Of a DNA stretch of 59,903 nt, positions 1 through 59,903 are shown piece after piece. Below the pieces are notes generated by a model, which saw only the letters and a program-made list of their open reading frames with translations, did not search any database and was not told the origin of the DNA. The DNA is taken from contig QQRY01000021.1 in NCBI GenBank assembly GCA_003602575.1, positions 1 through 59,903 of the forward strand. Reading direction: 5' to 3'. The translations under genes were made by a program, and so were the position numbers. The DNA is from Candidatus Poseidoniales archaeon. GTDB lineage: Archaea > Thermoplasmatota > Poseidoniia > Poseidoniales > Poseidoniaceae. How positions within the stretch are numbered: the stretch's first letter is position 1; every line of letters begins with the position of its first letter.

Positions 1-47
1 GTTCCACATTCTTCGATAGTTGGGTAGTTGTTGAATACTTTTGTCAT
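1..47 (-). CDS. partial CDS (5' end only, runs off window), unknown product
   Basis: ATG at 47-45 overlaps the upstream stop (ATGA coupling); frame MTKVFNNYPTIEECG is open to the window edge. Confidence 0.4.
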   Translation of the reverse strand, partial: MTKVFNNYPTIEECG

Positions 48-889
48 GACTCCACATTTCTTATTGTTTCTCCAAAGTCACTAATTTCATCCCAAGACCT
101 GGCTCTTTCTTCAATTTGATTGATTTTCATTTCTTCTTTAATACTCCCGCCTCTTAATTTTACCAAATTATTTCTACTGAGTAATCTTGGACTTAAACCA
201 GGTAGTATTACTCCAATGGCGCGTGGTACTCTTCCGGGATAAACGTCATTTACATGTGATGCAATATTCGTGGTACAATTGTTGAAAATACTGTTATAGA
301 ATTCTGGTTTCTCGTGTAATCCATTAGTCCTTCTTAGATAAGATTCAAACATCCTACATTGATTTCCTTCGCCTAAGATTACTGCTTCAAAAAGATGTGT
401 TTCTGATTTCCTGCACCTACTTCTAACACCAATTACATCTTCTTCAGTGGCCCAGACATACATTATTTCAAATTCTCTTAAAAGGCCTTTTATAGGGCTA
501 AATTTTTCTCCTGGTTCTCTTCGTACTTCTATTGAGCATGATATTCTTTCTCCATTTTCAAATTCGAAACTCAGCAAAGTATGTGCGACCGGTCTTCTAG
601 TAGGATAGAAATATTCCAATACTAACCAAATTTTAGTACATTCAGAAATCTTAAACCTTTTTTCAATCCAACGTTCATCATAGTCTCTGGTAGTCCTCCA
701 ATTAAAATCTCTCACATTTTTTAGTAAAACATCATCTCCATCAATTTCTGCATAAGCCGTAAATTTATTTTCGTTTACCCAAGAAAGATCATTAGATGGA
801 GTCAGATGTCTAATTCTAGACCAAATCCAAAAAGTCAGAATAATTACTGTAATCAGCAGAGATAATACCGCTGCTGTCAGGTAATTCAT
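44..889 (-). CDS. DUF4105 (Lnb N-terminal-like) membrane-anchored protein
   Basis: N-terminal TM helix; NVRDFNW, AHTLLSF, SIEVRRE and FYNSIFNNCTT motifs typical of DUF4105. Confidence 0.75.
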   Translation of the reverse strand: MNYLTAAVLSLLITVIILTFWIWSRIRHLTPSNDLSWVNENKFTAYAEIDGDDVLLKNVRDFNWRTTRDYDERWIEKRFKISECTKIWLVLEYFYPTRRPVAHTLLSFEFENGERISCSIEVRREPGEKFSPIKGLLREFEIMYVWATEEDVIGVRSRCRKSETHLFEAVILGEGNQCRMFESYLRRTNGLHEKPEFYNSIFNNCTTNIASHVNDVYPGRVPRAIGVILPGLSPRLLSRNNLVKLRGGSIKEEMKINQIEERARSWDEISDFGETIRNVES

Positions 890-937
890 AGCCCTGCTGG
901 GTATGATGTTAACAAGAAACCTCCTATTCTCTAATTA

Positions 938-1024
938 TGGCGCGGCAGGGGAGATTCGAACTCCCGAGGTGAAACACCACTGGATTAGCAATCCAGCGCA
1001 ATGGCCAGGCTATGCGACTGCCGC
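938..1024 (-). tRNA. tRNA-Ser(GCT) with encoded CCA
   Basis: Reverse complement GCGGCAG...CTGGA-TTGCTAA-TCCAG, long variable arm, GTTCGAATC T-loop, CTGCCGC-G-CCA. Confidence 0.95.
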
Positions 1025-1082
1025 AGTAACCTCGCCACTTTAGATTAAGTCATGAACATGACGGTTGTCAAATTTCAAGATT

Positions 1083-2117
1083 TCATAACCCTAAGGGGCC
1101 AAGCCAACCTAGTAAATCAGGTGGTATAATACATATCAGAACTAGAAGAATAAACATCCAACCGAGGTAGTATAACGAACGGAAAAAAGATTTTGCTGCC
1201 TTTGGCATTCTTCCATTAGAATCAAATTCTTCGTTAGGATCTATGTTCCAAACTGATATGGAATACCATAGTGTTAGAACTCCAGCAATAAAAGCCCAGA
1301 GCAACGGGAGCCCTGATTCAGGCCAAAAGCAAGGGACTGAACCAAGTAAAAATAATAAGAAACAATAAATTTTAGATTGTTTTACGGTATATTCTGCACC
1401 TTTCACCTCATTCATCATTGGAACCTCGGCTCTAGCATATTCTCCAGAACGATATAGGGCAAGTGCCCAAAAATGAGGCGGAGTCCATAAAAATATGAGC
1501 GCAAATAGCATCCATGGAATAGGAGAACCTAAATCTAGTGGATTAAGATTGTTTAAGGATTCACCTGCTGCACCAGCCCATCCTATTAGAGGTGGAGTCG
1601 CTCCTGCAATTCCTCCAATCACAATATTTTGTGGCGTCCTTCTCTTTAACCACATAGAGTATATCAAAACGTAGAATGCAACAGAAAAAAATGACCAAAA
1701 AGCGGCTTTCCAATGCAGAAGAAAGAAGACTGATGAACCTAATAATGAAATTATTATTCCAAAAATTAGTGCCCCTACAGGAGAAATATACCCTTGAGGT
1801 ATTGGTCGTTTCTGAGTCCTAGTCATCAATTTATCAATATCTGAATCATACCACATATTTATCGAATTTGAACCTCCTGCAGAAAGAGTCCCTCCAATTA
1901 TTGTGATGATTATGGTGAAAAAGGTATCTGACCAAGTTCTTTCAATTTGTAATAATTCATGCCGAGACAACAGATCGTGAACCAATATGGCACACACTGC
2001 TGTAATTTGAAGTAAAACAATTACTCTTAATTTCATCAATTGGATGAATACTTTGAGCCATCCAGGATGATTTTCGGCACCAGCCTGAGAAGCGACAACA
2101 TCACCCATATAGGTCAC
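1083..2117 (-). CDS. ctaB: protoheme IX farnesyltransferase (heme O synthase)
   Basis: NMWYDSDIDKLMTRTQKRPIP, LKRRTPQNIVIGG and WTPPHFWALAL UbiA/CyoE motifs. Confidence 0.93.
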   Translation of the reverse strand: MTYMGDVVASQAGAENHPGWLKVFIQLMKLRVIVLLQITAVCAILVHDLLSRHELLQIERTWSDTFFTIIITIIGGTLSAGGSNSINMWYDSDIDKLMTRTQKRPIPQGYISPVGALIFGIIISLLGSSVFFLLHWKAAFWSFFSVAFYVLIYSMWLKRRTPQNIVIGGIAGATPPLIGWAGAAGESLNNLNPLDLGSPIPWMLFALIFLWTPPHFWALALYRSGEYARAEVPMMNEVKGAEYTVKQSKIYCFLLFLLGSVPCFWPESGLPLLWAFIAGVLTLWYSISVWNIDPNEEFDSNGRMPKAAKSFFRSLYYLGWMFILLVLICIIPPDLLGWLGPLGL

Positions 2118-3214
2118 TCCGCTTCCGAGTTTATATTTTTTGAGAGTAAAGATAACCTAATCATAAACGGGCAGACTAGAGATACTAAGAAACAAGAAAT
2201 TCCTCCTACTAAATGTAGTAATGATAACCATTCAGGGAAATCACCGGATTTAGCAAATATCAGATAACTAGCTCCAATCAATAAATTCAATAGCCAAAGT
2301 TTACCTGTATTGTGCATATATCTCAGAAAAATTTCAGATTCGGGTGATTCTTTATTTTCTTTCTGGACTTTTATGACTGAGGCGATTAGTATAATTCCGA
2401 TTACTAGAGCACCGATTCTGTGAATCATTTGTATCAAAACACCAGGCCCATCCAAAGAAGGAAGGAATGAGCCATTACATTTCGGCCATCCATTTGGAAA
2501 ACCAACTGAACATGATTGATTGTATTGACCCCCAGCAGTAGAAGAAACCCAAGCGCCTAAAATTAGTAGAAAAAGGATAGATGCTGCAATTGCATCGAAT
2601 CTATTCATGTTCGCCTCAATAAATTGTTTAGATGTTGAGAGGAATTTCCAATCTGCCCCCTCTTTAACTCGCATCAATAAATATTGCCAAATTATTGAGG
2701 CTGAAAAAATACAAGCAAGCGATAGATGTAAGGCCACAGTCCAATCTGCATTATCGAAGAAAACTGTAATCGCCCCTGCGCCGGCTTGAATAATTAGCAT
2801 TGTACCTATGAAAATAGATGAGTAATAATTTGATTTACCATAGGTTTCAATATTTTTTCTTGCTATGAAAAAGTTGGCAATAATTGGTATTGCAATAATT
2901 CCAACTAATAAACGGTGAATCCATTCTAAAAATATCTCAAAAACAGTATATCTATGAAATTCCCCCCTAGAATCAATTTCATCTGGATTCTCATCCCAGT
3001 ACTGTTCTTGTTCTTCAGGTGAAACATCAAACCCATATGTGCCAAAACACTTAGGCCAATCCGGACATGATTCACCTGCATCATTAATTCTTATCGACCC
3101 TCCGGCAACAATAATCAATAGAGCCATTGATAGAATTATCAAAGGTAATGTTGATGGGCGTCGCCACCAAGCAGTGTCCATGGGTAGACGCAAGGGCACG
3201 CCCTTTTTCAACAC
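2114..3214 (-). CDS. ctaA: heme A synthase (COX15/CtaA)
   Basis: CPDWPKC, EWIHR, second C..WPKC and QMIHR motifs; multiple TM helices; coupled to ctaB; start may be MDTAWW at 3181. Confidence 0.9.
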   Translation of the reverse strand: MLKKGVPLRLPMDTAWWRRPSTLPLIILSMALLIIVAGGSIRINDAGESCPDWPKCFGTYGFDVSPEEQEQYWDENPDEIDSRGEFHRYTVFEIFLEWIHRLLVGIIAIPIIANFFIARKNIETYGKSNYYSSIFIGTMLIIQAGAGAITVFFDNADWTVALHLSLACIFSASIIWQYLLMRVKEGADWKFLSTSKQFIEANMNRFDAIAASILFLLILGAWVSSTAGGQYNQSCSVGFPNGWPKCNGSFLPSLDGPGVLIQMIHRIGALVIGIILIASVIKVQKENKESPESEIFLRYMHNTGKLWLLNLLIGASYLIFAKSGDFPEWLSLLHLVGGISCFLVSLVCPFMIRLSLLSKNINSEAE

Positions 3215-3263
3215 ATGCCCGAATTTTCATACAATTATCGGAGCAAAATTTTCTGTTCACATT

Positions 3264-4139
3264 ATGGTTCTTTTTCTAATCATAGCATTTCTCCCAAATC
3301 ATGTCACTTCGGAAGAGGTTGAAAGTCAAGACACCAGAGTATTACTCGATGTAAATGTAATGGATTCGACATGCCTAGATGAAGAATCATGCACATCATG
3401 GAGACCGAATAACTTAATTGAATATTTTGGAGCGGATTGGTGTGAACCTTGTATAGAAGTCGAAGAAGAAATCAGAAGTATTGACTCTAATCAATCGGTC
3501 ATTATTCAACACCACCCTTCCAATAGCGATCAGACATTTTTTATTCAATCTAAAATGAAATTTGAAAATCAGTACAGACTATTGTTTATCCCTTCCATTG
3601 TGGTGAATGGTGAATCATTACTGACTGGCTCCAGTCAAGCTTTAGAGATTAATCAAGTACTTGAAAATCAGAATCAAACATTTAGCGGTATTTCAGATAT
3701 AAGTTATATGAATGGCACACTATACTGGAATGCGAGCGATGGATATAATCTCAATATATGGAAGCTCGAAAATACAATGCATGAATTTGAAAATTATTCT
3801 CACCCTAATCTAGCCACTTCACTTCTTTCTTTCAAATCAGAAAATAAATCTGCTAATATTTCTGAATGGTTAGAAAATTGGGATGGTCGATTAGTATTCA
3901 TGCTTGAAGACATAGGTCCGGCTAAGTTAATTTCTGCATCAACTCTGCCTTCGGGAAACTATGATTTTAACAGTGATGATTCCAAATACTCAGAGGAATT
4001 AAGAAATGAAAAATTAAATCCGTCAACAATAGCGATAATTACAGGTTTGATTATGTTAGCAATACTCCTTCCAGCACTGATTATGTTCCAAGGTTTAAGG
4101 AAACTTGAGCCGGAAGATAAGCCCGAAGAAGAAGAATAA
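3264..4139 (+). CDS. exported thioredoxin-fold protein (WCEPC) with C-terminal membrane anchor
   Basis: Signal-like MVLFLIIAFLP; IEYFGADWCEPC, FIPSIVVNG cis-Pro motif; C-terminal TM; start refined from ORF 3039. Confidence 0.7.
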   Translation: MVLFLIIAFLPNHVTSEEVESQDTRVLLDVNVMDSTCLDEESCTSWRPNNLIEYFGADWCEPCIEVEEEIRSIDSNQSVIIQHHPSNSDQTFFIQSKMKFENQYRLLFIPSIVVNGESLLTGSSQALEINQVLENQNQTFSGISDISYMNGTLYWNASDGYNLNIWKLENTMHEFENYSHPNLATSLLSFKSENKSANISEWLENWDGRLVFMLEDIGPAKLISASTLPSGNYDFNSDDSKYSEELRNEKLNPSTIAIITGLIMLAILLPALIMFQGLRKLEPEDKPEEEE

Positions 4140-4219
4140 ACTCACTCTTGGGCAGGGGTTAGGTTCAAAAACAGTTGATATCACGCTTGCATGCGACTCA
4201 CAGTCGCAGGTGTAAATTT

Positions 4220-4474
4220 ATGGTTAAACCAGCTAGACTACATACCCGCTTCGAACGTGCTAGAATAATTGGGGCAAGAGCCTTACAAATTGGAATGGGG
4301 GCGCCTCTTTATGCTGGAGAAGATGACCTACGTGACGCATTCAAAGAAGAATTAATTTCTCTATATGGATTTGAAGAAGCATCTGTCAGGTATGTTTTGG
4401 ATCCTCTAAAGATTGCTCTTTACGAATATGAGCATGAGTTGATACCAATCGATATCGACCCTCACGAAGATTGA
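4220..4474 (+). CDS. rpoK: DNA-directed RNA polymerase subunit K (Rpo6)
   Basis: [21 protein letters not shown] signature. Confidence 0.93.
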
Positions 4475-4475
4475 T

Positions 4476-5567
4476 TCAATTATTAGAATTAAATCCATAA
4501 TATTCGGGTTTCTCCAAGTCTGGGAGATTCTCTCTTTTTACCAAAATTGTTCTTACGGCCCATAAATCTACAAAAATTCTGTAATTTAGAGTCGCATCTA
4601 GATAATCAACTCCACTCGAACCACCTGTACCCATTCTTCTACCAATCATTCGTTCTACCATCCTAGCGTGTGAATTTCTAAACAATAGCATTGATTGTTC
4701 AAGTTCAACTACTGAATCGATTAGAATTCTAGGCCATGATAGAAGAGGTAGTTCTCTGTAAGATTCAATGAATAATAATCCTGCTCTTGAGCGATTGACT
4801 ACACCTTCTGGCCTAAGGAAACTCTCAGCTTGTTCGATTGAAGCCTCCATTCTTGGACGTACTTTCGACTCTACTCCATGACCAATTTCCACTATGTGTG
4901 AAATTACAGATTCGGCATGTTCCTTCATTGCATTAATGTGACTATCTACAAATTGTGATACAACTTCAGAGTCATTTTCATCACCAATTAATGAACCATT
5001 GATTGGCGTTCTAGAAAGCCAATTCTCTAATGATTCTCGAATTGAAGGTTGATTGGAAACCATCTCAAAATTATCAAGGGTGTTCTTGGAGATTTTACCC
5101 TCTTCAGCTAGTGCCTTCATATGTTTTAAAGGATTCATTCCTCCATAATTCTCATGCTCTAATCCTAGAAGAACTTCAAGTTCCCTCATTTGCCATGACT
5201 CGAAACCAGAAGAAGTCCCTAATCGATCTCTAAATGCGAGGAATTCTTGTGGGGCCAATGTTTCCATTACTTTCCATTGATGAGACATAAGATCAAAAAT
5301 TGAAGTGACGCGCTCTAAATGATGTACCAATTTGGGCATTACCTTTTCTTCAACTTTAGTTGAGTTTAAGATCAAATTCGCTTGTTTTAATTCTGATAAA
5401 ATCAATTTAAACCATAATTCAAACGCTTGGTGAACGATAATGAAGTGTGTTTCATCATTACATGGTTGTGGAAAATACCCCTCGGGACCTTCCTGTAATC
5501 GTAATAACTCTTCCAGTCTTAGATAACCCCCGTAGGTCATTCTCTGCCCAGATGGTACTTCAGCCAT
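4476..5567 (-). CDS. kynA: tryptophan 2,3-dioxygenase
   Basis: YGGYLRLEELL, DETHFIIVHQAFELWFK, SGFESWQMR and GTGGSSGVDYL motifs; start refined to MAEVP. Confidence 0.92.
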   Translation of the reverse strand: MAEVPSGQRMTYGGYLRLEELLRLQEGPEGYFPQPCNDETHFIIVHQAFELWFKLILSELKQANLILNSTKVEEKVMPKLVHHLERVTSIFDLMSHQWKVMETLAPQEFLAFRDRLGTSSGFESWQMRELEVLLGLEHENYGGMNPLKHMKALAEEGKISKNTLDNFEMVSNQPSIRESLENWLSRTPINGSLIGDENDSEVVSQFVDSHINAMKEHAESVISHIVEIGHGVESKVRPRMEASIEQAESFLRPEGVVNRSRAGLLFIESYRELPLLSWPRILIDSVVELEQSMLLFRNSHARMVERMIGRRMGTGGSSGVDYLDATLNYRIFVDLWAVRTILVKRENLPDLEKPEYYGFNSNN

Positions 5568-5678
5568 GACATGGCATCGGCTCCTAAGACTTGAACTCTT
5601 CACTAGAATTAGATTTTTGAATAGGAAAATGAACAACTAAATTTATTCAAAAATCAATAATAAATACATAATGCTCAT

Positions 5679-6815
5679 ATGGCTAATACGAAACCCCTCG
5701 ACATGGGCGTAGATACTGACTTGTTGGCAAGTTGGCTTGCAGACTACGACAAAGACAAACTCACTATCGGAGTTGTTGCTTCTCACTCTTCTTTACAAAT
5801 CCTACATGGTGCCAAGAAAGAAGGCTTCAGAACTTTGGGGATTGCAGTTGGTGAAAACCGTAGGAGATTCTACAAAGCATTCCCTGGAGCTGAACCAGAT
5901 GAATGGCTAATGCTAGAAAATTATAGAGAAATGTTAGATTATGCTGAGTGGTTTAGAGAAAGAAATGTGATTATAATTCCCCACGGTTCTTTAGTAGAAT
6001 ATTTGGGTGCTACAAATTACAAAAGTCTCCAAGTACCTACATTTGGTAATAGAGGTATTTTACATTGGGAAAGTAGTAGGCATAGACAAAGGTTATGGTT
6101 GGAGGATGGTGGCTGTGACATGCCTAAAGTTTTGGAAGACCCTAGAGATATAGATGGGCCTGTAATTGTAAAGTATGCCGGTGCTAAAGGAGGAAGAGGG
6201 TACTTTATAGCAAGAGATTATCGAGATTTTCGAAGAAATGTAGACATTGAAGAGGAATTTACTATTCAAGAATATGTACTTGGATGTAGATATTATCTAC
6301 ATTTCTTCTTTGACCCAACCGCAGATGATGGTTTCCAAGTACAAGGACGAAAATCAAATGCTGGCAAAAACCTAGGTCGCTTAGAGTTACTTTCCATGGA
6401 TCGAAGAGATGAATCTAATGTTGACGAATTTTACAAATTGGGTTCGCTTAGGGACTTGAGAGAAATGAATCTGGAACCTTCCTTTGTGGTAACTGGTAAT
6501 CAGCCAGTGGTAATCCGTGAATCTTTGTTACCAAGGGCTTTTGAAATGGCCGAAGGAACTATTGCAGCCTCCTTTGAACTCGAAGAAGGAAGTAGGGGGA
6601 TGATTGGTCCATTCTGCTTAGAAACAATAGTGACCGATAAACTAGAATTCAAAGTATTTGAGATAAGTGCTAGAATAGTAGCTGGTTCAAATCCATTTGT
6701 TGGAGGTTCACCTTACTCCGACATCAACGAAGAGAGAATGTCTACTGGAAGAAGAATCGCTCGTTCTATCAAGAAAGCCAGTGAAAATGACAGATTACTA
6801 GATATTTTATCTTAA
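5679..6815 (+). CDS. purP: FAICAR synthetase (formate-dependent, ATP-grasp)
   Basis: ASHSSLQILHGAKKEGF, IPHGS, GAKGGRGYF, GPFCLET and FEISARIVAG motifs. Confidence 0.9.
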   Translation: MANTKPLDMGVDTDLLASWLADYDKDKLTIGVVASHSSLQILHGAKKEGFRTLGIAVGENRRRFYKAFPGAEPDEWLMLENYREMLDYAEWFRERNVIIIPHGSLVEYLGATNYKSLQVPTFGNRGILHWESSRHRQRLWLEDGGCDMPKVLEDPRDIDGPVIVKYAGAKGGRGYFIARDYRDFRRNVDIEEEFTIQEYVLGCRYYLHFFFDPTADDGFQVQGRKSNAGKNLGRLELLSMDRRDESNVDEFYKLGSLRDLREMNLEPSFVVTGNQPVVIRESLLPRAFEMAEGTIAASFELEEGSRGMIGPFCLETIVTDKLEFKVFEISARIVAGSNPFVGGSPYSDINEERMSTGRRIARSIKKASENDRLLDILS

Positions 6816-6829
6816 TCGAATTTACTATT

Positions 6830-8701
6830 TCAATCATCTTCTTCCAATTCAACTTGAACCTCTGGTTCTACTTCTTCCGGATCTTTTGTGATAGAAACTG
6901 AATCATTAGAATCTACATTTTGCTGAATCTCTGTAGCTTGTTCAATGGATAAACCCATTGCATCTGCAACTTCTTCAATGGAAACTTCGTCATTACCGGA
7001 TTTCTCAAATTTATTTGTAATCGCTCTCATTTGCTCTCTTAATTCTTCTAATTTAGCATTCCTTTCTTCTGTAGTAGGAACTGAAAATTGTGCTACAAGT
7101 TTGATTGGATCTCCATGAGATAGTTCTCCATTAAATTCCATTAAGTCACCAATATTGTTGATTATTACTTGGAATTTAGTCGGATCACGTGTTCTTCGCT
7201 TTTTGTGCTTCTTGTAATGGTGAACATAAACTTGGTATTCACCAGGTTGGGCTGTTTCATCATCCCAAACTACATTTTCGACTGGTTTCTTAGTCTCAGG
7301 CCTTACATTAGCATCTACGTCAAGTTCACCGCCGCAAGCAGAAATCTTGTTCCCACCATGAATTCTTTCACCAGAAGGGCAAACTACGTGTAAATCCAAA
7401 TCATTGTAATTATTCCACATCAATGAGACTTGGACATCTCCAGATCTAGCACCCTCTCTATCCAACCTTTCTTGTAATTCCGACATTGCATTCTCAGCAG
7501 CTTGTCTAGATTCCATCTCTTCTTGTTGCTTGGCTAATTCAACTTCTGCCATTCTTTGTTCTTCAATCGCAGCCATCTCATTCTGTCTTTGCTGTTCTTC
7601 TTCAGCACGTTCATTCTCTAATCTTTGAGATTCTTCTGCTTCTTGGCGCATTTTCAATTCCATTTGATTCTTAGAAAATTCTTCCTGCTCACTACGCTCC
7701 GGGACATCAAATTGACATACTAATTTGATTGGATCGCCATGAGTCAATTCACCATGGTATTCTCTAAAGTCTCCAACATTATTGACAATAATTTGGAATT
7801 TAGTTGGATCACGTGTTTTTCGCTTTCTATGCTTCTTGTAATGGTGAACATATACTTGATATGAACCCGGAGATGCTGATGTGCCCTGCCATACTACATT
7901 CTCAACTGGCTTTTTAGTCTCTGCTCTAACATTTGCATCAACATCTAACTCTCCTCCACATCCAGAAACCTTATTTCCGCCGTGGATTCTTTCACCAGAT
8001 GGACAGACGACGTGAAGATCTAGATCATTGTAATTCTCCCACATAAGGGAAATCTGTACATCTCCACTCATTGCACCTTCTCTTGCTAATCTCTCTTGTA
8101 ATTCAGCCATAGCAGCCTCTGCAGCAGCTCTTGATTCCATCTCTTCTTGCATTCTCGCTGCTTCTACTTCGGCCAACCTCTGTTCTTCGGCTGCTGACAA
8201 TTCAAGTTGACGAAGTTCTTCTCTCTCTGCCTGTAAGCGCGCTTCTTCTTCTTCACGCTCCCTTGAAAGTCTTTCATCTTCTTCTTTTCTTCTACGCTCG
8301 GAATCTTCTGCTTCTAGACGCTGACGTTCTTCTTCCTCACGCCTACGAGCTTCTTGTTCTTCGGCAAGTCTACGTTGCTCTTCACGACGAAGTCTCTCTC
8401 TTTGAGCCTCTTCTTCTAGCAAACGTACTTGTTCAGAAGCGATTCTTTCAGCTTCTTGTACTGCAAGTCGAGAATCTATAATCTGTTGGCGACGCTTTCG
8501 GTCTTCAACCAAGGCCAATTTGCGGTCAATTTCTTGTTTTGTTTGGCCAAAACTAGGAGCGCCACTACCTTGCCTCAATCCTTCAGCGGACATTCCGGGA
8601 CGCATGTTCAACTTAGCATCTTTTCTGACTAGAATGTACCACATACCTAGCAAAAAACCGCCACCCATGAGAGCCATCACACCCAAAGAAGCCGTATCCA
8701 T
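6830..8701 (-). CDS. membrane-anchored coiled-coil protein with two YfaP/DUF2135-like domains
   Basis: N-terminal TM, E/R-rich coiled coil, two copies of DVQxSLMWxNYNDLDLHVVCPSGERI...GGELDVDAN...VENVVW. Confidence 0.75.
   Translation of the reverse strand: MDTASLGVMALMGGGFLLGMWYILVRKDAKLNMRPGMSAEGLRQGSGAPSFGQTKQEIDRKLALVEDRKRRQQIIDSRLAVQEAERIASEQVRLLEEEAQRERLRREEQRRLAEEQEARRREEEERQRLEAEDSERRRKEEDERLSREREEEEARLQAEREELRQLELSAAEEQRLAEVEAARMQEEMESRAAAEAAMAELQERLAREGAMSGDVQISLMWENYNDLDLHVVCPSGERIHGGNKVSGCGGELDVDANVRAETKKPVENVVWQGTSASPGSYQVYVHHYKKHRKRKTRDPTKFQIIVNNVGDFREYHGELTHGDPIKLVCQFDVPERSEQEEFSKNQMELKMRQEAEESQRLENERAEEEQQRQNEMAAIEEQRMAEVELAKQQEEMESRQAAENAMSELQERLDREGARSGDVQVSLMWNNYNDLDLHVVCPSGERIHGGNKISACGGELDVDANVRPETKKPVENVVWDDETAQPGEYQVYVHHYKKHKKRRTRDPTKFQVIINNIGDLMEFNGELSHGDPIKLVAQFSVPTTEERNAKLEELREQMRAITNKFEKSGNDEVSIEEVADAMGLSIEQATEIQQNVDSNDSVSITKDPEEVEPEVQVELEEDD
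7080..8190 (-). repeat. intragenic tandem duplication, about 624-bp (208-aa) offset
   Basis: ATTCTTTCACCAGA at 7362 and 7986; near-identical protein domains with synonymous divergence. Confidence 0.85.
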
Positions 8702-8859
8702 GTCGACCCCATATCGAACATGTCTATTGAAGCATCGGTCAAAAGTATATGATTTGACTATTGGAAGAGTATTTTTTTGTTGTTTTTTGTGAAATTTATC
8801 AATAAATCTTCCTTTTTAAAAAAGCAAAGCATTGAGAGGGGGGAACTGTTGGCACTATC

Positions 8860-9657
8860 ATGGGCAAAGCCGACTTGTTGTCTAAGATTCTACCTGGTGG
8901 ACGAGGTGTTTGGATACCTATCGACCATGGAGTTACGGACTTCCCTGTTGAAGGATTAACAGATGTTGAATCTACCATAAAGTCATTGATCTCTGCTGGA
9001 GTAGATGCTATTATTGCGCACAAAGGCCTTGTTGGACATTATCATAAATTATGTGAAAATACAAATACGAATATGATAGTTCACCTCTCTGCATCGACAA
9101 GACATGGAGGTATAGAATCCTCAAACAAAGTATTGGTGGGTAGTGTTGATGAAGTGCGCAAAAGAGGCGGCATTGGAGTTTCATGTCAAGTCAATTTAGG
9201 AAGTGAGAAGGAGCCTGAAATGATGGAGAGAATGGGTGAAGTCAGTCGTCAAGCATTACTTGAAGGAATTCCTATGTTTGGTATGGTATACGCCAGAGGA
9301 CCTAATCTGAACATCATGGAAGATGATGAAACAAATGGATATTCGCATGCAGCAAGATTGGCATTTGAATTAGGTTGTGATGCTGCAAAGACAGTTTGGA
9401 CCGGAGACAAAGAGAGCTTCACTCAAATCACAAATTCGGCCCCTATACCGCTTCTTGTAGCAGGAGGCCCATCCACTGGTGATAGTCGAGCTATTTTGAC
9501 AATGGTGCGAGATGCAATGGACTCGGGGGCCTCTGGAGTCTGTATGGGGAGGCAAGTTTTTGGCCATCCTCAAGTCGAATCTATTGCCAGAGCAATCGTA
9601 ATGTTAGTGCACCAAGATGCATCTGTGGATGAAGCAATAATGAAATGCTCTTTGTGA
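8860..9657 (+). CDS. aroA': 2-amino-3,7-dideoxy-D-threo-hept-6-ulosonate synthase (DhnA-type aldolase, AroA')
   Basis: IPIDHG, MVYARGP, ARLAFELGCDAAKT, VAGG and GRQVF motifs; directly upstream of DHQ synthase II. Confidence 0.85.
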   Translation: MGKADLLSKILPGGRGVWIPIDHGVTDFPVEGLTDVESTIKSLISAGVDAIIAHKGLVGHYHKLCENTNTNMIVHLSASTRHGGIESSNKVLVGSVDEVRKRGGIGVSCQVNLGSEKEPEMMERMGEVSRQALLEGIPMFGMVYARGPNLNIMEDDETNGYSHAARLAFELGCDAAKTVWTGDKESFTQITNSAPIPLLVAGGPSTGDSRAILTMVRDAMDSGASGVCMGRQVFGHPQVESIARAIVMLVHQDASVDEAIMKCSL

Positions 9658-9666
9658 GGTGCTAAT

Positions 9667-10692
9667 ATGGAAGTTTGGCTAGATTATCGCCATTCGAATA
9701 ATTCCGAATCAATTTATGATTATAAATTCGATAAAATTATTTGTCAAACCCCAATTGAAAAGATGGTGACATTATCTTATTCTGAAAATTCTCTATGTTT
9801 AAAAGAAAAAATAATCGGCACTAAGGTCATGATTTCAGATTTAGATAGTCAAATAAATGCTAAGAAATTTGTTGGAAGCGTATCTTGGATTGTCCTAGAA
9901 TTTGAAGATTGGTCGATGATTCCAATAGAGAATTTAATCGCTGCATCTCAAGGAACCCCTACCAAGATCGCTGCAAAGATTAGAACTCCAGAAGAAGCCC
10001 AAGGCGCAGGGTTTGCATTAGAAACTGGAGTTGATGCATTGATTGTTGAAAACGATAAACATATGATTGATGCCGCATTTATTATCAAATCACAAAGGGG
10101 AGAAAAAGAAGACTTAGAAATAGTAGATACACTAGAATCTGATAGCATCAACATTTCCAATCTTGAGGTAAAATCGATAGAAGAGGGTGGTGTTGGTGAA
10201 AGATACTGTATCGATTTAACATCACTACTTTCGGTTGGAGAAGGTATGTTGATTGGTTCTTCGGCATCTAGTTTAGCTCTGGTGCATGGAGAAACTATAG
10301 ATTCTGAATTTGTCCCTCAAAGACCATTTAGAGTTAATGCTGGCCCTCCACACTCATATGTGATGATGGCAGATAGAACAACAAAATATATCTCTGAACT
10401 AAAATCAAATGATTCCGTACTAATTTCAAACCTAAATGGAGATACAAGAATTGCAAGAATAGGGCGTCTAAAGATAGAAAAAAGGCCTTTTTTAACGATT
10501 TATTGGGATAATCTTTTTCATAAACCGTCTTCTATATTCTTACAACAGGCGGAGACTGTGCGGTTGATTAATGCATCTGGAAAATCAATTTCTGTAACCT
10601 CTTTGAAAGTAGGAGACACAATTATTGGATGGAATGGAGAAGGCTCTAGACATATCGGAGAATCAATTAGTAGCATGGTAGATGAAAGGTGA
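9667..10692 (+). CDS. aroB': 3-dehydroquinate synthase II
   Basis: DWSMIPIENLIA, GERYCIDL, RPFRVNAG, LQQAETVRL motifs. Confidence 0.92.
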   Translation: MEVWLDYRHSNNSESIYDYKFDKIICQTPIEKMVTLSYSENSLCLKEKIIGTKVMISDLDSQINAKKFVGSVSWIVLEFEDWSMIPIENLIAASQGTPTKIAAKIRTPEEAQGAGFALETGVDALIVENDKHMIDAAFIIKSQRGEKEDLEIVDTLESDSINISNLEVKSIEEGGVGERYCIDLTSLLSVGEGMLIGSSASSLALVHGETIDSEFVPQRPFRVNAGPPHSYVMMADRTTKYISELKSNDSVLISNLNGDTRIARIGRLKIEKRPFLTIYWDNLFHKPSSIFLQQAETVRLINASGKSISVTSLKVGDTIIGWNGEGSRHIGESISSMVDER

Positions 10693-10696
10693 TTTG

Positions 10697-11596
10697 ATGG
10701 CAATTATCGGCAGTGGACAAGCTCATGGAGCGTGTAGTTTACTTCATGCTGCCGGAACTGGATACGGTTCAAGTATTGCTTTAGACATACCTGTTGCGGT
10801 TCGTTTATTGGATAAACCAAGTAAAAGAGAACTTAATGATCCAGATGGACTTCTTGATTCCGTGATTAAAATTTGGTTGGCAAATGGATATGAATTACCT
10901 AATGGATTAAAGCAGGAAGATTTATTTTGGGCAGTAGCATCAAAAATCCCTCCAAGACAAGGCTTGAAATCAAGTGCTGCTGTCTCAATCGCTGCACTAA
11001 GAAGTCTATGTGATGCAACTGGGACAGATTTAGAGACACATAGATTAGTCGAGTTAAGTGCTCAATCTCAATTTGATGCGGGGGTTTCTCTAACTGGTTC
11101 AATCGATGATGCTTGGGCATGTGCTACAGAAGGATGGAAGTTGATTGACGTAAATGCTGAATCGATTGAAGATGGAGTCATAATGGAGGGCAGGGGTCCT
11201 GAAAGTGATGATTGGCTAGTACTAATTATTTCCCGAGATGAGCGAATCAAGTCTCCAAAGTTAGAAGATTTCCAACCATATTTTAGTGACTTTCAACAGG
11301 CTTTAAGCGCAATACAAGAAGGAGATTTACTAAATGCAATCACTTGGAATGGTCGCGCTATGAGTGGAGTTTTAGATGATTATGATGGAAGAAGAATTTC
11401 TAACGATGCTTTCGTCAATGGAGCGAGAGCAGCTGGAATTAGTGGCTCGGGTCCAGCAGTGGTAATTCTTTCACCATCTATTACGCCACAAACTATTACT
11501 CGAATGAAGAGGATTCTCAAAGGAAAGGGCAAAGAATCTAACATAATTGAAGCTAAATTCTTAAATTCACAAGGCGAAGATGTAGATTCTGACTGA
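10697..11596 (+). CDS. aroK: archaeal GHMP-type shikimate kinase
   Basis: PPRQGLKSSAA GHMP motif, GVSLTGSIDDAWA, GISGSGPA; AGGTGA RBS upstream of ATG 10697. Confidence 0.88.
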   Translation: MAIIGSGQAHGACSLLHAAGTGYGSSIALDIPVAVRLLDKPSKRELNDPDGLLDSVIKIWLANGYELPNGLKQEDLFWAVASKIPPRQGLKSSAAVSIAALRSLCDATGTDLETHRLVELSAQSQFDAGVSLTGSIDDAWACATEGWKLIDVNAESIEDGVIMEGRGPESDDWLVLIISRDERIKSPKLEDFQPYFSDFQQALSAIQEGDLLNAITWNGRAMSGVLDDYDGRRISNDAFVNGARAAGISGSGPAVVILSPSITPQTITRMKRILKGKGKESNIIEAKFLNSQGEDVDSD

Positions 11597-11642
11597 TTTG
11601 CACAACTTCATCAATGAATAGCGCTTGGGATGTTTGAGTCAC

Positions 11643-12725
11643 ATGCAGATGACATTGGGTCAGCACCTACAATTGACTCTGTTTGGAACTAGTCACGGAC
11701 CTCTCGTGGGCGCTTATCTCCAAGGCGTCCCTAAGGGAATCGTCATCGACAGAAATAAAATTCAACAAGCGATGGATATGAGGAAACCTGGAGGAAAATT
11801 TGCCAGTAAAAGAAAGGAACCTGATAATGTTGAATTATTATCTGGAATCATAGACGAATGTACAAATGGAGAAAAAATTGAGATTTCAATAAAAAATAAA
11901 GATGCTCGTTCTTCTGACTATTCATTTATTCCTAACCACCCTAGACCTGGCCACCAAGATATGGTCATGCTAAAGAGAACTGATGGTAAAGCAGACCTTA
12001 GAGGGGGCGGTACATCCAGTGCTAGATTAACTGCTCCAATTGTAGCAGCAGCAGCAATAATCGATCCTATCTTGGAAAAATTAGGTATTGGTATGGAAGC
12101 CCATGTTAGCGCTATTGGAAATATTGAGTCTAGGCCGATTAATGAATGTCCACCAAAATGGGAAAACGATAGCTGTCTTCAAATCCGATGTCGTGACCCT
12201 GAAGTCGCTGACTCTATGATTGAATTAATTCACAGTCAAAGAAAGAATTTAGATTCGATTGGTAGTAGAGTCGAACTTTGTATATCTGGACTACCTTTGG
12301 GCCTAGGCGAACCATGGTTTGATGGAATCGAACCTGCATTATCTAGGGCAATGATGTCAATTCCAGCCGCAAGAGGAGTATCATTTGGACACGGTTTTGA
12401 GGTTGTAAAAATGAGTGGTAGTGAACACAATAGCGCATGGGGAGGGACAAATAATAATCCACACTTGGAAGGCGAAAAGCCAGATGGTGCACTAGCCGGT
12501 CTTGCCACTGGATCTGATTTATTATGTTCTGTTGCATTTAAGCCCCCATCGAGCATAGCAAAAGCGCAATTAACACTGAATCTAGAAACTAATGAAAAAG
12601 AAAGTCTTGTTGTTAAAGGCCGCCATGACCCCGTTTTAGGTCCTAGGGCTGTTTCTGTTGTTGAGGCGATGGCCAAATTGATAATTTGTGATTTACTAAT
12701 TAGAGGGGGGTTTGTCAATGAATAA
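11643..12725 (+). CDS. aroC: chorismate synthase
   Basis: FGTSHG, PRPGHQD, RGGGTSSARLTA, FKPPSSI and GRHDP motifs. Confidence 0.95.
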   Translation: MQMTLGQHLQLTLFGTSHGPLVGAYLQGVPKGIVIDRNKIQQAMDMRKPGGKFASKRKEPDNVELLSGIIDECTNGEKIEISIKNKDARSSDYSFIPNHPRPGHQDMVMLKRTDGKADLRGGGTSSARLTAPIVAAAAIIDPILEKLGIGMEAHVSAIGNIESRPINECPPKWENDSCLQIRCRDPEVADSMIELIHSQRKNLDSIGSRVELCISGLPLGLGEPWFDGIEPALSRAMMSIPAARGVSFGHGFEVVKMSGSEHNSAWGGTNNNPHLEGEKPDGALAGLATGSDLLCSVAFKPPSSIAKAQLTLNLETNEKESLVVKGRHDPVLGPRAVSVVEAMAKLIICDLLIRGGFVNE

Positions 12726-14043
12726 TTCCACCATAGTTCACAAATTTGGAGGCTCATGTCTAAGGGATAATGCTGACTTAGAGCAAATATCTAACATAAT
12801 TAGGAACTTTCCCGGAAATCCTGTAATTGTAGTATCTGCATTATGGGGTACAACTGATCGATTAATGCGAGCATCAAATGAACCAAAATATGCTACAAGA
12901 CTTGTTGATGACTTGAGAAGACAACATATCCGATTTGCACCTAATATCATTGACTCTGAGTTTGGTGAAATGTTTGAATCTGTACTAAACGGTATAGAAA
13001 AATCACTTTCTGAGATCTCAAAAAAACTAGACCAACATTATCACACAAATACTCTACTAGCTGCAGGAGAAAGGCTATCTGCACTGGTAGTTTCATATCA
13101 CTTGAGGCAATCTGGAATTGATGCCCATCCAGTTGGTTCAGAAGACATTGGACTTCATCTAGATGGAATAGGACATGCACAATCGGTCGATATTGAATAC
13201 TCTAGTAAAAACCTAGATTATCAATCTCTTAGTGGGATACCGGTAATAACTGGATGGTTTGGGGAAGGTAAAGATGGAGAAATCGCTCTACTTAGTCGAG
13301 GTGGTAGTGATCACTCAGCAACTGCAATTGCAAGATTATTAGATTCTCAAAAAGTCATACTATGGAAAGATATTGAAGGGGTTTTAGCAATTAATCCAAG
13401 ATGGGGAATTGAAACAAAGGCGATTTCTTATCTTGGTTATGAAGAGGCAAAAGAGCTGACTAGAATGGATGCTCCAATCATTCATCCCTCAACAATGGAA
13501 CCAATTCAAGAACTTGGAATTCCAATTGAAATCCGTCATCTATATCAAAATGAAAGTGGCTATGCGCCGACTACTATTGGGCCTGATATTGTTCAAGGAA
13601 ACGAGATTAAGGCTATTGGATGTTTGAGAAGCGTTTCGAGAATAGAAATTAAGACTGATAAAGTTGTAGATTCTAGTAAGGTTTTGGGAGAATTACTAAT
13701 TCTTCTAAATAATCATAATATTACCTGCTGGTCATTGAATTATTTACCTGGGAAGATTGATATTGTCATTTCACAGAATGATTTCAATGCAGCTGAAGCC
13801 ATCATTTCCTCCATGTTTTCAAACATTGATGTTGATGATTTCCCGGCGTTAATATCATTGATAGGGAATTTAAAACTAGAAAAATTCAAGTCTCAACTAG
13901 ATTCAGTAGAATCTTTAGAAAAATACGTTTCTATTCTATCACAAACCCCTCGTTCTATACAATTACTATGTGTTAACGAAAACATATCGCAAGTACTAGG
14001 ACAACTATCAAAACTAGTTGAATCAAGAAAGATAAGATTATGA
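12718..14043 (+). CDS. aspartate kinase with C-terminal ACT-like region
   Basis: VHKFGGS, VVSALWGTTD, GERLSA, LSRGGSDHSA motifs. Confidence 0.85.
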   Translation: MNNSTIVHKFGGSCLRDNADLEQISNIIRNFPGNPVIVVSALWGTTDRLMRASNEPKYATRLVDDLRRQHIRFAPNIIDSEFGEMFESVLNGIEKSLSEISKKLDQHYHTNTLLAAGERLSALVVSYHLRQSGIDAHPVGSEDIGLHLDGIGHAQSVDIEYSSKNLDYQSLSGIPVITGWFGEGKDGEIALLSRGGSDHSATAIARLLDSQKVILWKDIEGVLAINPRWGIETKAISYLGYEEAKELTRMDAPIIHPSTMEPIQELGIPIEIRHLYQNESGYAPTTIGPDIVQGNEIKAIGCLRSVSRIEIKTDKVVDSSKVLGELLILLNNHNITCWSLNYLPGKIDIVISQNDFNAAEAIISSMFSNIDVDDFPALISLIGNLKLEKFKSQLDSVESLEKYVSILSQTPRSIQLLCVNENISQVLGQLSKLVESRKIRL

Positions 14044-14044
14044 T

Positions 14045-14968
14045 CTAATCTGCTCTCTTTTCACGGAATCTTTGAAGGTGGTTTGGAAGATTTAATGCAA
14101 ATAGTCCGCCTACAACACAGAATACAAAGAATGTACCCAAAGCAACACCATAGACCGAAATAAGTTCTACTGACTCTTCCATTCTTAAGGCTGTATCAGA
14201 TGAGAAAATACCTACAATTAGTGGTAGTATTGTATTTGCTGAAAGTACTATAATTGCTAGTATTCCAGCAACAATTGGATTGATTATTAATGAACGGTGA
14301 TACTTACCAACTATTTTCTTAGGATTCATTACGTATACTTCATTGGTCCTAATACTTGTATCAAGCATAGAATATCTAATTACACCATTTGCCAATTCAA
14401 AGTACATTACCAATAATACAGCATAAACTACAACCAATATATTGAGCATGGTAGCGCTATCTTGTAATCCAAATGGATCACTAGCCAAGGAAACCTTTGA
14501 TGCTGCAAATCTTAGAATTGCTAATATGAATAATAAATTACTGACAAGTGTATATCTCCCATCTCTTTGGAATGTTCCCCAAAAACCTGTTCCTGCTGCA
14601 ACTGAAATAATTAAAATTTGCATAATGAATGCAATGGCAAGGTTTCCTGTAACCATAAACCAAATTGTACCTTCTGGAGGAGAAACCATGTATGTCATTA
14701 ACGAAAGTGCGACTAGAACACCATAAACTGCTAATTGTAGATTCTGCACCATTCTATCTGGTGCGAGGAATTTCATTTTAGTGACTAATGGTCCGCCCAG
14801 TAAACTTTCAACAAAACTAGGAATTTCTACCTTAGGTATTGCGTCTTTTGGAATATCTGTTCCTCCACCTGCTTGGCCAGCAAGTTTCTTTCTTGATGGC
14901 GCAGATGAACGAACTGTCTTCCCGTCGTAAAGGTGTTTTGTATCTCCGGATGGCCTATTCATAGTCAT
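14045..14968 (-). CDS. multi-pass membrane protein of the MoxR operon
   Basis: About 6 hydrophobic segments; AGGTGA RBS; downstream of the DUF58 gene. Confidence 0.6.
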   Translation of the reverse strand: MTMNRPSGDTKHLYDGKTVRSSAPSRKKLAGQAGGGTDIPKDAIPKVEIPSFVESLLGGPLVTKMKFLAPDRMVQNLQLAVYGVLVALSLMTYMVSPPEGTIWFMVTGNLAIAFIMQILIISVAAGTGFWGTFQRDGRYTLVSNLLFILAILRFAASKVSLASDPFGLQDSATMLNILVVVYAVLLVMYFELANGVIRYSMLDTSIRTNEVYVMNPKKIVGKYHRSLIINPIVAGILAIIVLSANTILPLIVGIFSSDTALRMEESVELISVYGVALGTFFVFCVVGGLFALNLPNHLQRFREKRAD

Positions 14969-14979
14969 ACATAATCACC

Positions 14980-16293
14980 TCAAAATCCTCTTGCTCCTGC
15001 AAGGGCTGTAGATAGAAGCATATCAGGTTCCCAATCCATGATGTTTACTCCAAGACCTCGGAGTTCACCAATCAAAACATCTCTTTCAGTTTTCATTACT
15101 TCATATCCAGTTCTATCGATTCTCTTGGCGTCAAATTCAAATTCCAATGAAGATGGTGAAAGAACTGTTACGTCAAAGTTTCTTGCTCTAAAGTCTCTCA
15201 GAGCATTTACAATAGTAGGATCATCTTCAAGATTGGATAAGAATATTATCGGACTACCTTTATTGATGTGTGGAAGAATCCTATTTACTACAACTTGAAG
15301 TGGTATATTTCCTCTAGCCACTGCTCCGGCTAACTTGGTCAAAATAACATATAACTGCTTCTTTCCAGTATCTCTGTCAACACTCACAACTTCATCACCA
15401 TAAACTACAACTCCTACGGAGTCGCGGCGACCTAGGAAAAACTTAGCCAGTGAGGCAGCTGCTCTAGTTGAGTAAACCAATGCATTTCTAGAAACAGGAC
15501 CAGTTTCAGCAACTGCTCTTGAATCTACAATAATTATTACATCAGAAACTGCGTCTCTCTCTCTTTCATTTACCATTAGTTTACCGGATCTAGCATAAGC
15601 AGCCCAGTTGATTGCTCTAAAAGAGTCGCCATCAAAATACTCCCTAAGAGAATAAAATTCCGAACCTGGACCGGGTTGACGGATGTTAACCGCACCGGTA
15701 AAGATCTTAGGAACTCTTGACTTGACAAAGGTTTCTTTCAAATCTTCCATCTTAGGGAAAACAAGGAAATCGTCGTAGACATGCATTTCTTTTTCCTTGT
15801 GAAATAAACCGAATGGGTCTTGAATTCTAACAGCAACAGGACCTATACTGTAAAATCCTCTAAGAGGACATTCTAATGTATATTCAATGAATGTCTCTCT
15901 TCTAGGTCCAAGTTCCATCAAAATATAGTTCGAACCTTCTTTGATTCTCATAACTTCTGGAACTCTGTCTTTAACTTCTAAGATTTTAGGTAATGGAGAT
16001 TCGTTCTGCATTCTCAATGTGACATTGAGTTCACCGTCTTCAAACAGCCTAGCACTGGATAGTTTTCTCATGGCTGAAACACTGCTCAATGCAAGTCCTT
16101 CTTCACCACTCCATTCTTCAGCACGACGACCAGATGATGCTACATCAGCATGACCGCCAAATAGCGCAGCCCATGTTAAGAATACGAATACAACTACTGC
16201 AATTGTTACCAATTGTTCGTTACGTAGAGTAAGCCCAAGCAAATACATTGCCACGGCTAAACTACCCAACATCGCTGATTTACGACTCCACAT
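14980..16293 (-). CDS. DUF58 (VWA-like) MoxR-associated protein
   Basis: IQDPFGLF, EFYSLREYFDGDSFRAINWAAYAR motifs. Confidence 0.88.
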   Translation of the reverse strand: MWSRKSAMLGSLAVAMYLLGLTLRNEQLVTIAVVVFVFLTWAALFGGHADVASSGRRAEEWSGEEGLALSSVSAMRKLSSARLFEDGELNVTLRMQNESPLPKILEVKDRVPEVMRIKEGSNYILMELGPRRETFIEYTLECPLRGFYSIGPVAVRIQDPFGLFHKEKEMHVYDDFLVFPKMEDLKETFVKSRVPKIFTGAVNIRQPGPGSEFYSLREYFDGDSFRAINWAAYARSGKLMVNERERDAVSDVIIIVDSRAVAETGPVSRNALVYSTRAAASLAKFFLGRRDSVGVVVYGDEVVSVDRDTGKKQLYVILTKLAGAVARGNIPLQVVVNRILPHINKGSPIIFLSNLEDDPTIVNALRDFRARNFDVTVLSPSSLEFEFDAKRIDRTGYEVMKTERDVLIGELRGLGVNIMDWEPDMLLSTALAGARGF

Positions 16294-16317
16294 AGGCTAA
16301 AACTCCTGAAATTAATT

Positions 16318-17472
16318 TCAAACTGTTGGAACTGGTACTTCACGGAGAATTGTTTGAATTACTTCTCCTTGTTCTAATCCCTTGATTTGATGTTCTGGCT
16401 TCAGAATGATTCTGTGAGCTAATGCTAATTCTGCAATTTGCTTGACATCATCAGGTGTGACGAAATCACGGCCTCTAAGAGCTGCTGCTGCACGAGCTGT
16501 CTTTAGTAGAGCTTGTGAACCACGAGGAGAAGAACCGACTAGAACTCGAGGATCTTCTCTTGTCCTAGATACTACTTCTACCATGTACATTCTAATTGCT
16601 GGATCAACATATACATCTTCACAGGCTTGTTGCATTGCAATAACTCTCTGTGGGTCAGTAATAACATCGACATCGACAGCGTCTTTTCCACGAGAAATAC
16701 GACGGGATAGAATCTCATCTTCATCTGCTCTGTCCGGATATCCTACAGACATCTTGAACATAAATCGGTCAAGTTGCGCTTCAGGAAGTGGATAAGTACC
16801 TTCTTGCTCGACAGGATTTTGTGTTGCCATAACAATAAATGGTGCTGGTAATTTATGTGTAACAGTACCAATTGTAACTTGCTTCTCTTGCATAGCCTCA
16901 AGCAAAGCCGCTTGAGTCTTTGGCGGAGCACGGTTTATCTCGTCAGCTAGAAGTAGGTTACAGAACAGAGGTCCTGGCTTGAAAGTAAATTCTCCTTTCT
17001 TAGCATCATAGATGTTTGTACCTGTGATATCAGCCGGTAGCAAGTCAGGCGTAAATTGTACACGCTTGAAATCACAACCGAGTGCATCGGCAAAGGTGTT
17101 GGTCATCAGAGTCTTAGCCAATCCCGGATAATCTTCGAACAGAAGATTACCACCGGAAAGGATGTTAATCAACACGTTTTCAATAACGTGAACCTTACCG
17201 ATAATTACCTTTTGGACTTCGGCGCTAATTGCTTGAGCAATAGCTCCTACGGCCGAAAGACGTTCTCGGACTTCAGGTGTACTCTGGTGCTTCGGCTGGG
17301 CCGGAGCGGCCGGTGCTACAGGTGCTGCTGGCATTGGTGCTGCAGGTGCAGCAGGCATTGGTGCTGCTGGCATTGGTGCTGCTGGCATTGGTGCTGCTGG
17401 TGCTGCTGGCATTGGTGGTGCTGGCATTCCTGGTTGCGCTGGCGCGGGCTGGGGTGGGGGGGCTGGTTGCAT
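16318..17472 (-). CDS. moxR: MoxR-family AAA+ ATPase with Pro/Ala-rich N-terminus
   Basis: EDYPGLAKT, RVQFTPDLLPADITG, LADEINRAPPKTQAALLEAMQE, GTYPLPEAQLDRF. Confidence 0.93.
   Translation of the reverse strand: MQPAPPPQPAPAQPGMPAPPMPAAPAAPMPAAPMPAAPMPAAPAAPMPAAPVAPAAPAQPKHQSTPEVRERLSAVGAIAQAISAEVQKVIIGKVHVIENVLINILSGGNLLFEDYPGLAKTLMTNTFADALGCDFKRVQFTPDLLPADITGTNIYDAKKGEFTFKPGPLFCNLLLADEINRAPPKTQAALLEAMQEKQVTIGTVTHKLPAPFIVMATQNPVEQEGTYPLPEAQLDRFMFKMSVGYPDRADEDEILSRRISRGKDAVDVDVITDPQRVIAMQQACEDVYVDPAIRMYMVEVVSRTREDPRVLVGSSPRGSQALLKTARAAAALRGRDFVTPDDVKQIAELALAHRIILKPEHQIKGLEQGEVIQTILREVPVPTV
17320..17430 (-). repeat. imperfect 15-bp coding tandem repeat encoding (PMPAA)n
   Basis: GGCATTGGTGCTGCT units repeated about 5-6 times. 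Confidence 0.85.
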
Positions 17473-17493
17473 GTCTTTTTCCTCCTATTTTTT

Positions 17494-19086
17494 TCAATTA
17501 CCCCAACGCCGAATCTGTGGGATTATTTCCCTCAATTCTTCGTTGGAGTAGGAACGGTTCGAACTAATTAGTTCGACAAGTCGCGGATCTCGCACCATGT
17601 GCATAATTTCCGCAGGGGTTTTTCTAACAAATTCATCTCTTGTCAAGTCATTAAACTGACGGACTTTTGACAAAAATGCCTCTTTTACTCTAAGTTGATA
17701 CTGAGAAGCATCAATTTTCTTAGGTCTTTCTCTAAAGCGAGTTAAATCAAATACATGTCGCCAGTTTTCTTTCTCTGGGACAACCATAATTGCAATAGCT
17801 AGTAATGCGAATAGATTTAGAATAATCAGCCATTTTAGTACATTATCACTTGTCAGTAAAACTATAGCTCCAATGGCTTCGGTAAAAGGAGATGATAGAG
17901 CACTTGATACGTGTCTACTCTCATCAAATACTAAGTTAAATTCTGAAGGGAATCTAGTCACTGTTGTGGAGATTTCTTTGTTATCAAATTCCATCATATC
18001 ATAAATCAAAGCCGAAAAATATTGACTGTTTCCTCTCCAAGTTGTATCTCCGTATGCAGAAGATAGGCCATCGGATGAATCCCAGCATGAATGGGATTCA
18101 TCTAACTTGTTAGAAGAGTAATATTGAGAAGTACATTGTTGCTTACCTGTTTCGGCGCCCAACTGCTCATCCCAAAGGTGATTCGCTAAAACCGAATGAT
18201 CAGAAACAAAAACGATTGAACCTGTGACATCGACTTTACCATAATCATTGTTTGGTTGCTCATCTAAGACATCTTCAACTGGATAATCAATTCGGATAAT
18301 CAAGCCAGTTTTTCCTTCACCAAGTACTGGATTATTTCGATTATTGACGTCCATGTCATACCTTGCAACGAATGCCGGTGTTGAAGCATGTGCTAGAACC
18401 ATAACCTCTCTTTCTTCATCAACATCCTCATCTAATACTTGAATTGCTGTTGCTCTATGGAATAAAACCGGCATCCTACAATCTTCGACTTGAGAATTAG
18501 CAATATTGTTTTCAGAACAAGGAATCGACCTTTCGTCACCCATAGTAGTTACATCTCTATTGATACTTGCTGCTGCCCATAGCTTTCTTTGGTCGGGCAT
18601 TAGGATTTCACCATTCTCATCTGTTACTTCGTAATACTGGAAAGGATCGACTACCGGTGCATCGAAATACTTGACACCAAACTCTGATGCAACTAATTGA
18701 GCATTTGTTGAATTAGCAGCCAAAATGACTTTTCCGCCTTTATTGGTTACGAAATCAAAGATTGCGGATGCTTCGGCAGCATCGAAAGGTTTCTCAGGTG
18801 CAGCGATGACCAGCATTGTCCTATGTGGGTCTTTCCAATCATTAACCAACATAGGAGTGGACATTGTATTAGCAATAGAATATCCTTCTCCCTCTGAACC
18901 GAGAGTACTTCTCATCTCTGTAAGTTGTAAATTAGATAATTCCAATCCTTCTTCATAGGGAGAGAAAACAGTTTCTTTGTTTAAACTGACGAGGCTGATG
19001 ACAATTACGGATAATAACAGGGATGATACAAAACCAACTTTCAGCCATGTTTCAAGACTGATTTTGGTTTTTGTTTCCTCTGCCAT
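17494..19086 (-). CDS. DUF4350-like membrane/exported protein of the MoxR operon
   Basis: N-terminal TM, FDFVTNKGGKVILAA, IVFVSDHSVLAN, LVFDESRH, C-terminal TM. Confidence 0.65.
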   Translation of the reverse strand: MAEETKTKISLETWLKVGFVSSLLLSVIVISLVSLNKETVFSPYEEGLELSNLQLTEMRSTLGSEGEGYSIANTMSTPMLVNDWKDPHRTMLVIAAPEKPFDAAEASAIFDFVTNKGGKVILAANSTNAQLVASEFGVKYFDAPVVDPFQYYEVTDENGEILMPDQRKLWAAASINRDVTTMGDERSIPCSENNIANSQVEDCRMPVLFHRATAIQVLDEDVDEEREVMVLAHASTPAFVARYDMDVNNRNNPVLGEGKTGLIIRIDYPVEDVLDEQPNNDYGKVDVTGSIVFVSDHSVLANHLWDEQLGAETGKQQCTSQYYSSNKLDESHSCWDSSDGLSSAYGDTTWRGNSQYFSALIYDMMEFDNKEISTTVTRFPSEFNLVFDESRHVSSALSSPFTEAIGAIVLLTSDNVLKWLIILNLFALLAIAIMVVPEKENWRHVFDLTRFRERPKKIDASQYQLRVKEAFLSKVRQFNDLTRDEFVRKTPAEIMHMVRDPRLVELISSNRSYSNEELREIIPQIRRWGN

Positions 19087-19269
19087 AACCAATCCCTTCC
19101 CTAACTATGCGCTAACAAGACACACCAATAAACGGCGGAACTTCTCTCCACTCATAATGCTTGTCCATCAATGAGTAAACCAATACAACGCTTTTTAAGA
19201 CAAGAGGTGCAAATTTTACTTACTAAAATGTGTGAAAAAATACATTAAAATTTACGAAAATAACAATTA

Positions 19270-20220
19270 TTACCGTCGGCGTAATAAAATAATATTGACT
19301 GCAAATAAAACTAAAATAATCTCTACAAAAGATAAGAACGGGAGCGAACTAGCCTCAGTTAATTCTGTAGAATCATCATCTGATTGTGAATCTTGATTAT
19401 TATTCTGACTTGAATCTTCAACCGTACTATCAACCGCAGTAACCTCTATTTCAATAATCACACTAGATGTACGTTGGTTTCCTGAAGAATCAATCGAAAG
19501 AGTCACTTCACATGCTCTATCAGGGTGAGCTGTCGATGCGGTGATTTTCAATTTTGCTTGAAAGTTTTGACCTACTGAAATAACTTGACCATCCAACTCA
19601 TCAAATCCTTCAACATCTAGATGCGGACATGACCTGATGCTCACCATTGGATTATCTACTGCATCATCTGAATTACCCATATTCTCAATATTGAAGTCAT
19701 ATTCAATAAATGAGCCCGCGAATAATTTCTCCCCTCTACTAGTTGCACTTGGAACTAAATCAAATACTTCAGGAACTGCAATATCAGCTTCGATATTCTG
19801 ATTGCTAGTGCTTTGCTCGAAAGACATTTCATCAGCAGTTACTGAAATAGTCATACTACTGTTAGGAGACCTTTCATAGACATATCCATTTTCATTTTTC
19901 AACATAATACTTATCGATTCATTAGTTGAACCACTAACAGTAAGGCTTTCGGGATAATCCAAATCTATAGGGATATCACTGGAGTCCCACTCGATTGTTA
20001 ACTCAATATTAAGATCTGACATTCTTTGATTGTCTATGAAAATTATCAGTTCATCGTCTATATCGTCACCATTACTTAATTCAAGAGTATATGTGCCATC
20101 CATATCCTCATCCCAACCTAACTCCCATGAAGGCATCTGTAATTGATCTTGGGCTAGGGTATTAGACATGGTCAAAGGTAATAATAAAAGAAGAAGAATC
20201 AACCAAATTTTTTGTTTCAT
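19270..20220 (-). CDS. secreted acidic Ig-like/CARDB-like surface protein with C-terminal sorting signal
   Basis: Signal peptide; FNIENMGNSDD; Ser/Asp/Asn linker; LPFLSF + TM + RRR tail. Confidence 0.65.
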   Translation of the reverse strand: MKQKIWLILLLLLLPLTMSNTLAQDQLQMPSWELGWDEDMDGTYTLELSNGDDIDDELIIFIDNQRMSDLNIELTIEWDSSDIPIDLDYPESLTVSGSTNESISIMLKNENGYVYERSPNSSMTISVTADEMSFEQSTSNQNIEADIAVPEVFDLVPSATSRGEKLFAGSFIEYDFNIENMGNSDDAVDNPMVSIRSCPHLDVEGFDELDGQVISVGQNFQAKLKITASTAHPDRACEVTLSIDSSGNQRTSSVIIEIEVTAVDSTVEDSSQNNNQDSQSDDDSTELTEASSLPFLSFVEIILVLFAVNIILLRRR

Positions 20221-20229
20221 AATATCACC

Positions 20230-21198
20230 TCATTTCATTTGGGAAAAGGCACGCTTAACCAATACTTGTACTACTGAACGACGATAATTCGGGGGTAGAG
20301 CCGTATTATTTACGGGTTTGACACTTTTTCTAATTACTGATGCCAGAGACTTAACTGAATTATCATCATCCCAGCCTTCTTCGATTATTTTTCCGACTTC
20401 CTCTGTATGAATTTTAGGAATAGATTCTAAGGCAGTTGTTGCTACTTTTATCGAGTTTCTGTCCCCTTCAAGCCAAGATGCTGCAACCCCGGCTTCCGGG
20501 AAATCCCACGAATCTCTAACTCTCAACTTTTGATATGAACCGATTCTATTCAGCGATTCCTCTGGCAAGGTTACCTTAAGCAGAAATTCTCCTTTCTCGA
20601 GCACATTCTTTTTCATTCCATCTAACTGATAAAATTCTGATAATGGCATAACTCTCTCGCCATTAGGACCTATAAGGTGAACTGAAGCGCCAAGAACCAT
20701 CAAAACTGGGGCTATATCACCTTGGTATGTAGCCACACATAATGTGTTTTGATTTGGAATTACACGGCAATCTGAACCTGTACCACAATCTGCTTTATGG
20801 CACCAGTCTATTGAACGTCGCCAGTCCTCACTTTGATTATACCAGAAACATCTAGTGTCAAGACATAGATTACCGCCCAAAGTCGCACTTTTACGAATTA
20901 GAGATGAGGCTACTTTGCCAGCAGCCTCCGCAATCATTGGATGTACATTTTGATTTTCTAGACTTGAAAGTCTAGCCATACAACCAATTTCCAAATTAGA
21001 TACAGTATCAATACCAGGGATATTTGAGAGAGAAATAACATGCGGTTTCGTATTTATTCGCCACTTATAATTAGCCAACAAATCTGTTCCGCCCGAGACC
21101 CAGTCGAACTCTTCTCCATCTCCAATCAACTTAGAAGCAATACTACACGCCTCTTCAATAGAATTCGGGTGATGAAGAATAAAAGGAGGCATTAACAT
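20230..21198 (-). CDS. xanthine-dehydrogenase-family FAD subunit with [4Fe-4S] Cys insert (HcrB-like)
   Basis: SGGTDL, ATLGGNLC; insert CLDTRCFWYNQSEDWR...CHK...C...C. Confidence 0.85.
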   Translation of the reverse strand: MLMPPFILHHPNSIEEACSIASKLIGDGEEFDWVSGGTDLLANYKWRINTKPHVISLSNIPGIDTVSNLEIGCMARLSSLENQNVHPMIAEAAGKVASSLIRKSATLGGNLCLDTRCFWYNQSEDWRRSIDWCHKADCGTGSDCRVIPNQNTLCVATYQGDIAPVLMVLGASVHLIGPNGERVMPLSEFYQLDGMKKNVLEKGEFLLKVTLPEESLNRIGSYQKLRVRDSWDFPEAGVAASWLEGDRNSIKVATTALESIPKIHTEEVGKIIEEGWDDDNSVKSLASVIRKSVKPVNNTALPPNYRRSVVQVLVKRAFSQMK

Positions 21199-24002
21199 TA
21201 GTCATCATCCCCCATATGTCTTTGCTCTTTTTTCAACCAAGCTTTACCTGCAAGCCCTAGTTCAGCTAATTGCTGTGGATCTGGTTCAGTCGCCATTCGC
21301 CAACCTTCAACCTGTTCTTCCAACGGAATATTTGGATCAAAACCAAATAGAACACCATTCACATATGGCGAGGTATCTTCAGTCCTCTGCCTAGCCAAAT
21401 CTCTCTGTTTATGCTCTTTAGCACGTTTCTCAAGTGATTTTTGTAGTTCTATACTCTTAGGACCATGGGTATACCTTGGAGATGGTAGTTCTGTTGCATC
21501 TTCTAATTTCAATTTCTTACGCTTCTTTTCGATGCCTTTGAAAACAATATCAGGGGTAAGGGGTAGATCGTTGTATCTAATTCCAATTGCATCGTAAACT
21601 GCATTGACTACCGCTGGTAATATTGGTAGTAATGGCCCTTCTCCCGCTTCTTTAGCACCAAATGGCCCTTCAGGGTCGCTTGATTCAACAATTATTGGTT
21701 CAACGTGCGGCATTTCATGAATTGATGGAATCTTATACTCGAGGAGATTTGCATTTTGTAAATGCCCTGTTCGACCATATACCATCTTCTCAGATAATAC
21801 TTGACCAAGACCCATGTGGCATGAGCCAATGATTTGTCCTTTTACTGCAAGAGGATTCAACGCTTTACCACAATCGTGTGCAGCCCAAACATTAGTACAC
21901 TTGACGAGACCTAATTCGATGTCGACGTCGACTTCTGCTACATATGCTGAAAACGAGTATGCGGGTGCAAGACCTGCTGCTGCACCTTTGTGAACTCCAC
22001 CCATAGGAGGGGAACGATACGCACCACTCGAGATTAGAGCGCCCTTATCTTCCTGTGCTTTGTGAAGTGCTTGAAGGTAAGATACCCCAATTGCTGGATC
22101 GTGTTTATAGTAAATTCTTCTGTCATTAATCACTAATGTATTTGGATGATAACCCAAAATATCCCAAGCAGCATTGAGCAACTTTTCTCGAATATCCAAT
22201 GCCGCTCTAATTGCGGCATTAGCGTTCATGAAAGTAACTCTACTGGAGTATGAACCCAAGTCCACTGGAGATGTGTCGCTTTCATGGCTCCTAACGTGAA
22301 TCATTTCTATTGGCAATGCTAAAACTTCTGAAACAACTTGAGCAACCGCTGTTGTTGAACCTTGACCAATATCTGCAGCACCTGTGTGAACTGTCACTCC
22401 TCCATCCATATCGACTTGAATGTGAACGGTCGCATGAGGGAATCGATTTGGATCCCAGTGAATCGGAAGACCAGAACCCGAAATGAAGAAACCACAGCCG
22501 ATTCCGATTCCTTTGCCTAAAGGCAATTTGCGGAATTTATTATCCCAATCCGAACCACTTCTCACTCTTTCCAGTGCTTCTCTCATACCATTTGAGGTGA
22601 TTCTAAAACCAGTAATTGTTCTACTATGAGGCGGTAAAAGGTTTGCAAGCCTAAGGTCAATTGGGTCTACATTCATCTGTTCCGCCATCTCATCAAGACC
22701 AACCTCAACAGCACACCGGGTATTGACTGCACCATGACCTCTCATGGCTCCAGATGCTGGCTTATTGGTCCAAACTCTTGCACCTGTATAATGGAATGAC
22801 CCAAGTTCATAAGGAGCAGTAGCTAAAACTCCATTATAATATGAAGTGACGTGTCCAAAGGATGCAAAACCTCCACCATCTATCAATGCATCAATATCAA
22901 AACCAGAAATTCTACCTTCATCATCTGCTGTCATCTTTACTTCGATATTACTTGGATGTCTACCTCTATTTATCCAGTAAACTTCTTCTCTGTCAAAGGT
23001 TATTCGAACTGGACGCCCTGATTTTCTTGCCAGAATTGCTGCACACATCTCATGTGGGAAAGGATCTGATTTTCCACCAAAACCGCCCCCAACAAATGTT
23101 CTAATCACGTTTATCTGATGCATTGGTACATCGAGTACAGTTGAAAGTGCTCTATGAGTATAATGAGGAACTTGTTGGGGCGTGTATAATTGTAGACGAC
23201 CGTTAGGATCCCAATGAGCAACAACAGCGTGCGGTTCTGTGAATCCATGATGAACTCCTGCCATAGTCCACTTCCCATGAGATGAAGAGAATGGATTCTC
23301 AACCAACGAACGGTCTCCAAATTCTTGGAATACTCTCTTTTGGACATTTGTTCTTGCTAGGTGATACTTGCCTCTCCAATGTATAGGCTCATCATTATCT
23401 TCGAGTCCTTTCTTGGGATCAAATACTGGCTCCAAAATTTCCCATTCAATTTCAAACAAACCTAATGCTTCAATCGCTGTCGCTTCATCTACAGCACTTA
23501 CACAGGCAACTAAATCTCCCATGTGACGAACTTTCTCTACAGCCATTGCATGCTCATCTTTTGTAACCGGTAAAACTCCAAAACTATGAGGTGAATCTGC
23601 CCCTGTTGCAACGGCGATGACACCTGGGAGAGCTTCAACTTTGGAGGTGTCAATAGATTTTATCTTGGCGTAGTGATGTGGAGAACGTAAAATCTTACCA
23701 ATCGACTCATTCGCTAATCTGACATCGTCTCCATACCAAGCTTGTCCGGTGACTTTTGCATTGGAATCAACTAGTGGAAGGGGTTTACCTACTACAGTGC
23801 CCGTTCTTATCCTATCATGAATATGAGATCCTGCTGGCTGAGGTTCTTTACCTCCAACTGATTCGGGAATGAAATTTAGATCTCTTTCTTTCATTACTGG
23901 TCCTGAGCCACCAGAACCGGGAGGAGGAAACACCTGCTTACCTGCTACGCGCTTACCGTCTTTACGCGCTGAATTAGGTTGTTGACGATATCCTGCAGAC
24001 AT
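21198..24002 (-). CDS. xanthine-dehydrogenase-family molybdopterin subunit (HcrA-like)
   Basis: VGGGFGGK, GAMRGHG, GQGSTT, GSYSSRVT and GPFGAKEAGEG motifs; start refined to MSAGY after an AGGTGA RBS. Confidence 0.88.
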   Translation of the reverse strand: MSAGYRQQPNSARKDGKRVAGKQVFPPPGSGGSGPVMKERDLNFIPESVGGKEPQPAGSHIHDRIRTGTVVGKPLPLVDSNAKVTGQAWYGDDVRLANESIGKILRSPHHYAKIKSIDTSKVEALPGVIAVATGADSPHSFGVLPVTKDEHAMAVEKVRHMGDLVACVSAVDEATAIEALGLFEIEWEILEPVFDPKKGLEDNDEPIHWRGKYHLARTNVQKRVFQEFGDRSLVENPFSSSHGKWTMAGVHHGFTEPHAVVAHWDPNGRLQLYTPQQVPHYTHRALSTVLDVPMHQINVIRTFVGGGFGGKSDPFPHEMCAAILARKSGRPVRITFDREEVYWINRGRHPSNIEVKMTADDEGRISGFDIDALIDGGGFASFGHVTSYYNGVLATAPYELGSFHYTGARVWTNKPASGAMRGHGAVNTRCAVEVGLDEMAEQMNVDPIDLRLANLLPPHSRTITGFRITSNGMREALERVRSGSDWDNKFRKLPLGKGIGIGCGFFISGSGLPIHWDPNRFPHATVHIQVDMDGGVTVHTGAADIGQGSTTAVAQVVSEVLALPIEMIHVRSHESDTSPVDLGSYSSRVTFMNANAAIRAALDIREKLLNAAWDILGYHPNTLVINDRRIYYKHDPAIGVSYLQALHKAQEDKGALISSGAYRSPPMGGVHKGAAAGLAPAYSFSAYVAEVDVDIELGLVKCTNVWAAHDCGKALNPLAVKGQIIGSCHMGLGQVLSEKMVYGRTGHLQNANLLEYKIPSIHEMPHVEPIIVESSDPEGPFGAKEAGEGPLLPILPAVVNAVYDAIGIRYNDLPLTPDIVFKGIEKKRKKLKLEDATELPSPRYTHGPKSIELQKSLEKRAKEHKQRDLARQRTEDTSPYVNGVLFGFDPNIPLEEQVEGWRMATEPDPQQLAELGLAGKAWLKKEQRHMGDDD

Positions 24003-24006
24003 AATA

Positions 24007-24618
24007 TCACCTTGCGTGACCAGGAGGCATGGCTGGCTCATCAGGGCCATCAGGGTGTGGATTTGGATGTGGATTACTAGCGGGAGGTACTGGTTCAGAT
24101 TCACCTCTATGAATTTCAGCAGCAGCCTTGATTGAATCAACTATTTGTTGATATCCTGTACATCGGCATAAATTACCTTCGATTGCACAAGATATTTCAT
24201 CGTCAGTTGGTGAGTCATTTTTTGTGAGTAATGCTTGAGCACTAATCAAAAAACCTGGAGTACAAAATCCACATTGTGAACCTCCATGTTCAGCAAAGCA
24301 AGATTGAATTGGCGCCAAATGAGCACCTTCTGCTAAACCTTCAACTGTGGTAATTTCAGTGTTTGAAACTTGACCTGCAAGGCAGAGACAAGAAAGTCTA
24401 GCATCGCCATCGATCATCACTGTACAACATCCACATGTACCAAGGTCACAGCCTCTTTTTACACCAAGAGTTCCTACCTGATCTCTTAACACATCAAGTA
24501 AAATAGCATTTGAAGAAATTAATCCCTCAAATGCCTCGCCATTGACTTTTGCTGACCATATTTCGGACGGTGCTTTAGGAGTCATTGGAACATATTCCGT
24601 ACCTACCACACTTCTCAC
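24007..24618 (-). CDS. 2x[2Fe-2S] small subunit (HcrC/CoxS-like)
   Basis: GCDLGTCGCCTV, QCGFCTPG, GNLCRCTGY motifs. Confidence 0.92.
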   Translation of the reverse strand: MRSVVGTEYVPMTPKAPSEIWSAKVNGEAFEGLISSNAILLDVLRDQVGTLGVKRGCDLGTCGCCTVMIDGDARLSCLCLAGQVSNTEITTVEGLAEGAHLAPIQSCFAEHGGSQCGFCTPGFLISAQALLTKNDSPTDDEISCAIEGNLCRCTGYQQIVDSIKAAAEIHRGESEPVPPASNPHPNPHPDGPDEPAMPPGHAR

Positions 24619-24672
24619 CCATCAAGACGTAGGGAAAGATGCATATCAATATAGGCATTGAATGGATAGATT

Positions 24673-26244
24673 TCAATTACGATAATGAACGCTTAAATTA
24701 TCATCATTTCCTGTTTTTGGTTCGACCCAATCAGGATCTCCTGGAAGAACTAAACTATCTCCTAGAGAGATTAACTCGGCTCCAATTTTCTGTTGCCTTC
24801 CTTGTAATAATTGCCAGTCTAATTTGTCATCTCTCCATCTTTGCCATCGCTTTAACATTCTCCAACTTTGCACTAATTTAGAGTATAGTTTCAAGTGCAT
24901 TTTACCAGAAATAGGCCACCAAACTAATAAAATTAAGAAAACAAGGATTGGATTTAACAATGTTAATTTAGCCAAAAGCCAATGCATATTTAGTAATGAA
25001 AACACAGGACTTGAAGGTGAAAGAAGTAACCAAGTCACCATTAGAGATGCTGTAATCCACCATATTGGAAACATGATTATCGCAGACATTACTTTCATTG
25101 TACCTTGTATAGGTGCTGAGATTTTACCCTTCTTTAGATACCACATTACAGCATAATTTCCTTGATACGGAGGGACATTTCCAATTACTGCGCTCCAAGT
25201 AACTAGACCTAGCATCCATGCTGCTGACCAAACCCAAATACTGATTGCTTTTAGGTACCCTAGAATCGAAGGTTTCTTTGGTTTTGCTGCAACATCAAAT
25301 GGAGTAAGACCCAAGGATTCTATCTCATCAAAGTGTTCTATAGATTCTTTAACCAAAGTTCCTGTTTTCTCAGGTTCTTCCTTTGAAACAAATTCCCATC
25401 CAGCGCGCATCCTTCTCGCACCTATTACTGATTCAGAATAACTTGGCTTCTTCATTTTGCCTCCACTTTGCTTGATTCTCTCTGCATAAGCAACACTTCT
25501 AGCTTTCCAAATCAAGCGTCTTTCTTCCCATGAAGTCTTAGAATGGCTGGCCCTATTCAATTCGGAATCAATTGCTTGCGTAACTTCATCTATCCAAATT
25601 TTATCAAGTTCATCATTAGGTTCGGGGATTGGAGGTAGTTGCATTGGCCTTTCCAAGATTACTGCAGCACGCTCTCTGAATTTCTGTGAATTTGAATAAT
25701 GAAGACCAACAGGAATTATTCTTGGCATAGGAGTTTCTAATTGCTCTGACTTGCGAATCGCTTGAAGCATTATTCTAGCAGCTCCAGAGCGAGCACGCTT
25801 GGCAGATGAATCCGTATGAGTTCTCCCCTCTGGAAATAGTAGTAATCTACCACCTAATGCAATTTCATTGCCAACTTTAGAAAGTAATTTTTCATTTCTT
25901 TTCTTAGATTCTTCTCTATCATTACTATCGCTGGCTCTCTCGATAGGTAAAGCGCCAGATGAACGAATTAATCTACCGAGGACAGGTATTTTGAATAGTG
26001 TGTGTTTAGCCAAAATCGATAATCTTCCTGGGAGTGAAGCATGCATAAGCATTGGATCTATCAGCCCACTTGGGTGCCAAGCAATAAACATCAGTCCGCC
26101 TTCTGGTGGAAGGTTTTCATTATCGACAATATCTAATTCACGAAACCAAACACTCATCAAAGAACGTGAGAATCTCCTCATTATTCGATAAGTAAAACCG
26201 ACTCTAGGATGGTTATCTCCACTGGGGTCTTTCAACCATCCCAT
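24673..26244 (-). CDS. PlsC/GPAT-family glycerolipid acyltransferase with C-terminal TM region
   Basis: HPSGLID (HX4D), LAKHTLF, LFPEGRTH and IIPVGLHY blocks. Confidence 0.85.
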   Translation of the reverse strand: MGWLKDPSGDNHPRVGFTYRIMRRFSRSLMSVWFRELDIVDNENLPPEGGLMFIAWHPSGLIDPMLMHASLPGRLSILAKHTLFKIPVLGRLIRSSGALPIERASDSNDREESKKRNEKLLSKVGNEIALGGRLLLFPEGRTHTDSSAKRARSGAARIMLQAIRKSEQLETPMPRIIPVGLHYSNSQKFRERAAVILERPMQLPPIPEPNDELDKIWIDEVTQAIDSELNRASHSKTSWEERRLIWKARSVAYAERIKQSGGKMKKPSYSESVIGARRMRAGWEFVSKEEPEKTGTLVKESIEHFDEIESLGLTPFDVAAKPKKPSILGYLKAISIWVWSAAWMLGLVTWSAVIGNVPPYQGNYAVMWYLKKGKISAPIQGTMKVMSAIIMFPIWWITASLMVTWLLLSPSSPVFSLLNMHWLLAKLTLLNPILVFLILLVWWPISGKMHLKLYSKLVQSWRMLKRWQRWRDDKLDWQLLQGRQQKIGAELISLGDSLVLPGDPDWVEPKTGNDDNLSVHYRN

Positions 26245-26321
26245 GAAGGACGGTAGATGTACTCATTGATTACAACACCGCCGATTAATATTCAAAATGG
26301 TATATTTTTCTAAAAAATAAT

Positions 26322-28259
26322 TTATTCAATATCATAAATTGATTCGGATGCTTTTTTCCGATTAATGAATAGTGCAGCAACTGTTGCAACAGAAATTGTG
26401 ACAAATGTAAATCCTGGGGTTTCTTCAGATTCGGGCATAAATGCATATTTAGAATCATACATCATTATGTCGATAGTAACTAGTGGAGATGATGAGTGAC
26501 CTCCCGATGAATTAGACTTTAGTCCACGAATAGAAATAGTATGGTTTCCATCAATTTCGATTCCTGGAAGATGTTCTAGTTGATGAATTATATCAATTGC
26601 ACTAATTTCGCCACTAGTGTCGGACTTTTCGAAACTGTGCAGGAATGTCCAATCATCAACGATGTGATTACTTCTCCACTGAATAGATTCTATGCCACCT
26701 GATGTGGAGAAGGCAATTGAGTCTTTAGGTGATAAATGGGCATGCATATTGTCATGTGTAGGATCTGTTTCAAGTTCTATATTCATCGAATCATCAAACA
26801 TGTAATATTTCTCTGCAGCTGCTAATACAGAATCTAGTGCTCTGACTTCACCGTGGCCATATACGTTATTTTGTCGATTTTTCGTAAAAATCGCTTGAAC
26901 ATCATTATCATCACAACCATCAGCGCCATCAATATCTTCCATATATGAACAATGGCGGTATTCTGCAGTTTCTTGCATGAAATTTCTAACCTCAAATGGG
27001 CTAAGATCTGGATTTGCTTGTAGCATAAGCGCAGCCACGCCTGCTGCTCCAGGGGTAGCCATCGAGGTTCCAGAAAATGCGGTATAACCATCGCCAGTAT
27101 TATGTGCTACAGACATAACATCAGAGCCTACATAAGCGATGTTTGGCTTAATTCGGTTCTCCTCTGTTGGACCTTGGCTAGAGTAAACTGCTATGGAAGA
27201 GTCTTTGTCAAGAGCACCAACTGTAATAGCGTCTTCTGCACTACCAGGAGTTCCTATTGTTCCACGGGTGGCAGAATTACCTGCTGCGATGAATAATGCG
27301 ATATCATTGTAAACCATTTCATTAGCCATTCGATTTACACTGTCTTCTTCTGAGGAAGTCCATTCAATTAGTCCAAATCCACCCAAAGACATCGAGGCAA
27401 CTCTAATATTAAACTGATAACGATTGTCAATAGTCCATTGCATTCCTGCCATTACGACTGCAAATGATCCCGAACCACCTGAATCAAGAACCTTAACGCC
27501 GACTAATTTCGCTTGTGGAGCCATACCTGGATTGTCATAAGTTGGTGCTCCAGTTCCAGCGGTAGTTCCAGCGCAATGTGAACCATGTCCTTGGTCATCA
27601 TAAGGGAATACCTCTGTGCCGTTAGTCAAAGTAGGATTGTTTACTGGGTCATAAAAAGCAATTACTTTTGGGTCGTTGGTTGAGTTATCATCATCCTGAT
27701 CATCCAAACTAGCATGGCTTCCATCAATTCCCGTGTCGATAATCGCTACAGTAGCACCCGAACCGTCATAACCAGTTTCTTCCCATGCAGTATCAACTCC
27801 ATGAAGCGCTACAGCATCTCCGTTAGCAATAGATAACATTCCATCGAGTTCAATCATTACAACTCCAGGAAGTTCATAGGTATCCCAAATTTTGTCCACT
27901 GAAATTCTTCCTGCCAAAGCGTCTATTCCTTCAAGAATCCATTCATGTTGATAATCCACTTCTTTTTCTAACATTGCGATTTCATCTTCACCAGGTGTGT
28001 GGTCAAAATCAATAATCAATGGCAGTGTGTTATCTTCATCAAGGAAAAATGGATTATCCATGTGTAATTCAACCATATCTCCAATACCATTTCCATTTCT
28101 ATCAACTGTGGTGTTAACCCACCAACCTTCAGTTTCATCATCTTCTGAAGAAATTGGAACCGGGGTTGCAATCGCTAGCATAGGTAAAATAAGTATGGAT
28201 AAACAAAACATCGAAATTGTAACTCGATTAATTTTCATCATGTCGCTCGTGTAATGCAC
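26322..28259 (-). CDS. S8 subtilisin-like serine protease with PGF-CTERM-like tail
   Basis: AIIDTGID, GHGSHCAG, AAGN, SGTSMATP catalytic motifs; TPGF + TM + RKK; start may be MMKINR near 28241. Confidence 0.92.
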   Translation of the reverse strand: MHYTSDMMKINRVTISMFCLSILILPMLAIATPVPISSEDDETEGWWVNTTVDRNGNGIGDMVELHMDNPFFLDEDNTLPLIIDFDHTPGEDEIAMLEKEVDYQHEWILEGIDALAGRISVDKIWDTYELPGVVMIELDGMLSIANGDAVALHGVDTAWEETGYDGSGATVAIIDTGIDGSHASLDDQDDDNSTNDPKVIAFYDPVNNPTLTNGTEVFPYDDQGHGSHCAGTTAGTGAPTYDNPGMAPQAKLVGVKVLDSGGSGSFAVVMAGMQWTIDNRYQFNIRVASMSLGGFGLIEWTSSEEDSVNRMANEMVYNDIALFIAAGNSATRGTIGTPGSAEDAITVGALDKDSSIAVYSSQGPTEENRIKPNIAYVGSDVMSVAHNTGDGYTAFSGTSMATPGAAGVAALMLQANPDLSPFEVRNFMQETAEYRHCSYMEDIDGADGCDDNDVQAIFTKNRQNNVYGHGEVRALDSVLAAAEKYYMFDDSMNIELETDPTHDNMHAHLSPKDSIAFSTSGGIESIQWRSNHIVDDWTFLHSFEKSDTSGEISAIDIIHQLEHLPGIEIDGNHTISIRGLKSNSSGGHSSSPLVTIDIMMYDSKYAFMPESEETPGFTFVTISVATVAALFINRKKASESIYDIE

Positions 28260-28312
28260 TCGCCAATAGTTTTTGAAAGCATTGTGAAAATGGAAGAAAT
28301 AGAAAAATCAAC

Positions 28313-29647
28313 TTAATCTCTAACATTTACCCCTTCATCACCAAAAACAGAATCTATAACTTGACTAGGGTTGCTTGGATAAGCACCCCAATATGCTTCT
28401 CTAGCATCTTGATTAACTTGCATACATGCTACGACATCAGAAGCTCTTTGAGGAAGTACTTCTGTACCATTCAAGTGCTTGATTATAGGCTCAATATTGG
28501 AGAGATTAACCAAACCCCAACCAGTCTGAGCACAAGGTAAAACTGGTGAAATTGGCATTGTTCCAGATGTTGGGTCCCAACCTAACTCAGGATACCAAGC
28601 AGAGAGATTGATTGCCTCCCTAACTTGTGCATTGGAGATTGTCATATTGGTTCCATTTACTAAATATCCTCCTCTTTCATCCGAAGCACCGGAACCTGAA
28701 TCTCCAAATTCTTCACGGAGGTTTTCAAGAATAAATGAGATTATTCCAGCGGTCCTAGGTGTAGCAAAAGAGGTTCCTGATGTTTCATGATAGCCATCGA
28801 TATCGTCATGATTTGGTAAAACTTGTGTCCAATCTGCTGAAATATCTGGGTAAGAACCTGACATTATTTCTTTTTGGTCATCGCCTTCTTCAGCGTAGCC
28901 TGCTATACCTATCGACCAAGGAGGGCCGGCTGTAGCATCTTGAACTGCAGGAGATGGTGAATTATCTGCTGCACCAGTATGAAGTTTGTTTTTCTGAGTA
29001 ACCGCTACTTTAGTTGCATCCTCTATACCGGGGAATGGTAAGGAACCAATCGCACCAAATGAAGTAGTAATAACGTCGACTAAGGGTTGATTGGCTGCTG
29101 CTAAGACTGCCTCAGAACTAAAACCTTCTACAAAGAAGATTACAGCATTGGGATTTGCATCTAGTACCGCTCCTGTAACCGCCGAACCATGACCATCATT
29201 AGGGTCGTCTAAAATTAGAATGTCGCTATCACCGTCTGGTGATGCTCCAATTATTTTTGTACCTGGAAAGTATACAATATCTGACGCATTTAGAGTATCC
29301 CAGCAACTAGATTTATCAGCATCATATCTCTCTTGCCATGAACCCTCAAATGTTAAATCACACACTTTGTTTACGCCAAGTCCGTCAAGTAACCACTGCG
29401 GGTATGTCTCATTTGTTCTAAAGTGATCGTGATAGACATTTATTCCAGTATCTATGGGAGCGATTACAGAAAAAGAACGCCAGCTGTCATCGCTTTGTGA
29501 AACTTCTTGAACTTCACTCTCTTCTACATTGTCACCTGATAAAGCGAAAAGAATCGCCCCAATAATCAACAAAGAAATCGATAATGCAATCGCTATTCGA
29601 GAGTTATCAACTTCGGGGACTAGTTCAGCCTCCAACACCTCGGACAT
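28313..29647 (-). CDS. divergent membrane-anchored S8-family peptidase
   Basis: IDTGIN, GHGSAV, SGTSFATP motifs; N-terminal TM. Confidence 0.78.
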   Translation of the reverse strand: MSEVLEAELVPEVDNSRIAIALSISLLIIGAILFALSGDNVEESEVQEVSQSDDSWRSFSVIAPIDTGINVYHDHFRTNETYPQWLLDGLGVNKVCDLTFEGSWQERYDADKSSCWDTLNASDIVYFPGTKIIGASPDGDSDILILDDPNDGHGSAVTGAVLDANPNAVIFFVEGFSSEAVLAAANQPLVDVITTSFGAIGSLPFPGIEDATKVAVTQKNKLHTGAADNSPSPAVQDATAGPPWSIGIAGYAEEGDDQKEIMSGSYPDISADWTQVLPNHDDIDGYHETSGTSFATPRTAGIISFILENLREEFGDSGSGASDERGGYLVNGTNMTISNAQVREAINLSAWYPELGWDPTSGTMPISPVLPCAQTGWGLVNLSNIEPIIKHLNGTEVLPQRASDVVACMQVNQDAREAYWGAYPSNPSQVIDSVFGDEGVNVRD

Positions 29648-29717
29648 ATCCTATCCTCTATGGGATAATACATCAACACTACGCCCATTTGAAAAGATGA
29701 AGTAGTTTGGCTAGTAC

Positions 29718-30257
29718 ATGGGCGAAAGGGAACAACGGTTGGTTTGGATTGACCTTGAAATGACCGGATTAGATATAGAAAAGGAATCTATAATTGAAAT
29801 TGCAACAATCATCACCGATGGAGATTTGAATATTCTAGCACATGGCCCTAATGTAGCCATCACAGTTGATGAATCTCTAATAGAAGGAATGGATGAATGG
29901 AATACTACACATCATTTTGAAAGCGGATTAGTCGATAGAATTAGGCAACATGGAGTAAGTTTAGCCGATGCTGAAAGTATGACTATCGATTTCTTGAAAG
30001 AGTGGGTCGACCCCAATACTGCGCCTCTATGTGGCAATAGTGTTTGGAATGATAGACGTTTTTTGGAAAAAGAGATGCCAAATATTGCTGAATATCTGCA
30101 CTATCGAATGATAGATGTTTCAACAATAAAGGAACTGGCTAGAAGATGGTATCCCGAAGTCGACAAATATCCAAAAAAAGGGGCACATTTAGCCTTAGAT
30201 GATATTATTGAGTCTGTCGAAGAATTGGAGTATTTTAGAACTAAAATATTTAGATAA
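29718..30257 (+). CDS. orn: oligoribonuclease
   Basis: WIDLEMTGL, LCGNSVWNDRRFL, HYRMIDVSTIKELARRW, HLALDDIIES (DEDDh). Confidence 0.95.
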   Translation: MGEREQRLVWIDLEMTGLDIEKESIIEIATIITDGDLNILAHGPNVAITVDESLIEGMDEWNTTHHFESGLVDRIRQHGVSLADAESMTIDFLKEWVDPNTAPLCGNSVWNDRRFLEKEMPNIAEYLHYRMIDVSTIKELARRWYPEVDKYPKKGAHLALDDIIESVEELEYFRTKIFR

Positions 30258-30258
30258 C

Positions 30259-31125
30259 CTATCGCCAATTTGGCTCACTGGGATCTATATTCTTGAAGTT
30301 CGACATTACTTGAGCTAAAACTGCAATTGCGATTTCTTCGGGCGATTGTGCTCCAATGTTGAGTCCAATAGGACAAATCACAGAGTCAAGCATCTCTTGG
30401 CTGATTCCTTTATTCAGTCCCTGTTTCTCAAATTCTTGCCATTTAGACCTGCTACCAATAACTCCGATTCTTGGAGCTTCAATACCATTCAATTCTAAAC
30501 CAAAATTTGAATACATTTCTAGTAAGCCAAGTAATCTTTCTTGGTCTTCACTCCAGTCATGTCCAAGTAATAATATGTCAGAGAATTTTGATGATTCTTC
30601 TTTTTCGATAGATTCAAGGAAATCTTTGACTTCCAAGTGATATAGTTTGGATGAAGAGGGAAATAACTCACTATTGCAAAATTCTTTACGAGTATCATGG
30701 ACTGAAAATGACCAACCAAGTAAATCGATACTATCCGCTAATGCCTGAGCACAATGTCCGCCCCCTATTAGAAGAATATGTGGCATAGGAATCATGACCT
30801 CCATCGACAGGGTAACTCTGCCCCCGCATAGTGAATCAAGAGGTTGTACTTCATAGCCCTTCGCACCTTTGTTAAGGCCGAATATTTTTACTTCCCCATA
30901 AGGATTAGAATATTGATTAATTAATTCTTTACAACGGCTTAGAACCTTCATTTCAAGTCCTGCCCCTCCAACTGTCCCTATCCAAACATTACCATTATCG
31001 CTCATCGCAATTCTTGCACCGACTTTGCCAGGAACGCTGCCAGAAGTCTCAATAACAGTTGCTAAAACTACCGACTTACGCTGATTTAGGCAATCGAGTG
31101 CCCAACGTAGAACGGTTGCTGTCAT
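30259..31125 (-). CDS. xdhC: XdhC/CoxI molybdoenzyme maturation factor
   Basis: GSVPGKVGA, GTVGGAGLE, CGG, GGGHCA, IGSRSK, PIGLNIGAQSPEEIAIAV. Confidence 0.88.
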   Translation of the reverse strand: MTATVLRWALDCLNQRKSVVLATVIETSGSVPGKVGARIAMSDNGNVWIGTVGGAGLEMKVLSRCKELINQYSNPYGEVKIFGLNKGAKGYEVQPLDSLCGGRVTLSMEVMIPMPHILLIGGGHCAQALADSIDLLGWSFSVHDTRKEFCNSELFPSSSKLYHLEVKDFLESIEKEESSKFSDILLLGHDWSEDQERLLGLLEMYSNFGLELNGIEAPRIGVIGSRSKWQEFEKQGLNKGISQEMLDSVICPIGLNIGAQSPEEIAIAVLAQVMSNFKNIDPSEPNWR

Positions 31126-31164
31126 GGTCAAGCCTAGAGTTCTTACCAAATACTTTTTGCGATA

Positions 31165-31752
31165 TTATTGTTCGAAAAAATTTGCATTGTTATTTAGAAT
31201 AACCAAATCATCTTCTGTATCGATATTTAATCCGAGTAGAGGTTCTTCAACCTCAAATTTTTGAAATGATATTATGTCTCGTAAGGGAGTTTGTTTTTCA
31301 GCCAATAATAATTTATGTAAGTCATCACCAACTAAGCATACTGGATGGCCATTAACTCCTTTAGAAGAGAGACATGAACTGCTCTCAACGTCGGCCAATT
31401 TAACTATACTTTGAGCACTCCATCCCGGCCTATCCACGGGTGCGAGAATAATTTTTCTTGGCAGCCGACCGATTTCATCCAAAATGGCGGATAAGCCTAT
31501 CTGAATTGATCCAGTCCTACCTGCATCAGGATTAAGATTTAACAAAACTTTAGCACCATTTGAATCGACAGTGGCTTGAAAAAAACAGTCCTGATTAGTA
31601 ACTACAACTATCGGATTACAGTTCAGTGATTGTAATTTAGAAATAGTATGTTGTAGCAAAGTCTTACCAGCGATTTCAACAAATGCTTTATGCCTACCAA
31701 GTCGTTTACTGAGACCCGCTGCAATAATTATTGCCGGTAGATTGCTTGCCAT
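31165..31752 (-). CDS. MocA-like molybdenum cofactor nucleotidyltransferase
   Basis: IIAAGLSKRLGRHK, PVDRP, GHPV and NIDTEDD motifs; next to xdhC. Confidence 0.78.
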   Translation of the reverse strand: MASNLPAIIIAAGLSKRLGRHKAFVEIAGKTLLQHTISKLQSLNCNPIVVVTNQDCFFQATVDSNGAKVLLNLNPDAGRTGSIQIGLSAILDEIGRLPRKIILAPVDRPGWSAQSIVKLADVESSSCLSSKGVNGHPVCLVGDDLHKLLLAEKQTPLRDIISFQKFEVEEPLLGLNIDTEDDLVILNNNANFFEQ

Positions 31753-31825
31753 AATTTGGTTAGGAAGAATTCGGCTTTTGTGTTTATGGTTAATCCTTAA
31801 TAAACTGTTGAATAACTAGTTTCGC

Positions 31826-32566
31826 ATGTCTAAGGAAGACCCAGAAAAGCGTTCTATTGAATTACTCAAAGACATAGCCAAAGAAAATGAGTGGATTGAT
31901 GTAAAATTCAGCCTTCCAAACTATATTTACATGACCATAAATGGAGAATCAAGAAGATGGTACCATGCATCTGCTAAGATAAGAGATACAGAAGAGTTGA
32001 GTCTTTTTGAAAACGAAATTTGGCATATTGAAGTTAGAGGGGCTGCAAATAAATATGATTTGATTAGAAATAATAAGTTCAATGCCGACATATGTATCAA
32101 TACCAATGGGAAAGGAAATAAAATGCCCGTTGGGGATAGGTTAGCAGCCTTGGCATTATCATTAAGAAATGACAGACGTACTGCTATGAGTGTGCCTTTA
32201 TTAGCCCAATTCTTGGTTTGTAAGAGAGATTATCTCCAAGAAGTAATTGTGTTTCAAGAAGAGGGTATAATGACTGAAATCGATATGGACCAGATGGAGC
32301 ATTTCTATCAAATGGAGCAACATGATGCTAATGGCTTAGATATAATTGAAGATGATGTCGATTTCATTTGTGAGAATCCCCCATTCAGTGATTTTGATGA
32401 ACGATATATTGATCAGCCTGAAATCGATGACCAAATGTGGAAAGAGATGCAAGAACTCTTTGAAGAAGGCCAAGAAAAAGAAAATCAAGAAACATTTGAT
32501 ATCGAAAATTTCATCGATGCTTGGGAAAGACAGGATGATAAATACCATGATGGCAAAAGAGACTAG
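31826..32566 (+). CDS. hypothetical protein with acidic C-terminal region
   Basis: 246-aa ORF after a TTAATAAA TATA-like element; no family recognised. Confidence 0.6.
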   Translation: MSKEDPEKRSIELLKDIAKENEWIDVKFSLPNYIYMTINGESRRWYHASAKIRDTEELSLFENEIWHIEVRGAANKYDLIRNNKFNADICINTNGKGNKMPVGDRLAALALSLRNDRRTAMSVPLLAQFLVCKRDYLQEVIVFQEEGIMTEIDMDQMEHFYQMEQHDANGLDIIEDDVDFICENPPFSDFDERYIDQPEIDDQMWKEMQELFEEGQEKENQETFDIENFIDAWERQDDKYHDGKRD

Positions 32567-33711
32567 AAATCCTTAGTAATCTCTCTTCCAATAATCATTC
32601 TTTGAACTTGAGATGAACCTTCATAAATTTGCATGACCTTTGCTCCTCTCATCAATCTTGATACTGGGTACTCTTCAGAATAACCATATCCACCAAAAAT
32701 TTGAACTGCATCTGTTGAGACTTCCATGGCTGTATCTGCAGCAAATCTCTTTGCATGTGCTGCTGATTCTGTATTTTTAACTCCTGAATCTGATTGTGAA
32801 GCAGACTTCCAAGTTAGCATTCTTGACGCCTCGATTTTGGTCTTCATATCCGCTAGCATGAATTGTATTGCTTGATGCTTATGCAAAGGCTTTCCAAATG
32901 TCATTCTTTCATTTGAGTATTGAAGCGCATGCTCGTAAGAAGCTCGGGATAGGCCAGTTGCATGAGCAGCAATATTTGGTCTACTCAAATCGAATGCTTT
33001 CATGGCATTCATCCATCCTCCCGATTCTGTTTCTCCGATTAATTGGTCAGCTGGAACCCTTACATTATCAAAAACAATTGAGCGTGTATCTGAGCATCTT
33101 TGACCCATATTGGTTTCTTTTTTACCTAGGGAGAAACCTTCAGTATCTTTTTCCACGATGAATCCTGACATACCTCGATAACCAGCATCTGGATCTGTTT
33201 TAGCGAGGACAAAAAAGAAATCAGAATGTCCTGCACCGGTAATCCACATTTTTTCTCCATTGATTATGTATTCATCTCCATCCCTAATCGCTGTAGTCTT
33301 ACAAGCTGCAACATCAGAACCGGCTCCTGGTTCAGTGACTGCGTATGATGCTAGAGCGCCTTCTTTAGCAACCATTCCTAGCCATTTCTGCTTCTGGTTT
33401 TCAGTTCCACCTGTAATTATTGGAGCACAAGCTAGAGCGGTTGCATATGCTGCTGTAGCAAAACCAGGGTCTCCCCATGCTAATTCTTCATTTACAATCA
33501 CTTCTTCCATGCAACCTAGACCTGGACCTCCATATGCTTCAGGAATATGCAAATTGAGTAATCCCATTTCATGAGCTTTCATGATTGCCTCTTTTGGATA
33601 TAAGGCTTCATTATCCCAATGTTCGGCATTTGGTCTAACTTCTTCAACTGAAAACTCATGAGCAAGTTCCTTCAACATCTCTTGCATCTCATCTAACTGA
33701 AAGTTGACCAT
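32563..33711 (-). CDS. acyl-CoA dehydrogenase
   Basis: YAVTEPGAGSDV, NGEKMWIT, QIFGGYGY, IYEGSSQVQR motifs. Confidence 0.95.
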   Translation of the reverse strand: MVNFQLDEMQEMLKELAHEFSVEEVRPNAEHWDNEALYPKEAIMKAHEMGLLNLHIPEAYGGPGLGCMEEVIVNEELAWGDPGFATAAYATALACAPIITGGTENQKQKWLGMVAKEGALASYAVTEPGAGSDVAACKTTAIRDGDEYIINGEKMWITGAGHSDFFFVLAKTDPDAGYRGMSGFIVEKDTEGFSLGKKETNMGQRCSDTRSIVFDNVRVPADQLIGETESGGWMNAMKAFDLSRPNIAAHATGLSRASYEHALQYSNERMTFGKPLHKHQAIQFMLADMKTKIEASRMLTWKSASQSDSGVKNTESAAHAKRFAADTAMEVSTDAVQIFGGYGYSEEYPVSRLMRGAKVMQIYEGSSQVQRMIIGREITKDF

Positions 33712-33761
33712 GTGACGCCGAAGGGGAAGCAGGTTAAGATTTAATGGTTTGAATAAACAAT

Positions 33762-34880
33762 CTAGAAACCTATACGCCTAAGATGCTCGCATATCGCTAA
33801 GAAAATTAAGTAGAAGGAGATTAGTGAAATACCTTCCCAACGCTTGAATTTATATGATGTACGCATCATTAGTAAAGCGGCTAAGGTACATATTACAGCA
33901 GAAGGAAGTATGAAATAAATAATCATATTTACTCCATCGGGAGTAATAGTCAATGGACTAATTATTGCTGCTGAACCTATTGATAATAGTGGATCTGTAA
34001 TGTTTGAGCCAATTAGAGTCCCAATGGCTACACCTTGACTCTTACGAGCGGCCATCAACGCAATTGTTAATTCGGGTAATGAGGTACCTAGACCTGAAAC
34101 AGTTGTACCTATTACTGAATGAGGTACTTTGAGTTTATACGCTATTTCACTGGCATAATTAACTAAGTGATGAGCTGCAAATACAGCGAGAGACAGTCCA
34201 ATAATCACCATTACAAAATAAGCGGTGCCAGTCCAACTTATTCCTTTTAATTCATTTTCTCTGCCTTCGTCTTCCTCTTTTTGAATTACTTTTCTGTTGT
34301 ATAATAGCCAAGTAATATAAAATAAATAACTGAAAGAAAGGAAAAGACCCTCTAGACGAGAAATACTGTATTCAGTTAGCAAGAATAAAGCCAATAATAA
34401 TAGCGACAGCATCATGACTTGACCATCTCTCTTTAGCCAAGATGGCCTAATCTCAAGACCTCTTGAGAGAGCTACAATTCCAAGTATCAAAGTTATTTGA
34501 ACAAGCACAGAACCAAGAATTCCTCCTATGGCAAAGTCGGCAATCTCAGGATTATTTGAAGAATCCATCGCAGCGGTGCTTGTGACTAAAATTTCAGGTA
34601 GCGAAGTCCCGATTGAAACAATTGTCAGACCAATTACTACCTCTGGAATACCACCTCTTCTTGCCAGACCTTTGGCGCCTTCAATAAAGAAATCAGCTGA
34701 TACCACAAGTAAACTCAACGCTAACAGTAGTATAAACAATGTAATTGGAAGACTATTGGAACCAAAATTAGAGGAAAGTGTTTGACTGCCAATAATTCCA
34801 ATAAATAATGCTGCTAAAATCAGAAGGGTATTAAATTGTAAAAGTTGGGGGATTCCCATCTCTTTCTGGCCCCCCCCCAT
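33762..34880 (-). CDS. Ca2+/Na+ antiporter (YrbG/CaCA family)
   Basis: Two GTSLPE alpha-repeats, GSNI; about 11 TM helices. Confidence 0.9.
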   Translation of the reverse strand: MGGGQKEMGIPQLLQFNTLLILAALFIGIIGSQTLSSNFGSNSLPITLFILLLALSLLVVSADFFIEGAKGLARRGGIPEVVIGLTIVSIGTSLPEILVTSTAAMDSSNNPEIADFAIGGILGSVLVQITLILGIVALSRGLEIRPSWLKRDGQVMMLSLLLLALFLLTEYSISRLEGLFLSFSYLFYITWLLYNRKVIQKEEDEGRENELKGISWTGTAYFVMVIIGLSLAVFAAHHLVNYASEIAYKLKVPHSVIGTTVSGLGTSLPELTIALMAARKSQGVAIGTLIGSNITDPLLSIGSAAIISPLTITPDGVNMIIYFILPSAVICTLAALLMMRTSYKFKRWEGISLISFYLIFLAICEHLRRIGF

Positions 34881-34972
34881 GACTTTACGATGTAGGCTTA
34901 CTTATTCACGGTTATCATTGAATATATGATATATTTAGAAAAAAGCATTAACTGGGTTCAATACCCAGTGCT

Positions 34973-35584
34973 ATGCTGAAACGCTTGGGGGCTGAATTCC
35001 TTGGAACTGCTTTGATGGTTTCATTAGGTTGCCTAAGTGTAAAATTAGAATTGTCTAATTTTCTAATCTCGTCAACATTTGGAATTGCAGTATTTATCGC
35101 TATCTTATTCCTGAGAGGAATAAGTGGCGCACATATAAATCCGGCAGTTAGTATAGCATTCTATAGAAGTAAACACTTAGAGAAAAAAGCACTCTTACCG
35201 TATATTTCGGCTCAATTATTAGGTGCACTTTTCGGAGCGTTAATTGTTGGGCAATATGGCTTTACAAGTTTCAATATAGATATTGAATATGGAATTATAA
35301 TTGAAATTTTAATCACTTTCTTGCTAATGATGGGGATTTATTTCATAATATCGAAAACAGATAATACCCCGTTAGTCGCACTGTGGGTTGGACTAGTCGT
35401 TGGATTACTTGCATTCTTTTTTGGACCGTATACTGGGGCCTCAATGAATCCTGCAAGAACATTTGGGCCAAATTTGATTTCAGGCGAAATCAGTTCGATT
35501 CCAATCTATTGGATTACTACAACCATTGGCGCAGTACTGGCTTCAATGTTGTATAATCAGTTAGAAAAGTCAAAATCAAATTGA
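34973..35584 (+). CDS. MIP/aquaporin channel
   Basis: SGAHINPAVS and GASMNPARTFGP (two NPA motifs). Confidence 0.92.
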   Translation: MLKRLGAEFLGTALMVSLGCLSVKLELSNFLISSTFGIAVFIAILFLRGISGAHINPAVSIAFYRSKHLEKKALLPYISAQLLGALFGALIVGQYGFTSFNIDIEYGIIIEILITFLLMMGIYFIISKTDNTPLVALWVGLVVGLLAFFFGPYTGASMNPARTFGPNLISGEISSIPIYWITTTIGAVLASMLYNQLEKSKSN

Positions 35585-35631
35585 ATTTAAATAGGGTATT
35601 AATTGATAACTAAGAATCGATTAGCAGATTT

Positions 35632-35889
35632 ATGTCCGAGAAGCGTGTCTTGAGGAAGATGAAGAAACTCGCCTCAAGAATTAACGATCAAATGGAAACT
35701 GTTCGAGATATTATGGAAGACCTCGAAATTGAATTTGAACTTCTTCAAACTCAAATCTCAAAGCTTGAAGCAAAGAAGGGAATGAAAGCACAAGAAGAAG
35801 AAATGGAAGTCATTGTTGAAGATGAAGAAGAAAATGAAATCATCGATTTAGAAAATACTTCATCTGTAACAATAAATCAAAAGTTCTAG
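35632..35889 (+). CDS. small coiled-coil hypothetical protein
   Basis: 85-aa ORF, heptad-rich, acidic C-terminus. Confidence 0.55.
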   Translation: MSEKRVLRKMKKLASRINDQMETVRDIMEDLEIEFELLQTQISKLEAKKGMKAQEEEMEVIVEDEEENEIIDLENTSSVTINQKF

Positions 35890-35901
35890 AAATTTCTAGG
35901 C

Positions 35902-37083
35902 TTAAAGTTCTGATAAATTATATGCTAGGTTTGCTGCAATCGCATCACCTACATCACTACAAGAAGCGTTTCCACCCAAATCATAAGTCAATAATTTGCC
36001 TTGTTTGAGGTGATCTTCCACACTCTGTTCAATAAGTTTTGAAACTTCTAGTAAACCTTCATCTTGATTTCTACGTCCTAACCATTCTGTCATCATTTGA
36101 ACAGAATTGATTGAAGCGATTGGATTTACCTTATTCATTCCAGCATATTTTGGCGATGAACCATGTACTGGTTCGAAGAAAGCATGGTCATCCCCAATAT
36201 TACCTGAACCAGCCATGCCCATTCCACCTTGCAAAATTGATGCTAAATCGGTTGCAATGTCTCCAAACATGTTTGAAGTAACCACCACGTCATAATGTTC
36301 TGGGTTTCTAGTAATCCATTGTGTGAATGCATCAATATATCCATAGTCGGTAGATATAGAAGGATAATTGCTAGCAACTTGATCAAAGGTTCTTCTAAAT
36401 AATTGACAACCACGGGTAACGTTACTCTTATCGATGCAAGATACTTTACTGATGCCGTCAGATGGGGCTCCATTCCTTATTTGAGCAATCTCGAACCCCA
36501 TTTTTACTAATCTTTCAGTTCCATGAGATGAAATTGGTCTAGGGTCGTAAGCAACCTCACCTTTCAAGTCAGGGAAGTCCATATCGGGTATAGTGTAATC
36601 TTCCAGACCTTGGGCTCTGTTAGATGCTCTTTTCAATAATGAATAATACAAACCTTCAGTGTTTTCCCTTAGAATTGTCATGTCTACCATGTCTGGCTGC
36701 CATATTTGTGTGAATCTACCGTGAACCTTGTGAAGAACGCCTTGGAAAAGTTTTACTGGTCTAACATTAGCATATAAATCAAGACCGCTTCTCATACCTA
36801 GAATTACTGAACCCCCTGCTAAATCTCCATTAGGTAAGTATGAGCCTGGATGCCCAATTGCTCCAAGAAAAATCGCATCTGCCTCATCGCGACATAATTC
36901 AAACGAACCTTCTTCCCATTCTTTTCCAGTTTCCTTGTATAACTGACCTCCACATGGAATATCTAAATTTTCAAATCCGAAATTAGAATTTTCTGAGATT
37001 GTATCAAGGATTTTTGTGGCCTCAAGAGCGACTTCCCTTCCTGTTCCATCACCGGGCAAGATTGCAATACGATAGTCGCTCAT
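35902..37083 (-). CDS. isocitrate/isopropylmalate-family decarboxylating dehydrogenase
   Basis: PGDGTG, LYANVRP, RENTEGLY, DKSNV, NMFGDI, FEPVHGSSP; substrate not resolvable by eye. Confidence 0.85.
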   Translation of the reverse strand: MSDYRIAILPGDGTGREVALEATKILDTISENSNFGFENLDIPCGGQLYKETGKEWEEGSFELCRDEADAIFLGAIGHPGSYLPNGDLAGGSVILGMRSGLDLYANVRPVKLFQGVLHKVHGRFTQIWQPDMVDMTILRENTEGLYYSLLKRASNRAQGLEDYTIPDMDFPDLKGEVAYDPRPISSHGTERLVKMGFEIAQIRNGAPSDGISKVSCIDKSNVTRGCQLFRRTFDQVASNYPSISTDYGYIDAFTQWITRNPEHYDVVVTSNMFGDIATDLASILQGGMGMAGSGNIGDDHAFFEPVHGSSPKYAGMNKVNPIASINSVQMMTEWLGRRNQDEGLLEVSKLIEQSVEDHLKQGKLLTYDLGGNASCSDVGDAIAANLAYNLSEL

Positions 37084-37184
37084 AGCCTCTGCCAAAGGTC
37101 ACAGGTAAATGAATAAAACCCTCTATATTTTTATCACTTTTTGAGAGTTAAATTCTTTATAATGTCTCGACATAATTTTGTGAC

Positions 37185-37505
37185 ATGACTACTAATAATG
37201 ATTACCAAACCATACCTGCTACAGAAGAAAATTTATCTTTAGAGCATGACATAAATCGATTCGATGAAAATCCACCAAAGCAACTTTCACAAAGACACCC
37301 AGTTATTGTCGATAACATCAAGGGAGTCGCATGCATAGGCTACCTTGGAACCTTCAGTACTCGAATAAATATCTCTCTGGAAAACGAACATCCCGAACTT
37401 GGCAAGGATTTTCAAACTAAATACTTCATGTTCACAGAGCCAGGACATGTTAACTGGGGCCACTATGGTCAAAGTTTTAAAATCCAAAAAATCGTAATTG
37501 ATTAA
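37185..37505 (+). CDS. hypothetical protein
   Basis: 106-aa ORF with TTTATAAT about 25 nt upstream. Confidence 0.55.
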   Translation: MTTNNDYQTIPATEENLSLEHDINRFDENPPKQLSQRHPVIVDNIKGVACIGYLGTFSTRINISLENEHPELGKDFQTKYFMFTEPGHVNWGHYGQSFKIQKIVID

Positions 37506-40102
37506 GAATTTACGACTACTTTCAATACCTCGATCACATGATCTTTAGATGGTACTGTATAATTTTCTAGTGGGGGCGAGAAAGGTACAGGAGTATCAAG
37601 TGCGCCAATAACTGCAGGAGTAGATTCTAAGGCATAGAAGCATGATTCTAAGATACGACTTTGAATTGTATGTCCAAGACCACCATTCCATTGTCCTTCT
37701 TGAAGCACAACTAATCTACCTGTTCGAATAACAGATTCAATACATGTTTTAGAATCGAATGGTAGTAATGTCCTAAGATCAATTATTTCAACCTCAATAC
37801 CTTCTCTACTCAGTTCTTCTGCTGCTTGAATTCCAACATGCAACATAGCGCCCCATGTCACCAAAGTAACATCTCGACCACCACGAATGATTTCAGCCTT
37901 ACCAATTTTGTAGCGTTCATTATTTTCAATAGAAGTATTTACTGATTTTGTATCCACTACTTGATTAATATTCTGACCCCAACCTGTCATTCCTCCTCTA
38001 AGGCCGTACAATCCAATGTGTTCTAACATAATTACTGGGTCATTTAATTCAGCAGCCTCGACAAGTAAGTCATATGCATCTTGTGGAGTTCCTGGCGCCA
38101 AGACTACTAAACCGGGGTCATTGGCAAACCATGACTCTATCATATTTGCATGGAATGGGCCTGAACGTGTTTTTGCACCAAGAGGTATTCTAATCGTCAT
38201 TGGGCAGTCTGCACCCCAACGCCATCTAAGCATAGCTGCATTATTTATTAGAGCATTATATCCTAATGCAGCAAAACCTCCGAACTGAATCTCAACCATC
38301 GGTCGCATTCCTGATAAAGCCGCTCCTGTACCTGTATGGACGATTACTGCTTCACAAAGTGGCATATCAACTAACTTATCTGAATGACCTGCATTCTTCA
38401 ATGAGATATTCATTCCAAATGCTCCAGCCACCTCCATGTCCTCTCCAATAAATACGCAGTCTTCTTGATATCTGTCTGCAATATCTGCCATCGCTTGTTG
38501 AATAGCTCTAGCATATGTCCAACCACCTTTTTGTGCATATTCAATACTTAACTTTCCAATTTCAAGCGGTGATGAAGAATATTGGTGTTCTACTCCCTTC
38601 AATCTTTCAAGGTGTTGAGAATGAGTATCTGCATCATTCAACGTTGTCACGCCCTTTGTTACTGTTTCTGGCTTTGGCCAATCCATTTCCATCAATTCTT
38701 TGTGATCTTGTTCGATTAGAGCCTTCTCTTGATTTTCCATATCTTCGATTAATTGTTCTTCTACACCTAGATTGATTAGTAATTCCCTATGTGTTGGCAA
38801 AGGATCTTTGGCTTCCCAGTAACTAAGTAAGTCTCTATCTACATAGCCTGGAGGAGTACCTGATTGACTTCCTAAATACAAATCATCATGGTGATGAGCA
38901 TGCCCGCAACCCCTCATGGTTTCAACATGTATCAAAGTAGGACCTCCACCCTCTAAAGAAAATTCACGAGCACAAGCCACACTAGCATGCCATGCAGCAG
39001 GGTCAGAACCATCAATAGTCCAACTAGGGAATCCCATTGCTACTGCTTTATCAGCCCAAACTTCAACTCCGGATTGGTTTTTGGGAGATGTATCTAAGGC
39101 AATTTGGTTATTTTGAAGAATGTAAGTAATCGGCAGGCCCCTAGTTCCTGCAAAATTCATTGCCTCCCAAAATTCTCCTGAAGAAGAGGCACCTTCTCCT
39201 ATGCAAGCAACATGGAATCTACCTAGGTTCTTTCTCCATGACGCAAATGCAAGTCCTGTCATAGTAACACTTGCAATAGGCAGGGGTGCTGTAGGAGGCA
39301 ACACACCTACATTCCAAGCCCCGATATGGAGGTCCCGACCACCAGCATCATCCCATCCACCGTTTTGATTGGAACCGACCTTTCCTAAATTTGCTGACAT
39401 CACACCAATTGGAGTATCCCCCATTGCAAGAGCAAGTCCAACATCTCTAATCATAGGAGCTACTAGATCGCCATCATAACCATTTGCAGGAGTCGCACTG
39501 GAATCCGAGTTTGGATCTCGATTCAAGGCAGTAGCAACAGCAACAACGCCTTCTTGCCAAGTTGAACGGAAACCTTTGCCTCCAAATTTAGAACCATCAG
39601 GAGTTTCTATACCTTCAGAATAAATTTCTTTTAATGCCTCATCTAGATATCTTGTTCGAGTCATCAAGCGTTGCCATTCCAATCTTTGTTCGATGGTTAC
39701 CGACATGTAGTGAGCAAGTCTCCTAAGCATAAGTTTGACATCAACGATAAAATGAGAGGCTCTTCGCTGAATAAATTGCGTAAGATTACGACGAGGAATT
39801 ACTTCCATATCTTTCTCGTTTTCCATTTTATCTTCTATTTGAGCGATTACTGCTCTCTCTAATGATTCAGTTAGCCTACTGCTAAATTTATTCCAAGAGG
39901 GGCCTTCGAATTGTTTCGGTTCAGATTCTATAACATGATCCCAAATATCGCAAACCAGAGCGATACGAGATTCGTGTCTCTGAGCTACAAACATCAGAAA
40001 TTCTTGGCGGGCAGCGTCGCTGTGAAGTGGTTGTATGAATTTTAATGGCCCACTGGGAGACCAATCCAATCCGAAAATCTCGGGTGCTTCACCTTGGGCC
40101 AT
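37502..40102 (-). CDS. fused 2-oxoacid dehydrogenase E1 alpha+beta with N-terminal extension
   Basis: TPP motif GEGA...NN; beta-part GEDM, RPMVEIQF, GPFHA, EIIDLRTL. Confidence 0.85.
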   Translation of the reverse strand: MAQGEAPEIFGLDWSPSGPLKFIQPLHSDAARQEFLMFVAQRHESRIALVCDIWDHVIESEPKQFEGPSWNKFSSRLTESLERAVIAQIEDKMENEKDMEVIPRRNLTQFIQRRASHFIVDVKLMLRRLAHYMSVTIEQRLEWQRLMTRTRYLDEALKEIYSEGIETPDGSKFGGKGFRSTWQEGVVAVATALNRDPNSDSSATPANGYDGDLVAPMIRDVGLALAMGDTPIGVMSANLGKVGSNQNGGWDDAGGRDLHIGAWNVGVLPPTAPLPIASVTMTGLAFASWRKNLGRFHVACIGEGASSSGEFWEAMNFAGTRGLPITYILQNNQIALDTSPKNQSGVEVWADKAVAMGFPSWTIDGSDPAAWHASVACAREFSLEGGGPTLIHVETMRGCGHAHHHDDLYLGSQSGTPPGYVDRDLLSYWEAKDPLPTHRELLINLGVEEQLIEDMENQEKALIEQDHKELMEMDWPKPETVTKGVTTLNDADTHSQHLERLKGVEHQYSSSPLEIGKLSIEYAQKGGWTYARAIQQAMADIADRYQEDCVFIGEDMEVAGAFGMNISLKNAGHSDKLVDMPLCEAVIVHTGTGAALSGMRPMVEIQFGGFAALGYNALINNAAMLRWRWGADCPMTIRIPLGAKTRSGPFHANMIESWFANDPGLVVLAPGTPQDAYDLLVEAAELNDPVIMLEHIGLYGLRGGMTGWGQNINQVVDTKSVNTSIENNERYKIGKAEIIRGGRDVTLVTWGAMLHVGIQAAEELSREGIEVEIIDLRTLLPFDSKTCIESVIRTGRLVVLQEGQWNGGLGHTIQSRILESCFYALESTPAVIGALDTPVPFSPPLENYTVPSKDHVIEVLKVVVNS

Positions 40103-40152
40103 AGCAGTCCCAGAAGTAGCCTACATACAAACACAGCGGGAGATTCAAAGAT

Positions 40153-40893
40153 TCATTCTTCCTCAATAGCGTCATTTAGAGCCTTCATTGTAACTCTGGT
40201 TACAATGATAGTTGCAATTAGTGTTGCAATTATTCCAAGCACTAATAGAGCAATACCTAAGGGAGATTTCTGGAATCCTCCCATCATATCAGGACTCAAT
40301 GCTATTGTTCCAACTGCAAGACCAAAGTAAGCATATGCCAGAGAATACACTACACTCGATAGAGTGGAAAGAACGAATACACGTATCGTTACAGGCCCTG
40401 ATGCCATAATGTAATTTAGCCATTCATCAGGAATAAGAGGAGATAGTCTCACCAATAATGAAATTCTCATGGCCTCTTCACCTATTGCTGCCTCTATTTT
40501 TTGAAGTCGATTATCACTGGCTACAATTTTTGCTATCGAATCTCTAAATAACCACCTTCCAAGAAGAAATGCTAGCAAACCTCCAACTATTGAGGCGGTG
40601 AAATTTATCAGAACAGCAAGCCAGTAAGGGAATAATGCACCCGCAGTCACCTTCATTATTGGAGTTGGTGCAAGAATTACTACACCAATTATTAAGATCA
40701 ATGTGAATAGTAAAGGCGCTAGATTACCAAGACCTTCAAACCAATCCAAGAAGAAGGATATATCTTTTAGAATATTGAAAATAATTACTGACCAAATAAT
40801 GAAGATTGTAACACTTATCACAAGTCTAAATTTTACAATATTACCATCTTGAATCGATATCTTTTCTTGTTTGAGCAAGGACATAGCCTTCAC
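40153..40893 (-). CDS. DedA/TVP38 (VTT domain) membrane protein
   Basis: AGALF, AFLLGRWLFR and LVRLSPLIP motifs. Confidence 0.85.
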   Translation of the reverse strand: MKAMSLLKQEKISIQDGNIVKFRLVISVTIFIIWSVIIFNILKDISFFLDWFEGLGNLAPLLFTLILIIGVVILAPTPIMKVTAGALFPYWLAVLINFTASIVGGLLAFLLGRWLFRDSIAKIVASDNRLQKIEAAIGEEAMRISLLVRLSPLIPDEWLNYIMASGPVTIRVFVLSTLSSVVYSLAYAYFGLAVGTIALSPDMMGGFQKSPLGIALLVLGIIATLIATIIVTRVTMKALNDAIEEE

Positions 40894-41990
40894 TCCTCTT
40901 CTGAATTTACTTCTTCGTCAATAGACTCTTCGGTAATCTCTGGTAGAGATTCTAAAACATCTGATAACATTTGAGTTGCGTCCTCTATTTGTGTAATTAA
41001 GGTGACATCAGATACTGCACCTGGACGACCAAGGCTCCACATTAAATCATGAACTACCTCAGTGGTCAATTTGGTTAATTTAAGAACTTCTAAATCTATA
41101 CCGAATAATTCTTCATCTCTTTTTAGAGCAACTAAATCTGGCATCTCATCTAATATTTCATCCATTTTGGCAACTACTTCATCGCCCAGCGATTCCGCTT
41201 GCTTCTCTAAGATTTCTTCCATTGAAGTCATTCTAGGTTTCCTTGGTTTGGAGGGGCCTGCTCCACTGCCTAATGTTTTACCTCGAGACATATTTTCAAA
41301 TGACGGCGCATCTTGATTTTGCTGTGCCGATTCTTTTTCCTCGGAAGGTAAATCTTCTGGAGATACATCTTTAACAAGATGATTCAGAGCAATTCTAAGT
41401 AAATTAGCCATCATGGATGGATCAAAAGTATCGTCTACTTCCAATCCTTCCTCATTCATTTGAACAAGAATTTCATCAATAAAACCGGGATTGATTTTTT
41501 CAGGACTAACTAGTCCTTTCAACATCGGTAATGCCCATGTTGAATCACCCATAAGCATGGATACATCAAAACTACCACCGCCACTATTTGGACCTGCTAC
41601 ATCTGCTGGAGGAGGGACGAATTGTTTACGTGCATGCTTGTTTAGTTGCTCGATTAGTAGAGACATGTCTATTGGTTTGGCAATTACTTCTGAAACTCCT
41701 GCTTGTGCCGCAGAAGTCAAATATTCTTGGCTAGAATTACGCGAAAGAATCACTATTCTACACTTGAAAGCAAATTCGGGGTCTGACATAAGACGTTGTG
41801 AGGCATCGATTGCATCACCTGACTTCCAATCCCCATCCATCAAAACTATTTCTGGCATTATGGCTAATGCTGTACCTTCTGCCTGTCTTAAAGTACCAGC
41901 TCGAGTTATATCGAAACCCTCTCTTTCAAGAGTATTAGCCAATAAAGTCCGTCTACCTTCATTCTCATCAGCAACGATTACCTTGGCCAC
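40890..41990 (-). CDS. response-regulator receiver domain protein with acidic helical C-terminus
   Basis: VIVADE, IVLMD (phospho-acceptor Asp), IVILS and IAKP receiver motifs. Confidence 0.75.
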   Translation of the reverse strand: MAKVIVADENEGRRTLLANTLEREGFDITRAGTLRQAEGTALAIMPEIVLMDGDWKSGDAIDASQRLMSDPEFAFKCRIVILSRNSSQEYLTSAAQAGVSEVIAKPIDMSLLIEQLNKHARKQFVPPPADVAGPNSGGGSFDVSMLMGDSTWALPMLKGLVSPEKINPGFIDEILVQMNEEGLEVDDTFDPSMMANLLRIALNHLVKDVSPEDLPSEEKESAQQNQDAPSFENMSRGKTLGSGAGPSKPRKPRMTSMEEILEKQAESLGDEVVAKMDEILDEMPDLVALKRDEELFGIDLEVLKLTKLTTEVVHDLMWSLGRPGAVSDVTLITQIEDATQMLSDVLESLPEITEESIDEEVNSEEE

Positions 41991-42093
41991 ATTTCCACCC
42001 CCCGATAAATGTCATAAATACCTTAAACATTTGAACCTCATGTATAATTCCAACCAATAGGACCGTAAAATGAGGATGATTTTAGATAACGGA

Positions 42094-43260
42094 TTATTCT
42101 ATGTCTTTTGGAGAAGATTGACTCCATGAAATAATCCCTCCATCCACATTGAATAGTTTATCACCATCAAATCCAGAGTCCATTAGTAATAATGCTGCAA
42201 TTTGTGAGCGCATGCCACTTCTGCACAATAATAAGATATCTCTGTCTTTAGGTAATGAATGGGAGACAGATAATACATCCTCATGTGCAATTTGCATATC
42301 TGTGAAAGAAATCCTAACTTGTTCATATTCTTGCTTTGAGCGAACATCCAAAAGATATGGATTCCATCCATCGCCACGTCTTTTGACACATTCTGCCGGA
42401 GTGATGTTTTGGAACATATTGTTATGCTCAGTAGTACTTGGCTCTTCAATATCTCGGTCATCAGATTTTCCATCAATTTGACACCAACCCTCATCGACAA
42501 ACATTGCCATGGACTTAGATAAATCTTGAATTTCTTCTCGATCTTCGATTTTTCCGAAGTTTAGTTTGTTAAAATTCATATTTTCTGCATCATAAATCAG
42601 TAATTGACCAGATAGTATTTGGCCTATACCAGTAATCGTTTTTATAGCCTCAGTTGCTTGAATCGAACCTATAACTCCAGGCAACACCCCCAATACTCCA
42701 CCATCTGCACAAGAAGGTACACTTTCAGATGGCGGGGGGTCTGGAAATAAATCTCTGTAACTTGGACCACCATTGAGATTGAAAACGCTGACTTGACCTT
42801 CAAACCGATATATTGAGCCATATACCCAAGGTAAGTCAATAATACTACACAAGTCATCTATCAAGTACCTTGTAGGCAAGTTATCAGTTCCATCAATAAC
42901 TATATCCCAACCATTTTGAAAAATTTCAATTCCATTTTCAGGAGTTAGCCTACATTTCCAAATCTTTACATCAACCTCTGGATTTAATTCATTAATTCGA
43001 TTTTTTGCAGATTCAGCTTTATTTTGTCCTAAAACTGAATTAGAGTGAATCACTTGTCTTTGGAGATTTGATATGTCAACATCATCGAAATCAATAATTC
43101 CAATTCTACCTACGCCAGCCGCTGCAAGATAAAGTAATGCAGGACTACCTAATCCTCCTGCCCCAATTACCAAAATATTAGATTTGGAAATATTCTTTTG
43201 ACCTTGTAAACCAATCTGCGGCAAAGATATATGCCTTGCATAACGATTGATGTCGACCAT
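42094..43260 (-). CDS. moeB: MoeB/ThiF adenylyltransferase fused to rhodanese (MoeZ/UbaA-like)
   Basis: RYARHI, GAGGLG, DISNLQRQ, DGTDN, SCADGGVLG; rhodanese LDVRS...CRSGMRS. Confidence 0.88.
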   Translation of the reverse strand: MVDINRYARHISLPQIGLQGQKNISKSNILVIGAGGLGSPALLYLAAAGVGRIGIIDFDDVDISNLQRQVIHSNSVLGQNKAESAKNRINELNPEVDVKIWKCRLTPENGIEIFQNGWDIVIDGTDNLPTRYLIDDLCSIIDLPWVYGSIYRFEGQVSVFNLNGGPSYRDLFPDPPPSESVPSCADGGVLGVLPGVIGSIQATEAIKTITGIGQILSGQLLIYDAENMNFNKLNFGKIEDREEIQDLSKSMAMFVDEGWCQIDGKSDDRDIEEPSTTEHNNMFQNITPAECVKRRGDGWNPYLLDVRSKQEYEQVRISFTDMQIAHEDVLSVSHSLPKDRDILLLCRSGMRSQIAALLLMDSGFDGDKLFNVDGGIISWSQSSPKDIE

Positions 43261-43310
43261 GTACGAGCCAGAGAGAACTATTTCATCAAAGCGCCGGCTT
43301 AAATCAAATT

Positions 43311-44240
43311 TCAATGGACATGCTCTTCAAGCCATTTTTCAGCATCCATTGCAGCTTGGCAACCCATTCCGGCTGCTGTAATTGCTTGTTTATATCTAGT
43401 ATCTACAACATCTCCAGCCGCAAAAACTCCTTCCACTGAAGTCATAGTATACTTTTTGTGAACGATATACCCTTCTTCATCGGTTTCAATTTGACCACCC
43501 AAGAAAGATGTTATTGGCTTATGACCTATTGCAATAAATGCTCCAGTAGCTGAAATTTCTTCTGTAGAACCATCTCTTGGGTCTTCTAGAACTGCTCCTG
43601 TTAGACCATTGTCATCTGAAAGCCATTTCTTTATTTGACGGAAGGTTTTGATCTCTATTTTTTCATTATTTGCCGCTCTATCATACATTATTGTAGAGGC
43701 TTTGAAAACATCTCTCCTATGAACTAGCGTCACCTTAGATGCGAATCTAGTCAGGAATGTTGCTTCTTCACAAGCAGAATCCCCCCCACCGATGACTAAA
43801 ACTTCTTCATCACGGAAAAAAGCACCATCGCATGTAGCACAAGTTGAGATTCCTCTGCCTTTCTGTTCCGCCTCACCTTCAGCATTCAACCAAATTGATT
43901 CGGCACCGGTTGAAATTATAATTGAATGAGTAAGATACTCTTCGCCTTCAAGGCTCACTTTGTAAGGTCTTTGCGATAGATCTACAGATTCAACATTTCT
44001 ATCTTGAACTTCTAAACCAAATCGCTCTGATTGTTCCCTGAGTTGCATCATCATCTCGGGACCTCCAATGCCTTGAGGATAACCTGGGAAGTTCTCAATA
44101 TCTGAGGTCAGCATTAATTGCCCGCCAGACATATATCCTGCAAACATTAGAGGTTCAAGCATAGCTCTGGCTGCATATAATCCAGCAGTATAACCTGCCG
44201 GACCTGAACCAATTATTATCACATTACGCACATCAGACAT
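43311..44240 (-). CDS. trxB: thioredoxin reductase
   Basis: GSGPAG, CATCDG, GGGDSA, VHRRD, FAAGDV motifs. Confidence 0.95.
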   Translation of the reverse strand: MSDVRNVIIIGSGPAGYTAGLYAARAMLEPLMFAGYMSGGQLMLTSDIENFPGYPQGIGGPEMMMQLREQSERFGLEVQDRNVESVDLSQRPYKVSLEGEEYLTHSIIISTGAESIWLNAEGEAEQKGRGISTCATCDGAFFRDEEVLVIGGGDSACEEATFLTRFASKVTLVHRRDVFKASTIMYDRAANNEKIEIKTFRQIKKWLSDDNGLTGAVLEDPRDGSTEEISATGAFIAIGHKPITSFLGGQIETDEEGYIVHKKYTMTSVEGVFAAGDVVDTRYKQAITAAGMGCQAAMDAEKWLEEHVH

Positions 44241-44325
44241 TTTATCGCCCACATCATAAACAGGTATTACTAGACTCTTGAACATTTACATCCAAGATTT
44301 AGAAAAATAGCGATAATTGAACTAA

Positions 44326-44724
44326 TTAAAGCATTTTTACAACCGCCGAAACTGCTGCTCTTGCATGCGGTTCTAATCTCGGCTCGATATGTTCAGGTTC
44401 TGCTCCAGGCCCAATGATACCTAATCCAACTGGCTTTTCATGAACTAATTGTAATTCAATAATGGTCTTAATAACTGCTTGGCCCATTGCTAATCCGTGT
44501 TGAGTCTGACCTTTTTCGATTATCCCGAGGCATGCCACGCCGTTGATTTCATCGTCTGCCAAGAGACGGTCGACTGCAAGTGGCACTTCCATAGCACCGG
44601 GAACCCAAACTACATCTGTAATAGTTAGTGATTCCTTAGATGCTTGATCTTTAGCATATTCGAGCATCTGTTCGATTTCCTCTTTGTGAAAAGATCCACA
44701 TACAATTGCTATTCTATTATTCAT
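44326..44724 (-). CDS. ribH: 6,7-dimethyl-8-ribityllumazine synthase
   Basis: VPGAMEVP, LGIIEKGQTQH, KPVGLGI; in rib cluster. Confidence 0.88.
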   Translation of the reverse strand: MNNRIAIVCGSFHKEEIEQMLEYAKDQASKESLTITDVVWVPGAMEVPLAVDRLLADDEINGVACLGIIEKGQTQHGLAMGQAVIKTIIELQLVHEKPVGLGIIGPGAEPEHIEPRLEPHARAAVSAVVKML

Positions 44725-44736
44725 TTTATCATCTCA

Positions 44737-45336
44737 TCACTTTTTGGCAATCATTCTTTCTACTGTTGAAACTATTGTTTGTGTAGTAGAATCTATTTCG
44801 ATATTTACTGCATCTCCAATTTGTTTTGAAGCAATCTTAGTTTGCCTCATGGTTTCGGGAATAATATGTAGATTAAATCTTGAATTACTAACTTCGCCTA
44901 TTGTTAAAGAAATACCATCAATAGCAACATATCCTTTCTCGAGTAGGTATTTTTCTATAGAAGGGGGCGCTAAAATAGATAAATCCATACCTTCACCGGA
45001 TTCTGATTTCTCATTAACAATCCCTGTGGCTATGATATGTCCTGATAAGAGATGCCCTCCTATTTCGTCTCCAAATTTTAATGAACGTTCAATATTTACA
45101 GATTCTCCTTTTTCTAATTGGTCCAAAGTGGTTCTAGTAAGAGTCTCTTGAATCACATCAAAACAAACAATATTCTCTTCAATTGAAGTTGCGGTCAAAC
45201 AAACACCATCAACAGAAACACTTGCGCCTATCTCTAATGATTCCGTATTTGGAAGTTGTATCTTAAAACTCTTAATCGCTTGACCTTCAATTACATCGGA
45301 TATGATACCGATTCCTTGAACTATTCCTGTAAACAT
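44737..45336 (-). CDS. ribE: riboflavin synthase, bacterial/eukaryotic alpha type
   Basis: N-terminal MFTGIV, GVCLT, GGHLLSGH, GISLT, VNIEID. Confidence 0.92.
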   Translation of the reverse strand: MFTGIVQGIGIISDVIEGQAIKSFKIQLPNTESLEIGASVSVDGVCLTATSIEENIVCFDVIQETLTRTTLDQLEKGESVNIERSLKFGDEIGGHLLSGHIIATGIVNEKSESGEGMDLSILAPPSIEKYLLEKGYVAIDGISLTIGEVSNSRFNLHIIPETMRQTKIASKQIGDAVNIEIDSTTQTIVSTVERMIAKK

Positions 45337-45345
45337 TGTTTCAAC

Positions 45346-45780
45346 TCACTTTTTTTGCGAAAGATCGAGGATTCTTGCTATTATCTTCCTGGTACCGTCA
45401 AGATCTTCTGATAAACCTTCGACTCTAACAACTTCAATATCTTCATGCCCGAGTTCAGTTAATTTTCTTTTAATTGACTCCTCTGCATGTTCTTGGTCAT
45501 ATCCTAGAGCGATTAAATCCGGCTTTACTAAAGGTAGAATATCAAAAATAGGCACTTCTGGAGGGTTGCCAATAATTGCTTCATCTACAGGTTTTAGACC
45601 TTCTACCATTCTTCGTCTAAGGTCATGATTCGTTACTGGCTCATGTTTCCTTATACGCACTGTATCATCATGAGCAATTACTACTGTCAAGTGCTGACCC
45701 AGTGCTTTGGCTTGCTCGAGATAATGAAGATGTCCTGCGTGAAGGAGATCAAAAACGCCGACTGCCATAATTCGCTTCAT
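45346..45780 (-). CDS. ribL: archaeal FAD synthetase (cytidylyltransferase family)
   Basis: GVFDLLHAGH, PDLIALGYDQ; in rib cluster. Confidence 0.85.
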   Translation of the reverse strand: MKRIMAVGVFDLLHAGHLHYLEQAKALGQHLTVVIAHDDTVRIRKHEPVTNHDLRRRMVEGLKPVDEAIIGNPPEVPIFDILPLVKPDLIALGYDQEHAEESIKRKLTELGHEDIEVVRVEGLSEDLDGTRKIIARILDLSQKK

Positions 45781-45831
45781 AGTCTCGCCTCAAATCTCTG
45801 AATTCGATTTCACACATCATGTTATCGCAAC

Positions 45832-46551
45832 TTACTGACCATTATTCAATGCGCTGATAATATCTACTCCATGTAAGAAAGGTATTCCTTTTTGCTTAGC
45901 CCATATTTTTGCATCTTCAACTGACAGAGCATTATCTCCATCAGGTTGAAGCATTTCTGCTCCAATTACTACGGGTGTTGTACCAGAAAGTCTAGCTAAG
46001 CCAACTGCTAATTCAGTATGTCCTTGACGAACCCTTAGGCCACCTTTGGCTTCTCTACAAACTGGAATATGACCCGGGGTTCTGAATTCTTGACCTAATA
46101 CTTTTTGGGCTTCATCTGTGCTCGCTTTCTTCAAAGATAACTCGTTTGATAGTTCTGCAAATCTCCTAGTTGTCAAAGCTCTATCTTTGTCGGTAATCCC
46201 AGTATATGTGTCTCTATGATTTAGTGAGAGAGTAAAGGCAGAACGGGCATCATATCGTAAATCATCAGTAATTAGTTGCTTCAATACTGTGTGTTGTTTT
46301 GTTAATTCAGGATGGGTGTGTAAATCCTGTAAAAATGGTAAAGAAAATAGTTCTCCTACTTCATCTCCAATCGCTAAGAAAAGTAAACCTCCACAGTCTT
46401 GTCTTAACTGGCGCATTGTACTTGGTTGAGCAAACTGAGCAGAGAATAACAGATCGGTCTCGCCCTCTCTCTTTTCTGAATCAAATAAACAGACAGGAAG
46501 GCCTCTTGAAAAAGCATCAATCGCAACAGATATTTCATCGCTCATGTTCAT
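45832..46551 (-). CDS. ribB: 3,4-dihydroxy-2-butanone 4-phosphate synthase (archaeal type)
   Basis: DSEKREGETD, TGITDKDRALT, FRTPGHI, RQGHTE. Confidence 0.92.
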   Translation of the reverse strand: MNMSDEISVAIDAFSRGLPVCLFDSEKREGETDLLFSAQFAQPSTMRQLRQDCGGLLFLAIGDEVGELFSLPFLQDLHTHPELTKQHTVLKQLITDDLRYDARSAFTLSLNHRDTYTGITDKDRALTTRRFAELSNELSLKKASTDEAQKVLGQEFRTPGHIPVCREAKGGLRVRQGHTELAVGLARLSGTTPVVIGAEMLQPDGDNALSVEDAKIWAKQKGIPFLHGVDIISALNNGQ

Positions 46552-46688
46552 CGGTCGTATAACTTCTTCATGAACTGTCGCATATAACCATAATATGATA
46601 ATAATGAAATTCGACGGTTTTTTTGAGCATTCTACGGAAAGGTGTTATGATAGGACGACCCTTGGGTTGAATCTGCGGGGGGTTGAGA

Positions 46689-47855
46689 ATGCCAGTTAAA
46701 CTAGGTCCAGCCGGTATTCCTTTATCATGTAAAGGAAGAACGATTGTCGAAGGAATGGACGATATTATTTCTCTTGGATTAGAGACTATGGAAGTTCAAA
46801 CAGTACGAATGATTGCCCCTCAACATTTTGAACAATACTGGCAAGCAGGAGTTTTGGCTAATAAGACCAACTTTGAAATGAATATTCATGGACCTTATTA
46901 CTCAGAACTATTAGGAAATAAAGTAGAGAGAGGACGCTCTCTGACCAAAATTGAAGCCACTCTACAAGCTGCCAAAACAATCAATGCAAGACATATTACT
47001 CTTCACGCCGGCCATTATGGCGAGATGGGCCGTGGTCGAGAAGCCAATGAACAACTAGCCAACGTTTTTTCTGGAATCGTCGATAGAGTTGCAGAAATTT
47101 GGCATGATGATGAGGATATTTACCCTGTATTCCCATGGTTAAAGGATGGTACTCCTTCTAAAATTGGAATTGAAACATCGGGCAGACAAGAATTATGGGG
47201 TAGTCTCGAAGAAGTATTGGAAGTTGTAAATCATGTTGAAGGTACTATTCCTGTATTGAATATTGCTCATATTCACTCTAGAGGGCATGGTAGGATGCGT
47301 ACATCTGAGGATTATGGTGAATTATTTGACCAAGTTAGAGAAACTATTGGAACAAAGGAATTCTATTGTCACTTTTCTGGTGTTGAGCATAGGACAGGTA
47401 ATGCGATGCATTATACTCAAATTAAGAAATCTGACTTAAATTTCGAGCCATTGGCAGAATTCATTGTTGAAGATGGTGGTTGGCTAGACATCACTCTGAT
47501 TTCCGACTCCCCGCTTCTTGAACATGATGCTATGTACATGTTACAAAATATTGAGAAGTCACGTCACAAGCAACTGGAACGTAAAGCCCGAGAAGATCGC
47601 AGAAGGGCTCTATCTGCTCAAACTGGTAAATCCTTCGAGGAAATCGCAAACAAAGAAGTGGAACAAGCTAAACTACGCAAAGAAGTTGAAAACAATGAAA
47701 CAGCGCCTGTTGAAGAAACTCCTAAGGTTGAAGAGAAAGTCGAAGAAAAGCCTGTTAAGAAGGGTTCAAAATCTAAGAAAAAGGATGACGAAAAAGACAA
47801 AGACAAAGATGAAGATGTCTTTAATTTCGAAGAAGACGATGATGACTTATTTTGA
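46689..47855 (+). CDS. endonuclease IV-like AP endonuclease with long charged C-terminal tail
   Basis: GPAG, IHGPYY, LHAG, IETSGR, AHIHSR and HFSG metal-ligand motifs. Confidence 0.8.
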   Translation: MPVKLGPAGIPLSCKGRTIVEGMDDIISLGLETMEVQTVRMIAPQHFEQYWQAGVLANKTNFEMNIHGPYYSELLGNKVERGRSLTKIEATLQAAKTINARHITLHAGHYGEMGRGREANEQLANVFSGIVDRVAEIWHDDEDIYPVFPWLKDGTPSKIGIETSGRQELWGSLEEVLEVVNHVEGTIPVLNIAHIHSRGHGRMRTSEDYGELFDQVRETIGTKEFYCHFSGVEHRTGNAMHYTQIKKSDLNFEPLAEFIVEDGGWLDITLISDSPLLEHDAMYMLQNIEKSRHKQLERKAREDRRRALSAQTGKSFEEIANKEVEQAKLRKEVENNETAPVEETPKVEEKVEEKPVKKGSKSKKKDDEKDKDKDEDVFNFEEDDDDLF

Positions 47856-47951
47856 GCATCGCACCTAGCCATCAACTATCAAACCGCTTCTATTTGCTTC
47901 TAATCATCGGCAACTAAGATAAGTGAAGGGTTTAGCGTAAGGCTTGGTCAT

Positions 47952-48950
47952 ATGGCACATATTGCGATTTTGGGATTAGGCAACTGGGGGACTGCGGTAG
48001 CTAGAATGTGGTTACTTGATGGCCATAATGTGAAAGGTTGGACTATCGAACAAGAAGTTTATGAGTCGATAACAATGGATCAGGTGAATAAGAAGTATTT
48101 ACCCGAACATTCAGTTGAAGGTCTTGAGGTCACAATGCATATCAATGAAGCTCTTCAAGGAGTGGAAATTGTTGTTCTTGCTGTACCTTCATCAGTCATA
48201 TTAGATGTGTTCGATGATGTATTGCCTCACTTAAGACCTGGGCACGTAATAATCGATTTAGCAAAAGGTCTCGCTCCTGGGAAGAGATTAATTTCTGAAG
48301 CGATTCATAATAAATTGAAAGAGGCAAACATGAATAATCCTCTTGCTGTTGTTACCGGACCAACTATCGCTCCTGAAGCAGCAAGCGGGGTCATGACTAC
48401 TGCTTTAGTCGCTAGTGAAGATGAATCTGTTGCCCAGAAATTGGCTAAAACTCTAACCACTCAAACCTTTATTCTCCATCCTGCCTCAGACCCTGCGGGT
48501 GCAGAATTATGGGGGGCATTCAAAAATGTCGTTGCTTTAACATGTGGATTGGTTGATGGTTTGAAAATTAATGGGACTCTTGGTGGTGATAATTTGAAAG
48601 CTGCTATTTTCATGGCTGGATTCAAAGAAGGTTGTATCCTATTGCCCCTTCTAGGGGCAAAAGCCGAGGTTGCATTTGGACCGGCCGGACTTGGAGATCT
48701 TTACGTGACAGCAACTTCACCATATGGAAGAAATAGAACCATGGGTGAGAAGTTAGGCACGGGATTAACATTAGAACAAGCATTAGAAGAAATGCACATG
48801 GTTGCTGAAGGAGTTAGAGCGGCTAGAATGTTTATTCGACGTGCAGAGGATGAAAATATCAATACTCCATTCACTAAAGCAATCAATACCTTACTCGATG
48901 GGGACATCGATGCTGAAGAGTGTTGTAGAAGAATTGTCGCCCTAAACTAG
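47952..48950 (+). CDS. gpsA: NAD(P)H-dependent glycerol-3-phosphate dehydrogenase
   Basis: GLGNWGTA, LAKG, GPTIA, GAFKNVVA, GLGDLYVT, GRN, AEG motifs. Confidence 0.9.
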   Translation: MAHIAILGLGNWGTAVARMWLLDGHNVKGWTIEQEVYESITMDQVNKKYLPEHSVEGLEVTMHINEALQGVEIVVLAVPSSVILDVFDDVLPHLRPGHVIIDLAKGLAPGKRLISEAIHNKLKEANMNNPLAVVTGPTIAPEAASGVMTTALVASEDESVAQKLAKTLTTQTFILHPASDPAGAELWGAFKNVVALTCGLVDGLKINGTLGGDNLKAAIFMAGFKEGCILLPLLGAKAEVAFGPAGLGDLYVTATSPYGRNRTMGEKLGTGLTLEQALEEMHMVAEGVRAARMFIRRAEDENINTPFTKAINTLLDGDIDAEECCRRIVALN

Positions 48951-48999
48951 AATAATTTCAGTCGGTGTTGTTTTGAGGGGGAACTACATCCCCACTAAC

Positions 49000-49215
49000 A
49001 TGGCGGATGATTTAAGCGAACTTGAGGCACGCTTATTCGAATGGATTAGACAATCTGATTTCCATACAATGCCTTGGTCAACATCTAAAGCTGCAAAGGC
49101 CTTCAAGGTCAAGAAAGATGAAATTTATGAAGCGGTTGCTGCCCTCACAAAAAAGGTACCAGACCGAATCCAAGTATTCTATAAAGAAGGGACTCTGCAT
49201 ATTGCTGCAGAATAA
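49000..49215 (+). CDS. small hypothetical protein, possible winged-helix
   Basis: 71 aa; WSTSKAAKAFKVKKDEIYEAVAAL helix-turn-helix-like segment. Confidence 0.55.
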   Translation: MADDLSELEARLFEWIRQSDFHTMPWSTSKAAKAFKVKKDEIYEAVAALTKKVPDRIQVFYKEGTLHIAAE

Positions 49216-49219
49216 TTTC

Positions 49220-50161
49220 TCATTCTTCTTCCTTTTTGGAGTACATTTCTACAGCCATAGAAGGCGGTAAAATAACACTCCACCACTTAGGTCTCTTCAC
49301 GTCTCCTTCTTCAGTTACAAAGGAGCGGATTAGCATAGAGATTAGATCTATTATCACTACGACTACAAAGACTACAATTAGTAAGGCAAATGCCTTATTG
49401 TAATCAAATGGTGGATTGATGTAATTATCGATATACATACCGATTCCTCCAGCACCTACAAGACCTAAAACCGCTCCATGTCTTACATTATACTCGAACA
49501 TGAATAATAATTGACTAAGAAGGTGATTACTAGACTCTGGAATTACTACATGGAATAATTGTTCAGAATGTGTCAAACCCATTGCCAAACCAGACTCTAA
49601 CGGCGCGTTATGAACTCCTTCCATGGCCTCATACTGTAGTTTTCCTAAGTATCCAATAGTGTACAAAGTCATGGCTAAAATACCAGGTAATGGCCCAAAA
49701 CCGAGGGCGATTGCAAATAGTAAAGCCCAAATTATACTGGGTAGACTTCGTAGTCCAGCAAGTAAAACTCTTGCAGGAATTGCAATTGGCAGTGGAGCCA
49801 TATTATTTGCTGCAAAAGAGGCAATTGGAATTGAAAAGAAAAATCCTATCAAAGTTGCAACGAATGCCATTTTTATAGTAATTACCATTCCTGTCCAAGC
49901 CTTAGAACAGAATAATTCGATATTTTCATTACATACATCTCCATTGGGTTTGTGTAATGAACCATCTGCCCAAACCTCTGCCTCTAAAACCGACCAATCT
50001 GGAGGCAAGAGGTCTTCACTGAAGAATATCTTTAACTTTTCAGGTGCACCTTCTATTTGACCCCAATCATCGACTAAATCATCTAGAGATAACCAAGCTA
50101 GAAGTATTAAGAAAATACCAACAAAAAATAATTTCTTATTGATTGGAATCACCTTCCTCAA
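49220..50161 (-). CDS. PhnE-family ABC transporter permease
   Basis: RSLPSIIWAL, GKLQYEAME, FEYNVRHGAVLGLVGAGGIG. Confidence 0.88.
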   Translation of the reverse strand: MRKVIPINKKLFFVGIFLILLAWLSLDDLVDDWGQIEGAPEKLKIFFSEDLLPPDWSVLEAEVWADGSLHKPNGDVCNENIELFCSKAWTGMVITIKMAFVATLIGFFFSIPIASFAANNMAPLPIAIPARVLLAGLRSLPSIIWALLFAIALGFGPLPGILAMTLYTIGYLGKLQYEAMEGVHNAPLESGLAMGLTHSEQLFHVVIPESSNHLLSQLLFMFEYNVRHGAVLGLVGAGGIGMYIDNYINPPFDYNKAFALLIVVFVVVVIIDLISMLIRSFVTEEGDVKRPKWWSVILPPSMAVEMYSKKEEE

Positions 50162-50813
50162 TCAAATTATCATCAATGATTCGCCAAATTCTATCAGCGA
50201 GCTCAATCGCTCTTTCTTCATGGTGTTCGATTAAGATTAAGGTCGCTCCAATTTCGTCAACGATCTCTTTAGTAGCGGCAATTATAGAATTTACATTCTC
50301 TTTATCGAGTTCTCCTAAGAATTCATCTGCAAGGATGAGTTTAGGCCTTTGGACAAGTGTTCTTGCAATAGCAACACGTCTCTGTTGACCTCCAGAAAGA
50401 ATTCTAACCGGTTCATCTGCAATATCTAGAATTTTTAATGCCCTCATGGCATTATCCATATCTTGTTTGAGTTTCTTATCTAGTGGAAACCAGAATGGAA
50501 ACCACCTAGATCTTCTTGTTCTTGCCCCTAATGCGACATTACTTCGTACTGTAGAGTGCCTTACTAAACCAAGTCTCTGGGGTATGTAACCAATTCCACC
50601 TCTTTTGGGATAGTTATGATATATCTCCCCAGATAGAGGTCGAATTAAACCTGCTATAGTCCTCATCAAAGTAGTCTTTCCAATTCCAGATGAACCCAAA
50701 ATTGCAATCGTATCTCCCGGATAAATGGTTTTGTTAATATCTGATACCAATGGTTTGTCATAGCCAACAGATAGACCTCTAAGAGTTACACTCTCAGGGT
50801 CTATCTGCTGCAT
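50136..50813 (-). CDS. PhnC-family ABC transporter ATPase
   Basis: GSSGIGKTT, LSGGQQRRVAIAR, ILADE; start refined to MQQID after a GGTGGTGAG RBS. Confidence 0.88.
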   Translation of the reverse strand: MQQIDPESVTLRGLSVGYDKPLVSDINKTIYPGDTIAILGSSGIGKTTLMRTIAGLIRPLSGEIYHNYPKRGGIGYIPQRLGLVRHSTVRSNVALGARTRRSRWFPFWFPLDKKLKQDMDNAMRALKILDIADEPVRILSGGQQRRVAIARTLVQRPKLILADEFLGELDKENVNSIIAATKEIVDEIGATLILIEHHEERAIELADRIWRIIDDNLIEEGDSNQ

Positions 50814-50901
50814 CTCACCACCACCTCGAGAGGGGGATTTTTCAACTACCAAGTAACCATCACCATGTGCCCGTAGAATTATTCTATTTAGAGCAAGTAG
50901 G

Positions 50902-53109
50902 TCATTCTTGTTCAGAAGTTTCAGCATCTGTGATGCCGTACTTATCTGATGAATGGTAATATTCTGAAAGACCTGGCACAGATGCTAGAAGATCAGAATA
51001 ACTTGCCAAATGATTTTGGCTATTTCCTGCTTTCAATCCATAACCCTTCGAAGTAACAGAAGATAGAATCTCTCCACCACATTGGTTCATAGGAATATCA
51101 GCAACTTGGTGAGTCACTGTATTGTAACATCCTGTGTAATTTTGACCTCCCATAGGATAATTGTCAACCCACATTTCATCGTTCCAACTCAACATTGCAT
51201 TCAAAATTGCATTACGTGTGTGGATATCTAACTTTTCAGGGTTATACATTACAGGGTGGCTTGGAGATTGTCCAAATGATGGTAGTTGGACATATTGGTC
51301 CATTGGAAGACACCAAGCTTCATTCTCAGAAGCATTATCATCGCCACAGTATTTTTCAACTGTACTGAAATCGTCTCCCTTAGCAAAAGCAACATCTCCA
51401 TATCCTTCACTCAAACACTCAATAGCACCACTATATCCCGAATATAGGGCTCCAGAATCAGGAATTGATGCTGGATTTCCATTACTTGCCGAGCCATCGA
51501 AATGGTTGTCAATAGTCGTTCTAAGTGAGTTTACATCTGTATTATCTCCTAGAGGAGTAACATATCCGTTCTTAATTAGATACCCCATTGGCATCAACAT
51601 TCCAGCAGATTTTAGCCATCCGGTGTGACAAGAGGTCTTTCCTGCCATTAATGCGAACGGATCTGTTGAGTCATCTCCATCCAAGTGAGCATTAGCGATA
51701 TCTGAACCGTTTAGAACCCATGCTGAAGCATTGTAGTGTGTCGCTCCTTCTGCGGTTGTGGTTTCAACAGCTAATACAGAAAGTCCGTATTGTTTCCATC
51801 CAATCCATGCTGGTCCACCTTCCATGAATCCAATATCTGCATTTCCAAATCTCAATGCTTGGATAATCATTCCTTCGGATGAAACATCATACAAGTTAAC
51901 ATTCACTCCAAGGTCTGATGCAAGTCTATCAGCCATTCCTTGAGCATCAGCATTTGCACTTGCGTCATCTGCTAAATAATATGCAACATTAATCGTAGAT
52001 TTTACTGCAGCAGTTTCTGAACCATTTGTGAAAGCATTTCCATACTTACTGGAAATACCTGGGATGTTTTGAAGCGCTGCTCCATATGTTCCCAAATGTG
52101 TTTCAGCATCGGTAACAATCATAGCATCAGTACCTAGAACATTGTTTAAAATTTCTAGGCCATTGGTATCATCTTTCATTGCTACAAGTGCATCTTGAAT
52201 CAAGGTCACTTTGTCTGCTGCGAGGACATCACTGTTATACATGACAGAGTGACTAGGAGATGATCCAAATTTCGGTAAAGCAACATATTGACTCATATCC
52301 AAACACCATGCTTGATTCAAGGTTGCATCCTCATTATCACAATATGAAGCAACTGTCGAATCCTTAGCAAACGCTACATCTCCATATCCAGTACTCAAAC
52401 ATTCAACGGCTCCACTATATCCTGAGTACAATGCGCCACTTTCTGGAATAGATGCTGGATTTCCAGCACCTGTACTTCCATCAAAGTAGTAATTAATTGT
52501 AGTTCGTAAAGTTTCAGTATCAGACATGTCTCCTTGAACATTGACATATCCGTTACCAATCATGTAACCCATAGGCATCAACATTCCTGCTGATTTTAGC
52601 CATCCAGTGTGACAAGATGTTTTTCCAGCAAGTAGAGTGAAAGGATCGGTTGAATCATCATTGTCTAGATGAGCTGTTGCCATTTCTGAATCTGCTTTGA
52701 CCCAAGCATGTGCATCATAATAGGCACGCCCATCGCTTTTTGTGTCAGCAGCCATAACGTCTAGATCATATGCATTCCAGCCAACCCAAGCAGGTCCACC
52801 ATCAATATTCATTGCAATATCTGCGTTTCCAAATCTAAGTGCTTCCATAGCGATTCCTGAACTTCCAACATCATATAATGAAACATCCATATCTAACTTA
52901 TCACAGAGATAATCTGCAATCTGTTGAGGATTTGATAGATCTGTATCTGTCAAATCTTCTTTTATTTCATATGCTATTTTTAATTCATCTCCGCTACAAT
53001 TATCTGTAGAAGATGTAGAATCATCATCACTACCAATACAACCTGCCATAGCAGTAGTCACCATTAGTAGTATCATTAGGCTCGATTTCGCAATTTTTGT
53101 TTCCAACAT
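50902..53109 (-). CDS. bilobed transferrin-like (PhnD-fold) substrate-binding lipoprotein
   Basis: Lipobox AMAGC; two lobes about 328 aa apart, each with GKTSCHTGWLKSAG, YSGYSGAxECL..GYGDVAFAK and SPSH; ATG 53109 follows a GAGTGA RBS. Confidence 0.85.
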   Translation of the reverse strand: MLETKIAKSSLMILLMVTTAMAGCIGSDDDSTSSTDNCSGDELKIAYEIKEDLTDTDLSNPQQIADYLCDKLDMDVSLYDVGSSGIAMEALRFGNADIAMNIDGGPAWVGWNAYDLDVMAADTKSDGRAYYDAHAWVKADSEMATAHLDNDDSTDPFTLLAGKTSCHTGWLKSAGMLMPMGYMIGNGYVNVQGDMSDTETLRTTINYYFDGSTGAGNPASIPESGALYSGYSGAVECLSTGYGDVAFAKDSTVASYCDNEDATLNQAWCLDMSQYVALPKFGSSPSHSVMYNSDVLAADKVTLIQDALVAMKDDTNGLEILNNVLGTDAMIVTDAETHLGTYGAALQNIPGISSKYGNAFTNGSETAAVKSTINVAYYLADDASANADAQGMADRLASDLGVNVNLYDVSSEGMIIQALRFGNADIGFMEGGPAWIGWKQYGLSVLAVETTTAEGATHYNASAWVLNGSDIANAHLDGDDSTDPFALMAGKTSCHTGWLKSAGMLMPMGYLIKNGYVTPLGDNTDVNSLRTTIDNHFDGSASNGNPASIPDSGALYSGYSGAIECLSEGYGDVAFAKGDDFSTVEKYCGDDNASENEAWCLPMDQYVQLPSFGQSPSHPVMYNPEKLDIHTRNAILNAMLSWNDEMWVDNYPMGGQNYTGCYNTVTHQVADIPMNQCGGEILSSVTSKGYGLKAGNSQNHLASYSDLLASVPGLSEYYHSSDKYGITDAETSEQE

Positions 53110-53120
53110 TTTTATCACTC

Positions 53121-53138
53121 TTTTAGGGAGGCCGAAAA
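53121..53138. promoter_or_regulatory. palindromic operator A, TTTTAGG-N4-CCGAAAA (DtxR/SirR-like)
   Basis: Inverted repeat with one mismatch, at the expected transcription start of the transferrin-like gene. Confidence 0.6.
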
Positions 53139-53155
53139 GTAACTCATATATATTA

Positions 53156-53171
53156 TTTAGGTTTCCCTAAA
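53156..53171. promoter_or_regulatory. palindromic operator B, TTTAGG-TTTC-CCTAAA (DtxR/SirR-like)
   Basis: Perfect 6-4-6 inverted repeat directly upstream of a TATA-like TAATATATATG on the minus strand. Confidence 0.7.
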
Positions 53172-53190
53172 AAAGCAAAATAGTCGACTT

Positions 53191-54111
53191 TCACTCTACT
53201 TTGACTTGACTTATGCCTTTTACAATCTGATTTAGATACCGAACTTCTATTTCTAAATTACAAGCCGAACTACAAATATCATGACCGTTTTCATAAACAG
53301 AAATTATCTCATCATGATTCCAAACGCTTTCATTATCTGATGAGATAAAACAGTGCGCTTCCTTTGTCAAATTTTCATTACTTATTGCTGAAATATCGAT
53401 ATCTCCAATAGAGGAAATTATGAAAGAAATAAACCTTGAATCATCATCGGAATTATAGTAACTTAGAAATTGAATCTTGTAAAATATGTTACTATCATTA
53501 ACGATGTAAGTAATTTCCTTTGGGATTACTCGATGAACTGAAATATCATAATCATACCATTCTAACCTAGAATCTGAGGTTTCGGTAGGTTCTCCTTCAG
53601 GAATTGAATCCACGTTTTGAAACTCTTCCTCAGTAGTATATCCCAAAACATTCTCCCCAAGTATGATGTCTGTCTTTGAAAAACTAATACTATAATTACT
53701 ATCATTGGTCTGTTGCATATCTGAGAAACTTAAGAGAATAAAATCATCTGAATCTGAATTAACTTCAATGGTAAAGCTATTTCCGTCTGAATTAAGTTTG
53801 GTTTGAATTAGCCCATTATGGGAAATGCTAGAGGTTAGCCCACTCTTTGTACAATCATAGCGATTATTGTCACCTATGAGAGTCATTGTTAATTTAGACC
53901 AGTCAAGATTATCTTCACCAGAAGAAAAGGAAAATTGCAATAATGGATCATTGGATTGGTTTGAAACATTACTATTGTAATCCTCTACCAGAATTTCATT
54001 CTCTGTAGTTAATTCTGCTGAATAAGATGTAACAAGAAAATACCATCCCACTGCCCCGATTACTAAAACAATTAGAACTCCGGCCAAAAGTCGCTTTAAC
54101 CAATTTGACAT
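53191..54111 (-). CDS. membrane-anchored protein with HmuY-like heme-binding domain
   Basis: N-terminal TM; EWYDYDISVHRVIPKEITYIV...YKIQFLSYY...SRFISF resembles the HmuY C-terminal motif; start refined to MSNWL. Confidence 0.65.
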   Translation of the reverse strand: MSNWLKRLLAGVLIVLVIGAVGWYFLVTSYSAELTTENEILVEDYNSNVSNQSNDPLLQFSFSSGEDNLDWSKLTMTLIGDNNRYDCTKSGLTSSISHNGLIQTKLNSDGNSFTIEVNSDSDDFILLSFSDMQQTNDSNYSISFSKTDIILGENVLGYTTEEEFQNVDSIPEGEPTETSDSRLEWYDYDISVHRVIPKEITYIVNDSNIFYKIQFLSYYNSDDDSRFISFIISSIGDIDISAISNENLTKEAHCFISSDNESVWNHDEIISVYENGHDICSSACNLEIEVRYLNQIVKGISQVKVE

Positions 54112-54140
54112 GGTGTTCGCTCCCTTCAATCAAGTATAAA

Positions 54141-54156
54141 CTTTGGTTGCCCTAAA
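54141..54156. promoter_or_regulatory. palindromic operator C (minus strand TTTAGG-GCAA-CCAAAG) abutting a TTTATA box
   Basis: Same motif and position relative to the TATA element as operator B; TATA about 24 nt upstream of ATG 54111. Confidence 0.6.
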
Positions 54157-54160
54157 CTAT

Positions 54161-54682
54161 TCAATTAGTTTCAATACTGCGTGTGTTTACAAAGTAACGA
54201 ACATATATCATACCTAAGAAACCAATGAAAAGGATTGTAATTGAACCCATAGCATACATATCAGCGCCATTCCAAGAATCTATATCAAATAATGTTCCAT
54301 CACCTTTTGTTGAAACATACCAAACCAGATATGCTGAAATTGTTGACATTATCCCAACCATTGCCATAATTATGTACTTTACATGTTTTGGCAATGATTT
54401 TCCTGTTGCATAATAATCGAACATCTTCTTTCCAAAGAATTTGTTCGAGAGAGACCATCTAAACAATTTTTCATTTGATAAGGAAAACAAAAAGGCAGCC
54501 GGAACTGCCCAAGATACTGTTGGCCAACCTGGAACGAATATTCCAACAAGTGCAAAAAAAGTAAATAGAGAACCGAGCGATTGGTAAATGATACTCTTTA
54601 CCCTGTTACTAGAAATACAATACTTTTCGACTACTGAATCAATAGTCAAAAGTCGTTCGTCCATGAGCGTCGGTTTAACCAT
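54161..54682 (-). CDS. YbaN/DUF454 family membrane protein
   Basis: LVGIFVPGWPT..AAFLF..S..KLFRWSLSNKFFG..G.SLP..VK pattern. Confidence 0.75.
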   Translation of the reverse strand: MVKPTLMDERLLTIDSVVEKYCISSNRVKSIIYQSLGSLFTFFALVGIFVPGWPTVSWAVPAAFLFSLSNEKLFRWSLSNKFFGKKMFDYYATGKSLPKHVKYIIMAMVGIMSTISAYLVWYVSTKGDGTLFDIDSWNGADMYAMGSITILFIGFLGMIYVRYFVNTRSIETN

Positions 54683-54723
54683 TCATTATCAATAATGTGC
54701 ATGATAAAATAATACAATAATAA

Positions 54724-55635
54724 TTATTTTGAGGAAATCCACTGTGAGACAAGGCTTTCTGCAAAACGATCTTGTTGAATACCTGTGTGGCTTATCGGCC
54801 TCACTACGACCAACATGTCAATTTCTCCACCCCATGTTCCGGATGCCGCACAAAGTACTTCTCCGACCTTAAATCCGTCAACATCAGAACTTAGGGTTAA
54901 ACTTCTTAATTCATAGAGGCGAATATCCAACTTATACTCCGAACCTGAATCAGAATCCACATATTTGTGTTTGTCAGCTGAAATTATTTCTATCAATTTC
55001 ATTTCATCTGCATCCAAATTTAAAACAATCTGTTCATCTAATAATTCAACTGCCTGTTTTAATCTAGACTGTTCCATATTGAAAATATCAGCTAGGTCAA
55101 GAGAAGTTGAGGCTGAGCCAAATTGGCTAAACTGGTGAGGTATTCGTAATTTCATAGATTGAACCACTTCCACATTTAATCCACCATCAGAGGGTAACAT
55201 AACCCATGTATATTGACTTCCTGAAGGATAAAATGGAGCATTTGGATTTTCTTTGAGTAATGGCTCACCCCATTCATCGGGGGATATTGGTTGTGAAGCC
55301 GGAATCAAACCACCGGCAAATAAGATCATACATAGCGACATCAAAACATAGATTCTCTTCCTACTGAACTCTTTCCATGAATATCTACCGGCTGGGCTCA
55401 ACAAAGAAATTAACAGAACTATTGGAAGTATAATGAAAAGGCCCCAAGGAACTATCCACAATAAAACAATACATATCAATAATGTTTCAATTCCATATTC
55501 TCCAATAATATCATTTCTATCAAAATCTCGACCTTCAGATTCTGTTTTCTTCTTTTGATACAGTGTAAGTCCTATAATTAGAGCAAAAAGCGTGAGTGTT
55601 GTAATTACCCCACCAAACATTTCGACCCTCGCCAC
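54724..55635 (-). CDS. hypothetical membrane protein with soluble C-terminal domain
   Basis: 303-aa ORF with about 4 N-terminal TM segments. Confidence 0.55.
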   Translation of the reverse strand: MARVEMFGGVITTLTLFALIIGLTLYQKKKTESEGRDFDRNDIIGEYGIETLLICIVLLWIVPWGLFIILPIVLLISLLSPAGRYSWKEFSRKRIYVLMSLCMILFAGGLIPASQPISPDEWGEPLLKENPNAPFYPSGSQYTWVMLPSDGGLNVEVVQSMKLRIPHQFSQFGSASTSLDLADIFNMEQSRLKQAVELLDEQIVLNLDADEMKLIEIISADKHKYVDSDSGSEYKLDIRLYELRSLTLSSDVDGFKVGEVLCAASGTWGGEIDMLVVVRPISHTGIQQDRFAESLVSQWISSK

Positions 55636-55719
55636 TGGACATCTGTCCTATTGAAAGAGGCTTTCGTAATATATAGGGTTGAACGGTAGATTGTCAAATG
55701 ATAACTTCAAGGCCAAACC

Positions 55720-56748
55720 ATGTCGGAAGTAGTGCTAGAGATGAAGGATGCCGCTTTTAGGCATCTGATTTCTTCACGGAGTTTGACTAACCCCTTTGGG
55801 AAAAAACAAGGCTCAGGCATATTTTCAATCAATCTTAAAATTAGAAAAGGACAGATATTAGGCCTTGTTGGACCTAATGGCGCTGGAAAGACAACTTTGA
55901 TGAGAATTCTTGCTGGTATTTTTCCGATTCAGAAAGGCAAGATAATGTATAGAGATTCCGAGATGAAGGAGTTTTCAGCAATCTCCGACTTTGAACTACG
56001 TTCTGTGGTCGGCCATATGCCTGAACAAGTCCGTTGGCAAGGCAAGGTCTCTGTAAAAAGAACATTAGAAGACATTGCTGAAATGCGCGGAGTGTCTTAT
56101 CGAGTCGATGGAATTCTCATGATGGTTGGTTTGTCTGAAATGAAAGATACGCCACTCGACCAACTTAGCCAAGGAATGAGGCAGCGATTATCTCTAGCTA
56201 CTGCATTGCTTGGTTCGCCTAAAATTCTATTGCTTGATGAACCTTTTAATGGATTAGATCCTGTTGCAATTAGAGCATTTGAGAAACTATTACACAAACT
56301 TACAGAAAAGGGTGTTTCGATAATTATTTCTTCCCATAGAGTCGCTGGAATGGTACACATCGTTGACCGATTGGCGCTAATTCATCGAGGGCAGTTGCTA
56401 ATCGAGGGAACACTGAAGGACATCGAAAATGAATATGAATTAGACAACAGAATCGAAATTCAAGGGTCCGGAAAAATTCCTGAATTTGAAAGCATTTTAA
56501 CTGATTCAGCATCTCTTTTAGATACTCAAACTTCAGAAGATGGGTGGTTAGCAGTCATAAGAAATCAAGATAGAAATTTATTAAAAAAATTAATCGAATC
56601 AAATGCAGAAATAACCACTTGGAAATCTAAAGATACTGATATTGTTGAGATGCTATGTGCAGCGACTGGACAAAACTTAGATGAAATCGGATTTGGAGTA
56701 ATTTCCTCAACAATGATTCCTTACAAGAGCCGGGGTGAAGAAGAATGA
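55720..56748 (+). CDS. ABC-2 type exporter ATP-binding protein
   Basis: GPNGAGKTT, LSQGMRQR, LLLDEPFNGLDP, ISSH. Confidence 0.9.
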   Translation: MSEVVLEMKDAAFRHLISSRSLTNPFGKKQGSGIFSINLKIRKGQILGLVGPNGAGKTTLMRILAGIFPIQKGKIMYRDSEMKEFSAISDFELRSVVGHMPEQVRWQGKVSVKRTLEDIAEMRGVSYRVDGILMMVGLSEMKDTPLDQLSQGMRQRLSLATALLGSPKILLLDEPFNGLDPVAIRAFEKLLHKLTEKGVSIIISSHRVAGMVHIVDRLALIHRGQLLIEGTLKDIENEYELDNRIEIQGSGKIPEFESILTDSASLLDTQTSEDGWLAVIRNQDRNLLKKLIESNAEITTWKSKDTDIVEMLCAATGQNLDEIGFGVISSTMIPYKSRGEEE

Positions 56749-57575
56749 ATGACTTCGAGAAATTAAGAAGCGTCATTTTGAGGCAAATTTCAAGCAGGCT
56801 ATTCTCTGTAAGAATGGCAATAATGTTGCCGATATTGATTCTTTTTATTCCTGGGATGGCTTGGGGGTTTTCAGACCCAGACATCATGCTACCTGGGGGG
56901 ATTACTCCCTCTTCAGCGACCGAAGTGATGTTCTACACAAGTTTGGGTATTGTATTTGGAGCAACTATGTGCGCAGTTCTGTTATCTTTTGATGGCGTAA
57001 GCAGAGACAGGGCAAGTGGAGTTTTAGAAATAAAACTCTCTCAACCAATGGCGCGTTCTCATCAATCAATAGCTCTCGTCATGGGACATTGGTTGGCGAT
57101 ATTAATTCCAATTTGGATTCTATGGGGCATCTCATTTTTGATAGTTAAGTATCGCATCGGTGATTGGCCGAGTTTTGCCGACTTATTGGCATCATTTATC
57201 TCGGTTGCATTAATACTACTTTGGTATGTCCTTTTCTCACTTATAGCCTCTTCACACGCTAGGGAGCAGGGAACGTCGATAGCATTCGGAGTTGGAGTTT
57301 GGTTCCTGTTCACTTTCCTTTGGGCTCTAGTAACTACCATGGTAGCATTTGCATCTGGTGTATCAATTGGAGAAGAGAATGACCCTAAATGGATAGACTT
57401 AGAGGGTGTTTTAGATCTATTTTCCCCAAATGGAGTATTCCATCATTTACTTGAAACACGTTTGGATGATGTTGATAGGGGAGTTTCTCCAATTACTACA
57501 TGGATTGTAGCAATCATTTGGTCGGTTTTACCTTGGTATTGGTTCACATCTAGGATGAAGACAATACAGCCATAA
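56745..57575 (+). CDS. ABC-2 type (NosY-like) permease
   Basis: SFDGVSRDRASGVLEIKLSQPMAR, about 6 TM; ATGA overlap with the ATPase gene. Confidence 0.82.
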   Translation: MNDFEKLRSVILRQISSRLFSVRMAIMLPILILFIPGMAWGFSDPDIMLPGGITPSSATEVMFYTSLGIVFGATMCAVLLSFDGVSRDRASGVLEIKLSQPMARSHQSIALVMGHWLAILIPIWILWGISFLIVKYRIGDWPSFADLLASFISVALILLWYVLFSLIASSHAREQGTSIAFGVGVWFLFTFLWALVTTMVAFASGVSIGEENDPKWIDLEGVLDLFSPNGVFHHLLETRLDDVDRGVSPITTWIVAIIWSVLPWYWFTSRMKTIQP

Positions 57576-57635
57576 TCTAAAAATTACGCTACATAAGGCC
57601 GAAGAGTATTAGACAAACGATGATTAGGCGACGAT

Positions 57636-59579
57636 ATGGCAGGAAATCGTTTCGCTGTGCATTCGACCGCAATTGGACTAATCATTTTGATGATTATGAT
57701 GACTCTTACTCCGCTTGCAGAAGAATACCAATTAGATGAAAAGGAAATTTTAGAAGCAAGTGGAAGACAACTGGATGACATCGATTGTTCAGGATACACA
57801 TTTGAAGATCTATTCGACTACAACTATGCTTTATTCGACATAGGTATTGGAGATGATTGGGCTACTTCAAGTATGTCTGCTACAGCATATGTCAATGGTA
57901 GCAACTCTGCAACAGTAAGAGAAAACCTGGACGGGCTTTTTGATGGAGCGCCAGGTGGAAACAACTCTTGGATTAGTACCGATGAGAGAGAAGCGGTAAG
58001 AGAAATCGGTCCAAAATGTATTGTTGACATGGACACACGTCTCGGACTTCGCGAAGGTATTGCTCACCGTGGAGGAGTTGATTGGAATGACTTTGAATTT
58101 GTCGAAGAGGGAATTGCTCTTGATGAAGTTGACCTAGTTCCAGAAGGCCACTCACAAGAACGCAATTGTCAAAATCTACTAGCATCAAATAACTGTACTG
58201 AAGTCCCTGTGAGTGTTACAGACGACCTACAAATATCACTATTTGTTGCAAATGGTGAAAGTAATAACATGAGATTTGACCAATTGCCAAACCAAGGAAA
58301 TTCCAACTTCACTCTCGCTCTAAATGTAACAAATATGACTAATGCAGAACTAATGTTGACATTCCCTGTATTACAAGGTCTCAGAATTACAAATTTCAGT
58401 ATGCGTGATGATGGTGTTGAAATAAACTCATACCAACCTGAAGAAATCTATCTCCCTGATGGTCGCCTAAGAATAAGTCAACAGGTAGATTACGATAAAT
58501 CACTTTGGCCTACAGGAAGAAATCTTTTCATTGATTTCACAACTGCAGCACCTGAATCTAATGATATTCCAGAATGGACTGGAGCTGCCCCTAGCGATAA
58601 TACAATAATTCCAATAATGAATGGTGGAGAATACTCTACTGTTTCCGGGGACGTAATTAGTACATGGGCTAGTGACACAAATGGTTGGAATCTAGAGTGT
58701 ACATTTGCAGAAATGGGTTGGTCTTCAAGACAAAACCAAGATGGAGACCTTTTGGTGACCTCACCATCAGGAACATCTACTTCTACCGCTGAATGTTCTA
58801 TTCGAGACCCATTTGGTGCAGAGAATAATGACACACTAACCTTTACTTTTGGACAACCATTTACCGCTACAGGTGAAATTACAGATGGTGAAAATATTGA
58901 CTTTACTGTGACACCTACAGGACTTATCAGCGAACTTAGCATTGCAGCACATGCTCATCAAATGCAAACCATGGGTGCAATGAGATCTGTATCACTTACC
59001 AATGCCCCAATGACAATATCCTTACCTATGGATGGACTTAGACCAGGTAGTGTAATGGTCATGGGTAATGCTCAAAATAGTAACATGCTGAACTTTGAAT
59101 TCATGCTAGACTTTGGGCTTGAGAAGGTGAGTTTACCTCCGGTTCTAGAAATTAAAGTTAATTTTGAAGGTAAAAATGGTACTTGGGATGCAAGTGGATT
59201 GAAGTTTACACTAAAGGGCGAGGTTATCGACCCTGATGGTGAAGCAGTAACACTCTCTTTGACCCTATGTGGTTCTCAGGCAACTGACTTTACTAAAGTT
59301 GGAAAGAATTGGGAAATTGATGTCTCAATAGCCACTTGTGTTCAACAAGGAATCACTGAATACGATGTATCCATATCAGCAACTGATGAGTCAGGTGTTG
59401 TAAGTACTCTTAGTGTGAATGTGAAAGACCCATATGCAAATGATGACACTTCCTCAGAAACAAATGATGATGGCGACATTGAAAGTTCTGAGAGTTCAGG
59501 GCTGCCAAGTATATCATTTATGGCAACCTTGGCAGTCACTCTACTTGGCGCTGCATACGCAAGTAGAAGGAAACAATAA
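57636..59579 (+). CDS. large secreted acidic surface protein with C-terminal sorting signal
   Basis: Signal peptide, beta-rich Ig-like segments, many N-x-S/T sequons, Ser/Asp linker, GLPSISF + TM + RRK. Confidence 0.7.
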   Translation: MAGNRFAVHSTAIGLIILMIMMTLTPLAEEYQLDEKEILEASGRQLDDIDCSGYTFEDLFDYNYALFDIGIGDDWATSSMSATAYVNGSNSATVRENLDGLFDGAPGGNNSWISTDEREAVREIGPKCIVDMDTRLGLREGIAHRGGVDWNDFEFVEEGIALDEVDLVPEGHSQERNCQNLLASNNCTEVPVSVTDDLQISLFVANGESNNMRFDQLPNQGNSNFTLALNVTNMTNAELMLTFPVLQGLRITNFSMRDDGVEINSYQPEEIYLPDGRLRISQQVDYDKSLWPTGRNLFIDFTTAAPESNDIPEWTGAAPSDNTIIPIMNGGEYSTVSGDVISTWASDTNGWNLECTFAEMGWSSRQNQDGDLLVTSPSGTSTSTAECSIRDPFGAENNDTLTFTFGQPFTATGEITDGENIDFTVTPTGLISELSIAAHAHQMQTMGAMRSVSLTNAPMTISLPMDGLRPGSVMVMGNAQNSNMLNFEFMLDFGLEKVSLPPVLEIKVNFEGKNGTWDASGLKFTLKGEVIDPDGEAVTLSLTLCGSQATDFTKVGKNWEIDVSIATCVQQGITEYDVSISATDESGVVSTLSVNVKDPYANDDTSSETNDDGDIESSESSGLPSISFMATLAVTLLGAAYASRRKQ

Positions 59580-59609
59580 TCAGTTCAAACACAATAAGAA
59601 GTGATTACT

Positions 59610-59903
59610 ATGTTCTCTGGCTCAGTAGATTCTATCAGTCATGAAGGTGGCTTACTTCTTACTTTTAGTGGGTCTTCACCGGCTCTTGATTCGATTATAA
59701 TTAGATCATCTGATGGAGTATATATCGGTAAAATTGACGGAGTATTAGGCAATACAGATTCGCCAATGGCTCATGTTGGACATATCGACCGAAAGTTGGA
59801 TCTTAATTCCTTGATTGGTGAGGAAGTCACTATTCGTGCTAAAAAGCCTAGAGAAGAAAGATATCCTTCACGTGATAGAAGAGATGGCGGTGGACGTAGA
59901 GAT
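59610..59903 (+). CDS. partial Gar1/Naf1-like H/ACA RNP protein with R/D/G-rich extension
   Basis: Own translation MFSGSVDSISHEGGLLL...YIGKIDGVLGNTDSPMAHV...RDRRDGGGRRD; open to the window end. Confidence 0.55.
   Translation, partial: MFSGSVDSISHEGGLLLTFSGSSPALDSIIIRSSDGVYIGKIDGVLGNTDSPMAHVGHIDRKLDLNSLIGEEVTIRAKKPREERYPSRDRRDGGGRRD

Follow-up and report, generated by a model that had tools for sequence, protein, structure and literature searches.

A transporter ascribed to phosphonates in Marine Group II archaea is most likely a ferric iron importer with a transferrin-family binding protein

The transporter ascribed to phosphonates in marine Group II (MGII) archaea most likely brings in ferric iron instead. 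The window, a stretch of 59,903 nucleotides of contig QQRY01000021.1, comes from a member of the Poseidoniaceae (Marine Group II) whose genome is 87% complete. An ORF check confirmed the five co-oriented genes of the original prediction as five minus-strand ORFs between positions 49220 and 54682. The core of the locus is an ABC importer, in which a two-lobed transferrin-family binding lipoprotein is joined by a PhnC-like ATPase and a PhnE-type permease. The combination of a true transferrin-like binding protein with an iron-type control switch makes import of ferric iron the most likely function, and from sequence analysis the locus probably encodes a high-affinity Fe3+ ABC importer. The earlier proposal of a PhnC/PhnE-type translocator for Fe3+ is thus supported by the ligand residues, the ranking of PDB and Pfam matches, the regulon, the iron-gene neighbourhoods of relatives and the absence of phosphonate catabolism.

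The binding protein is encoded at 50902..53118 (minus strand; 738 aa from GTG 53118, the ATG at 53109 being the likelier start). Contigs of an RNA library ending at 53102 and 53119 give a weak hint of a 5' end there. The protein carries a lipobox-like MAGC motif ending at Cys27, followed by lobe 1 (approximately residues 36–365) and lobe 2 (approximately 366–738), which are 50.6% identical to each other over 330 aa. In Pfam, it scored 107.7 bits with Transferrin (PF00405, cut-off 20.3) and 92.2 bits (E 4e-26) with PF12974. A phmmer search of the PDB returned 94 distinct sequences at E<=0.01, the best 60 of which were all transferrin-family chains, with lactoferrin as best match (7.6e-23). When a profile built from 14 lobes was run against the PDB, 100 sequences matched; again the best 60 of them were all transferrin-family, and melanotransferrin was on top (5.1e-51).

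The predicted transferrin ligands were found as a full set in both lobes. Lobe 1 has D106/Y134/Y234/H290 plus T171 and K175, and the counterparts in lobe 2 are E433/Y462/Y562/H621 plus T499 and K503. Counted along the printed alignment, the ligands of both lobes align to lactoferrin Asp60/395, Tyr92, Tyr192 and His253, T171/T499 to Thr117 and K175/K503 to Arg121. These ligand and anion-site columns are conserved in 118–119 of 119 two-lobed proteins, with Asp as the lobe-2 acid in 89 of them and Glu in the other 30, and in 45 of 45 one-lobed homologues. A Cys pair (169/240) coincides with the transferrin disulfide and is invariant or nearly so in the same 119 two-lobed and 45 one-lobed relatives. 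The replacement of the anion-site Arg by Lys was counted against the iron reading. A quick tree placed the archaeal lobes beside all labelled eukaryotic transferrins, and the two lobes arose via a separate duplication within the archaeal clade.

The last 26 nt of the binding-protein gene are shared with the ATPase gene (50136..50927, minus strand; PF00005, E 6.7e-30), which in turn has 26 nt in common with the gene of the permease (49220..50161, minus strand; 313 aa from TTG; TIGR01097, PF00528). Synteny was surveyed in 71 related loci, and order-wide conservation was seen only for binding protein-PhnC-PhnE. The PhnC-like gene lies directly 3' of the binding-protein gene in 68 of the 71 loci, and the PhnE gene comes next in 64, the remaining 7 stopping at a contig edge. 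Overlap and co-orientation of both genes with the binding-protein gene in every locus long enough to judge argues that the binding protein works in transport. The HmuY-like gene adjoins the transporter, on either side, in 14/71 loci and the DUF454 gene in 4/71, so that the idea of five genes forming one conserved unit had to be abandoned in favour of the three-gene core. A common upstream neighbour of the binding-protein gene, adjoining it in many of the loci, encodes a conserved 303-aa membrane protein of unassigned family (54724..55635, minus strand) with no Pfam or NCBIfam match.

The promoter of the binding-protein gene contains a TATA-like box read from the sequence, TAATATATATG (53145..53155, minus strand). 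Directly 5' of it lies the palindrome O1, TTTAGGGAAACCTAAA (53156..53171), while a second copy with one mismatch, O2, TTTCGGCCTCCCTAAA (53122..53137), separates the TATA box from the start codon. The palindrome, with the consensus TTTAGG-N4-CCTAAA, is conserved across Poseidoniales and was kept in 52/59 orthologous binding-protein promoters; a copy at the O2 position is frequent in relatives. Upstream of the HmuY-like gene lies a degenerate operator with two mismatches, TTTAGGGCAACCAAAG (minus strand, 54141..54156), with TTTATA after it. Its score of 12.5 bits is in the chance range genome-wide, and it is kept with 1–2 mismatches in all five genomes sharing this arrangement. The promoter palindromes originally described as shared therefore stand as two copies flanking the TATA box of the binding-protein gene and a degenerate one at the HmuY-like gene; no site was present 5' of the DUF454 gene.

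Exact operator sites amounted to 106, in 49 of 61 genomes, versus 23 for the reversed control pattern (table sums). In 17 ORF-checked loci, none of 23 sites was inside an ORF >600 nt, and ORFs of at least 150 aa span about 89% of the genome. Beyond the transporter, the labelled targets were Fea1 'low-iron-inducible' (9 sites; PF07692, E 1e-30), ferredoxin (4), ferrochelatase (2), hemA (2) and sufC/nifU (2), in proportions that are not unbiased since the 66 classified sites include 19 loci hand-chosen from non-transporter sites. The occurrence of the operator before Fea1/phytotransferrin-like, ferredoxin, ferrochelatase, hemA and sufC genes points to an iron regulon. Three exact TTAGG-N4-CCTAA sites were located in the genome of the window: one 5' of the binding-protein gene, one that separates sufCB from nifU, and one at hemA. 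This genome encodes a full DtxR-type regulator, its single DtxR-family metalloregulator, and such a regulator was found in 60/61 genomes. Given these targets and the likeness to the DtxR/IdeR box, which we take the operator to resemble, it probably responds to iron and is probably bound by DtxR. The sufC operator is seen in just 4/30 Poseidoniaceae loci and two phosphoesterase genes adjoin operators (a GDPD gene divergent from Fea1, and a type I phosphodiesterase); both observations were counted against the iron reading. In a genome of the same genus, the homologous locus contains Fea1, a Peripla_BP_2/FecCD/ATPase set, flavodoxin, a CREG/DUF2470 protein, PhnC, PhnE and the transferrin-like binding protein. 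In genome G051, Fea1 lies directly 5' of binding protein-PhnC-PhnE with two operators ahead. Neither FeoB (FeoB_C) nor Fea1 was found in the 87%-complete genome of the window, and its sole SBP_bac_6/SfuA-type protein is located elsewhere, beside a protein weakly similar to hydroxymethylpyrimidine kinase.

In the proposed mechanism, each lobe of the surface-anchored two-lobed lipoprotein would coordinate Fe3+ through a pair of Tyr, a single His and an acidic residue, Asp in lobe 1 and Glu in lobe 2. Thr, Lys and the N-terminus of a helix would hold the synergistic anion, which is probably carbonate. Iron would then be handed to the PhnE-type permease, powered by the PhnC-like ATPase. The two operators bracketing the TATA box would control transcription, and with the DtxR-family regulator probably sitting on them the genes would be on under iron scarcity. 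To our knowledge, no PhnE-type permease has been shown to move Fe3+.

The HmuY-like protein (53191..54129, minus strand) is 312 aa long from TTG, or 306 aa from ATG 54111, where its homologues begin. It had no Pfam or NCBIfam match at E<=0.01. HmuY (PF14064) weakly matched 26/28 family members at E<=10 (best 1.2e-4, the protein of the window 0.017), below the Pfam cut-off (15.7 vs 27), and the family profile gave no sequence match in the PDB. The AF2 model (pLDDT 88.4) displays an N-terminal helix (residues 6–35) and then an all-beta part. Its 8 best Foldseek matches in the PDB were all HmuY-family chains (probability 1.00, E 7e-6 to 1.4e-4; TM 0.44–0.59 on target). The HmuY-like motif of the original prediction therefore holds at the level of the predicted fold, while sequence similarity to PF14064 is weak. 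Lobe 2 of the binding protein carries an insert of about 40 residues with Cys, Tyr and His (residues ~643–681, EMWVDNYPMGGQNYTGCYNTVTHQVAD...C; 51076..51192, minus strand), which has no counterpart in lobe 1 and whose motif occurs nowhere else in the genome. The HmuY-like gene is adjacent in 14/19 loci with the insert versus 0/35 without it. The protein may thus be a membrane-anchored accessory that pairs with the insert for docking or for the transfer of metal. The DUF454 (YbaN-like) small membrane protein (54161..54682, minus strand; PF04304, E 2.4e-16) would be its companion in this sub-lineage: the two genes are paired at loci L003, L004, L014 and L015, as well as at L167, where they lie apart from the transporter, and DUF454 accompanies the HmuY-like gene only in close kin.

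It is unlikely that heme is scavenged as well, or mainly, with the HmuY-like protein as hemophore and DUF454 as its membrane partner. The Foldseek matches to heme-binding HmuY and its kin would fit, as would the name 'HmuY family protein' given by NCBI to some relatives and the DUF2470/CREG protein and FecCD set in one relative's locus. The claimed link of DUF454 with iron also finds some support in print: in the available text of the reports, iron restriction induces DUF454 in Avibacterium, and DUF454 is found together with loci for hemophores and heme oxygenase (PMC7970244; bioRxiv 10.1101/2024.09.26.615229). However, the HmuY-like gene occurs together with the lobe-2 insert, its paralogues lie behind fasciclin-cupredoxin proteins and not heme genes, and hemA is available for the cell's own heme synthesis. 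The family has a single invariant His (H199), whereas HmuY of P. gingivalis uses two His as heme ligands. The genome search gave no FecCD-type heme/siderophore permease over cut-off; the match is an ABC-3 permease whose cut-out fragment scored 30.1 bits for FecCD. Parallel heme scavenging, which draws on the likeness of fold, does not hold as first written.

It is also rather improbable that the locus is an importer of phosphonate, phosphite or phosphate (PhnCDE) as annotated, with a binding protein that just shares ancestry with transferrin. The permease exceeds the PhnE equivalog cut-off (219.7 vs 216.7 bits), which was counted against iron, and the best NCBIfam model for the ATPase is PhnC (TIGR02315), at 128.5 bits under a cut-off of 266.1. 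The match to PF12974 and the two phosphoesterases next to operators agree with this reading, and relatives are named 'phosphate/phosphonate transport system substrate-binding protein' in the sources. The system is also not undescribed, as first claimed: in the available text of the report, the MGII core genome includes phosphonate transport (PMC6336850). PstS was not found in the genome search, so that a role in phosphorus scavenging would fill a gap; yet a PHO4/PitA carrier is available for phosphate, with no operator of at least 12 bits nearby. Against phosphonates, the PhnD equivalog fails on the binding protein (34.5 bits vs 261.1). At the ligand and anion-site columns, E. coli PhnD shows G, Y, T, S-T-S, a gap and D, deviating at 4/6 positions: K-S-A and His sit in place of S127-T128-S129 and D205, presumably the phosphonate-binding residues, and one Tyr ligand has no PhnD counterpart. 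The lack of C-P lyase (PhnJ) and phosphonatase (PhnX) noted for the window extends to the whole 87%-complete genome, where PhnW gave only matches far under cut-off, and the labelled operator targets are mostly iron genes.

Another hard metal ion or metal-anion species (Mn3+, Al3+, Ti4+, metal-carbonate), or mainly an extracellular store or buffer of iron, is more improbable still: transferrin Tyr/Tyr/His/Asp sites take several trivalent and tetravalent ions, DtxR-family regulators sense Mn as well and the anion-site Arg is a Lys, but the binding-protein gene is tied to the transporter genes and its regulon partners are iron users or iron-stress genes (Fea1, flavodoxin, ferredoxin, heme and Fe-S synthesis).

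As a putative ferric iron importer, the archaeal system can be compared with several known ones. By Pfam and PDB searches, its binding protein belongs to the family of serotransferrin, lactoferrin, ovotransferrin and melanotransferrin, with which it shares the Asp/Tyr/Tyr/His ligands, the anion-site Thr and helix, the disulfide and two homologous lobes; ichthyosporean transferrin lobes even carry the same Lys at the Arg position. In contrast to these soluble or receptor-endocytosed carriers, it is lipobox-anchored and its gene shares an operon with those of an ABC ATPase and a permease, and its separately duplicated lobes differ by the Glu for Asp and the extra insert in lobe 2. With E. coli PhnCDE, it has in common the PhnE-model permease, the PhnC-closest ATPase and the compact binding protein-ATPase-permease order, whereas the binding protein fails the PhnD models, has transferrin residues at the phosphonate-binding positions, and no C-P lyase genes were found beside the transporter or elsewhere in the genome. 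HmuY of Bacteroidota (PF14064; PDB 3h8t, 8b6a, 3u22, 6eu8) resembles the 312-aa protein in its modelled all-beta fold and iron context; the latter is archaeal, anchored by its N-terminal helix, about 130 residues longer and co-varies with the binding-protein insert, its paralogues pairing with fasciclin-cupredoxin proteins.

In the bacterial importers FbpABC, SfuABC and FutABC, the binding protein ('bacterial transferrin' FbpA) holds Fe3+ at a site rich in Tyr, together with a synergistic anion, and passes it to an ABC permease, all under the control of an iron regulator. The job and logic proposed here are the same, with a different binding-protein family and a different permease family. Finally, the phytotransferrin ISIP2a/Fea1 of diatoms and green algae (PF07692) offers a marine analogy of carbonate-linked, high-affinity capture of Fe3+ at the cell surface, as proposed for the archaeal protein. 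It belongs to a different Pfam family and algal uptake proceeds via endocytosis rather than an ABC translocator, while the Fea1-family genes of Poseidoniales share the operator of the transferrin-type transporter.

The observation underlying the original prediction, five minus-strand open reading frames at 49220–54682, was confirmed. They encode a DUF454 protein recognised by Pfam (54682–54161), a 312-aa protein without family match at E ≤ 0.01 (54129–53191, here the HmuY-like protein), a 738-aa two-lobed binding protein (53118–50902), an ABC ATPase (50927–50136) and a permease (50161–49220). The binding-protein, ATPase and permease genes overlap by 26 nt at each junction. On one side lie a 303-aa membrane protein without family match (54724–55635, minus strand) and a divergent ABC-2 exporter pair consisting of an ATPase and an ABC2_membrane_2 protein (55720–57575, plus strand), both conserved in many Poseidoniales loci on the upstream side of the binding-protein gene. 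On the other side, downstream, lies the gene for the bacterial-type NAD-dependent glycerol-3-phosphate dehydrogenase GpsA (47952–48950, plus strand; PF01210, PF07479, PF20618), a neighbour conserved across Poseidoniales; 46683–47855 (plus strand) encodes a TIM-barrel protein of xylose-isomerase type (PF01261) whose long C-terminal tail is rich in Lys, Glu and Asp.

The proposal that the five genes form one unit was only partly upheld by a synteny survey of 71 related loci. The order binding protein–PhnC–PhnE was kept wherever the DNA extends far enough (PhnC next in 68/71 loci and PhnE in 64/71, the others ending at a contig edge), whereas the HmuY-like gene adjoins the transporter in 14/71 loci, 4 times upstream with DUF454 and 10 times downstream of PhnE. 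DUF454 adjoins it in just the 4/71 loci with the upstream HmuY-like gene, and in locus L002, although the binding protein is 97% identical, neither gene is present. It follows that the five genes do not make up a fixed unit. All but one of the 71 loci came from Poseidoniales or unclassified marine archaeal MAGs, the exception (L010) being a record titled Pseudobdellovibrionaceae bacterium; the 766 named homologues of the binding protein belong to Poseidoniaceae, Thalassarchaeaceae or 'Euryarchaeota archaeon', which places the organism in Marine Group II. Profile searches of 61 sampled Poseidoniales genomes detected the lobe in 48 (E ≤ 1e-20) and the HmuY-like protein in 36 (E ≤ 1e-3; 20 full-length). 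In Poseidoniaceae the binding protein is mostly two-lobed (~730 aa), and the majority of the Thalassarchaeaceae matches are single-lobed (324–367 aa). Marine RNA libraries from three studies contain contigs of 92–99% likeness that span 51077–53119, 53209–53983 and 54183–54453 and represent parts of the binding-protein, HmuY-like and DUF454 genes; two contig ends, at 53102 and 53119, lie near the binding-protein start codon. Showing no level, strand or iron response, and with DNA carry-over possible, these contigs hint at most weakly that the genes are transcribed and that a 5' end lies near 53102–53119.

The binding protein scored 107.7 bits with Pfam Transferrin (PF00405, cut-off 20.3) over two stretches. 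A phmmer search against the PDB gave 94 distinct sequences, with transferrin-family chains only among the 60 matches listed and bovine lactoferrin at the top (7.6e-23). A profile of 14 archaeal lobes matched 100 PDB sequences; all 60 among the matches listed were of the transferrin family, melanotransferrin being the best (5.1e-51). In lobe 1 (residues ~36–365), D106, Y134, Y234 and H290 align with the lactoferrin iron ligands Asp60/395, Tyr92, Tyr192 and His253, while T171 and K175 align with Thr117 and Arg121; the lactoferrin positions were assigned by counting residues along the printed alignment. The equivalents in lobe 2 (~366–738) are E433, Y462, Y562, H621, T499 and K503, so that each lobe carries a putative set of the four iron ligands (Asp, Tyr, Tyr, His, with Glu as the acid of lobe 2). 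The twelve ligand and anion columns are kept in 118–119 of 119 two-lobed relatives, except for the lobe-2 acid (Asp in 89/119, Glu in 30/119, as in the window), and all of them in 45/45 one-lobed relatives. In transferrins the synergistic-anion site combines a Thr with an Arg where a helix begins. Here the Thr is invariant; the Arg position is occupied by Lys in 118–119/119 two-lobed relatives and also in 18/23 labelled eukaryotic lobes. C169, which is invariant, and C240 align with the Cys115–Cys198 pair of lactoferrin and would form the corresponding disulfide. The two lobes are 50.6% identical to each other. A lipobox-like MAGC closes the N-terminal segment, making lipid anchorage at the cell surface probable. 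An FbpA-type ferric binding protein (SBP_bac_6/8) was considered and rejected, as PF00405 and PF12974 were the only families matched.

The main rival explanation is the annotated one, namely that the system transports phosphonates. One genome study includes 'the transport of phosphonates' among the core functions of Marine Group II (MGII) archaea (PMC6336850). The permease narrowly exceeded the PhnE equivalog cut-off (TIGR01097, 219.7 vs 216.7), and the binding protein also matched Phosphonate-bd (PF12974) with 92.2 bits. PhnC (TIGR02315) was the top model among 188 for the ATPase, in which an ABC_tran domain was found, and its equivalog cut-off was missed (128.5 vs 266.1). The PhnD models TIGR03431 and TIGR01098 likewise stayed under their cut-offs (34.5 vs 261.1 and 65.3 vs 112.05). 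In E. coli PhnD, taken from an annotated K-12 record and placed in the same alignment, the Asp column holds Gly, the second Tyr faces a gap and the His column holds Asp205; the Ser127-Thr128-Ser129 loop aligns with archaeal Lys-Ser-Ala. We take this loop to be the phosphonate contact and Asp205 to be the acidic residue for the amine; both are absent from the window lobes and from 45/45 one-lobed relatives, which have Lys-Ser-Ala and His instead. As judged from its sequence, the binding protein is a transferrin and not a PhnD.

The earlier observation that the window holds no C–P lyase or phosphonatase gene was extended to the whole assembly (1.97 Mb), which is 87% complete, so that absences from it are no proof. 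PhnJ, phosphonatase, FeoB_C (used to seek FeoB, as FeoB_N matches any GTPase) and a PstS-type PBP_like_2 protein were not found there at this completeness, and PhnW-like matches were far under the cut-off. A FecCD permease over the cut-off was not found in this genome either; the sole FecCD-like match was an ABC-3 permease, whose excised fragment scored 30.1 bits with FecCD vs 143.2 bits with ABC-3. One SfuA/thiamine-type binding protein is present and adjoins a protein weakly similar to hydroxymethylpyrimidine kinase, and a PHO4/PitA phosphate carrier is encoded at C17:20887–22149.

The promoter of the binding-protein gene contains the palindrome TTTAGGGAAACCTAAA at 53156–53171, immediately upstream of the TATA-like box, and a one-mismatch copy at 53122–53137, between the TATA box and the start codon. 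A T[TA]AGG-N4-CCT[AT]A motif was found within 130 nt of the binding-protein start in 52/59 orthologous loci, often in two copies. Of 61 genomes, 49 contain the 16-mer, with 106 occurrences in all, vs 23 for the reversed pattern. In the genome of the window the looser TTAGG-N4-CCTAA occurs three times, vs 2.3 expected from composition; all three sites are at gene starts, namely those of the binding-protein gene, the sufC–sufB/NifU-like gap and hemA, in a genome of which ~89% consists of open reading frames of at least 150 aa. None of 23 operator sites in 17 ORF-checked loci falls inside an open reading frame longer than 600 nt. The sharing of promoter palindromes along the locus, as first proposed, was only partly confirmed: the upstream-placed HmuY-like gene has its own promoter with a degenerate operator and TTTATA, kept in 5/5 such genomes, and no operator was found upstream of DUF454. 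HmuY-like genes that follow PhnE showed neither an operator-like site nor a recognisable promoter of their own in the DNA ahead of them.

Sixty-six operator sites in 49 loci were classified by target. Because 19 of these loci were hand-picked among sites not obviously at the transporter (the other 30 being returned by the search), the proportions are biased. The binding-protein gene was the only target of 32 sites, and nine adjoined a Fea1-family gene (PF07692, 'low iron-inducible periplasmic protein', E 1e-30), four of them also a binding-protein gene. Further targets were 4Fe-4S ferredoxin (4 sites), a CarboxypepD_reg-domain protein (3), ferrochelatase, hemA, sufC/nifU and M28 peptidase (2 each), and type I phosphodiesterase, RmuC, PhnE and PhnC (1 each); six sites had targets without label. 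Part of this putative regulon is lineage-specific, since the sufC operator was present in just 4/30 Poseidoniaceae loci, those of the window's genome and its three closest species. The TTAGG/CCTAA arms presumably resemble the DtxR/IdeR box. A DtxR-type regulator with HTH, metal-binding dimerisation and SH3/FeoA-like domains, which may bind the operator, was identified (L082:1030–1695; PF01325 55.1 bits, PF02742 64.6 bits, weak FeoA); one full-length copy is encoded in the window's genome, and the family occurs in 60/61 genomes. A second, short DtxR-family gene (157–175 aa open frame) was observed ~1 kb from sufC in G051:C28, G023:C1, G027:C1 and G047:C46, genomes among family f3, probably Thalassarchaeaceae.

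Iron genes accompany the transporter in relatives. In a genome of the same genus (L162, G040:C5:22500–37500), a 12-kb 'iron island' lies between the conserved 303-aa neighbour and GpsA. It comprises, in order, an operator, Fea1, a Y_Y_Y/CarboxypepD_reg protein, Peripla_BP_2, FecCD, an ATPase, flavodoxin, a CREG/DUF2470 protein, PhnC and PhnE; a convergent part carries a GSDH gene and a one-lobed transferrin-like binding protein with its own operator, so that operators stand at both ends of the island. In G051 a Fea1 gene behind two operators is located directly upstream of binding protein–PhnC–PhnE. In Poseidoniales, Fea1-family genes, each preceded by the same operator, were found at L116:1564–2805, L156:226–1500, L159:3–1499 and L161:3969–5204; the first matches PF07692, the family of algal FEA1/ISIP2a phytotransferrin, with E 1e-30. 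Fea1 was not found in the window's own genome.

The 312-aa protein was modelled with AF2 from 28 sequences (pLDDT 88.4), and the model shows an N-terminal helix and an all-beta body. The best 8 Foldseek matches in the PDB were HmuY-family chains (among them BfrB, BVU_2192, BF2707, HmuY and Tfo) with probability 1.00, E 7e-6 to 1.4e-4 and TM 0.44–0.59 on the target, so that the predicted fold is that of HmuY. The HmuY family PF14064 was under its cut-off for the window protein (15.7 bits vs 27), while 26/28 relatives matched it at E ≤ 10 (best 1.2e-4); some relatives are labelled 'HmuY family protein' by NCBI, and the family profile matched no PDB sequence. Invariant residues of the family include W191, Y192, Y194, H199, R200, Y224, Y225, D229 and four Cys. 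The protein might scavenge heme, as first proposed.

The presence of this gene follows an insert in the binding protein, a motif of ~40 residues (EMWV.NY.M.G...TGCY...TH) located in lobe 2 or in the single lobe. The HmuY-like gene is adjacent in 14/19 loci with the insert vs 0/35 without it (Fisher p 4e-9, the loci being kin and not independent). The motif occurs once in the window's genome. In 8/10 other genomes, a HmuY-like paralogue (32–34% identical) lies directly behind a multi-fasciclin and plastocyanin-like protein (loci L163–L165 and L168–L172). These upstream proteins of 517–814 aa carry 2–4 fasciclin domains and a plastocyanin/azurin domain, an architecture confirmed by Pfam in 6/8 loci (all but L169 and L170), and they contain the lobe-2 insert of the window binding protein (TGCYN.VTH). 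As its presence tracks the insert and its paralogues follow insert-bearing fasciclin proteins, the HmuY-like protein may be the partner of the insert module. DUF454 stays with the HmuY-like gene also where the pair lies elsewhere in the genome (L167). DUF454 is reported to be induced under iron restriction in Avibacterium (PMC7970244) and, in a preprint, to co-occur with T11SS, TbpB and heme-oxygenase loci (bioRxiv 10.1101/2024.09.26.615229).

In a wider survey, Pfam Transferrin was detected in 35/201 sampled Thermoplasmatota genomes (Poseidoniaceae 19/21, Thalassarchaeaceae 9/14, a few others, families f1 and f3 being equated with these two by inference) and in 0/14 control genomes. The lobe profile matched 1170 cluster representatives among 1.84 billion (E ≤ 1e-3). 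Thirty representatives were inspected. Nine were eukaryotic, namely six ichthyosporeans, one eukprot entry, the green alga Bryopsis and Trichoplax melanotransferrin, several of them with 3 to 7 lobes. Four were archaeal by name (MGII euryarchaeote, Thermoplasmatota, Heimdallarchaeota and Nitrosopumilus); of the others, one had a JGI functional name only and the remainder none. One-lobed relatives P0260, P0248 and P0190 are named from Heimdallarchaeota, Nitrosopumilus and Thermoplasmatota, respectively. Lobes of MGII and most of those from ichthyosporeans have the signature D-Y-C-T-K-Y-C-H in common. D-Y-T-Y-H alone, without the Cys pair and Lys, is kept in the Heimdallarchaeota row and in several unlabelled ones, among which may be the Nitrosopumilus-named P0248.

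Maximum likelihood was used for a quick tree of 114 lobes, computed from domains covering at least 200 profile positions (118/307); eight near-duplicate cluster members had been removed, and eight archaeal rows were added together with E. coli PhnD, the only outgroup. One 69-row clade (SH-aLRT 99) took in all 23 labelled eukaryotic lobes, and the MGII lobes formed a separate clade of 28 (SH-aLRT 99); below these two clades branch Nitrosopumilus-like, Heimdallarchaeota and other Thermoplasmatota rows. Since both window lobes lie within the MGII clade, their duplication is, on this tree, independent of the eukaryotic ones. The topology suggests an archaeal origin of eukaryotic transferrins, and does not establish it because of the single long outgroup and the short tree search. 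A wider proposal is that transferrin at its root is an archaeal ABC-transporter binding protein, that eukaryotic transferrins arose inside the archaeal radiation, and that Poseidoniales and other marine archaea (Thermoplasmatota, Nitrosopumilus-like, Heimdallarchaeota) still pair one- or two-lobed transferrins with PhnC/PhnE for uptake of carbonate-bound Fe3+; taken with all its parts this is tentative, and we lean somewhat against it.

MGII archaea rank with the most abundant heterotrophs of the surface ocean and, to our knowledge, their route of iron acquisition is not settled. We consider it rather likely that the system imports ferric iron, as an ABC transporter whose binding protein is of the transferrin family and which is under an iron-type operator. 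If it is an iron importer, the gene set shifts from phosphorus to iron metabolism in metagenome and metatranscriptome surveys, and carbonate-dependent archaeal iron uptake is predicted. The operator would offer a ready set of MGII iron-stress markers, comprising the binding protein, Fea1, flavodoxin, ferredoxin, heme and Fe–S genes. The HmuY-like protein and the short insert module, found also in fasciclin–cupredoxin surface proteins, point to an undescribed surface partnership. If transferrins are rooted in archaea as proposed, the 'phosphonate transporter' of the MGII core genome would serve as the principal entry route for iron. Its activity would be expected to depend on the carbonate of seawater, as diatom uptake does, and it would be wired to an order-wide DtxR-type iron regulon including archaeal Fea1/phytotransferrin homologues. 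The archaeal protein, directly expressible and assayable, would stand as a present-day form between PhnD-type binding proteins and eukaryotic transferrins. The system is of both evolutionary and biogeochemical interest.

Fragmentary iron ABC genes of MGII are mentioned in one report (PMC6741140). The literature searched contained no account of a transferrin-type iron transporter in archaea, MGII included; archaeal sequences of this kind may already be part of the tree published by McQuaid et al. (2018, Nature). Compared with known transferrins on the one hand and with known ferric ABC uptake on the other, the system would be a variant that combines both kinds.

Follow-up and report, generated by a model that had tools for sequence, protein, structure and literature searches.

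The gene at positions 50902-53118 of the window (the whole stretch of DNA analysed here, 59,903 nucleotides of contig QQRY01000021.1) probably encodes the lipid-anchored substrate-binding protein (SBP) of an iron-repressed ABC importer in a Marine Group II (MGII; Poseidoniales) archaeon. Iron capture is the most likely function because the protein is a transferrin relative, carries transferrin's full set of iron-binding residues in both lobes and has a putative iron-repressor site upstream of its gene. The archaeal host named in an earlier, sequence-only reading of this DNA is in agreement with its Poseidoniales origin. The features of the locus are as follows.

53191-54129, minus strand: possible accessory gene for a membrane-anchored 312-aa protein, of uncertain membership
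53157-53170: operator 1, an exact TTAGG-N4-CCTAA palindrome on the upstream side of the TATA-like box
53146-53156, minus strand: A/T-rich stretch between the operators, read from the sequence as a putative TATA-like box
53123-53136: operator 2, a one-mismatch form of the palindrome that reads TTCGG…CCTAA on the strand of the gene
50902-53118, minus strand: gene of the two-lobed transferrin-like substrate-binding lipoprotein, a 738-aa ORF with a GTG start
53038-53118, minus strand: signal peptide and lipobox (…TAMAGC, Cys27), assigned from the sequence
52024-52989, minus strand: lobe 1, residues 44-365, with D106, Y134, T171, K175, Y234, H290 and the pair C169/C240
50938-51999, minus strand: lobe 2, residues 374-727, with E433, Y462, T499, K503, Y562, H621 and the pair C497/C568
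50136-50927, minus strand: ABC ATPase, whose best NCBIfam model, PhnC, scores 128.5, below its cut-off of 266.1
49220-50161, minus strand: PhnE-type ABC permease (TIGR01097, 219.7 bits against a cut-off of 216.7)

The ATG at 53109 is a likelier start than the GTG and gives a protein of 735 aa, matching the relatives P0003-P0005. A scripted residue check found Cys27 in TAMAGC, as well as every ligand, anion-site and cysteine residue that the sequence-only reading had listed for lobe 1 and the six that it had listed for lobe 2. G26 and C27 of the lipobox do not vary among the 17 aligned relatives. The proposal of two homologous lobes 328 aa apart also held, with 170 of 311 aligned residues identical between the lobes (55%; residues 46-359 against 376-721) at an offset of about 328 aa. 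Lobe 2 contains in addition a Cys-containing insert near residues 650-690. An AlphaFold2 model of lobe 1 reached a pLDDT of 88.8.

The transferrin kinship first proposed from motifs was borne out by profile and sequence searches. Pfam Transferrin (PF00405) matched the whole protein with 107.7 bits (cut-off, 20.3; E = 8.9e-31), and each lobe scanned singly exceeded the threshold, lobe 1 with 63.0 bits and lobe 2 with 54.9 bits (E = 3.6e-17 and 1e-14, respectively). A phmmer search of the PDB matched 94 sequences; the best 60 of the 94 were all transferrin-family proteins, headed by 1blf (E = 7.6e-23). Lobe 1 gave only 292 matches at E<=1e-3 among 1.84 billion representatives, and a reciprocal search with the Abeoforma transferrin returned 3 matches, a number limited by the word index of the search. 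Judged by these scores, the similarity to the transferrin family is far beyond chance, and the protein is a genuine member of that family.

The same searches bear on the possibility that the protein is a PhnD-type binder of phosphonate, phosphite or a related phosphorus oxyanion, in which the transferrin-like residues would be an inherited scaffold. As the sequence-only reading had foreseen, public names of the protein are PhnD-like, either ABC phosphate/phosphonate SBP or "PhnD/SsuA/transferrin family" protein. Pfam Phosphonate-bd (PF12974) is also strong, with 92.2 bits, which counts against the iron reading. So do the structural comparisons, in which the Z-scores are tied (transferrin 3qyt, 23.3; HtxB, 23.1; PtxB, 23.0); the Foldseek E-values are all about 1e-14, and transferrin is inseparable by fold from PtxB, HtxB and ArrX. 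However, the protein falls far under the cut-offs of the specific models, with 34.5 bits against 261.1 for NCBIfam PhnD (TIGR03431) and 65.3 bits against 112.05 for TIGR01098. Transferrin and Phosphonate-bd were the sole Pfam matches at E<=1, with no match to SBP_bac_6, SBP_bac_11 or SBP_bac_1, the FbpA/FutA-type profiles.

The residues of the two lobes, unlike the fold, separate the protein from PhnD. In the HMMER alignment to bovine lactoferrin (1blf), NIDGG of lobe 1 and FMEGG of lobe 2 correspond to LDGG, THY to THYY, SCHTGWLKSAG to SCHTGLGRSAG and YSGYSGA to YFGYSGAF; the aligned lactoferrin positions are those that we take to be its metal and anion ligands. The predicted metal-ligand positions are D106, Y134, Y234 and H290 in lobe 1 and E433, Y462, Y562 and H621 in lobe 2, and the putative anion site has T171 and T499 together with K175 and K503 in place of Arg. 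The transferrin-type Asp/Tyr/Tyr/His and anion-site set that had been claimed for the protein is conserved well beyond it. All 17 relatives examined share the six lobe 1 positions (D/Y/T/K/Y/H) without change, and the same is true of lobe 2 except at position 433, where the consensus is D and this protein has E. At 72 of 75 related loci the set is complete in every lobe, and it also occurs in the named lobes of eukaryotic transferrins, many of them with K instead of R. Lys for the textbook Arg and Glu for Asp in lobe 2 are points against the iron reading; Lys at the Arg position is also found in Ciona d1, Branchiostoma and ichthyosporean lobes. The Cys pair flanks the anion loop and the second Tyr and is kept in archaeal and eukaryotic lobes.

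In true PhnD outgroups belonging to the same phylum, D106, Y134 and K175 are missing, and Ala/Ala stands in place of the Cys pair. Moreover, diverging paralogues have lost several or all six of the ligand positions, which argues that the set is not a mere scaffold. An acidic, tyrosinate-rich pocket would also seem poorly suited to an anion alone.

The assigned role as an ABC substrate-binding protein is supported by the neighbouring genes, since the SBP gene heads a conserved operon. It is the first gene; the ATPase lies directly downstream on the same strand at 66 of 70 loci, and a permease is present at 63 of 66. In the window, the reading frames overlap. The operon was found in 171 of 201 sampled genomes. 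The permease exceeds the PhnE equivalog cut-off, a further point against the iron reading that, with PhnC as the best model of the ATPase, favors a phosphorus substrate. The permeases of the Fe3+ ABC importers known so far are of the FbpB/FutB type, and a PhnE-type channel carrying iron would therefore be, to our knowledge, unprecedented; if the iron reading is true, this is the first PhnE-type ABC channel serving a metal. Upstream of the possible accessory gene lies a one-mismatch operator (54142-54155). Close relatives of the SBP gene appear in RNA-library contigs of three marine metatranscriptome studies, a hint of expression; none of the contigs examined bridges 53120-53208, which is a weak hint, and no more, that the transcript may begin close to the ATG.

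The promoter of the SBP gene matches TTAGGNNNNCCTAA at one exact and one one-mismatch site, in keeping with an IdeR/DtxR iron regulon. Operator 2 stops 5 nt ahead of the GTG and 13 nt ahead of the ATG. A 14-bp IdeR/DtxR consensus proposed in passages of PMC8464063 is identical to TTAGG-N4-CCTAA. Of 75 related promoters, 68 carry the palindrome; at 53 of the 75 loci there are at least two sites, and the operator-TATA-operator arrangement recurs in related loci. In four other genomes, all 7 exact sites genome-wide lie at the SBP gene, whereas a reversed-pattern control gave 1-6 sites per genome. Sites with at most one mismatch were not enriched genome-wide (34, against 45-63 in shuffled sequence), a point against the iron reading, so only exact sites and sites in promoter position were used. 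What is new here is the paired TTAGG-N4-CCTAA operators flanking the TATA-like box of a transferrin-like SBP gene. The sequence-only reading did not include this pair, which supports the iron role independently. An operator of the IdeR/DtxR type, in place of one linked to phosphorus, also argues against a phosphorus substrate.

This genome has two other exact sites, one in the promoter of sufCBD and a NifU-like gene and one in the hemA-hemCD promoter. These sites are poorly conserved, which counts against the iron reading: the exact suf site occurs in 1 of 15 other genomes, with a two-mismatch form in two more, and the hemA site at 0 of 3 loci. One genome in which a suf-promoter site recurs is G087. 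The genome of the window encodes a DtxR-family protein (G000:C22) with Fe_dep_repress and Fe_dep_repr_C, and a gene of this family was detected in 60 of the 61 Poseidoniales genomes.

Some members of the DtxR family respond to Mn2+ rather than Fe2+, and the SBP could bind a different hard metal (Mn(III)/Mn(II), Al, Ti or V species) under a regulator responsive to Mn or another metal. The regulator has the …AC.LEH motif and keeps a Cys at what is presumably the position of Cys102 in DtxR/IdeR. A Glu presumably aligned with DtxR Met10, a probably MntR-like feature, is a point against the iron reading, and Mn sensors of the MntR, SloR and ScaR type are among the PDB matches of the regulator. PDB titles, furthermore, show transferrins with Ti, Bi, Cr, Yb, Ru and Cu. 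Against another metal stand the extra exact operators at promoters for Fe-S assembly (suf, NifU-like) and heme biosynthesis, the Cys kept by the regulator, and the Asp/Tyr/Tyr/His and anion site, which matches that of iron-binding transferrins. Dedicated Mn SBPs have His/His/Glu/Asp sites and belong to a different SBP cluster. Weighing these points, we consider another metal improbable.

The capacity to use phosphonate was assessed from gene content. PhnJ (C-P lyase), PhnX (phosphonatase) and PhnA (phosphonoacetate hydrolase) were all absent from the 87%-complete genome, and so were the systems of iron uptake searched for, namely Peripla_BP_2 (siderophore-type SBP), the FeoB Gate domain and Nramp. 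The Gate domain was used because FeoB_N (PF02421) carries no information, matching generic GTPases in every one of the 14 controls. The only SBP_bac_6 match in the genome adjoins ThiN. Since the genome is only 87% complete, these absences are provisional. Tully 2019 counts phosphonate transport among the core traits of MGII (PMC6336850), whereas a preprint on the GORG-Tropics single-cell genomes reports no phosphonate-consuming archaea in a set whose archaea were 80% MGII (10.1101/2020.11.04.368217). The operon described here is presumably what the literature counts as MGII core "phosphonate transport", and an iron importer would resolve the mismatch between these two accounts. In the main text of the papers searched, no description of an archaeal transferrin-like SBP was found. 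Taking the profiles, ligand positions, promoter and gene content together, we regard a phosphorus oxyanion as an unlikely substrate.

A surface store, a buffer or a non-transport sensor of Fe3+ (as AioX is for arsenite), rather than primarily a part of an importer, is very improbable: entry titles among the fold matches describe AioX-type family members as sensors, and two ligand-complete copies (L068 and L072) lack adjacent ABC genes and the operator, but the SBP-ATPase-permease order is kept at nearly all loci and no sensor kinase gene is adjacent within the window.

The relationship of the lobes was examined in trees rooted on PhnD, computed under the LG+G4 model instead of the LG+C20 mixture model for the 102-lobe set and leaving out ISIP2a. 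The sequence-only reading had called for a phylogeny with transferrins and PhnD, and in it the protein groups with the eukaryotic transferrins: the Thermoplasmatota SBPs and all sampled eukaryotic transferrins form one clade excluding PhnD (SH-aLRT 100; second tree, 100/100). From the PhnD root, the branching order is Nitrosopumilus-type proteins, then Heimdallarchaeial monolobal proteins (D-Y-T-G-Y-H, without the Cys pair) and then the Thermoplasmatota and eukaryote clade, in which the eukaryotic transferrins either are the sister group of the Thermoplasmatota SBPs or branch from inside them. A clade of Heimdallarchaeial and eukaryotic proteins was rejected (AU p = 0.001). Both lobes of the protein fall inside one MGII clade (support of 95 and 100/96 in two trees), indicating a duplication independent of that which gave the animal N- and C-lobes. 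The bilobed architecture of animal transferrin that had been ascribed to the protein thus stands as regards the tandem lobes and fails as regards a shared duplication. Because the tree order supports it, we tentatively suggest, while holding it somewhat short of an even chance, that the transferrin iron site (Asp/Tyr/Tyr/His, the Thr/Lys anion loop and the disulfide flanking that loop) was invented in archaeal ABC SBPs and that eukaryotic transferrins derive from a horizontally acquired Thermoplasmatota-type SBP.

For the preferred reading of an iron-repressed importer, the following mechanism is proposed. Each lobe would capture one Fe3+ from seawater, using as ligands two tyrosinates, a His and an Asp that in lobe 2 is replaced by Glu. 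Thr171/Thr499 and Lys175/Lys503, together with the N-terminal end of the helix that follows, would bind a synergistic anion, which is most likely carbonate. The lobe would close in the manner of a Venus flytrap, and the loaded lobe may then dock on the PhnE-type permease, with the PhnC-like ATPase powering import. When iron is replete, a DtxR/IdeR-family repressor bound to the two operators flanking the TATA-like box would switch the operon off. The tandem lobes may offer the benefit of more capture sites per anchored molecule.

MGII archaea are uncultured and among the most abundant microbes of the surface ocean. If the iron reading is true, what passes for a core "phosphonate transporter" in the most abundant archaea of the surface ocean is a high-affinity, DtxR-controlled iron importer, and MGII gains a candidate for high-affinity iron uptake, the searches for the usual systems having given no match. 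If eukaryotic transferrins do derive from an SBP of this type, the SBP of the MGII operon would also be a living model of the transferrin ancestor. Tractable prokaryotic proteins would make it possible to test how transferrin originated. Any survey of prokaryotic SBP transcripts that sets PF00405 aside as eukaryotic (as in PMC11485210) loses an abundant archaeal protein.

Among known systems, FbpA, FutA and IdiA ("bacterial transferrin") resemble the archaeal protein in its proposed role as the Fe3+-binding SBP of an ABC importer. They have tyrosinate ligands and a synergistic anion, but they belong to a different SBP family, as the absence of SBP_bac_6 or SBP_bac_11 matches at E<=1 indicates, and their partner permeases are of the FbpB/FutB type rather than the PhnE type. 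PhnD, PtxB, HtxB, AioX and ArrX share the fold (Z about 23) and PhnE/PhnC-like ABC partners with the archaeal protein, but they are only 15-18% identical to it and lack D106, Y134, K175 and the Cys pair. In our trees, PhnD and the oxyanion binders are the outgroup from which the transferrin-like family stems. A review (PMC7676907) places the origin of transferrin and phytotransferrin among phosphonate-binding periplasmic proteins.

The diatom phytotransferrin ISIP2a, reportedly the subject of McQuaid et al. 2018, is likewise a surface protein of a marine microbe, and it is reported to capture inorganic Fe3+ in a carbonate-dependent, transferrin-like manner. ISIP2a differs in being eukaryotic, membrane-anchored and endocytosed, and it is set beside the archaeal protein here by description, not by sequence.

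The lobes of animal transferrin, lactoferrin, ovotransferrin and melanotransferrin are homologous to those of the archaeal protein (24-27% identical across some 265 residues aligned by structure, with Z-scores of 21-23). They have equivalent Asp/Tyr/Tyr/His and Thr/basic positions in tandem lobes, and the cysteines compared represent two of the many animal disulfides. The animal proteins are secreted carriers taken up by receptor endocytosis, whereas the archaeal protein is a lipobox-anchored ABC SBP with a separate lobe duplication, Lys for Arg and, in lobe 2, Glu for Asp. The nearest non-archaeal relatives are the holozoan transferrins of Chromosphaera, Creolimax, Amoebidium, Ichthyophonus, Abeoforma and "Clim" (EukProt), with 34-39% identity by phmmer. 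These ichthyosporean and holozoan proteins are eukaryotic, have 1-5 lobes and lack an ABC operon, but they have the same D-Y-T-K-Y-H set, with Lys, as the archaeal protein.

The gene for the two-lobed transferrin-like lipoprotein heads an operon encoding a substrate-binding protein (SBP), an ATPase and a permease, and the features considered here are the following.

50902-53118, minus strand: two-lobed transferrin-like SBP gene (ORF of 738 aa from GTG)
50136-50927, minus strand: ABC ATPase, downstream of the SBP gene in an overlapping frame
49220-50161, minus strand: PhnE-type permease, downstream of the ATPase in an overlapping frame
53191-54129, minus strand: 312-aa membrane-anchored protein, directly upstream of the SBP gene
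46683-47855, plus strand: 390-aa ORF with a long, highly charged Lys/Glu/Asp-rich tail at its C-terminus
53157-53170, upstream of the SBP gene: operator, exact palindrome match
53123-53136, ending shortly before the start codon: operator with one mismatch

An ATG at 53109, which gives 735 aa and so agrees with the closest relatives (P0003-P0005), is likelier to be used than the GTG. All residues named in the sequence-only reading were confirmed by a script check of the ORF, namely the lipobox Cys27 (in TAMAGC), D106/Y134/T171/K175/Y234/H290 and C169/C240 in lobe 1, and E433/Y462/T499/K503/Y562/H621 in lobe 2. Aligned with each other as lobes, residues 46-359 and 376-721 are identical at 170 of 311 positions (55%). 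The six ligand positions of lobe 1, and five of the six in lobe 2, did not vary among 17 relatives sharing 55-81% identity; position 433 is Asp in their consensus and Glu in the window protein. The set D-Y-T-K-Y-H was complete in all lobes at 72 of 75 loci (those of 80 with sufficient upstream sequence), with Glu for Asp in lobe 2 only in relatives at least 72% identical. The number of lobes varies: P0015 is a three-lobed relative of 1156 aa in which every lobe is ligand-complete, and monolobal family members (P0125, P0136) have 331-409 aa.

Each lobe matched both Pfam Transferrin and Pfam Phosphonate-bd, with Transferrin ranked first, and the whole protein scored 107.7 bits against the former (E 8.9e-31, cut-off 20.3) and 92.2 bits against the latter. 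The cut-offs of the NCBIfam PhnD equivalog (34.5 vs 261.1) and of its parent TIGR01098 (65.3 vs 112.05) were not reached. A phmmer search of PDB sequences matched 94, the best being 1blf (E 7.6e-23); the 60 listed were all lactoferrin, transferrin, ovotransferrin, melanotransferrin or inhibitor of carbonic anhydrase, and the alignments paired the very motifs for which a correspondence with transferrins had been proposed. When lobe 1 was searched against 1.84 billion representatives, only 292 matched at E<=1e-3, indicating that the large PhnD family lies mostly beyond its reach and the transferrins inside it. A confident AlphaFold2 model of lobe 1 (pLDDT 88.8, pTM 0.87) resembled human transferrin 3qyt (Z 23.3, 27% identity), HtxB (Z 23.1, 15%) and PtxB (Z 23.0, 18%), with Foldseek E-values all about 1e-14; judged from this model, fold alone does not discriminate between transferrin and HtxB/PtxB. 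In a table of 147 lobes, D-Y-T-K-Y-H also occurs in transferrin lobes of named eukaryotes (ichthyosporeans, Ciona, Branchiostoma, Bryopsis), in which the basic position is often Lys instead of Arg. Several or all six positions are gone in the divergent bilobal paralogues P0123, P0124, P0128, P0130 and P0133 of Marine Group II (MGII, the Poseidoniales). In true PhnD of the same phylum, D106, Y134 and K175 have no equivalents, nor does the Cys pair. The residues thus follow a function, not the fold, and by its sequence the window protein is a true member of the transferrin family.

As the sequence-only reading had expected of the annotation, relatives are named 'PhnD/SsuA/transferrin family substrate-binding protein' or 'ABC-type phosphate/phosphonate transport system substrate-binding protein' in their sources, and one is called 'melanoma-associated antigen p97'. 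Thermoplasmatota clusters that are its family's neighbours in the ESM Atlas are auto-named 'Transferrin-like domain-containing protein', so that the domain is already recognised by automatic annotation; our literature search found no paper discussing archaeal proteins with such a domain.

Named relatives come from MAGs of Candidatus Poseidoniaceae, Thalassarchaeaceae, Poseidoniales and 'Euryarchaeota'. When prokaryotes were scanned with each species represented by one genome, 387 stretches encoded a relative, and the best 80 of these belong to archaeal MAGs save two labelled bacterial (L014 and L076), whose neighbours are typical of MGII. They are filed as Pseudobdellovibrionaceae and Rhodobiaceae MAGs; both carry the operon, and L076 also has MGII-typical flanking genes. 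Mis-binned archaeal contigs, not gene transfer, probably account for both. Of 201 Poseidoniales genomes sampled, 171 had a Pfam Transferrin match (among the 61 of high quality, 47), against none of 14 control genomes; the host genome (1.97 Mb, 87% complete) has a single gene copy. Close relatives of the gene are represented by RNA-library contigs in three metatranscriptome studies of marine samples; one contig of 2034 nt spans 51077-53102, and DNA carry-over is possible.

The ATPase lies immediately downstream on the same strand at 66 of the 70 loci with room, and the permease is present at 63 of 66 loci. The 312-aa protein, which gave only weak Pfam hints (HmuY, E 0.017), may be an accessory of the transferrin-like system: its gene has its own one-mismatch TTAGG-N4-CCTAA at 54142-54155, and a homologue, matched in 11 of 80 loci, follows the permease immediately in several (e.g. 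L010, L014, L029, L041, L045, L046). The 390-aa ORF is conserved in 40 of 80 loci and the 332-aa gene next to it (47952-48950) in 51.

The palindrome TTAGG-N4-CCTAA is common to the upstream regions of related loci, generally in two copies, one on each side of an A/T-rich TATA-like box. At least one exact site was found at 68 of 75 loci and at least two sites at 53. No operator was found at L081 and L082, where the lobe 2 ligands are lost (ESNDDD), nor at L068 and L072, where the adjacent ABC genes are absent too. In four other Poseidoniales genomes, all seven exact sites genome-wide lie just upstream of the SBP gene, and a fifth has none; the reversed pattern, used as control, occurred 1-6 times per genome. 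Marcos-Torres et al. (2021, PMC8464063) show that an IdeR monomer recognises a single CCTAA, and they propose a new 14-bp definition of the IdeR/DtxR target, TTAGGNNNNCCTAA; the promoter palindrome matches it exactly. A single DtxR-family protein, made up of DNA-binding, metal-binding and FeoA/SH3-like parts, is encoded in the host genome, and of 61 Poseidoniales genomes sampled, 60 contain the family. Three exact sites occur in the host genome (shuffled genomes: 4, 0, 0, 1, 0); the two besides the SBP promoter (G000:C39:27817 and G000:C53:10654; loci L102 and L103) map to the divergent sufCBD/NifU-like promoter and to the region upstream of hemA-hemCD. An exact suf-promoter site recurred in one of 15 other genomes, a member of the other family; neither the suf nor the hem site is conserved in general, and one-mismatch sites were not enriched genome-wide. 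In the complete-looking genome G027, a second, short DtxR-family gene (C1:655653-655841) lies beside sufC (654054-654782), and several genomes of its family have two DtxR-family matches each. Of 15 other Poseidoniales genomes searched with a protein query, only 3 had a glutamyl-tRNA reductase (HemA) like the host's; the order may be patchy in its capacity for heme biosynthesis.

From these sequence features, the window protein is predicted, with fair confidence, to be the iron-repressed Fe3+-binding SBP of an ABC importer. Against this reading, DtxR-family regulators are ambiguous between Fe and Mn, and from the sequence of this one either may be the metal sensed. The PhnE-type permease also speaks against it, in favour of phosphonate uptake, and Tully (2019, PMC6336850) counts 'the transport of phosphonates' among the contents of the core genome of MGII. 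PhnJ, PhnX and PhnA hydrolase were not found in the host genome (87% complete), nor were a siderophore-type SBP, the FeoB gate domain or Nramp; its one SBP_bac_6 match adjoins ThiN and is probably thiamine-related. A preprint passage (10.1101/2020.11.04.368217) reports no phosphonate-consuming archaea among GORG-Tropics single-cell genomes, in which MGII make up 80% of archaea. If the operon is read as an iron importer, the conflict between this report and the core-genome list disappears.

Outside the archaea, the closest matches were multi-lobed transferrins from eukaryotes, ichthyosporeans among them; single-lobed relatives are present in Poseidoniales, other Thermoplasmatota, Heimdallarchaeia/Kariarchaeaceae and Nitrosopumilus. 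In trees rooted with PhnD, centred in sampling on the MGII lobe and leaving out phytotransferrin, the Nitrosopumilus-type group branches first and Heimdall second, followed by a clade of Thermoplasmatota SBPs and all sampled eukaryotic transferrins (SH-aLRT 100 with 102 lobes; 100/100 with 63 rows). Eukaryotes were nested among archaea in the 63-row tree with weaker support (88/89). A clade of Heimdall and eukaryotes, a grouping chosen after the tree was seen, was rejected by an AU test (p = 0.001). Descent of eukaryotic transferrin from this lineage of archaeal SBPs is plausible. The bilobed architecture of animal transferrin, earlier ascribed to the window protein, holds as regards tandem lobes and fails as regards a shared duplication: both lobes fall in one MGII clade, and on these sequences the tandem arose independently of the eukaryotic ones. 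The monolobal SBPs of Heimdallarchaeia/Kariarchaeaceae (P0219, P0358, P0361) and Nitrosopumilus (P0222), which split off after PhnD but ahead of the transferrin clade, read D-Y-T-G-Y-H without the Cys pair; compared with transferrins, these Asgard and ammonia-oxidising archaeal proteins keep the four metal-ligand positions and the Thr, whereas Gly replaces Lys/Arg.

Follow-up and report, generated by a model that had tools for sequence, protein, structure and literature searches.

The Poseidoniales (Marine Group II) rank among the most abundant archaea of surface ocean waters; none has ever been cultured, which leaves sequence as the only means of reading their gene regulation. The window analysed here, a stretch of 59,903 nucleotides from one such genome, raises the problem in compact form: two palindromes surround the TATA box of an ABC transporter operon, a third lies ahead of a neighbouring gene, and the question is whether these are operators, of which regulator, and in response to which metal. 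The initial annotation had read all three as DtxR-type sites of a metal-repressor regulon, an interpretation that is partly supported by what follows.

The letters at issue are TTTTAGGGAGGCCGAAAA at 53121-53138, TTTAGGTTTCCCTAAA at 53156-53171 and CTTTGGTTGCCCTAAA at 54141-54156, exactly as first described, and the minus-strand readings of the two promoters, TTTAGGGAAACCTAAA-TAATATATAT and TTTAGGGCAACCAAAG-TTTATAC, agree with the earlier description as well. The inverted repeat of TTAGG and CCTAA around a 4-nt spacer, the arrangement looked for in a DtxR/IdeR/TroR-type operator, is present, and in perfect form at 53156-53171. The proximal site at the operon lies 34 bp from the distal one, over the 5' leader and the transcription start, which is predicted at about 53124-53128 (Table 1).

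Table 1. Features of the two promoters, the operon and the candidate regulator gene; mismatches are counted against TTTAGG-N4-CCTAAA
Feature	Position	Strand	Remarks
Distal operator (putative), TTTAGGTTTCCCTAAA	53156..53171	none	0 mismatches, perfect palindrome; upstream edge of TATA box, BRE position
TATA box, minus strand TAATATATAT	53146..53155	-	between the two putative operators
Proximal operator (putative), TTTAGGGAGGCCGAAA	53122..53137	none	1 mismatch, T to G in one half-site
Binding-protein gene, 735 aa	50902..53109	-	two-lobed ABC substrate-binding protein; Transferrin and Phosphonate-bd families (Pfam)
ABC ATPase, downstream operon gene	50136..50927	-	PhnC-like
PhnE-type permease, downstream operon gene	49220..50161	-	NCBIfam PhnE 219.7 bits, cut-off 216.7
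Candidate third operator, minus strand TTTAGGGCAACCAAAG	54141..54156	none	2 mismatches, confined to the half nearer the TATA box
TATA box TTTATAC of the 306-aa gene	54134..54140	-	-29 to -23 from the ATG, leaderless-type promoter
306-aa membrane-anchored protein	53191..54111	-	function unassigned; distant, sub-threshold HmuY-like signal
DtxR-family gene, 221 aa	C22:6058-6723		outside the window

Within the window, a scan allowing up to two mismatches returned 10 matches, where 100 shuffles averaged 3.55 and one of them also reached 10; only the three claimed copies among these matches are intergenic, the remaining 7 lying inside ORFs. The 1.97-Mb genome was judged against a null of 59 permuted palindromes of identical composition. 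The exact 16-mer occurs twice, both times between genes and in a promoter window, where the null averages 0.17 exact matches in total and 0.02 intergenic ones. One-mismatch matches number 4, and the 2 that are intergenic compare with a null mean of 0.44, while the 78 two-mismatch matches include 4 intergenic ones (null mean 7.46) and 2 in promoter windows (null 5.02). The check on background frequency therefore divides the three copies: the exact and one-mismatch classes exceed the null, and the copies at 53156-53171 and 53122-53137 are far beyond chance, whereas the two-mismatch class is at or below background, leaving the third copy indistinguishable by match quality alone.

The other close matches in this genome fall at telling places. 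The second exact copy (C39:27816) lies in the divergent promoter shared by sufCBD and a NifU-like gene, and hemA (C53:10653) is preceded by a one-mismatch copy, so the expectation that a genome-wide scan would strike suf and heme genes was borne out. No site with up to three mismatches occurs within 200 bp upstream of the flavodoxin-like gene, the ribonucleotide reductase (RNR) small chain or the ferredoxin of this genome, nor upstream of the 647-aa protein at 57636, the ABC genes at 55720 or DUF454; the one exception is a three-mismatch match far upstream of its M28-like gene. Homologues of Fea1 and FTR1 were not found by tblastn in this assembly, which is 87% complete.

Conservation at the operon promoter was followed through 31 related Poseidoniales genomes, all of them assemblies from uncultured organisms with crude ORF calls and, as relatives, non-independent samples. 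Each of the 24 genomes that have the binding-protein gene carries a site upstream of it, exact in 22, with one mismatch in 1 and as the symmetric variant TTCAGG-N4-CCTGAA in 1; the initial annotation's supposition that the motif is conserved upstream of orthologues holds for this gene. The exact sites occupy the distal position, a TATA-like A + T-rich element is found at the equivalent place in every aligned promoter, and in 11 relatives twin sites 33-35 bp apart flank the TATA box. The TTTCGG variant of the proximal site is also present in the closest relatives, L010 and L012. As a specificity switch in one genome (G027), TTCAGG-N4-CCTGAA proved unsupported, with a single exact occurrence in that genome and none in four further ones. 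Metatranscriptome contigs exist for the binding-protein gene, the 306-aa gene and DUF454; in three runs, all of one study, those of the binding-protein gene stop at 53102-53119, weak evidence since contigs cannot give transcription starts, and 53120-53190 and 54112-54160 are unbridged, which proves nothing.

What the operon transports is suggested by its binding protein, which belongs to the Transferrin family both by domain matches and by its likeness to solved transferrins. Pfam Transferrin (PF00405) scores 107.8 bits in two stretches against a cut-off of 20.3, Phosphonate-bd scores 92.2 bits, and the closest solved structures are lactoferrin and other transferrins (E 4.6e-22), the blocks SCHTG...AG and GYSGA...GDVAF aligning between the protein and lactoferrin. 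Automatic annotation as a phosphonate transporter is to be expected, because the permease is a PhnE equivalog and the ATPase is PhnC-like.

The exact motif occurs at 74 sites in the 31 relatives against 10 for the backwards control (both sums of the per-genome table), and 27 of the 31 genomes have it. Iron-linked genes adjoin 51 of the 61 annotated motif regions, so that sites stand at iron-homeostasis promoters more often than chance would place them. The commonest neighbour is the transferrin/Phosphonate-bd binding protein (22 regions), followed by Fea1 and suf (8 each, one of the suf cases uncertain), flavodoxin (4), the RNR small chain and FTR1 (3 each), hemA (2) and ferredoxin (1). Across these genomes the half-sites are fixed and the spacers freely variable. 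At the RNR promoters the site is found some 45 nt 5' of a TATA-like element. The suf, hemA and RNR genes are iron-using targets, for which simple repression at iron sufficiency is counter-intuitive.

The third copy is a different case: the three palindromes are not equal, and it is the pair at the operon that stands. The window match at 54141-54156 lies at -45 to -30 relative to the 306-aa gene, whose transcription start is predicted at 54111 or beside it, and abuts TTTATA at -29, at which point the profile of 567 upstream regions genome-wide has T at -29/-28 and A at -26/-25. We lean towards the reading that the likeness arose by chance, a BRE-like CCAAAG at the TATA box having come to stand beside TTTAGG, in which case the 306-aa gene would lie outside the regulon. 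The BRE region is itself G/C and then A-rich genome-wide, and the window alone holds seven more two-mismatch matches. Moreover, none of the 7 homologues of the gene, all from one genus, has a site with up to two mismatches within 250 bp upstream, so the supposed conservation fails here. The two mismatches share a half-site, and one of them affects a thymine that is critical for IdeR according to PMC8464063. That said, the other half-site is perfect, the copy is the only further intergenic match in the window, with the strongest regulon member one gene away, and the conserved proximal operator of that neighbouring operon tolerates a change at the identical position. Its geometry, with G at position 7, is also that of single-site FTR1, M28 and binding-protein promoters (the FTR1 and M28 sites lie at -45 to -47). 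A weak operator of the 306-aa gene is thus a tentative reading, to which we give a little less than even weight.

The 306-aa protein itself offers little guidance. No Pfam or NCBIfam family scores above threshold, and the earlier label 'HmuY-like', which draws only on sub-threshold Pfam matches, is not upheld: HmuY (PF14064) reaches 15.8 bits in this protein and 17.2 and 26.1 in two homologues, all below the gathering cut-off of 27. A distant lead is the HmuY label that the Atlas attaches to 10% of one cluster's members. Solved structures yielded no relatives in a profile search, only noise at E > 0.6, and the AlphaFold model, built on an 8-sequence alignment, has a mean pLDDT of 53.8, too poor for a fold search. 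A cupredoxin-like gene precedes three of the 7 homologues.

Operators of the DtxR/IdeR/TroR type are already known; no iron regulon or DtxR motif of Poseidoniales or Marine Group II was found in the freely accessible literature that was searched. MDR1 of Archaeoglobus fulgidus, a metal-dependent DtxR homologue, is reported to repress an ABC metal-importer operon, its operators overlapping the start site, and the likeness of this and other archaeal DtxR-type repressors to the present system serves as a lead only. The binding of TTAGG...CCTAA by DtxR-type proteins, archaeal ones included, which had been taken as established from the outset, is indeed in print in PMC8464063 (IdeR/DtxR) and PMC10783522 (TroR).

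The nearer comparison is with TroR of Haloferax volcanii, for which PMC10783522 gives a ChIP-seq motif of TTTAGGC-NNN-CCTAAAANAN, in tandem copies about 30 bp apart, each of them sufficient by itself for iron-dependent repression. The half-sites, the 4-nt spacing, the tandem arrangement and the TATA-containing promoter are all alike. In that account TroR represses uptake genes in an iron-dependent manner and activates some targets (dpsA). Differences are nevertheless plain: Haloferax belongs to the Halobacteriota and the present host to the Thermoplasmatota, position 7 in gene orientation is mostly G here and C in the text of the TroR logo, and Haloferax has three DtxR paralogues where this genome has one (PMC10783522). 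The targets described there are siderophore synthesis genes, here a transferrin-like ABC importer, Fea1, FTR1, flavodoxin, suf and hemA. In Saccharopolyspora erythraea, PMC8464063 describes one IdeR dimer per 14-bp TTAGGNNNNCCTAA, one CCTAA to each monomer, and these 14 bp are exactly identical here; while the classical actinobacterial boxes are 19-bp double-dimer sites, the present ones are isolated 16-bp palindromes used in pairs that straddle an archaeal TATA box, with a spacing of about 34 bp. IdeR binding was abolished by T to G at the third position in all four CCTAA repeats (PMC8464063), and because the proximal site carries this change in one repeat it may be weak.

A DtxR/MntR homologue, which the initial annotation had proposed seeking, was located outside the window. 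The genome has a single DtxR-family locus, with PF01325 at 56.7 bits and PF02742 at 65.6 bits, both above their cut-offs, and with PF04023 precomputed on many homologues; the protein shows the family's architecture of winged helix, dimerisation/metal domain and SH3-like/FeoA domain. A gene of this family is also present in 29 of the 31 relatives. Residues aligned to IdeR H79, E83, H98, C102, E105 and H106, metal ligands in that protein, are all kept, and the positions of H79, C102, E105 and H106 are invariant in 13 homologues. Less favourably, of the four base-contacting residues named for IdeR (PMC8464063) only Ser37 is kept, while Pro39 is replaced by Ala, Thr40 by Ser and Gln43 by Glu; the position of IdeR Met10 is Glu.

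We consider it highly probable that 53156-53171 and 53122-53137 are DtxR/IdeR/TroR-type operators of an iron regulon under this protein. Each palindrome would take one dimer of the single regulator, and the metal-loaded form, most likely with Fe2+, would fill both sites. Bound at the distal site, which overlaps the BRE and abuts the TATA box, it would compete with TFB and TBP; bound at the proximal site, it would block RNA polymerase at the predicted start. Occlusion of the BRE/TATA/start region, as first proposed, is a reasonable inference given where the sites sit, on the BRE and at the predicted start of transcription. The importer operon would then be repressed when iron is sufficient and derepressed when it is scarce, and the box would mark a small iron regulon in this genome (sufCBD, the NifU-like gene, hemA) alongside a more extensive one among related Poseidoniales.

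Given real operators, the DtxR-family protein might instead sense manganese, in the manner of MntR or TroR, or several metals. Glu at the Met10 position, together with a top NCBIfam match to the MntR equivalog, albeit at 90.5 bits against a cut-off of 350, keeps manganese sensing in consideration, and SloR, ScaR and 'metal-dependent' regulators are among the closest solved relatives; JGI also names homologues 'Mn-dependent', a generic label. Yet the regulon is typical of iron (transferrin homologue, Fea1, FTR1, flavodoxin, suf, hemA, ferredoxin), and no manganese transporter was seen among the 61 motif regions. The equivalent of IdeR/DtxR Cys102, which we take to bear on metal choice, is invariant in the 13 homologues, where aligned Mn-type relatives have Glu. 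A manganese or multi-metal sensor is on this evidence improbable.

Still less probable is a regulator of another family at the palindromes, with the DtxR homologue controlling something else. The gene of the latter lies on a separate contig and its own promoter has no site with up to three mismatches within 200 bp, and the 13% of the genome that is missing may hold further regulators. Neither Fur (PF01475) nor Rrf2, however, has a match in the 87%-complete genome, and the motif is unlike the Fur box consensus, so that a Fur-box regulon does not fit. In three other Thermoplasmatota (G034, G045 and G035) the sole exact site lies in the promoter of a DtxR-family gene, 16-34 nt 5' of its start codon, and the motif is identical to experimental DtxR-family sites in an archaeon and in actinobacteria, as given in PMC10783522 and PMC8464063. 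That the palindromes are instead RNA hairpins of a 5' leader, acting in attenuation or translational control, is hardly credible: although the proximal site is probably within the transcribed leader and the inverted repeat could give a 6-bp stem, that stem would be short and A/U-rich, with a mismatch interrupting the proximal one in the window, the distal sites, being upstream of the TATA box, would go untranscribed, the suf/NifU-like site serves two divergent genes, and variable spacers between fixed half-sites are what protein recognition would predict.

With the palindromes read as operators of an iron regulon, the box gives Poseidoniales a defined, testable one, speaks for iron import by a phosphonate-type ABC system whose binding protein is homologous to transferrin, and would carry the single-dimer recognition code of TroR and IdeR from Halobacteria and Actinobacteria to a third lineage, the Thermoplasmatota. 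The binding protein, Fea1, FTR1 and flavodoxin become candidate markers of iron limitation in metatranscriptomes. A bolder reading, on which we are evenly divided, is that the 'phosphonate' operon serves Marine Group II archaea as their principal Fe(III) importer under iron control, built on a true two-lobed transferrin homologue, and that it forms an order-wide TroR regulon with Fea1 (the family of algal phytotransferrin), FTR1 and flavodoxin, the position of the operator setting the sign of control. Operators placed over the BRE and the start would then repress genes for uptake and iron sparing, those placed further upstream, as in the RNR small-chain promoters, would activate iron-using genes, and the regulon would supply in-situ markers of iron stress for an abundant uncultured ocean archaeon.

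Outside the order the exact motif shows modest enrichment, with 37 sites against 22 control sites summed over 71 genomes, and the claim is therefore confined to the Poseidoniales rather than extended to the whole phylum. The DtxR family is too widespread there, in 78 of 81 genomes, for a correlation of its presence with that of the motif to be informative.

The three palindromes that the initial annotation had described upstream of two neighboring genes read out exactly as claimed (see table), with zero, one and two mismatches to the iron box TTTAGG-N4-CCTAAA in the distal, proximal and third copies, respectively. All genes near the palindromes lie on the minus strand. Read in gene orientation, the operon promoter consists of the distal palindrome, TAATATATAT, 8 nt, the proximal palindrome TTTCGGCCTCCCTAAA, and a further 12 nt (AAGAGTGATAAA) before the ATG of the 735-aa binding-protein gene, while the promoter of the 306-aa gene runs TTTAGGGCAACCAAAG, TTTATAC, 22 nt and ATG. 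The proximal site carries a T-to-G change in one half-site, both here and in the closest relatives (L010, L012), a change that may make it a weaker site than the perfect twins found in other species.

Coordinates of operators, genes and related features (window positions unless a contig is named)
Feature	Position	Strand	Sequence or remark
Proximal palindrome region	53121-53138		TTTTAGGGAGGCCGAAAA
Distal palindrome	53156-53171		TTTAGGTTTCCCTAAA
Third copy	54141-54156		CTTTGGTTGCCCTAAA
735-aa binding-protein gene	50902-53109	-	ATG at 53109
306-aa gene	53191-54111	-	ATG at 54111
Operon transcription start (predicted)	~53124-53128		inside proximal site
647-aa protein gene	57636-59579	+	
DtxR-family regulator gene	C22:6058-6723		221 aa
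Site at suf/NifU-like genes	C39:27816		exact
Block between iron box and sufC	C39:27738-27815		
Site upstream of hemA	C53:10653		one mismatch, intergenic
Ribonucleotide reductase orthologue	C36:34058		

The window contains 10 matches to the motif with two or fewer mismatches; shuffled versions average 3.55, and 1 of 100 reached 10. The three claimed copies are the only intergenic ones, the remaining 7 falling within ORFs. The whole 1.97-Mb assembly (59 contigs, 39.8% G+C, with genes called by crude ORF-based heuristics) was then scanned with the motif and with 59 other palindromes made by permuting the half-site. There are two exact matches, both intergenic and in promoter windows (null mean 0.17, or 0.02 intergenic), and four one-mismatch matches, two of them intergenic (null intergenic mean 0.44, with two reached by 3 of the 59 nulls). 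By these counts the operon pair is highly non-random. Of the 78 two-mismatch matches, 4 are intergenic (null mean 7.46) and 2 fall in promoter windows (null mean 5.02); a two-mismatch copy, on its own, is not beyond chance.

The suf and heme targets that had been predicted for a genome-wide scan were both found. The second exact site occupies the gap between sufC-sufB-sufD and a NifU-like gene transcribed divergently, and a one-mismatch site lies about 85 nt upstream of hemA-hemCD; these names come from translations and from Pfam matches on orthologues. Between the iron box and sufC is a block of approximately ACGCAATACTGCG ... TTTACAC ... GATAAAGGAG that is kept across the genus (suf promoters L007, L014 and L053); it might represent either a long leader or an additional regulatory element. 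The sufC gene is itself interrupted, at C39 ~27100-27200, by a run of masked bases (X in translation).

Conservation was followed through 31 genomes, all MAGs: the window's own, 18 from the same genus and 12 from the same order, which are kin and not independent samples. The exact 16-mer is present in 27 of the 31, with a summed 74 sites against 10 for the pattern read backwards. These sites group into 61 regions (13 with twin sites), all of which were retrieved and their adjacent ORFs searched against Pfam, functions being given here as Pfam family names. Iron-linked families adjoin 51 of the 61. Transferrin/Phosphonate-bd binding proteins are found at 22 regions, Fea1 ("low iron-inducible periplasmic protein") at 8, sufC, often with the divergent NifU-like gene, at 8 (one, L027, uncertain), flavodoxin at 4, the ribonucleotide reductase small chain and the FTR1 iron permease at 3 each, hemA at 2, and a 4Fe-4S ferredoxin at 1. 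Outside these families, M28 peptidases account for 4 regions (one, L025, loosely placed) and genes without a family for another 4, one region sits between convergent genes and is probably chance, and one is at a contig end.

Homologues of the binding protein occur in 24 of the 31 genomes. An exact site, its coordinates checked against the motif scan, stands just upstream in 22 of these, a one-mismatch site abuts the TATA box in a twenty-third (G024), and the last (G027; C3 ~171900-172030, loci L111/L120) has a twin symmetric variant, TTCAGG-N4-CCTGAA (TTCAGGCTGCCCTGAA and TTCAGGGCGCCTTGAA), in which both half-sites are altered in mirror fashion and which is the sole exact copy in that genome. 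The conservation upstream of orthologues on which the initial annotation's regulon depended is thus seen in all 24 genomes with the binding protein. Fea1 genes under the box were observed in related Poseidoniales (L047, L059, L060, L061, L066, L070, L071, L073), half of the eight promoters having a pair of exact sites, one on either side of the TATA box. The remaining four are laid out alike, with a single exact site and a distal copy that carries one mismatch. Neither a Fea1 nor an FTR1 homologue turned up in the window's genome, which is 87% complete, and its ribonucleotide reductase orthologue (88% identical) has no site. An M28-family peptidase recurs in the regulon (L004, L057, L062, also L025 and L017), with the site at -46 in a leaderless-type promoter.

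Two promoter layouts can be distinguished. Two exact sites are spaced 33-35 bp apart in 11 binding-protein or Fea1 promoters (two further pairs are at 44 and 53 bp), and in such twin promoters a TATA-like element follows the distal site by 0-3 nt and 14-15 nt separate the proximal site from the ATG. Where a promoter has one site only (FTR1, M28, flavodoxin, some binding proteins), the site occupies the BRE position and starts -43 to -75 from the ATG, or -45 to -47 for FTR1 and M28. Across 567 upstream regions of the genome, counted from the start codon, T peaks at -29/-28 and A at -26/-25, the signature of leaderless promoters; taken with a distinct GG peak at -9/-8, this indicates that the genome mixes leaderless promoters with Shine-Dalgarno-led genes. 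The leaderless signal was used to calibrate the TATA-box-to-start distance, and the operon transcript is predicted to begin inside the proximal site. Metatranscriptome contigs over the binding-protein gene terminate, with no loose ends, at 53102, 53111 and 53119, a hint that the leader extends at least to 53119, and a weak one since all three runs belong to one study.

The DtxR homologue sought by the initial annotation is encoded elsewhere in the genome by a single gene, with PF01325 and PF02742 both above their cut-offs and 82% identity to the regulator of a Candidatus Poseidoniaceae MAG, a resemblance that would place the organism in Poseidoniales (Marine Group II); neither Fur nor Rrf2 had a match in this 87% complete assembly. 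Aligned to M. tuberculosis IdeR, the protein keeps positions 79, 83, 98, 102, 105 and 106 (H, E, H, C, E, H), which we take to be metal ligands. Cys102 is presumably a mark of iron-type members, and the Mn-type relatives in the alignments have Glu there. The residues aligned to 79, 102, 105 and 106 are invariant in 13 homologues, and Glu stands at IdeR position 10.

According to a study of Hfx. volcanii (PMC10783522), TroR ChIP-seq peaks yield TTTAGGC-NNN-CCTAAAANAN, the siderophore promoter carries tandem copies ~30 bp apart, either one of which suffices for iron-dependent repression, and dpsA is activated by TroR. For IdeR, another study (PMC8464063) describes a 14-bp TTAGGNNNNCCTAA bound by one dimer, with one CCTAA per monomer, and binding that is abolished by a third-position T-to-G change in all repeats. 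The window sites are the same motif, in the same tandem arrangement as for TroR, and, judged by sequence, the operator is of the known DtxR/IdeR/TroR type in a lineage without earlier description. A literature search, with subscription journals outside its coverage, found no Poseidoniales iron regulon or motif. The novelty would lie not in the regulatory principle but in its new member: a regulon that extends across an order and belongs to an uncultured ocean archaeon, built around a transferrin homologue with PhnE/PhnC-type partners. In three other Thermoplasmatota (G034, G045 and G035; loci L121, L122 and L123) the sole exact site precedes the ATG of their own DtxR-family gene by 16-34 nt and adjoins a TATA-like element, just upstream of which G045 has a second, degenerate copy. 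This suggests autoregulation, and provides an independent link, within the phylum, between the motif and the DtxR family. The regulator's own promoter in the window's genome has no such site.

In the proposed mechanism, the metal-loaded regulator would place one dimer on each palindrome, the distal dimer overlapping the BRE and abutting the TATA box and the proximal one lying over the start site, and under iron sufficiency both would exclude TFB/TBP and RNA polymerase. A repressive reading fits the genes that take up or spare iron (the binding protein, Fea1, FTR1 and flavodoxin). Control of the iron-using genes (suf, hemA, ribonucleotide reductase, ferredoxin) could have either sign. Sites at the ribonucleotide reductase small chain (L045, L058, L064) precede a TATA-like CATTATACAC element by ~45 nt and the called ATG by 83-122 nt, which would suit activation, as with TroR at dpsA.

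The three palindromes of the initial annotation are not equal: the first two are beyond chance, and the two-mismatch class of the third is at background. Function of the third copy is possible, falling just short of probable. It is the only intergenic match in the window besides the operon pair, is one gene away from the operon, and spans -45 to -30, abutting TTTATA at -29 with G at position 7, the geometry of genuine single-site promoters. Against this, both mismatches affect the same half-site, the critical thymine included, and the BRE region of this genome is G/C then A-rich, so that half of the likeness may simply reflect this composition. Moreover, homologues of the 306-aa gene occur in 7 genomes of the genus, at 31-38% identity, and none has a site with two or fewer mismatches in the 250 bp upstream; the two closest relatives, which have the same operon type, are without the gene. 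Its "HmuY-like" label is based on sub-threshold Pfam matches (15.8 bits for this protein, 17.2 and 26.1 for two homologues, the cut-off being 27); an Atlas lead for the protein also ran in the HmuY direction, and a structure model was unusable. Three homologues (L031, L036, L037) directly follow a small cupredoxin-like gene (...FYYACEPH...MYGKVIVG). Such neighborhoods hint at a copper or redox context for the family over a haem context.

The 735-aa protein has two lobes, each matching Pfam Transferrin (107.8 bits) and Phosphonate-bd (92.2 bits). The best solved relatives of the first lobe are lactoferrin, ovotransferrin and serotransferrin (E 4.6e-22), with which its SCHTG...AG and GYSGA...GDVAF blocks align, and the protein is a true sequence homologue of eukaryotic transferrins, two-lobed like them. 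Automatic annotation would probably take the operon for a phosphonate transporter, because its downstream genes encode a PhnC-like ABC ATPase and a permease matching the PhnE equivalog (219.7 bits, cut-off 216.7). The company of the operon argues for iron. Both one-lobe (~350 aa) and two-lobe (~720-735 aa) binding proteins occur among relatives. The window also encodes a 647-aa secreted or anchored protein, with no site of three or fewer mismatches within 200 bp upstream of its gene; it is 32-33% identical to Marine Group IIb proteins (L075, L026) whose genes are divergent from FTR1 or the binding-protein gene and lie under iron boxes.

Follow-up and report, generated by a model that had tools for sequence, protein, structure and literature searches.

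What a HmuY-like protein might do on the surface of an archaeon is the question raised by this locus. In Bacteroidota, HmuY proteins are lipoproteins of diderm cells encoded beside the TonB-dependent receptor HmuR, according to the accessible part of one preprint (bioRxiv 10.1101/2023.03.17.533168). The gene considered here belongs to a Marine Group IIa (Poseidoniaceae) archaeon and lies on a 59,903-nt stretch of contig QQRY01000021.1 (assembly GCA_003602575.1), referred to as the window. A first-pass annotation of the window had proposed that the protein displays a horizontally acquired, heme-binding HmuY module within a split pilin-like/Ig-like surface domain, in a cell with no outer membrane or TonB receptor. 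The gene is composed as follows, with residues numbered in the 306-aa protein.

53191..54111, minus strand: gene of the HmuY-like surface protein, 306 aa, ATG at 54111 and TGA ending at 53191 (ORF list and translation)
54025..54108, minus strand: N-terminal helix, residues 2-29, hydrophobic core 8-27 with K6/R7 before the core
53839..54021, minus strand: N-half of the scaffold, residues ~31-91, four strands, ending at Cys87
53398..53820, minus strand: inserted HmuY-fold module, residues ~98-238, ~140 residues (hhalign, Foldseek, conservation)
53533..53535, minus strand: codon of His193, in the turn of hairpin 186-189/194-197 (AF2 model)
53194..53367, minus strand: C-half of the scaffold, residues ~249-306, holding Cys254, Cys280, and Cys284

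The full ORF (53191..54129, minus strand) reaches 312 aa from a TTG start, but homologs have 306 aa and the ATG at 54111 is therefore the likely start, in agreement with the gene coordinates of the first-pass annotation (53191..54111). An ORF artefact is ruled out by conservation across relatives at 29-90% identity. At E<=1e-3, relatives numbered 49 in a word-indexed protein search and 173 in an exhaustive one, and the family was found at 73 genomic loci, nearly all in Poseidoniales or Marine Group III (MGIII) MAGs, showing that it is conserved across Poseidoniia. The AF2 model of the 306-aa protein has a pLDDT of 88.2 and a pTM of 0.80, and DSSP assigns the helix 2-29 in it. Model and sequence show this transmembrane helix in place of a lipobox, which is absent. 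The helix is likely a signal-anchor with the N-terminus inside and the rest of the protein outside, and would, uncleaved, hold the protein in the cytoplasmic membrane. Seven N-x-S/T sequons and four conserved Cys are consistent with a surface location. The motifs quoted in the first-pass annotation are all present, namely the anchor (8-27), DPLLQFSFSSGEDNLDWSKLTMTL...C87, and C254...WNHDEIISVYENGHDIC280SSAC284NLEIEV, with WYDYD(185-189)..H193...PK..YIV...YKIQFLSYY at the end of the middle segment. The insert was placed there at 53410-53800, close to the mapped 53398..53820.

The ectodomain is an archaellin/pilin-type Ig-like beta-sandwich with a HmuY-fold module inserted between strands 4 and 5. 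In the AF2 model, helix 2-29 precedes an Ig-like sandwich of 4+4 strands around the insert, with N-half strands at 39-44, 56-64, 74-80, and 83-88 and C-half strands spanning 249-305; the model of P0107, a relative with an uninterrupted domain, has the same 4+4 strand order. A scaffold HMM built from relatives whose domain is uninterrupted matched only the HmuY-like ORF within the window (E 7.6e-27) and did so in two pieces around the insert, residues ~34-104 (HMM 3-74) and ~246-305 (HMM 58-117), which bears out the split domain proposed earlier. In hhalign, the N-half matched A3, an alignment of uninterrupted scaffolds (99.0%, E 2.8e-18, residues 31-89), and pairwise phmmer alignments ran from query residues 10-89 directly to 251-301 in seven uninterrupted relatives (P0109, P0107, P0112, P0110, P0135, P0166, and P0180).

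The pilin-like nature of the scaffold, likewise proposed earlier, is upheld by its relatives. Pilin_N is present in P0077, P0109, P0149, P0154, and P0180 (1.9e-8 to 3.2e-7), to whose hydrophobic helix the N-terminal helix aligns. In the PDB, archaellins head the matches of the P0107 model and FlaF, FlaG, and Ig domains follow further down, all of them weak (best E 1.0e-3; archaellin TM 0.27-0.43, the best ones 0.40-0.43). Pilin_N (PF07790) gave no match at E<=1 in our protein and is absent from the 13 families matched by the 24 members of the family alignment, which makes prepilin processing and filament assembly doubtful. Archaellins such as that of the H. salinarum archaellum (9eq7) thus resemble the protein in the order of hydrophobic helix and Ig-like beta-sandwich and in a weak structural match, whereas the archaeal HmuY-like scaffold has a four-Cys pattern, a loop that accepts an insert, and no Pilin_N.

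The loop bearing the insert lies between Cys87 and Cys254, with 166 residues between the two, which probably form a disulfide. Other scaffold relatives carry other inserts: P0149 has ubiquitin, and P0154 and P0077 have CBM-like arrays ~450-490 residues long. The Cys-Cys loop that joins strands 4 and 5 may be a natural site of display which accepts unrelated domains.

The insert has the HmuY fold. Its predicted structure, searched against the PDB with Foldseek, retrieved chains of seven HmuY-family entries as its first nine matches, all at probability 1.00, in accordance with the module claimed in the first-pass annotation. Together with 8b61, these matches range from E 8.3e-6 to 4.3e-3 and TMt 0.40-0.59; BfrB (8b6a) leads with 8.3e-6; 3h8t, which has heme bound, follows at 1.8e-4. 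The solved Bacteroidota family comprises 8b6a (BfrB/HmuY-Bf-2), 3h8t and 6ewm (P. gingivalis HmuY), 3u22 (BVU_2192), 4gbs (BF2707), 6eu8 (Tfo), 6r2h, and 8b61 (BfrC).

Profile searches for HmuY gave a divided answer. Directly, Pfam HmuY (PF14064) stayed sub-threshold (15.7 bits vs a cut-off of 27, E 0.017; residues 133-234 of the 312-aa ORF vs profile positions 75-153 of 157), and among the 24 family members 23 matched it at E<1 (best 0.0018) with none reaching the cut-off. In hhalign, the archaeal family alignment A1 (24 members) matched A2, an alignment of 11 bacterial HmuY sequences, at 99.9% (E 6.1e-32, residues 102-236 vs columns 10-156 of 158), and PF14064 was confirmed in the 8 of these 11 that were checked. 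Searches with the A2 profile recovered both the archaeal family (1e-31 to 1e-26) and solved structures of HmuY proteins (7.7e-11 to 3.6e-3). With the A1 profile, the PDB gave no match at E<=10, HmuY structures being reached only via A2 and the fold. NCBIfam held no match for the 306-aa protein, a PDB sequence search returned a single chance match (phospholipase A2, E 0.88), and feature matches in the ESM Atlas were the protein's own archaeal clusters and one cluster with PF14064 in 10% of members.

The nearest sequence relatives of the module are marine bacterial “HmuY family proteins” (phmmer 1e-11 to 1e-5), and 18 of 22 distant phmmer matches scanned pass Pfam HmuY. These bacterial proteins have one to three tandem HmuY domains and come from Myxococcota, Alphaproteobacteria, and “Deltaproteobacteria” MAGs, with Pseudobacteriovorax antillogorgiicola (P0084) and Cognaticolwellia (P0203) as examples. 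They share the motif WYDYDxS(T/V)HxxxP...Y(V/I)V...YK(L/I)QFxSYY(N/D) and reciprocal profile matches of ~1e-31 with the archaeal modules, but are free-standing or tandem, have bacterial signal sequences, pass Pfam HmuY, and lack the pilin-type scaffold. The 44 archaeal HmuY modules form one clade. A recent transfer from Bacteroidota is rejected, given that clade and nearest relatives that are proteobacterial or myxococcal, and for the horizontal acquisition suggested earlier a Bacteroidota donor is not indicated. A Euryarchaeota group of HmuY homologs is noted in the legend of a supplementary tree, in the accessible part of PMC6200708. Both the literature and NCBI names already mention archaeal HmuY homologs; the inserted architecture and the genomic context appear to be new.

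Invariant residues of the module are SKTD (145-148), WYDYD (185-189), H193, Y218-Y219, D223, and R226, and the four Cys together with W185-Y186-x-Y188...H193 are invariant across the 24 aligned members. His193 is near-invariant in both context clades and is kept in the bacterial subgroup consensus WYDYDxSTH.

The neighbourhood of the gene points to an apparent iron-starvation uptake locus, made up in the window of the following features.

50902..53118, minus strand: bilobal transferrin-homolog substrate-binding lipoprotein (SBP), 738 aa, with a MAGC lipobox-like signal
50136..50927, minus strand: PhnC-like ABC ATPase (NCBIfam 2.7e-37)
49220..50161, minus strand: PhnE-type permease (NCBIfam 4.2e-65, 219.7 bits vs a cut-off of 216.7)
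54161..54682, minus strand: DUF454 membrane protein, the upstream neighbour, 49 nt from the gene (Pfam 2.4e-16)
54142..54155: DtxR-like box, TTAGGGCAACCAAA on the minus strand with 1 mismatch, then TTTATA; 44 nt upstream of the ATG
53123..53170: two boxes between the gene and the SBP gene (pattern search)

The SBP is, judged by its sequence, a true transferrin homolog with conserved iron-ligand positions. It scores 8.9e-31 against Pfam Transferrin (107.7 bits vs a cut-off of 20.3) and 4.3e-26 against Phosphonate-bd, and its best PDB matches are lactoferrin (7.6e-23), then ovo- and serotransferrin. Among 11 sequences there is no variation at D106/Y134/Y234/H290 and T171/K175/A177/G178, and both lobes, as well as 10 of 10 single-lobe orthologs, retain the transferrin-type ligand and anion-site positions; we take these positions to be the transferrin Asp/Tyr/Tyr/His iron ligands and the Thr/Arg(Lys)/Ala/Gly anion site. 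The likeness to transferrin and lactoferrin extends to the bilobal form. The SBP differs in being a prokaryotic lipoprotein for an ABC importer, in having Lys for the anion-site Arg, and, in the window's protein, Glu for the C-lobe Asp. The genes for SBP, ATPase, and permease overlap (49220..50927 for the latter two).

Across the 73 loci, 28 directly adjoin SBP-ATPase-permease genes, in two gene orders, and one, from an MGIII relative, adjoins an FTR1 permease instead (Pfam 4.3e-33). A gene for a DtxR-family repressor with a FeoA domain is divergent from the operon in 10 loci, with a flavodoxin gene beside it in 7; the window itself has no DtxR gene. Iron-gene linkage is seen across MGIIa, MGIIb, and MGIII. 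DUF454 is co-located in L001-L007 and L037, lies within ~1.9 kb downstream in L013, L018, L019, L025, and L029, and is found 101 nt downstream in L062. In a sister clade of 25 loci, the gene is directly downstream of a fasciclin-cupredoxin gene with no iron transporter beside it. Five loci have DUF454 only, and three with good flanks have none of these neighbours.

A search of the window and loci for the palindrome TTAGG-N4-CCTAA located boxes in front of iron-locus genes. The HmuY-like gene has its own box at -44/-43 in all five close loci (L001-L005) and none in L006, L007, and L037. Between it and the SBP gene, an exact box, TTAGGGAAACCTAA, occupies 53157-53170 and is followed by ATAATATATAT, with a one-mismatch box at 53123-53136; the equivalent intergenic position is boxed in L001-L005. 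Within the 59.9-kb window, the box at 53157-53170 alone matches exactly. Over the loci (754,149 bases), all 46 exact boxes fall within 260 nt upstream of a gene start (SBP 32, DtxR 10, FTR1 2, and DUF454 2). With up to one mismatch, the window has five boxes vs 1.57 expected, a count reached by 3 of 100 shuffles, so that only their clustering is telling: three of the five are in the two intergenic regions flanking the gene. None of the 14 loci checked in the fasciclin-cupredoxin clade has a box, even with one mismatch. The boxes share their half-sites with the DtxR consensus TTAGGTTAG(G/C)CTAACCTAA, and have a spacer of 4 nt vs 9 nt in that bacterial consensus, going by the accessible part of PMC1382209. 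On gene adjacency alone, the boxes are putative DtxR-family operators.

We consider it somewhat better than an even bet (a probability of roughly 0.55) that the protein is an iron-regulated surface capture protein feeding ionic-iron transporters. The gene would then be part of an iron-starvation regulon, with boxes overlapping the TATA regions of its own and the next gene's promoters, where a DtxR-family repressor would bind when iron is sufficient. Under iron limitation, the HmuY-fold module would capture an iron-bearing species at the cell surface and pass the iron to the adjacent lipid-anchored transferrin-homolog SBP and its ABC importer; in the one MGIII relative, the iron partner would be the FTR1 permease. 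In this scheme, the iron regulation, the hand-off, and the ligand are what we infer.

The alternative that survives best, though unlikely in our view, is a hemophore-like receptor for heme or porphyrin, working at the archaeal surface as P. gingivalis HmuY or B. fragilis BfrB does, without an outer membrane, and with heme serving as a source of iron. By analogy with the studied members of the family, the ligand may be heme or a porphyrin: the fold is theirs, with BfrB as the top structure and heme-bound 3h8t also matched, and the iron-starvation context of the locus would suit such a role. The genome also uses heme, the window having heme O/A synthase-like genes and a gene for tryptophan 2,3-dioxygenase. 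The accessible part of PMC12106395 describes BfrB as binding heme or PPIX without coordinating iron, with Y89 and Y165 found to matter by mutagenesis, and the family as tolerating His/His, His/Met, and Met/Met axial ligand sets. Invariant His193 is, in addition, at the tip of the hairpin that bears His166 in P. gingivalis HmuY.

The residues of the module nevertheless do not indicate heme binding. In the alignment, the finger loop with the first axial ligand is missing: chain positions 94 and 131 of 3h8t are ~36 residues apart and enclose His134 (in the numbering that puts His166 at “FSHG”), whereas the corresponding stretch has ~8-10 residues both here and in the bacterial WYDYD subgroup. The position aligned to His166 is I190, with His193 three residues later in the same hairpin, in a weak alignment block (3.9 bits). 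Of the two conserved porphyrin-contacting tyrosines, mapped through the alignment chain A1-A2-8b6a, BfrB Y89 (“NRY”) corresponds to the invariant T147 of SKTD and Y165 (“PTY”) to V195. Met132 was considered as second axial ligand and rejected; it is near-invariant in A1, yet unconserved in the wider set. The linked transporters, the transferrin-like ABC system and FTR1, are of ionic-iron rather than heme types, and a Pfam scan of the 45 window ORFs revealed no heme ABC importer, heme oxygenase, or TonB receptor, the last as the first-pass annotation had supposed. Its reading of the motifs as marks of Bacteroidota heme binders is not supported: the equivalent segments of the studied Bacteroidota proteins read differently, and the quoted motifs instead mark a marine proteobacterial/myxococcal subgroup of PF14064. 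With such transporters as partners and the canonical heme residues lost, the ligand is at least as likely to be a non-heme Fe(III) species or an Fe-chelate as heme or a porphyrin.

It is improbable that the protein is instead a docking or organising subunit which holds extracellular metalloproteins, the transferrin homolog or the fasciclin-cupredoxin protein, at the surface. Such a role would account for two unrelated secreted metalloproteins as neighbours (SBP in 28 loci, fasciclin-cupredoxin in 25), and pilin-type scaffolds are assembly and interaction modules. What speaks against it is that the invariant residues are in the hairpin turns of the module and in the WYDYD..H motif, which also occurs in soluble bacterial multi-domain HmuY proteins with no such partners known.

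A role as a pilin-like adhesin or surface-structure protein, with an incidental linkage to iron genes, is hardly probable either. The archaellin-like fold, the homology of the scaffold to proteins with archaeal type IV pilin signal peptides, the relatives with unrelated inserts (ubiquitin, CBM-like repeats), and the three loci with no metal-related neighbour would all agree with it; against it stand an iron linkage that recurs in two gene orders, with two transporter types, and across MGIIa, MGIIb, and MGIII, a conserved box of the gene's own, and the missing Pilin_N signature for prepilin processing.

A role as accessory to an importer of phosphonate or another anion, which the ABC parts alone would still allow since the ATPase is PhnC-like and the permease a PhnE equivalog match just above its cut-off, and which the SBP matches to Phosphonate-bd and TIGR01098 also recall, is very improbable, as the SBP falls far short of the PhnD cut-offs (34.5 vs 261; 65.3 vs 112) and is well above that of Transferrin, keeps the transferrin metal-ligand positions, and is surrounded by DtxR, flavodoxin, and FTR1 neighbours and DtxR-like boxes that point to iron.

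The archaeal protein differs from Bacteroidota HmuY in several respects. The two have in common an all-beta fold, homology via an intermediate profile, and a link to iron acquisition, but the archaeal module is inserted and transmembrane-anchored, has ~140 residues vs 176-200 in the matched chains, lacks the finger of the first ligand as well as the two conserved tyrosines, and belongs to a gene linked to an ABC or FTR1 importer with no HmuR neighbour. Functional analogies may be found elsewhere. P19/FtrA and EfeO/EfeM are extracytoplasmic iron-binding partners of FTR1/EfeU-type permeases, and the arrangement of a small extracytoplasmic beta-rich protein beside an iron permease would be comparable. 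The cupredoxin protein of EfeO and FtrB systems may likewise be compared with the fasciclin-cupredoxin beside one clade.

Poseidoniia (Marine Groups II and III) are among the most abundant planktonic archaea, and iron limits much of the surface ocean. Their iron acquisition is essentially undescribed. Our searches found no literature linking HmuY, transferrin-like proteins, or DtxR to Marine Group II/III archaea except for the legend in the accessible part of PMC6200708, and nothing relevant on Poseidoniales pilins, Poseidoniales heme auxotrophy, or phytotransferrin/phosphonate in archaea. Tentatively, and at somewhat less than even odds, the locus may represent an undescribed DtxR-controlled form of iron capture in Poseidoniia, in which a bilobal transferrin ABC SBP (or, in one relative, FTR1) would be combined with a membrane-anchored receptor whose HmuY-fold module, devoid of the canonical heme residues, sits on a pilin-type Ig scaffold with a modular display loop.

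If this is true, a testable iron-uptake pathway would be at hand for a globally abundant archaeal lineage, and a transferrin that serves ABC parts of PhnC/PhnE type in a prokaryote would bear on the origin of transferrins. A HmuY-fold protein would be working without an outer membrane or TonB, and the scaffold loop would offer Poseidoniia a modular way to build surface receptors. Until there are tests, neither of the labels given to these genes, “HmuY family protein” and “phosphonate ABC transporter”, should be taken to mean uptake of heme or phosphonate. The architecture is, in itself, a clean natural example of one domain inside the loop of another, a loop probably closed by a disulfide.

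The open reading frame spans 53191..54129 on the minus strand of the window. Since homologs are almost all 306 aa long, the ATG at 54111 is taken as the start; the gene is thus 53191..54111 (-), as the first-pass annotation had it, and every sequence motif quoted there is present in the translation. A word-indexed protein search gave 49 matches at E ≤ 1e-3, and an exhaustive search of representatives gave 173 relatives, 13 of which were at E ≤ 1e-30. The 73 loci of the family, taken from species-representative genomes, are nearly all from Poseidoniaceae, Thalassarchaeaceae or MGIII MAGs, and judged by sequence the family is real and conserved. In the nearest locus, from a Candidatus Poseidoniaceae MAG, the protein is 90% identical and the gene order is that of the window. 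The window derives from the chromosome of a Marine Group IIa archaeon, and its housekeeping genes are consistent with this. Two loci (L021 and L059) are on contigs binned to a Pseudobdellovibrionaceae MAG and a Salipiger bermudensis MAG, and these contigs are probably misbinned, since their modules nest among Poseidoniales sequences in the module tree. The protein contains seven N-x-S/T sequons and the following parts.

Features of the HmuY-like protein (306-aa numbering)
N-terminus: short, basic (K6, R7), then a hydrophobic stretch, 8-27
N-part of the scaffold: DPLLQFSFSSGEDNLDWSKLTMTL...C87
End of the middle part: WYDYD(185-189)..H193..PK..YIV..YKIQFLSYY
Tail: C254...WNHDEIISVYENGHDIC280SSAC284NLEIEV

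Distant matches from the exhaustive search were of two kinds, the first covering only the N part, the C part or both. In seven of these proteins (P0109, P0107, P0112, P0110, P0135, P0166 and P0180), two parts of the query, ~10-90 and ~251-305, fall on segments that lie next to each other, such as 30-109 and 112-166 in P0109. Their uninterrupted domain of about 100 residues reads DD.L.R..W....DDL.W.F..I.L..GD..Y.C, then a few residues, then C.I.Q.G.DD..WE.DE...LSENG..IC...C...I.V.Y.G, a pattern shared with the target. Among the ORFs of the window, an HMM of this domain matched the target alone (E 7.6e-27; next best ORF E 0.048) and did so in two pieces, HMM 3-74 covering residues 34-104 and HMM 58-117 covering 246-305; hhalign of the N-half against the uninterrupted scaffold gave 99.0%. 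The AF2 model of the target (pLDDT 88.2, pTM 0.80) shows a helix (2-29), then four strands as far as residue 88, and later five strand segments (249-305); the corresponding C-half of the P0107 model has four strands. The P0107 model is weaker (pLDDT 69.1; domain blocks mostly 72-91, two down to 52-53), and its best PDB match, none being better than 1e-3, is archaellin 9eq7 (E 1.0e-3, TM 0.40/0.43), with further archaellins (7txi, 7ofq, 8rh5, 5o4u, 5z1l) ranking above FlaF, FlaG and Ig domains. The earlier proposal of one split pilin-like/Ig-like domain is therefore borne out by both sequence and fold. Pfam Pilin_N is present in five scaffold relatives; it found no match in the target, though the target helix aligns with the helix of the Pilin_N-bearing relatives, and its membership among processed type IV pilins is unsupported. 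The module is inserted between the first two cysteines (8 residues apart in P0107), and a disulfide may close the base of the insert.

Other scaffold proteins carry different cargo. P0149 (258 aa; a cluster of four sequences on contigs of up to 15 kb) bears Pilin_N, and the Cys-Cys loop that holds the HmuY-like module in the target is occupied here by a complete ubiquitin domain (Pfam 1.2e-31, residues 118-189); by these domain matches, an archaeal pilin-type protein displays a ubiquitin of eukaryote-like kind. P0077 (677 aa) and P0154 (617 aa) hold inserts of about 450-490 residues at the site of the HmuY-like module, in P0154 with repeated CBM-like units (AMPK1_CBM 1.9e-8). P0109 and P0180 have long C-terminal extensions rather than a large loop insert. 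P0165 (123 aa), a member of the target family, is without the entire stretch between the first two cysteines; it may be a natural form that has no insert, or else an artefact of assembly.

The second kind of distant match comprised bacterial proteins of about 190-600 aa that matched query ~110-240 once, twice or thrice. Pfam HmuY was passed by 18 of the 22 distant matches scanned, the other four being Pilin_N, Ig or other proteins. Eleven single-domain bacterial examples were aligned (A2; consensus WYDYDxSTHxLTPxDxVYV...KLxFxxYYDD), and this alignment matched that of the 24-member archaeal family with 99.9% probability (E 6.1e-32, residues 102-236). As a profile, A2 retrieved the archaeal family at 1e-31 to 1e-26 and solved HmuY-family structures 8b6a (7.7e-11) and 3h8t (1.2e-9), as well as 4gbs, 6eu8, 3u22, 8b61 and 6r2h. 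With Foldseek, the full target model matched HmuY-family chains in its first nine places, which come from seven entries and each have probability 1.00 (E 8.3e-6 to 2.9e-4, target-normalised TM 0.43-0.59); the next HmuY-family match, 8b61, was at 4.3e-3, and all other matches listed had a probability of 0.16 or less. Because of the A2 alignment, its structure matches and the Foldseek matches, the predicted fold of the insert is that of HmuY, in a divergent and shortened version homologous to the HmuY family. The HmuY module proposed earlier thus stands on profile and structure, whereas the direct Pfam HmuY score of the target stays below threshold (15.7 bits vs 27), 23 of the 24 family members being at E < 1.

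Whether the module acts as a canonical hemophore depends on its ligands. According to the available text of PMC12106395, P. gingivalis HmuY ligates heme iron through His134 and His166, in other members the pair is His/Met or Met/Met, BfrB (HmuY-Bf-2) binds heme or PPIX with no coordination of the iron and requires Y89 and Y165, and BfrC does not bind heme or PPIX. Mapped through chained weak local alignments rather than coordinates, the His166 position falls on I190, BfrB Y89 (the "NRY"/"HRY" tyrosine) on the invariant T147 of SKTD, and Y165 (the "PTY" tyrosine) on V195. The roughly 36 residues between alignable blocks of 3h8t, which hold His134, correspond to about 8-10 in the target and the bacterial subgroup. 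His193 is invariant and common to the bacterial subgroup, and it lies at the turn of hairpin 186-189/194-197, three residues past the His166-aligned position. The heme-binding reading of the first-pass annotation draws no support from these residues, as neither the canonical ligands nor the tyrosines are kept in these alignments; canonical ligation appears not to be conserved, and another ligand or binding mode is likely, though heme may still be bound. A canonical hemophore is an unlikely role, the HmuY homology notwithstanding. Predicted UbiA-family (heme O synthase-like), COX15/CtaA and tryptophan 2,3-dioxygenase genes at 1083..3214 (-) and 4476..5636 (-) show that the organism uses heme proteins.

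The target gene is part of a tight minus-strand array that encodes, in order, a 303-aa protein without family, DUF454, the target, a substrate-binding lipoprotein, an ATPase and a permease.

Neighbours of the target gene in the window
54161..54682 (-): DUF454 membrane protein, which accompanies the HmuY-like gene in several lineages
50902..53118 (-): substrate-binding lipoprotein (SBP), 738 aa, lipobox-like MAGC signal, bilobal
49220..50927 (-): ATPase-permease stretch

Neighbours of the HmuY-like gene in the 73 loci
SBP-ATPase-permease set beside it: 28/73 (4 window-like, 24 with the HmuY-like gene last, after the permease)
Gene for two fasciclin domains and a cupredoxin directly upstream: 25/73
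FTR1 iron permease directly upstream: 1/73 (L028; Pfam 4.3e-33)
DUF454 as sole listed neighbour: 5/73
No listed neighbour, flanks long: 3/73
Upstream flank too short (<500 nt): 11/73

The SBP matches Pfam Transferrin (8.9e-31), and in the PDB it is closest to lactoferrins (7.6e-23), ovotransferrin and serotransferrin, the alignments spanning both lobes; on these matches it is a genuine transferrin homolog. Transferrin ligands, which we take to be Asp, Tyr, Tyr and His with a Thr-x3-Arg-x-Ala-Gly anion site, align with D106/Y134/Y234/H290 and T171/K175/A177/G178 in the N-lobe and with E/Y462/Y562/H621 and T499/K503 in the C-lobe. Except for the C-lobe Glu, these positions are invariant in 11 orthologs, and all 10 single-lobe orthologs compared retain their equivalents. 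A lipoprotein-type bilobal transferrin homolog on a PhnC/PhnE-like ABC importer may bear on the origin of transferrins. In L006 (uncultured euryarchaeote MAG), a 1357-aa protein (3389-7459, (-)) whose RNA polymerase domain is of the single-subunit, phage/mitochondrial type (PF00940, 5.8e-40) is encoded beside the DUF454/HmuY-like pair of genes.

Ten loci have a repressor gene of the DtxR family, with a FeoA domain, oriented divergently from the SBP or FTR1 gene, and seven have a flavodoxin gene beside it (e.g., L019:732-2254, directly upstream of the operon and divergent). The divergent intergenic regions hold up to three TTAGG-N4-CCTAA palindromes (boxes) beside TATA-like runs. In 754,149 bases of loci, all 46 exact boxes are within 260 nt upstream of the start of an SBP (32), DtxR (10), FTR1 (2) or DUF454 (2) gene, the last at L004:7197 and L005:6137. 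Compared with the bacterial DtxR consensus, TTAGGTTAG(G/C)CTAACCTAA in the available text of PMC1382209, the half-sites are identical but the spacer is shorter. One box is near the repressor's own start, which suggests autoregulation. In L028 (MGIII CG-Bathy1 MAG; 6436-8900), the order is repressor, three boxes, FTR1 and HmuY-like gene. The window has one exact box (53157-53170), between the target and SBP genes, and five matches with at most one mismatch, a total reached by 3 of 100 shuffles and not significant alone; three of the five are in the two short intergenic regions flanking the target gene. A box 44 nt upstream of the target ATG, followed by TTTATA, is kept in all five close loci amid variable surrounding sequence; it is absent in three more distant loci, where the HmuY-like gene directly follows DUF454.

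Starting from the observed architecture, fold, gene linkage and boxes, we give a probability of about 0.55 to the target being an iron-starvation-induced, membrane-anchored surface protein that serves ionic-iron importers. Iron starvation would induce it, its HmuY-fold module would capture iron-bearing species at the surface, and the captured iron would be handed to the transferrin-like ABC system here and to FTR1 in one relative. A canonical hemophore is given a low probability, and docking and adhesin functions share what is left with phosphonate uptake, for which the permease's score for the NCBIfam PhnE equivalog (219.7 vs cut-off 216.7) speaks; automated pipelines are likely to label the system as a phosphonate transporter despite its iron context.

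That archaea have HmuY homologs is not new: two close homologs are named "HmuY family protein" at NCBI, and Bielecki et al. 2018 place Euryarchaeota group G11 next to proteobacterial groups G9 and G10 (legend of Supplementary Fig. S1, PMC6200708). In the literature searched, there appears to be no description of the insertion architecture, of the transferrin/FTR1/DtxR context or of the loss of canonical heme residues. In a quick unrooted ML tree that combines 44 archaeal modules with 38 bacterial HmuY domains (148 columns, SH-aLRT support only; thirty loci left out as truncated), a branch with support 100 sets all archaeal modules on one side, divided into an ABC/FTR1-context group (26 rows, support 89) and a fasciclin-cupredoxin-context clade (18 rows, support 93). 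The FTR1-linked L028 module is nearly identical to the ABC-linked L030 module. Named bacterial relatives are Myxococcota, Alphaproteobacteria, "Deltaproteobacteria", Cognaticolwellia and Pseudobacteriovorax. The simplest reading of this unrooted tree would be that the module was inserted once, long ago and before MGII and MGIII split, and that it came from, or is shared with, a lineage of proteobacterial type.

In the 25 fasciclin-cupredoxin loci (L032-L035, L044, L045, L048, L049, L051, L053-L061, L063-L068 and L073), the HmuY-like gene is 8-82 nt downstream of the gene for two fasciclin domains and a plastocyanin/azurin-type copper domain. No DtxR-like box was found in the 5-kb stretch around the gene (locus positions 4001-9000) in the 14 of these loci that were checked. 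The L044 fasciclin-cupredoxin protein has EF-hand and LDL-receptor-A domains in addition.
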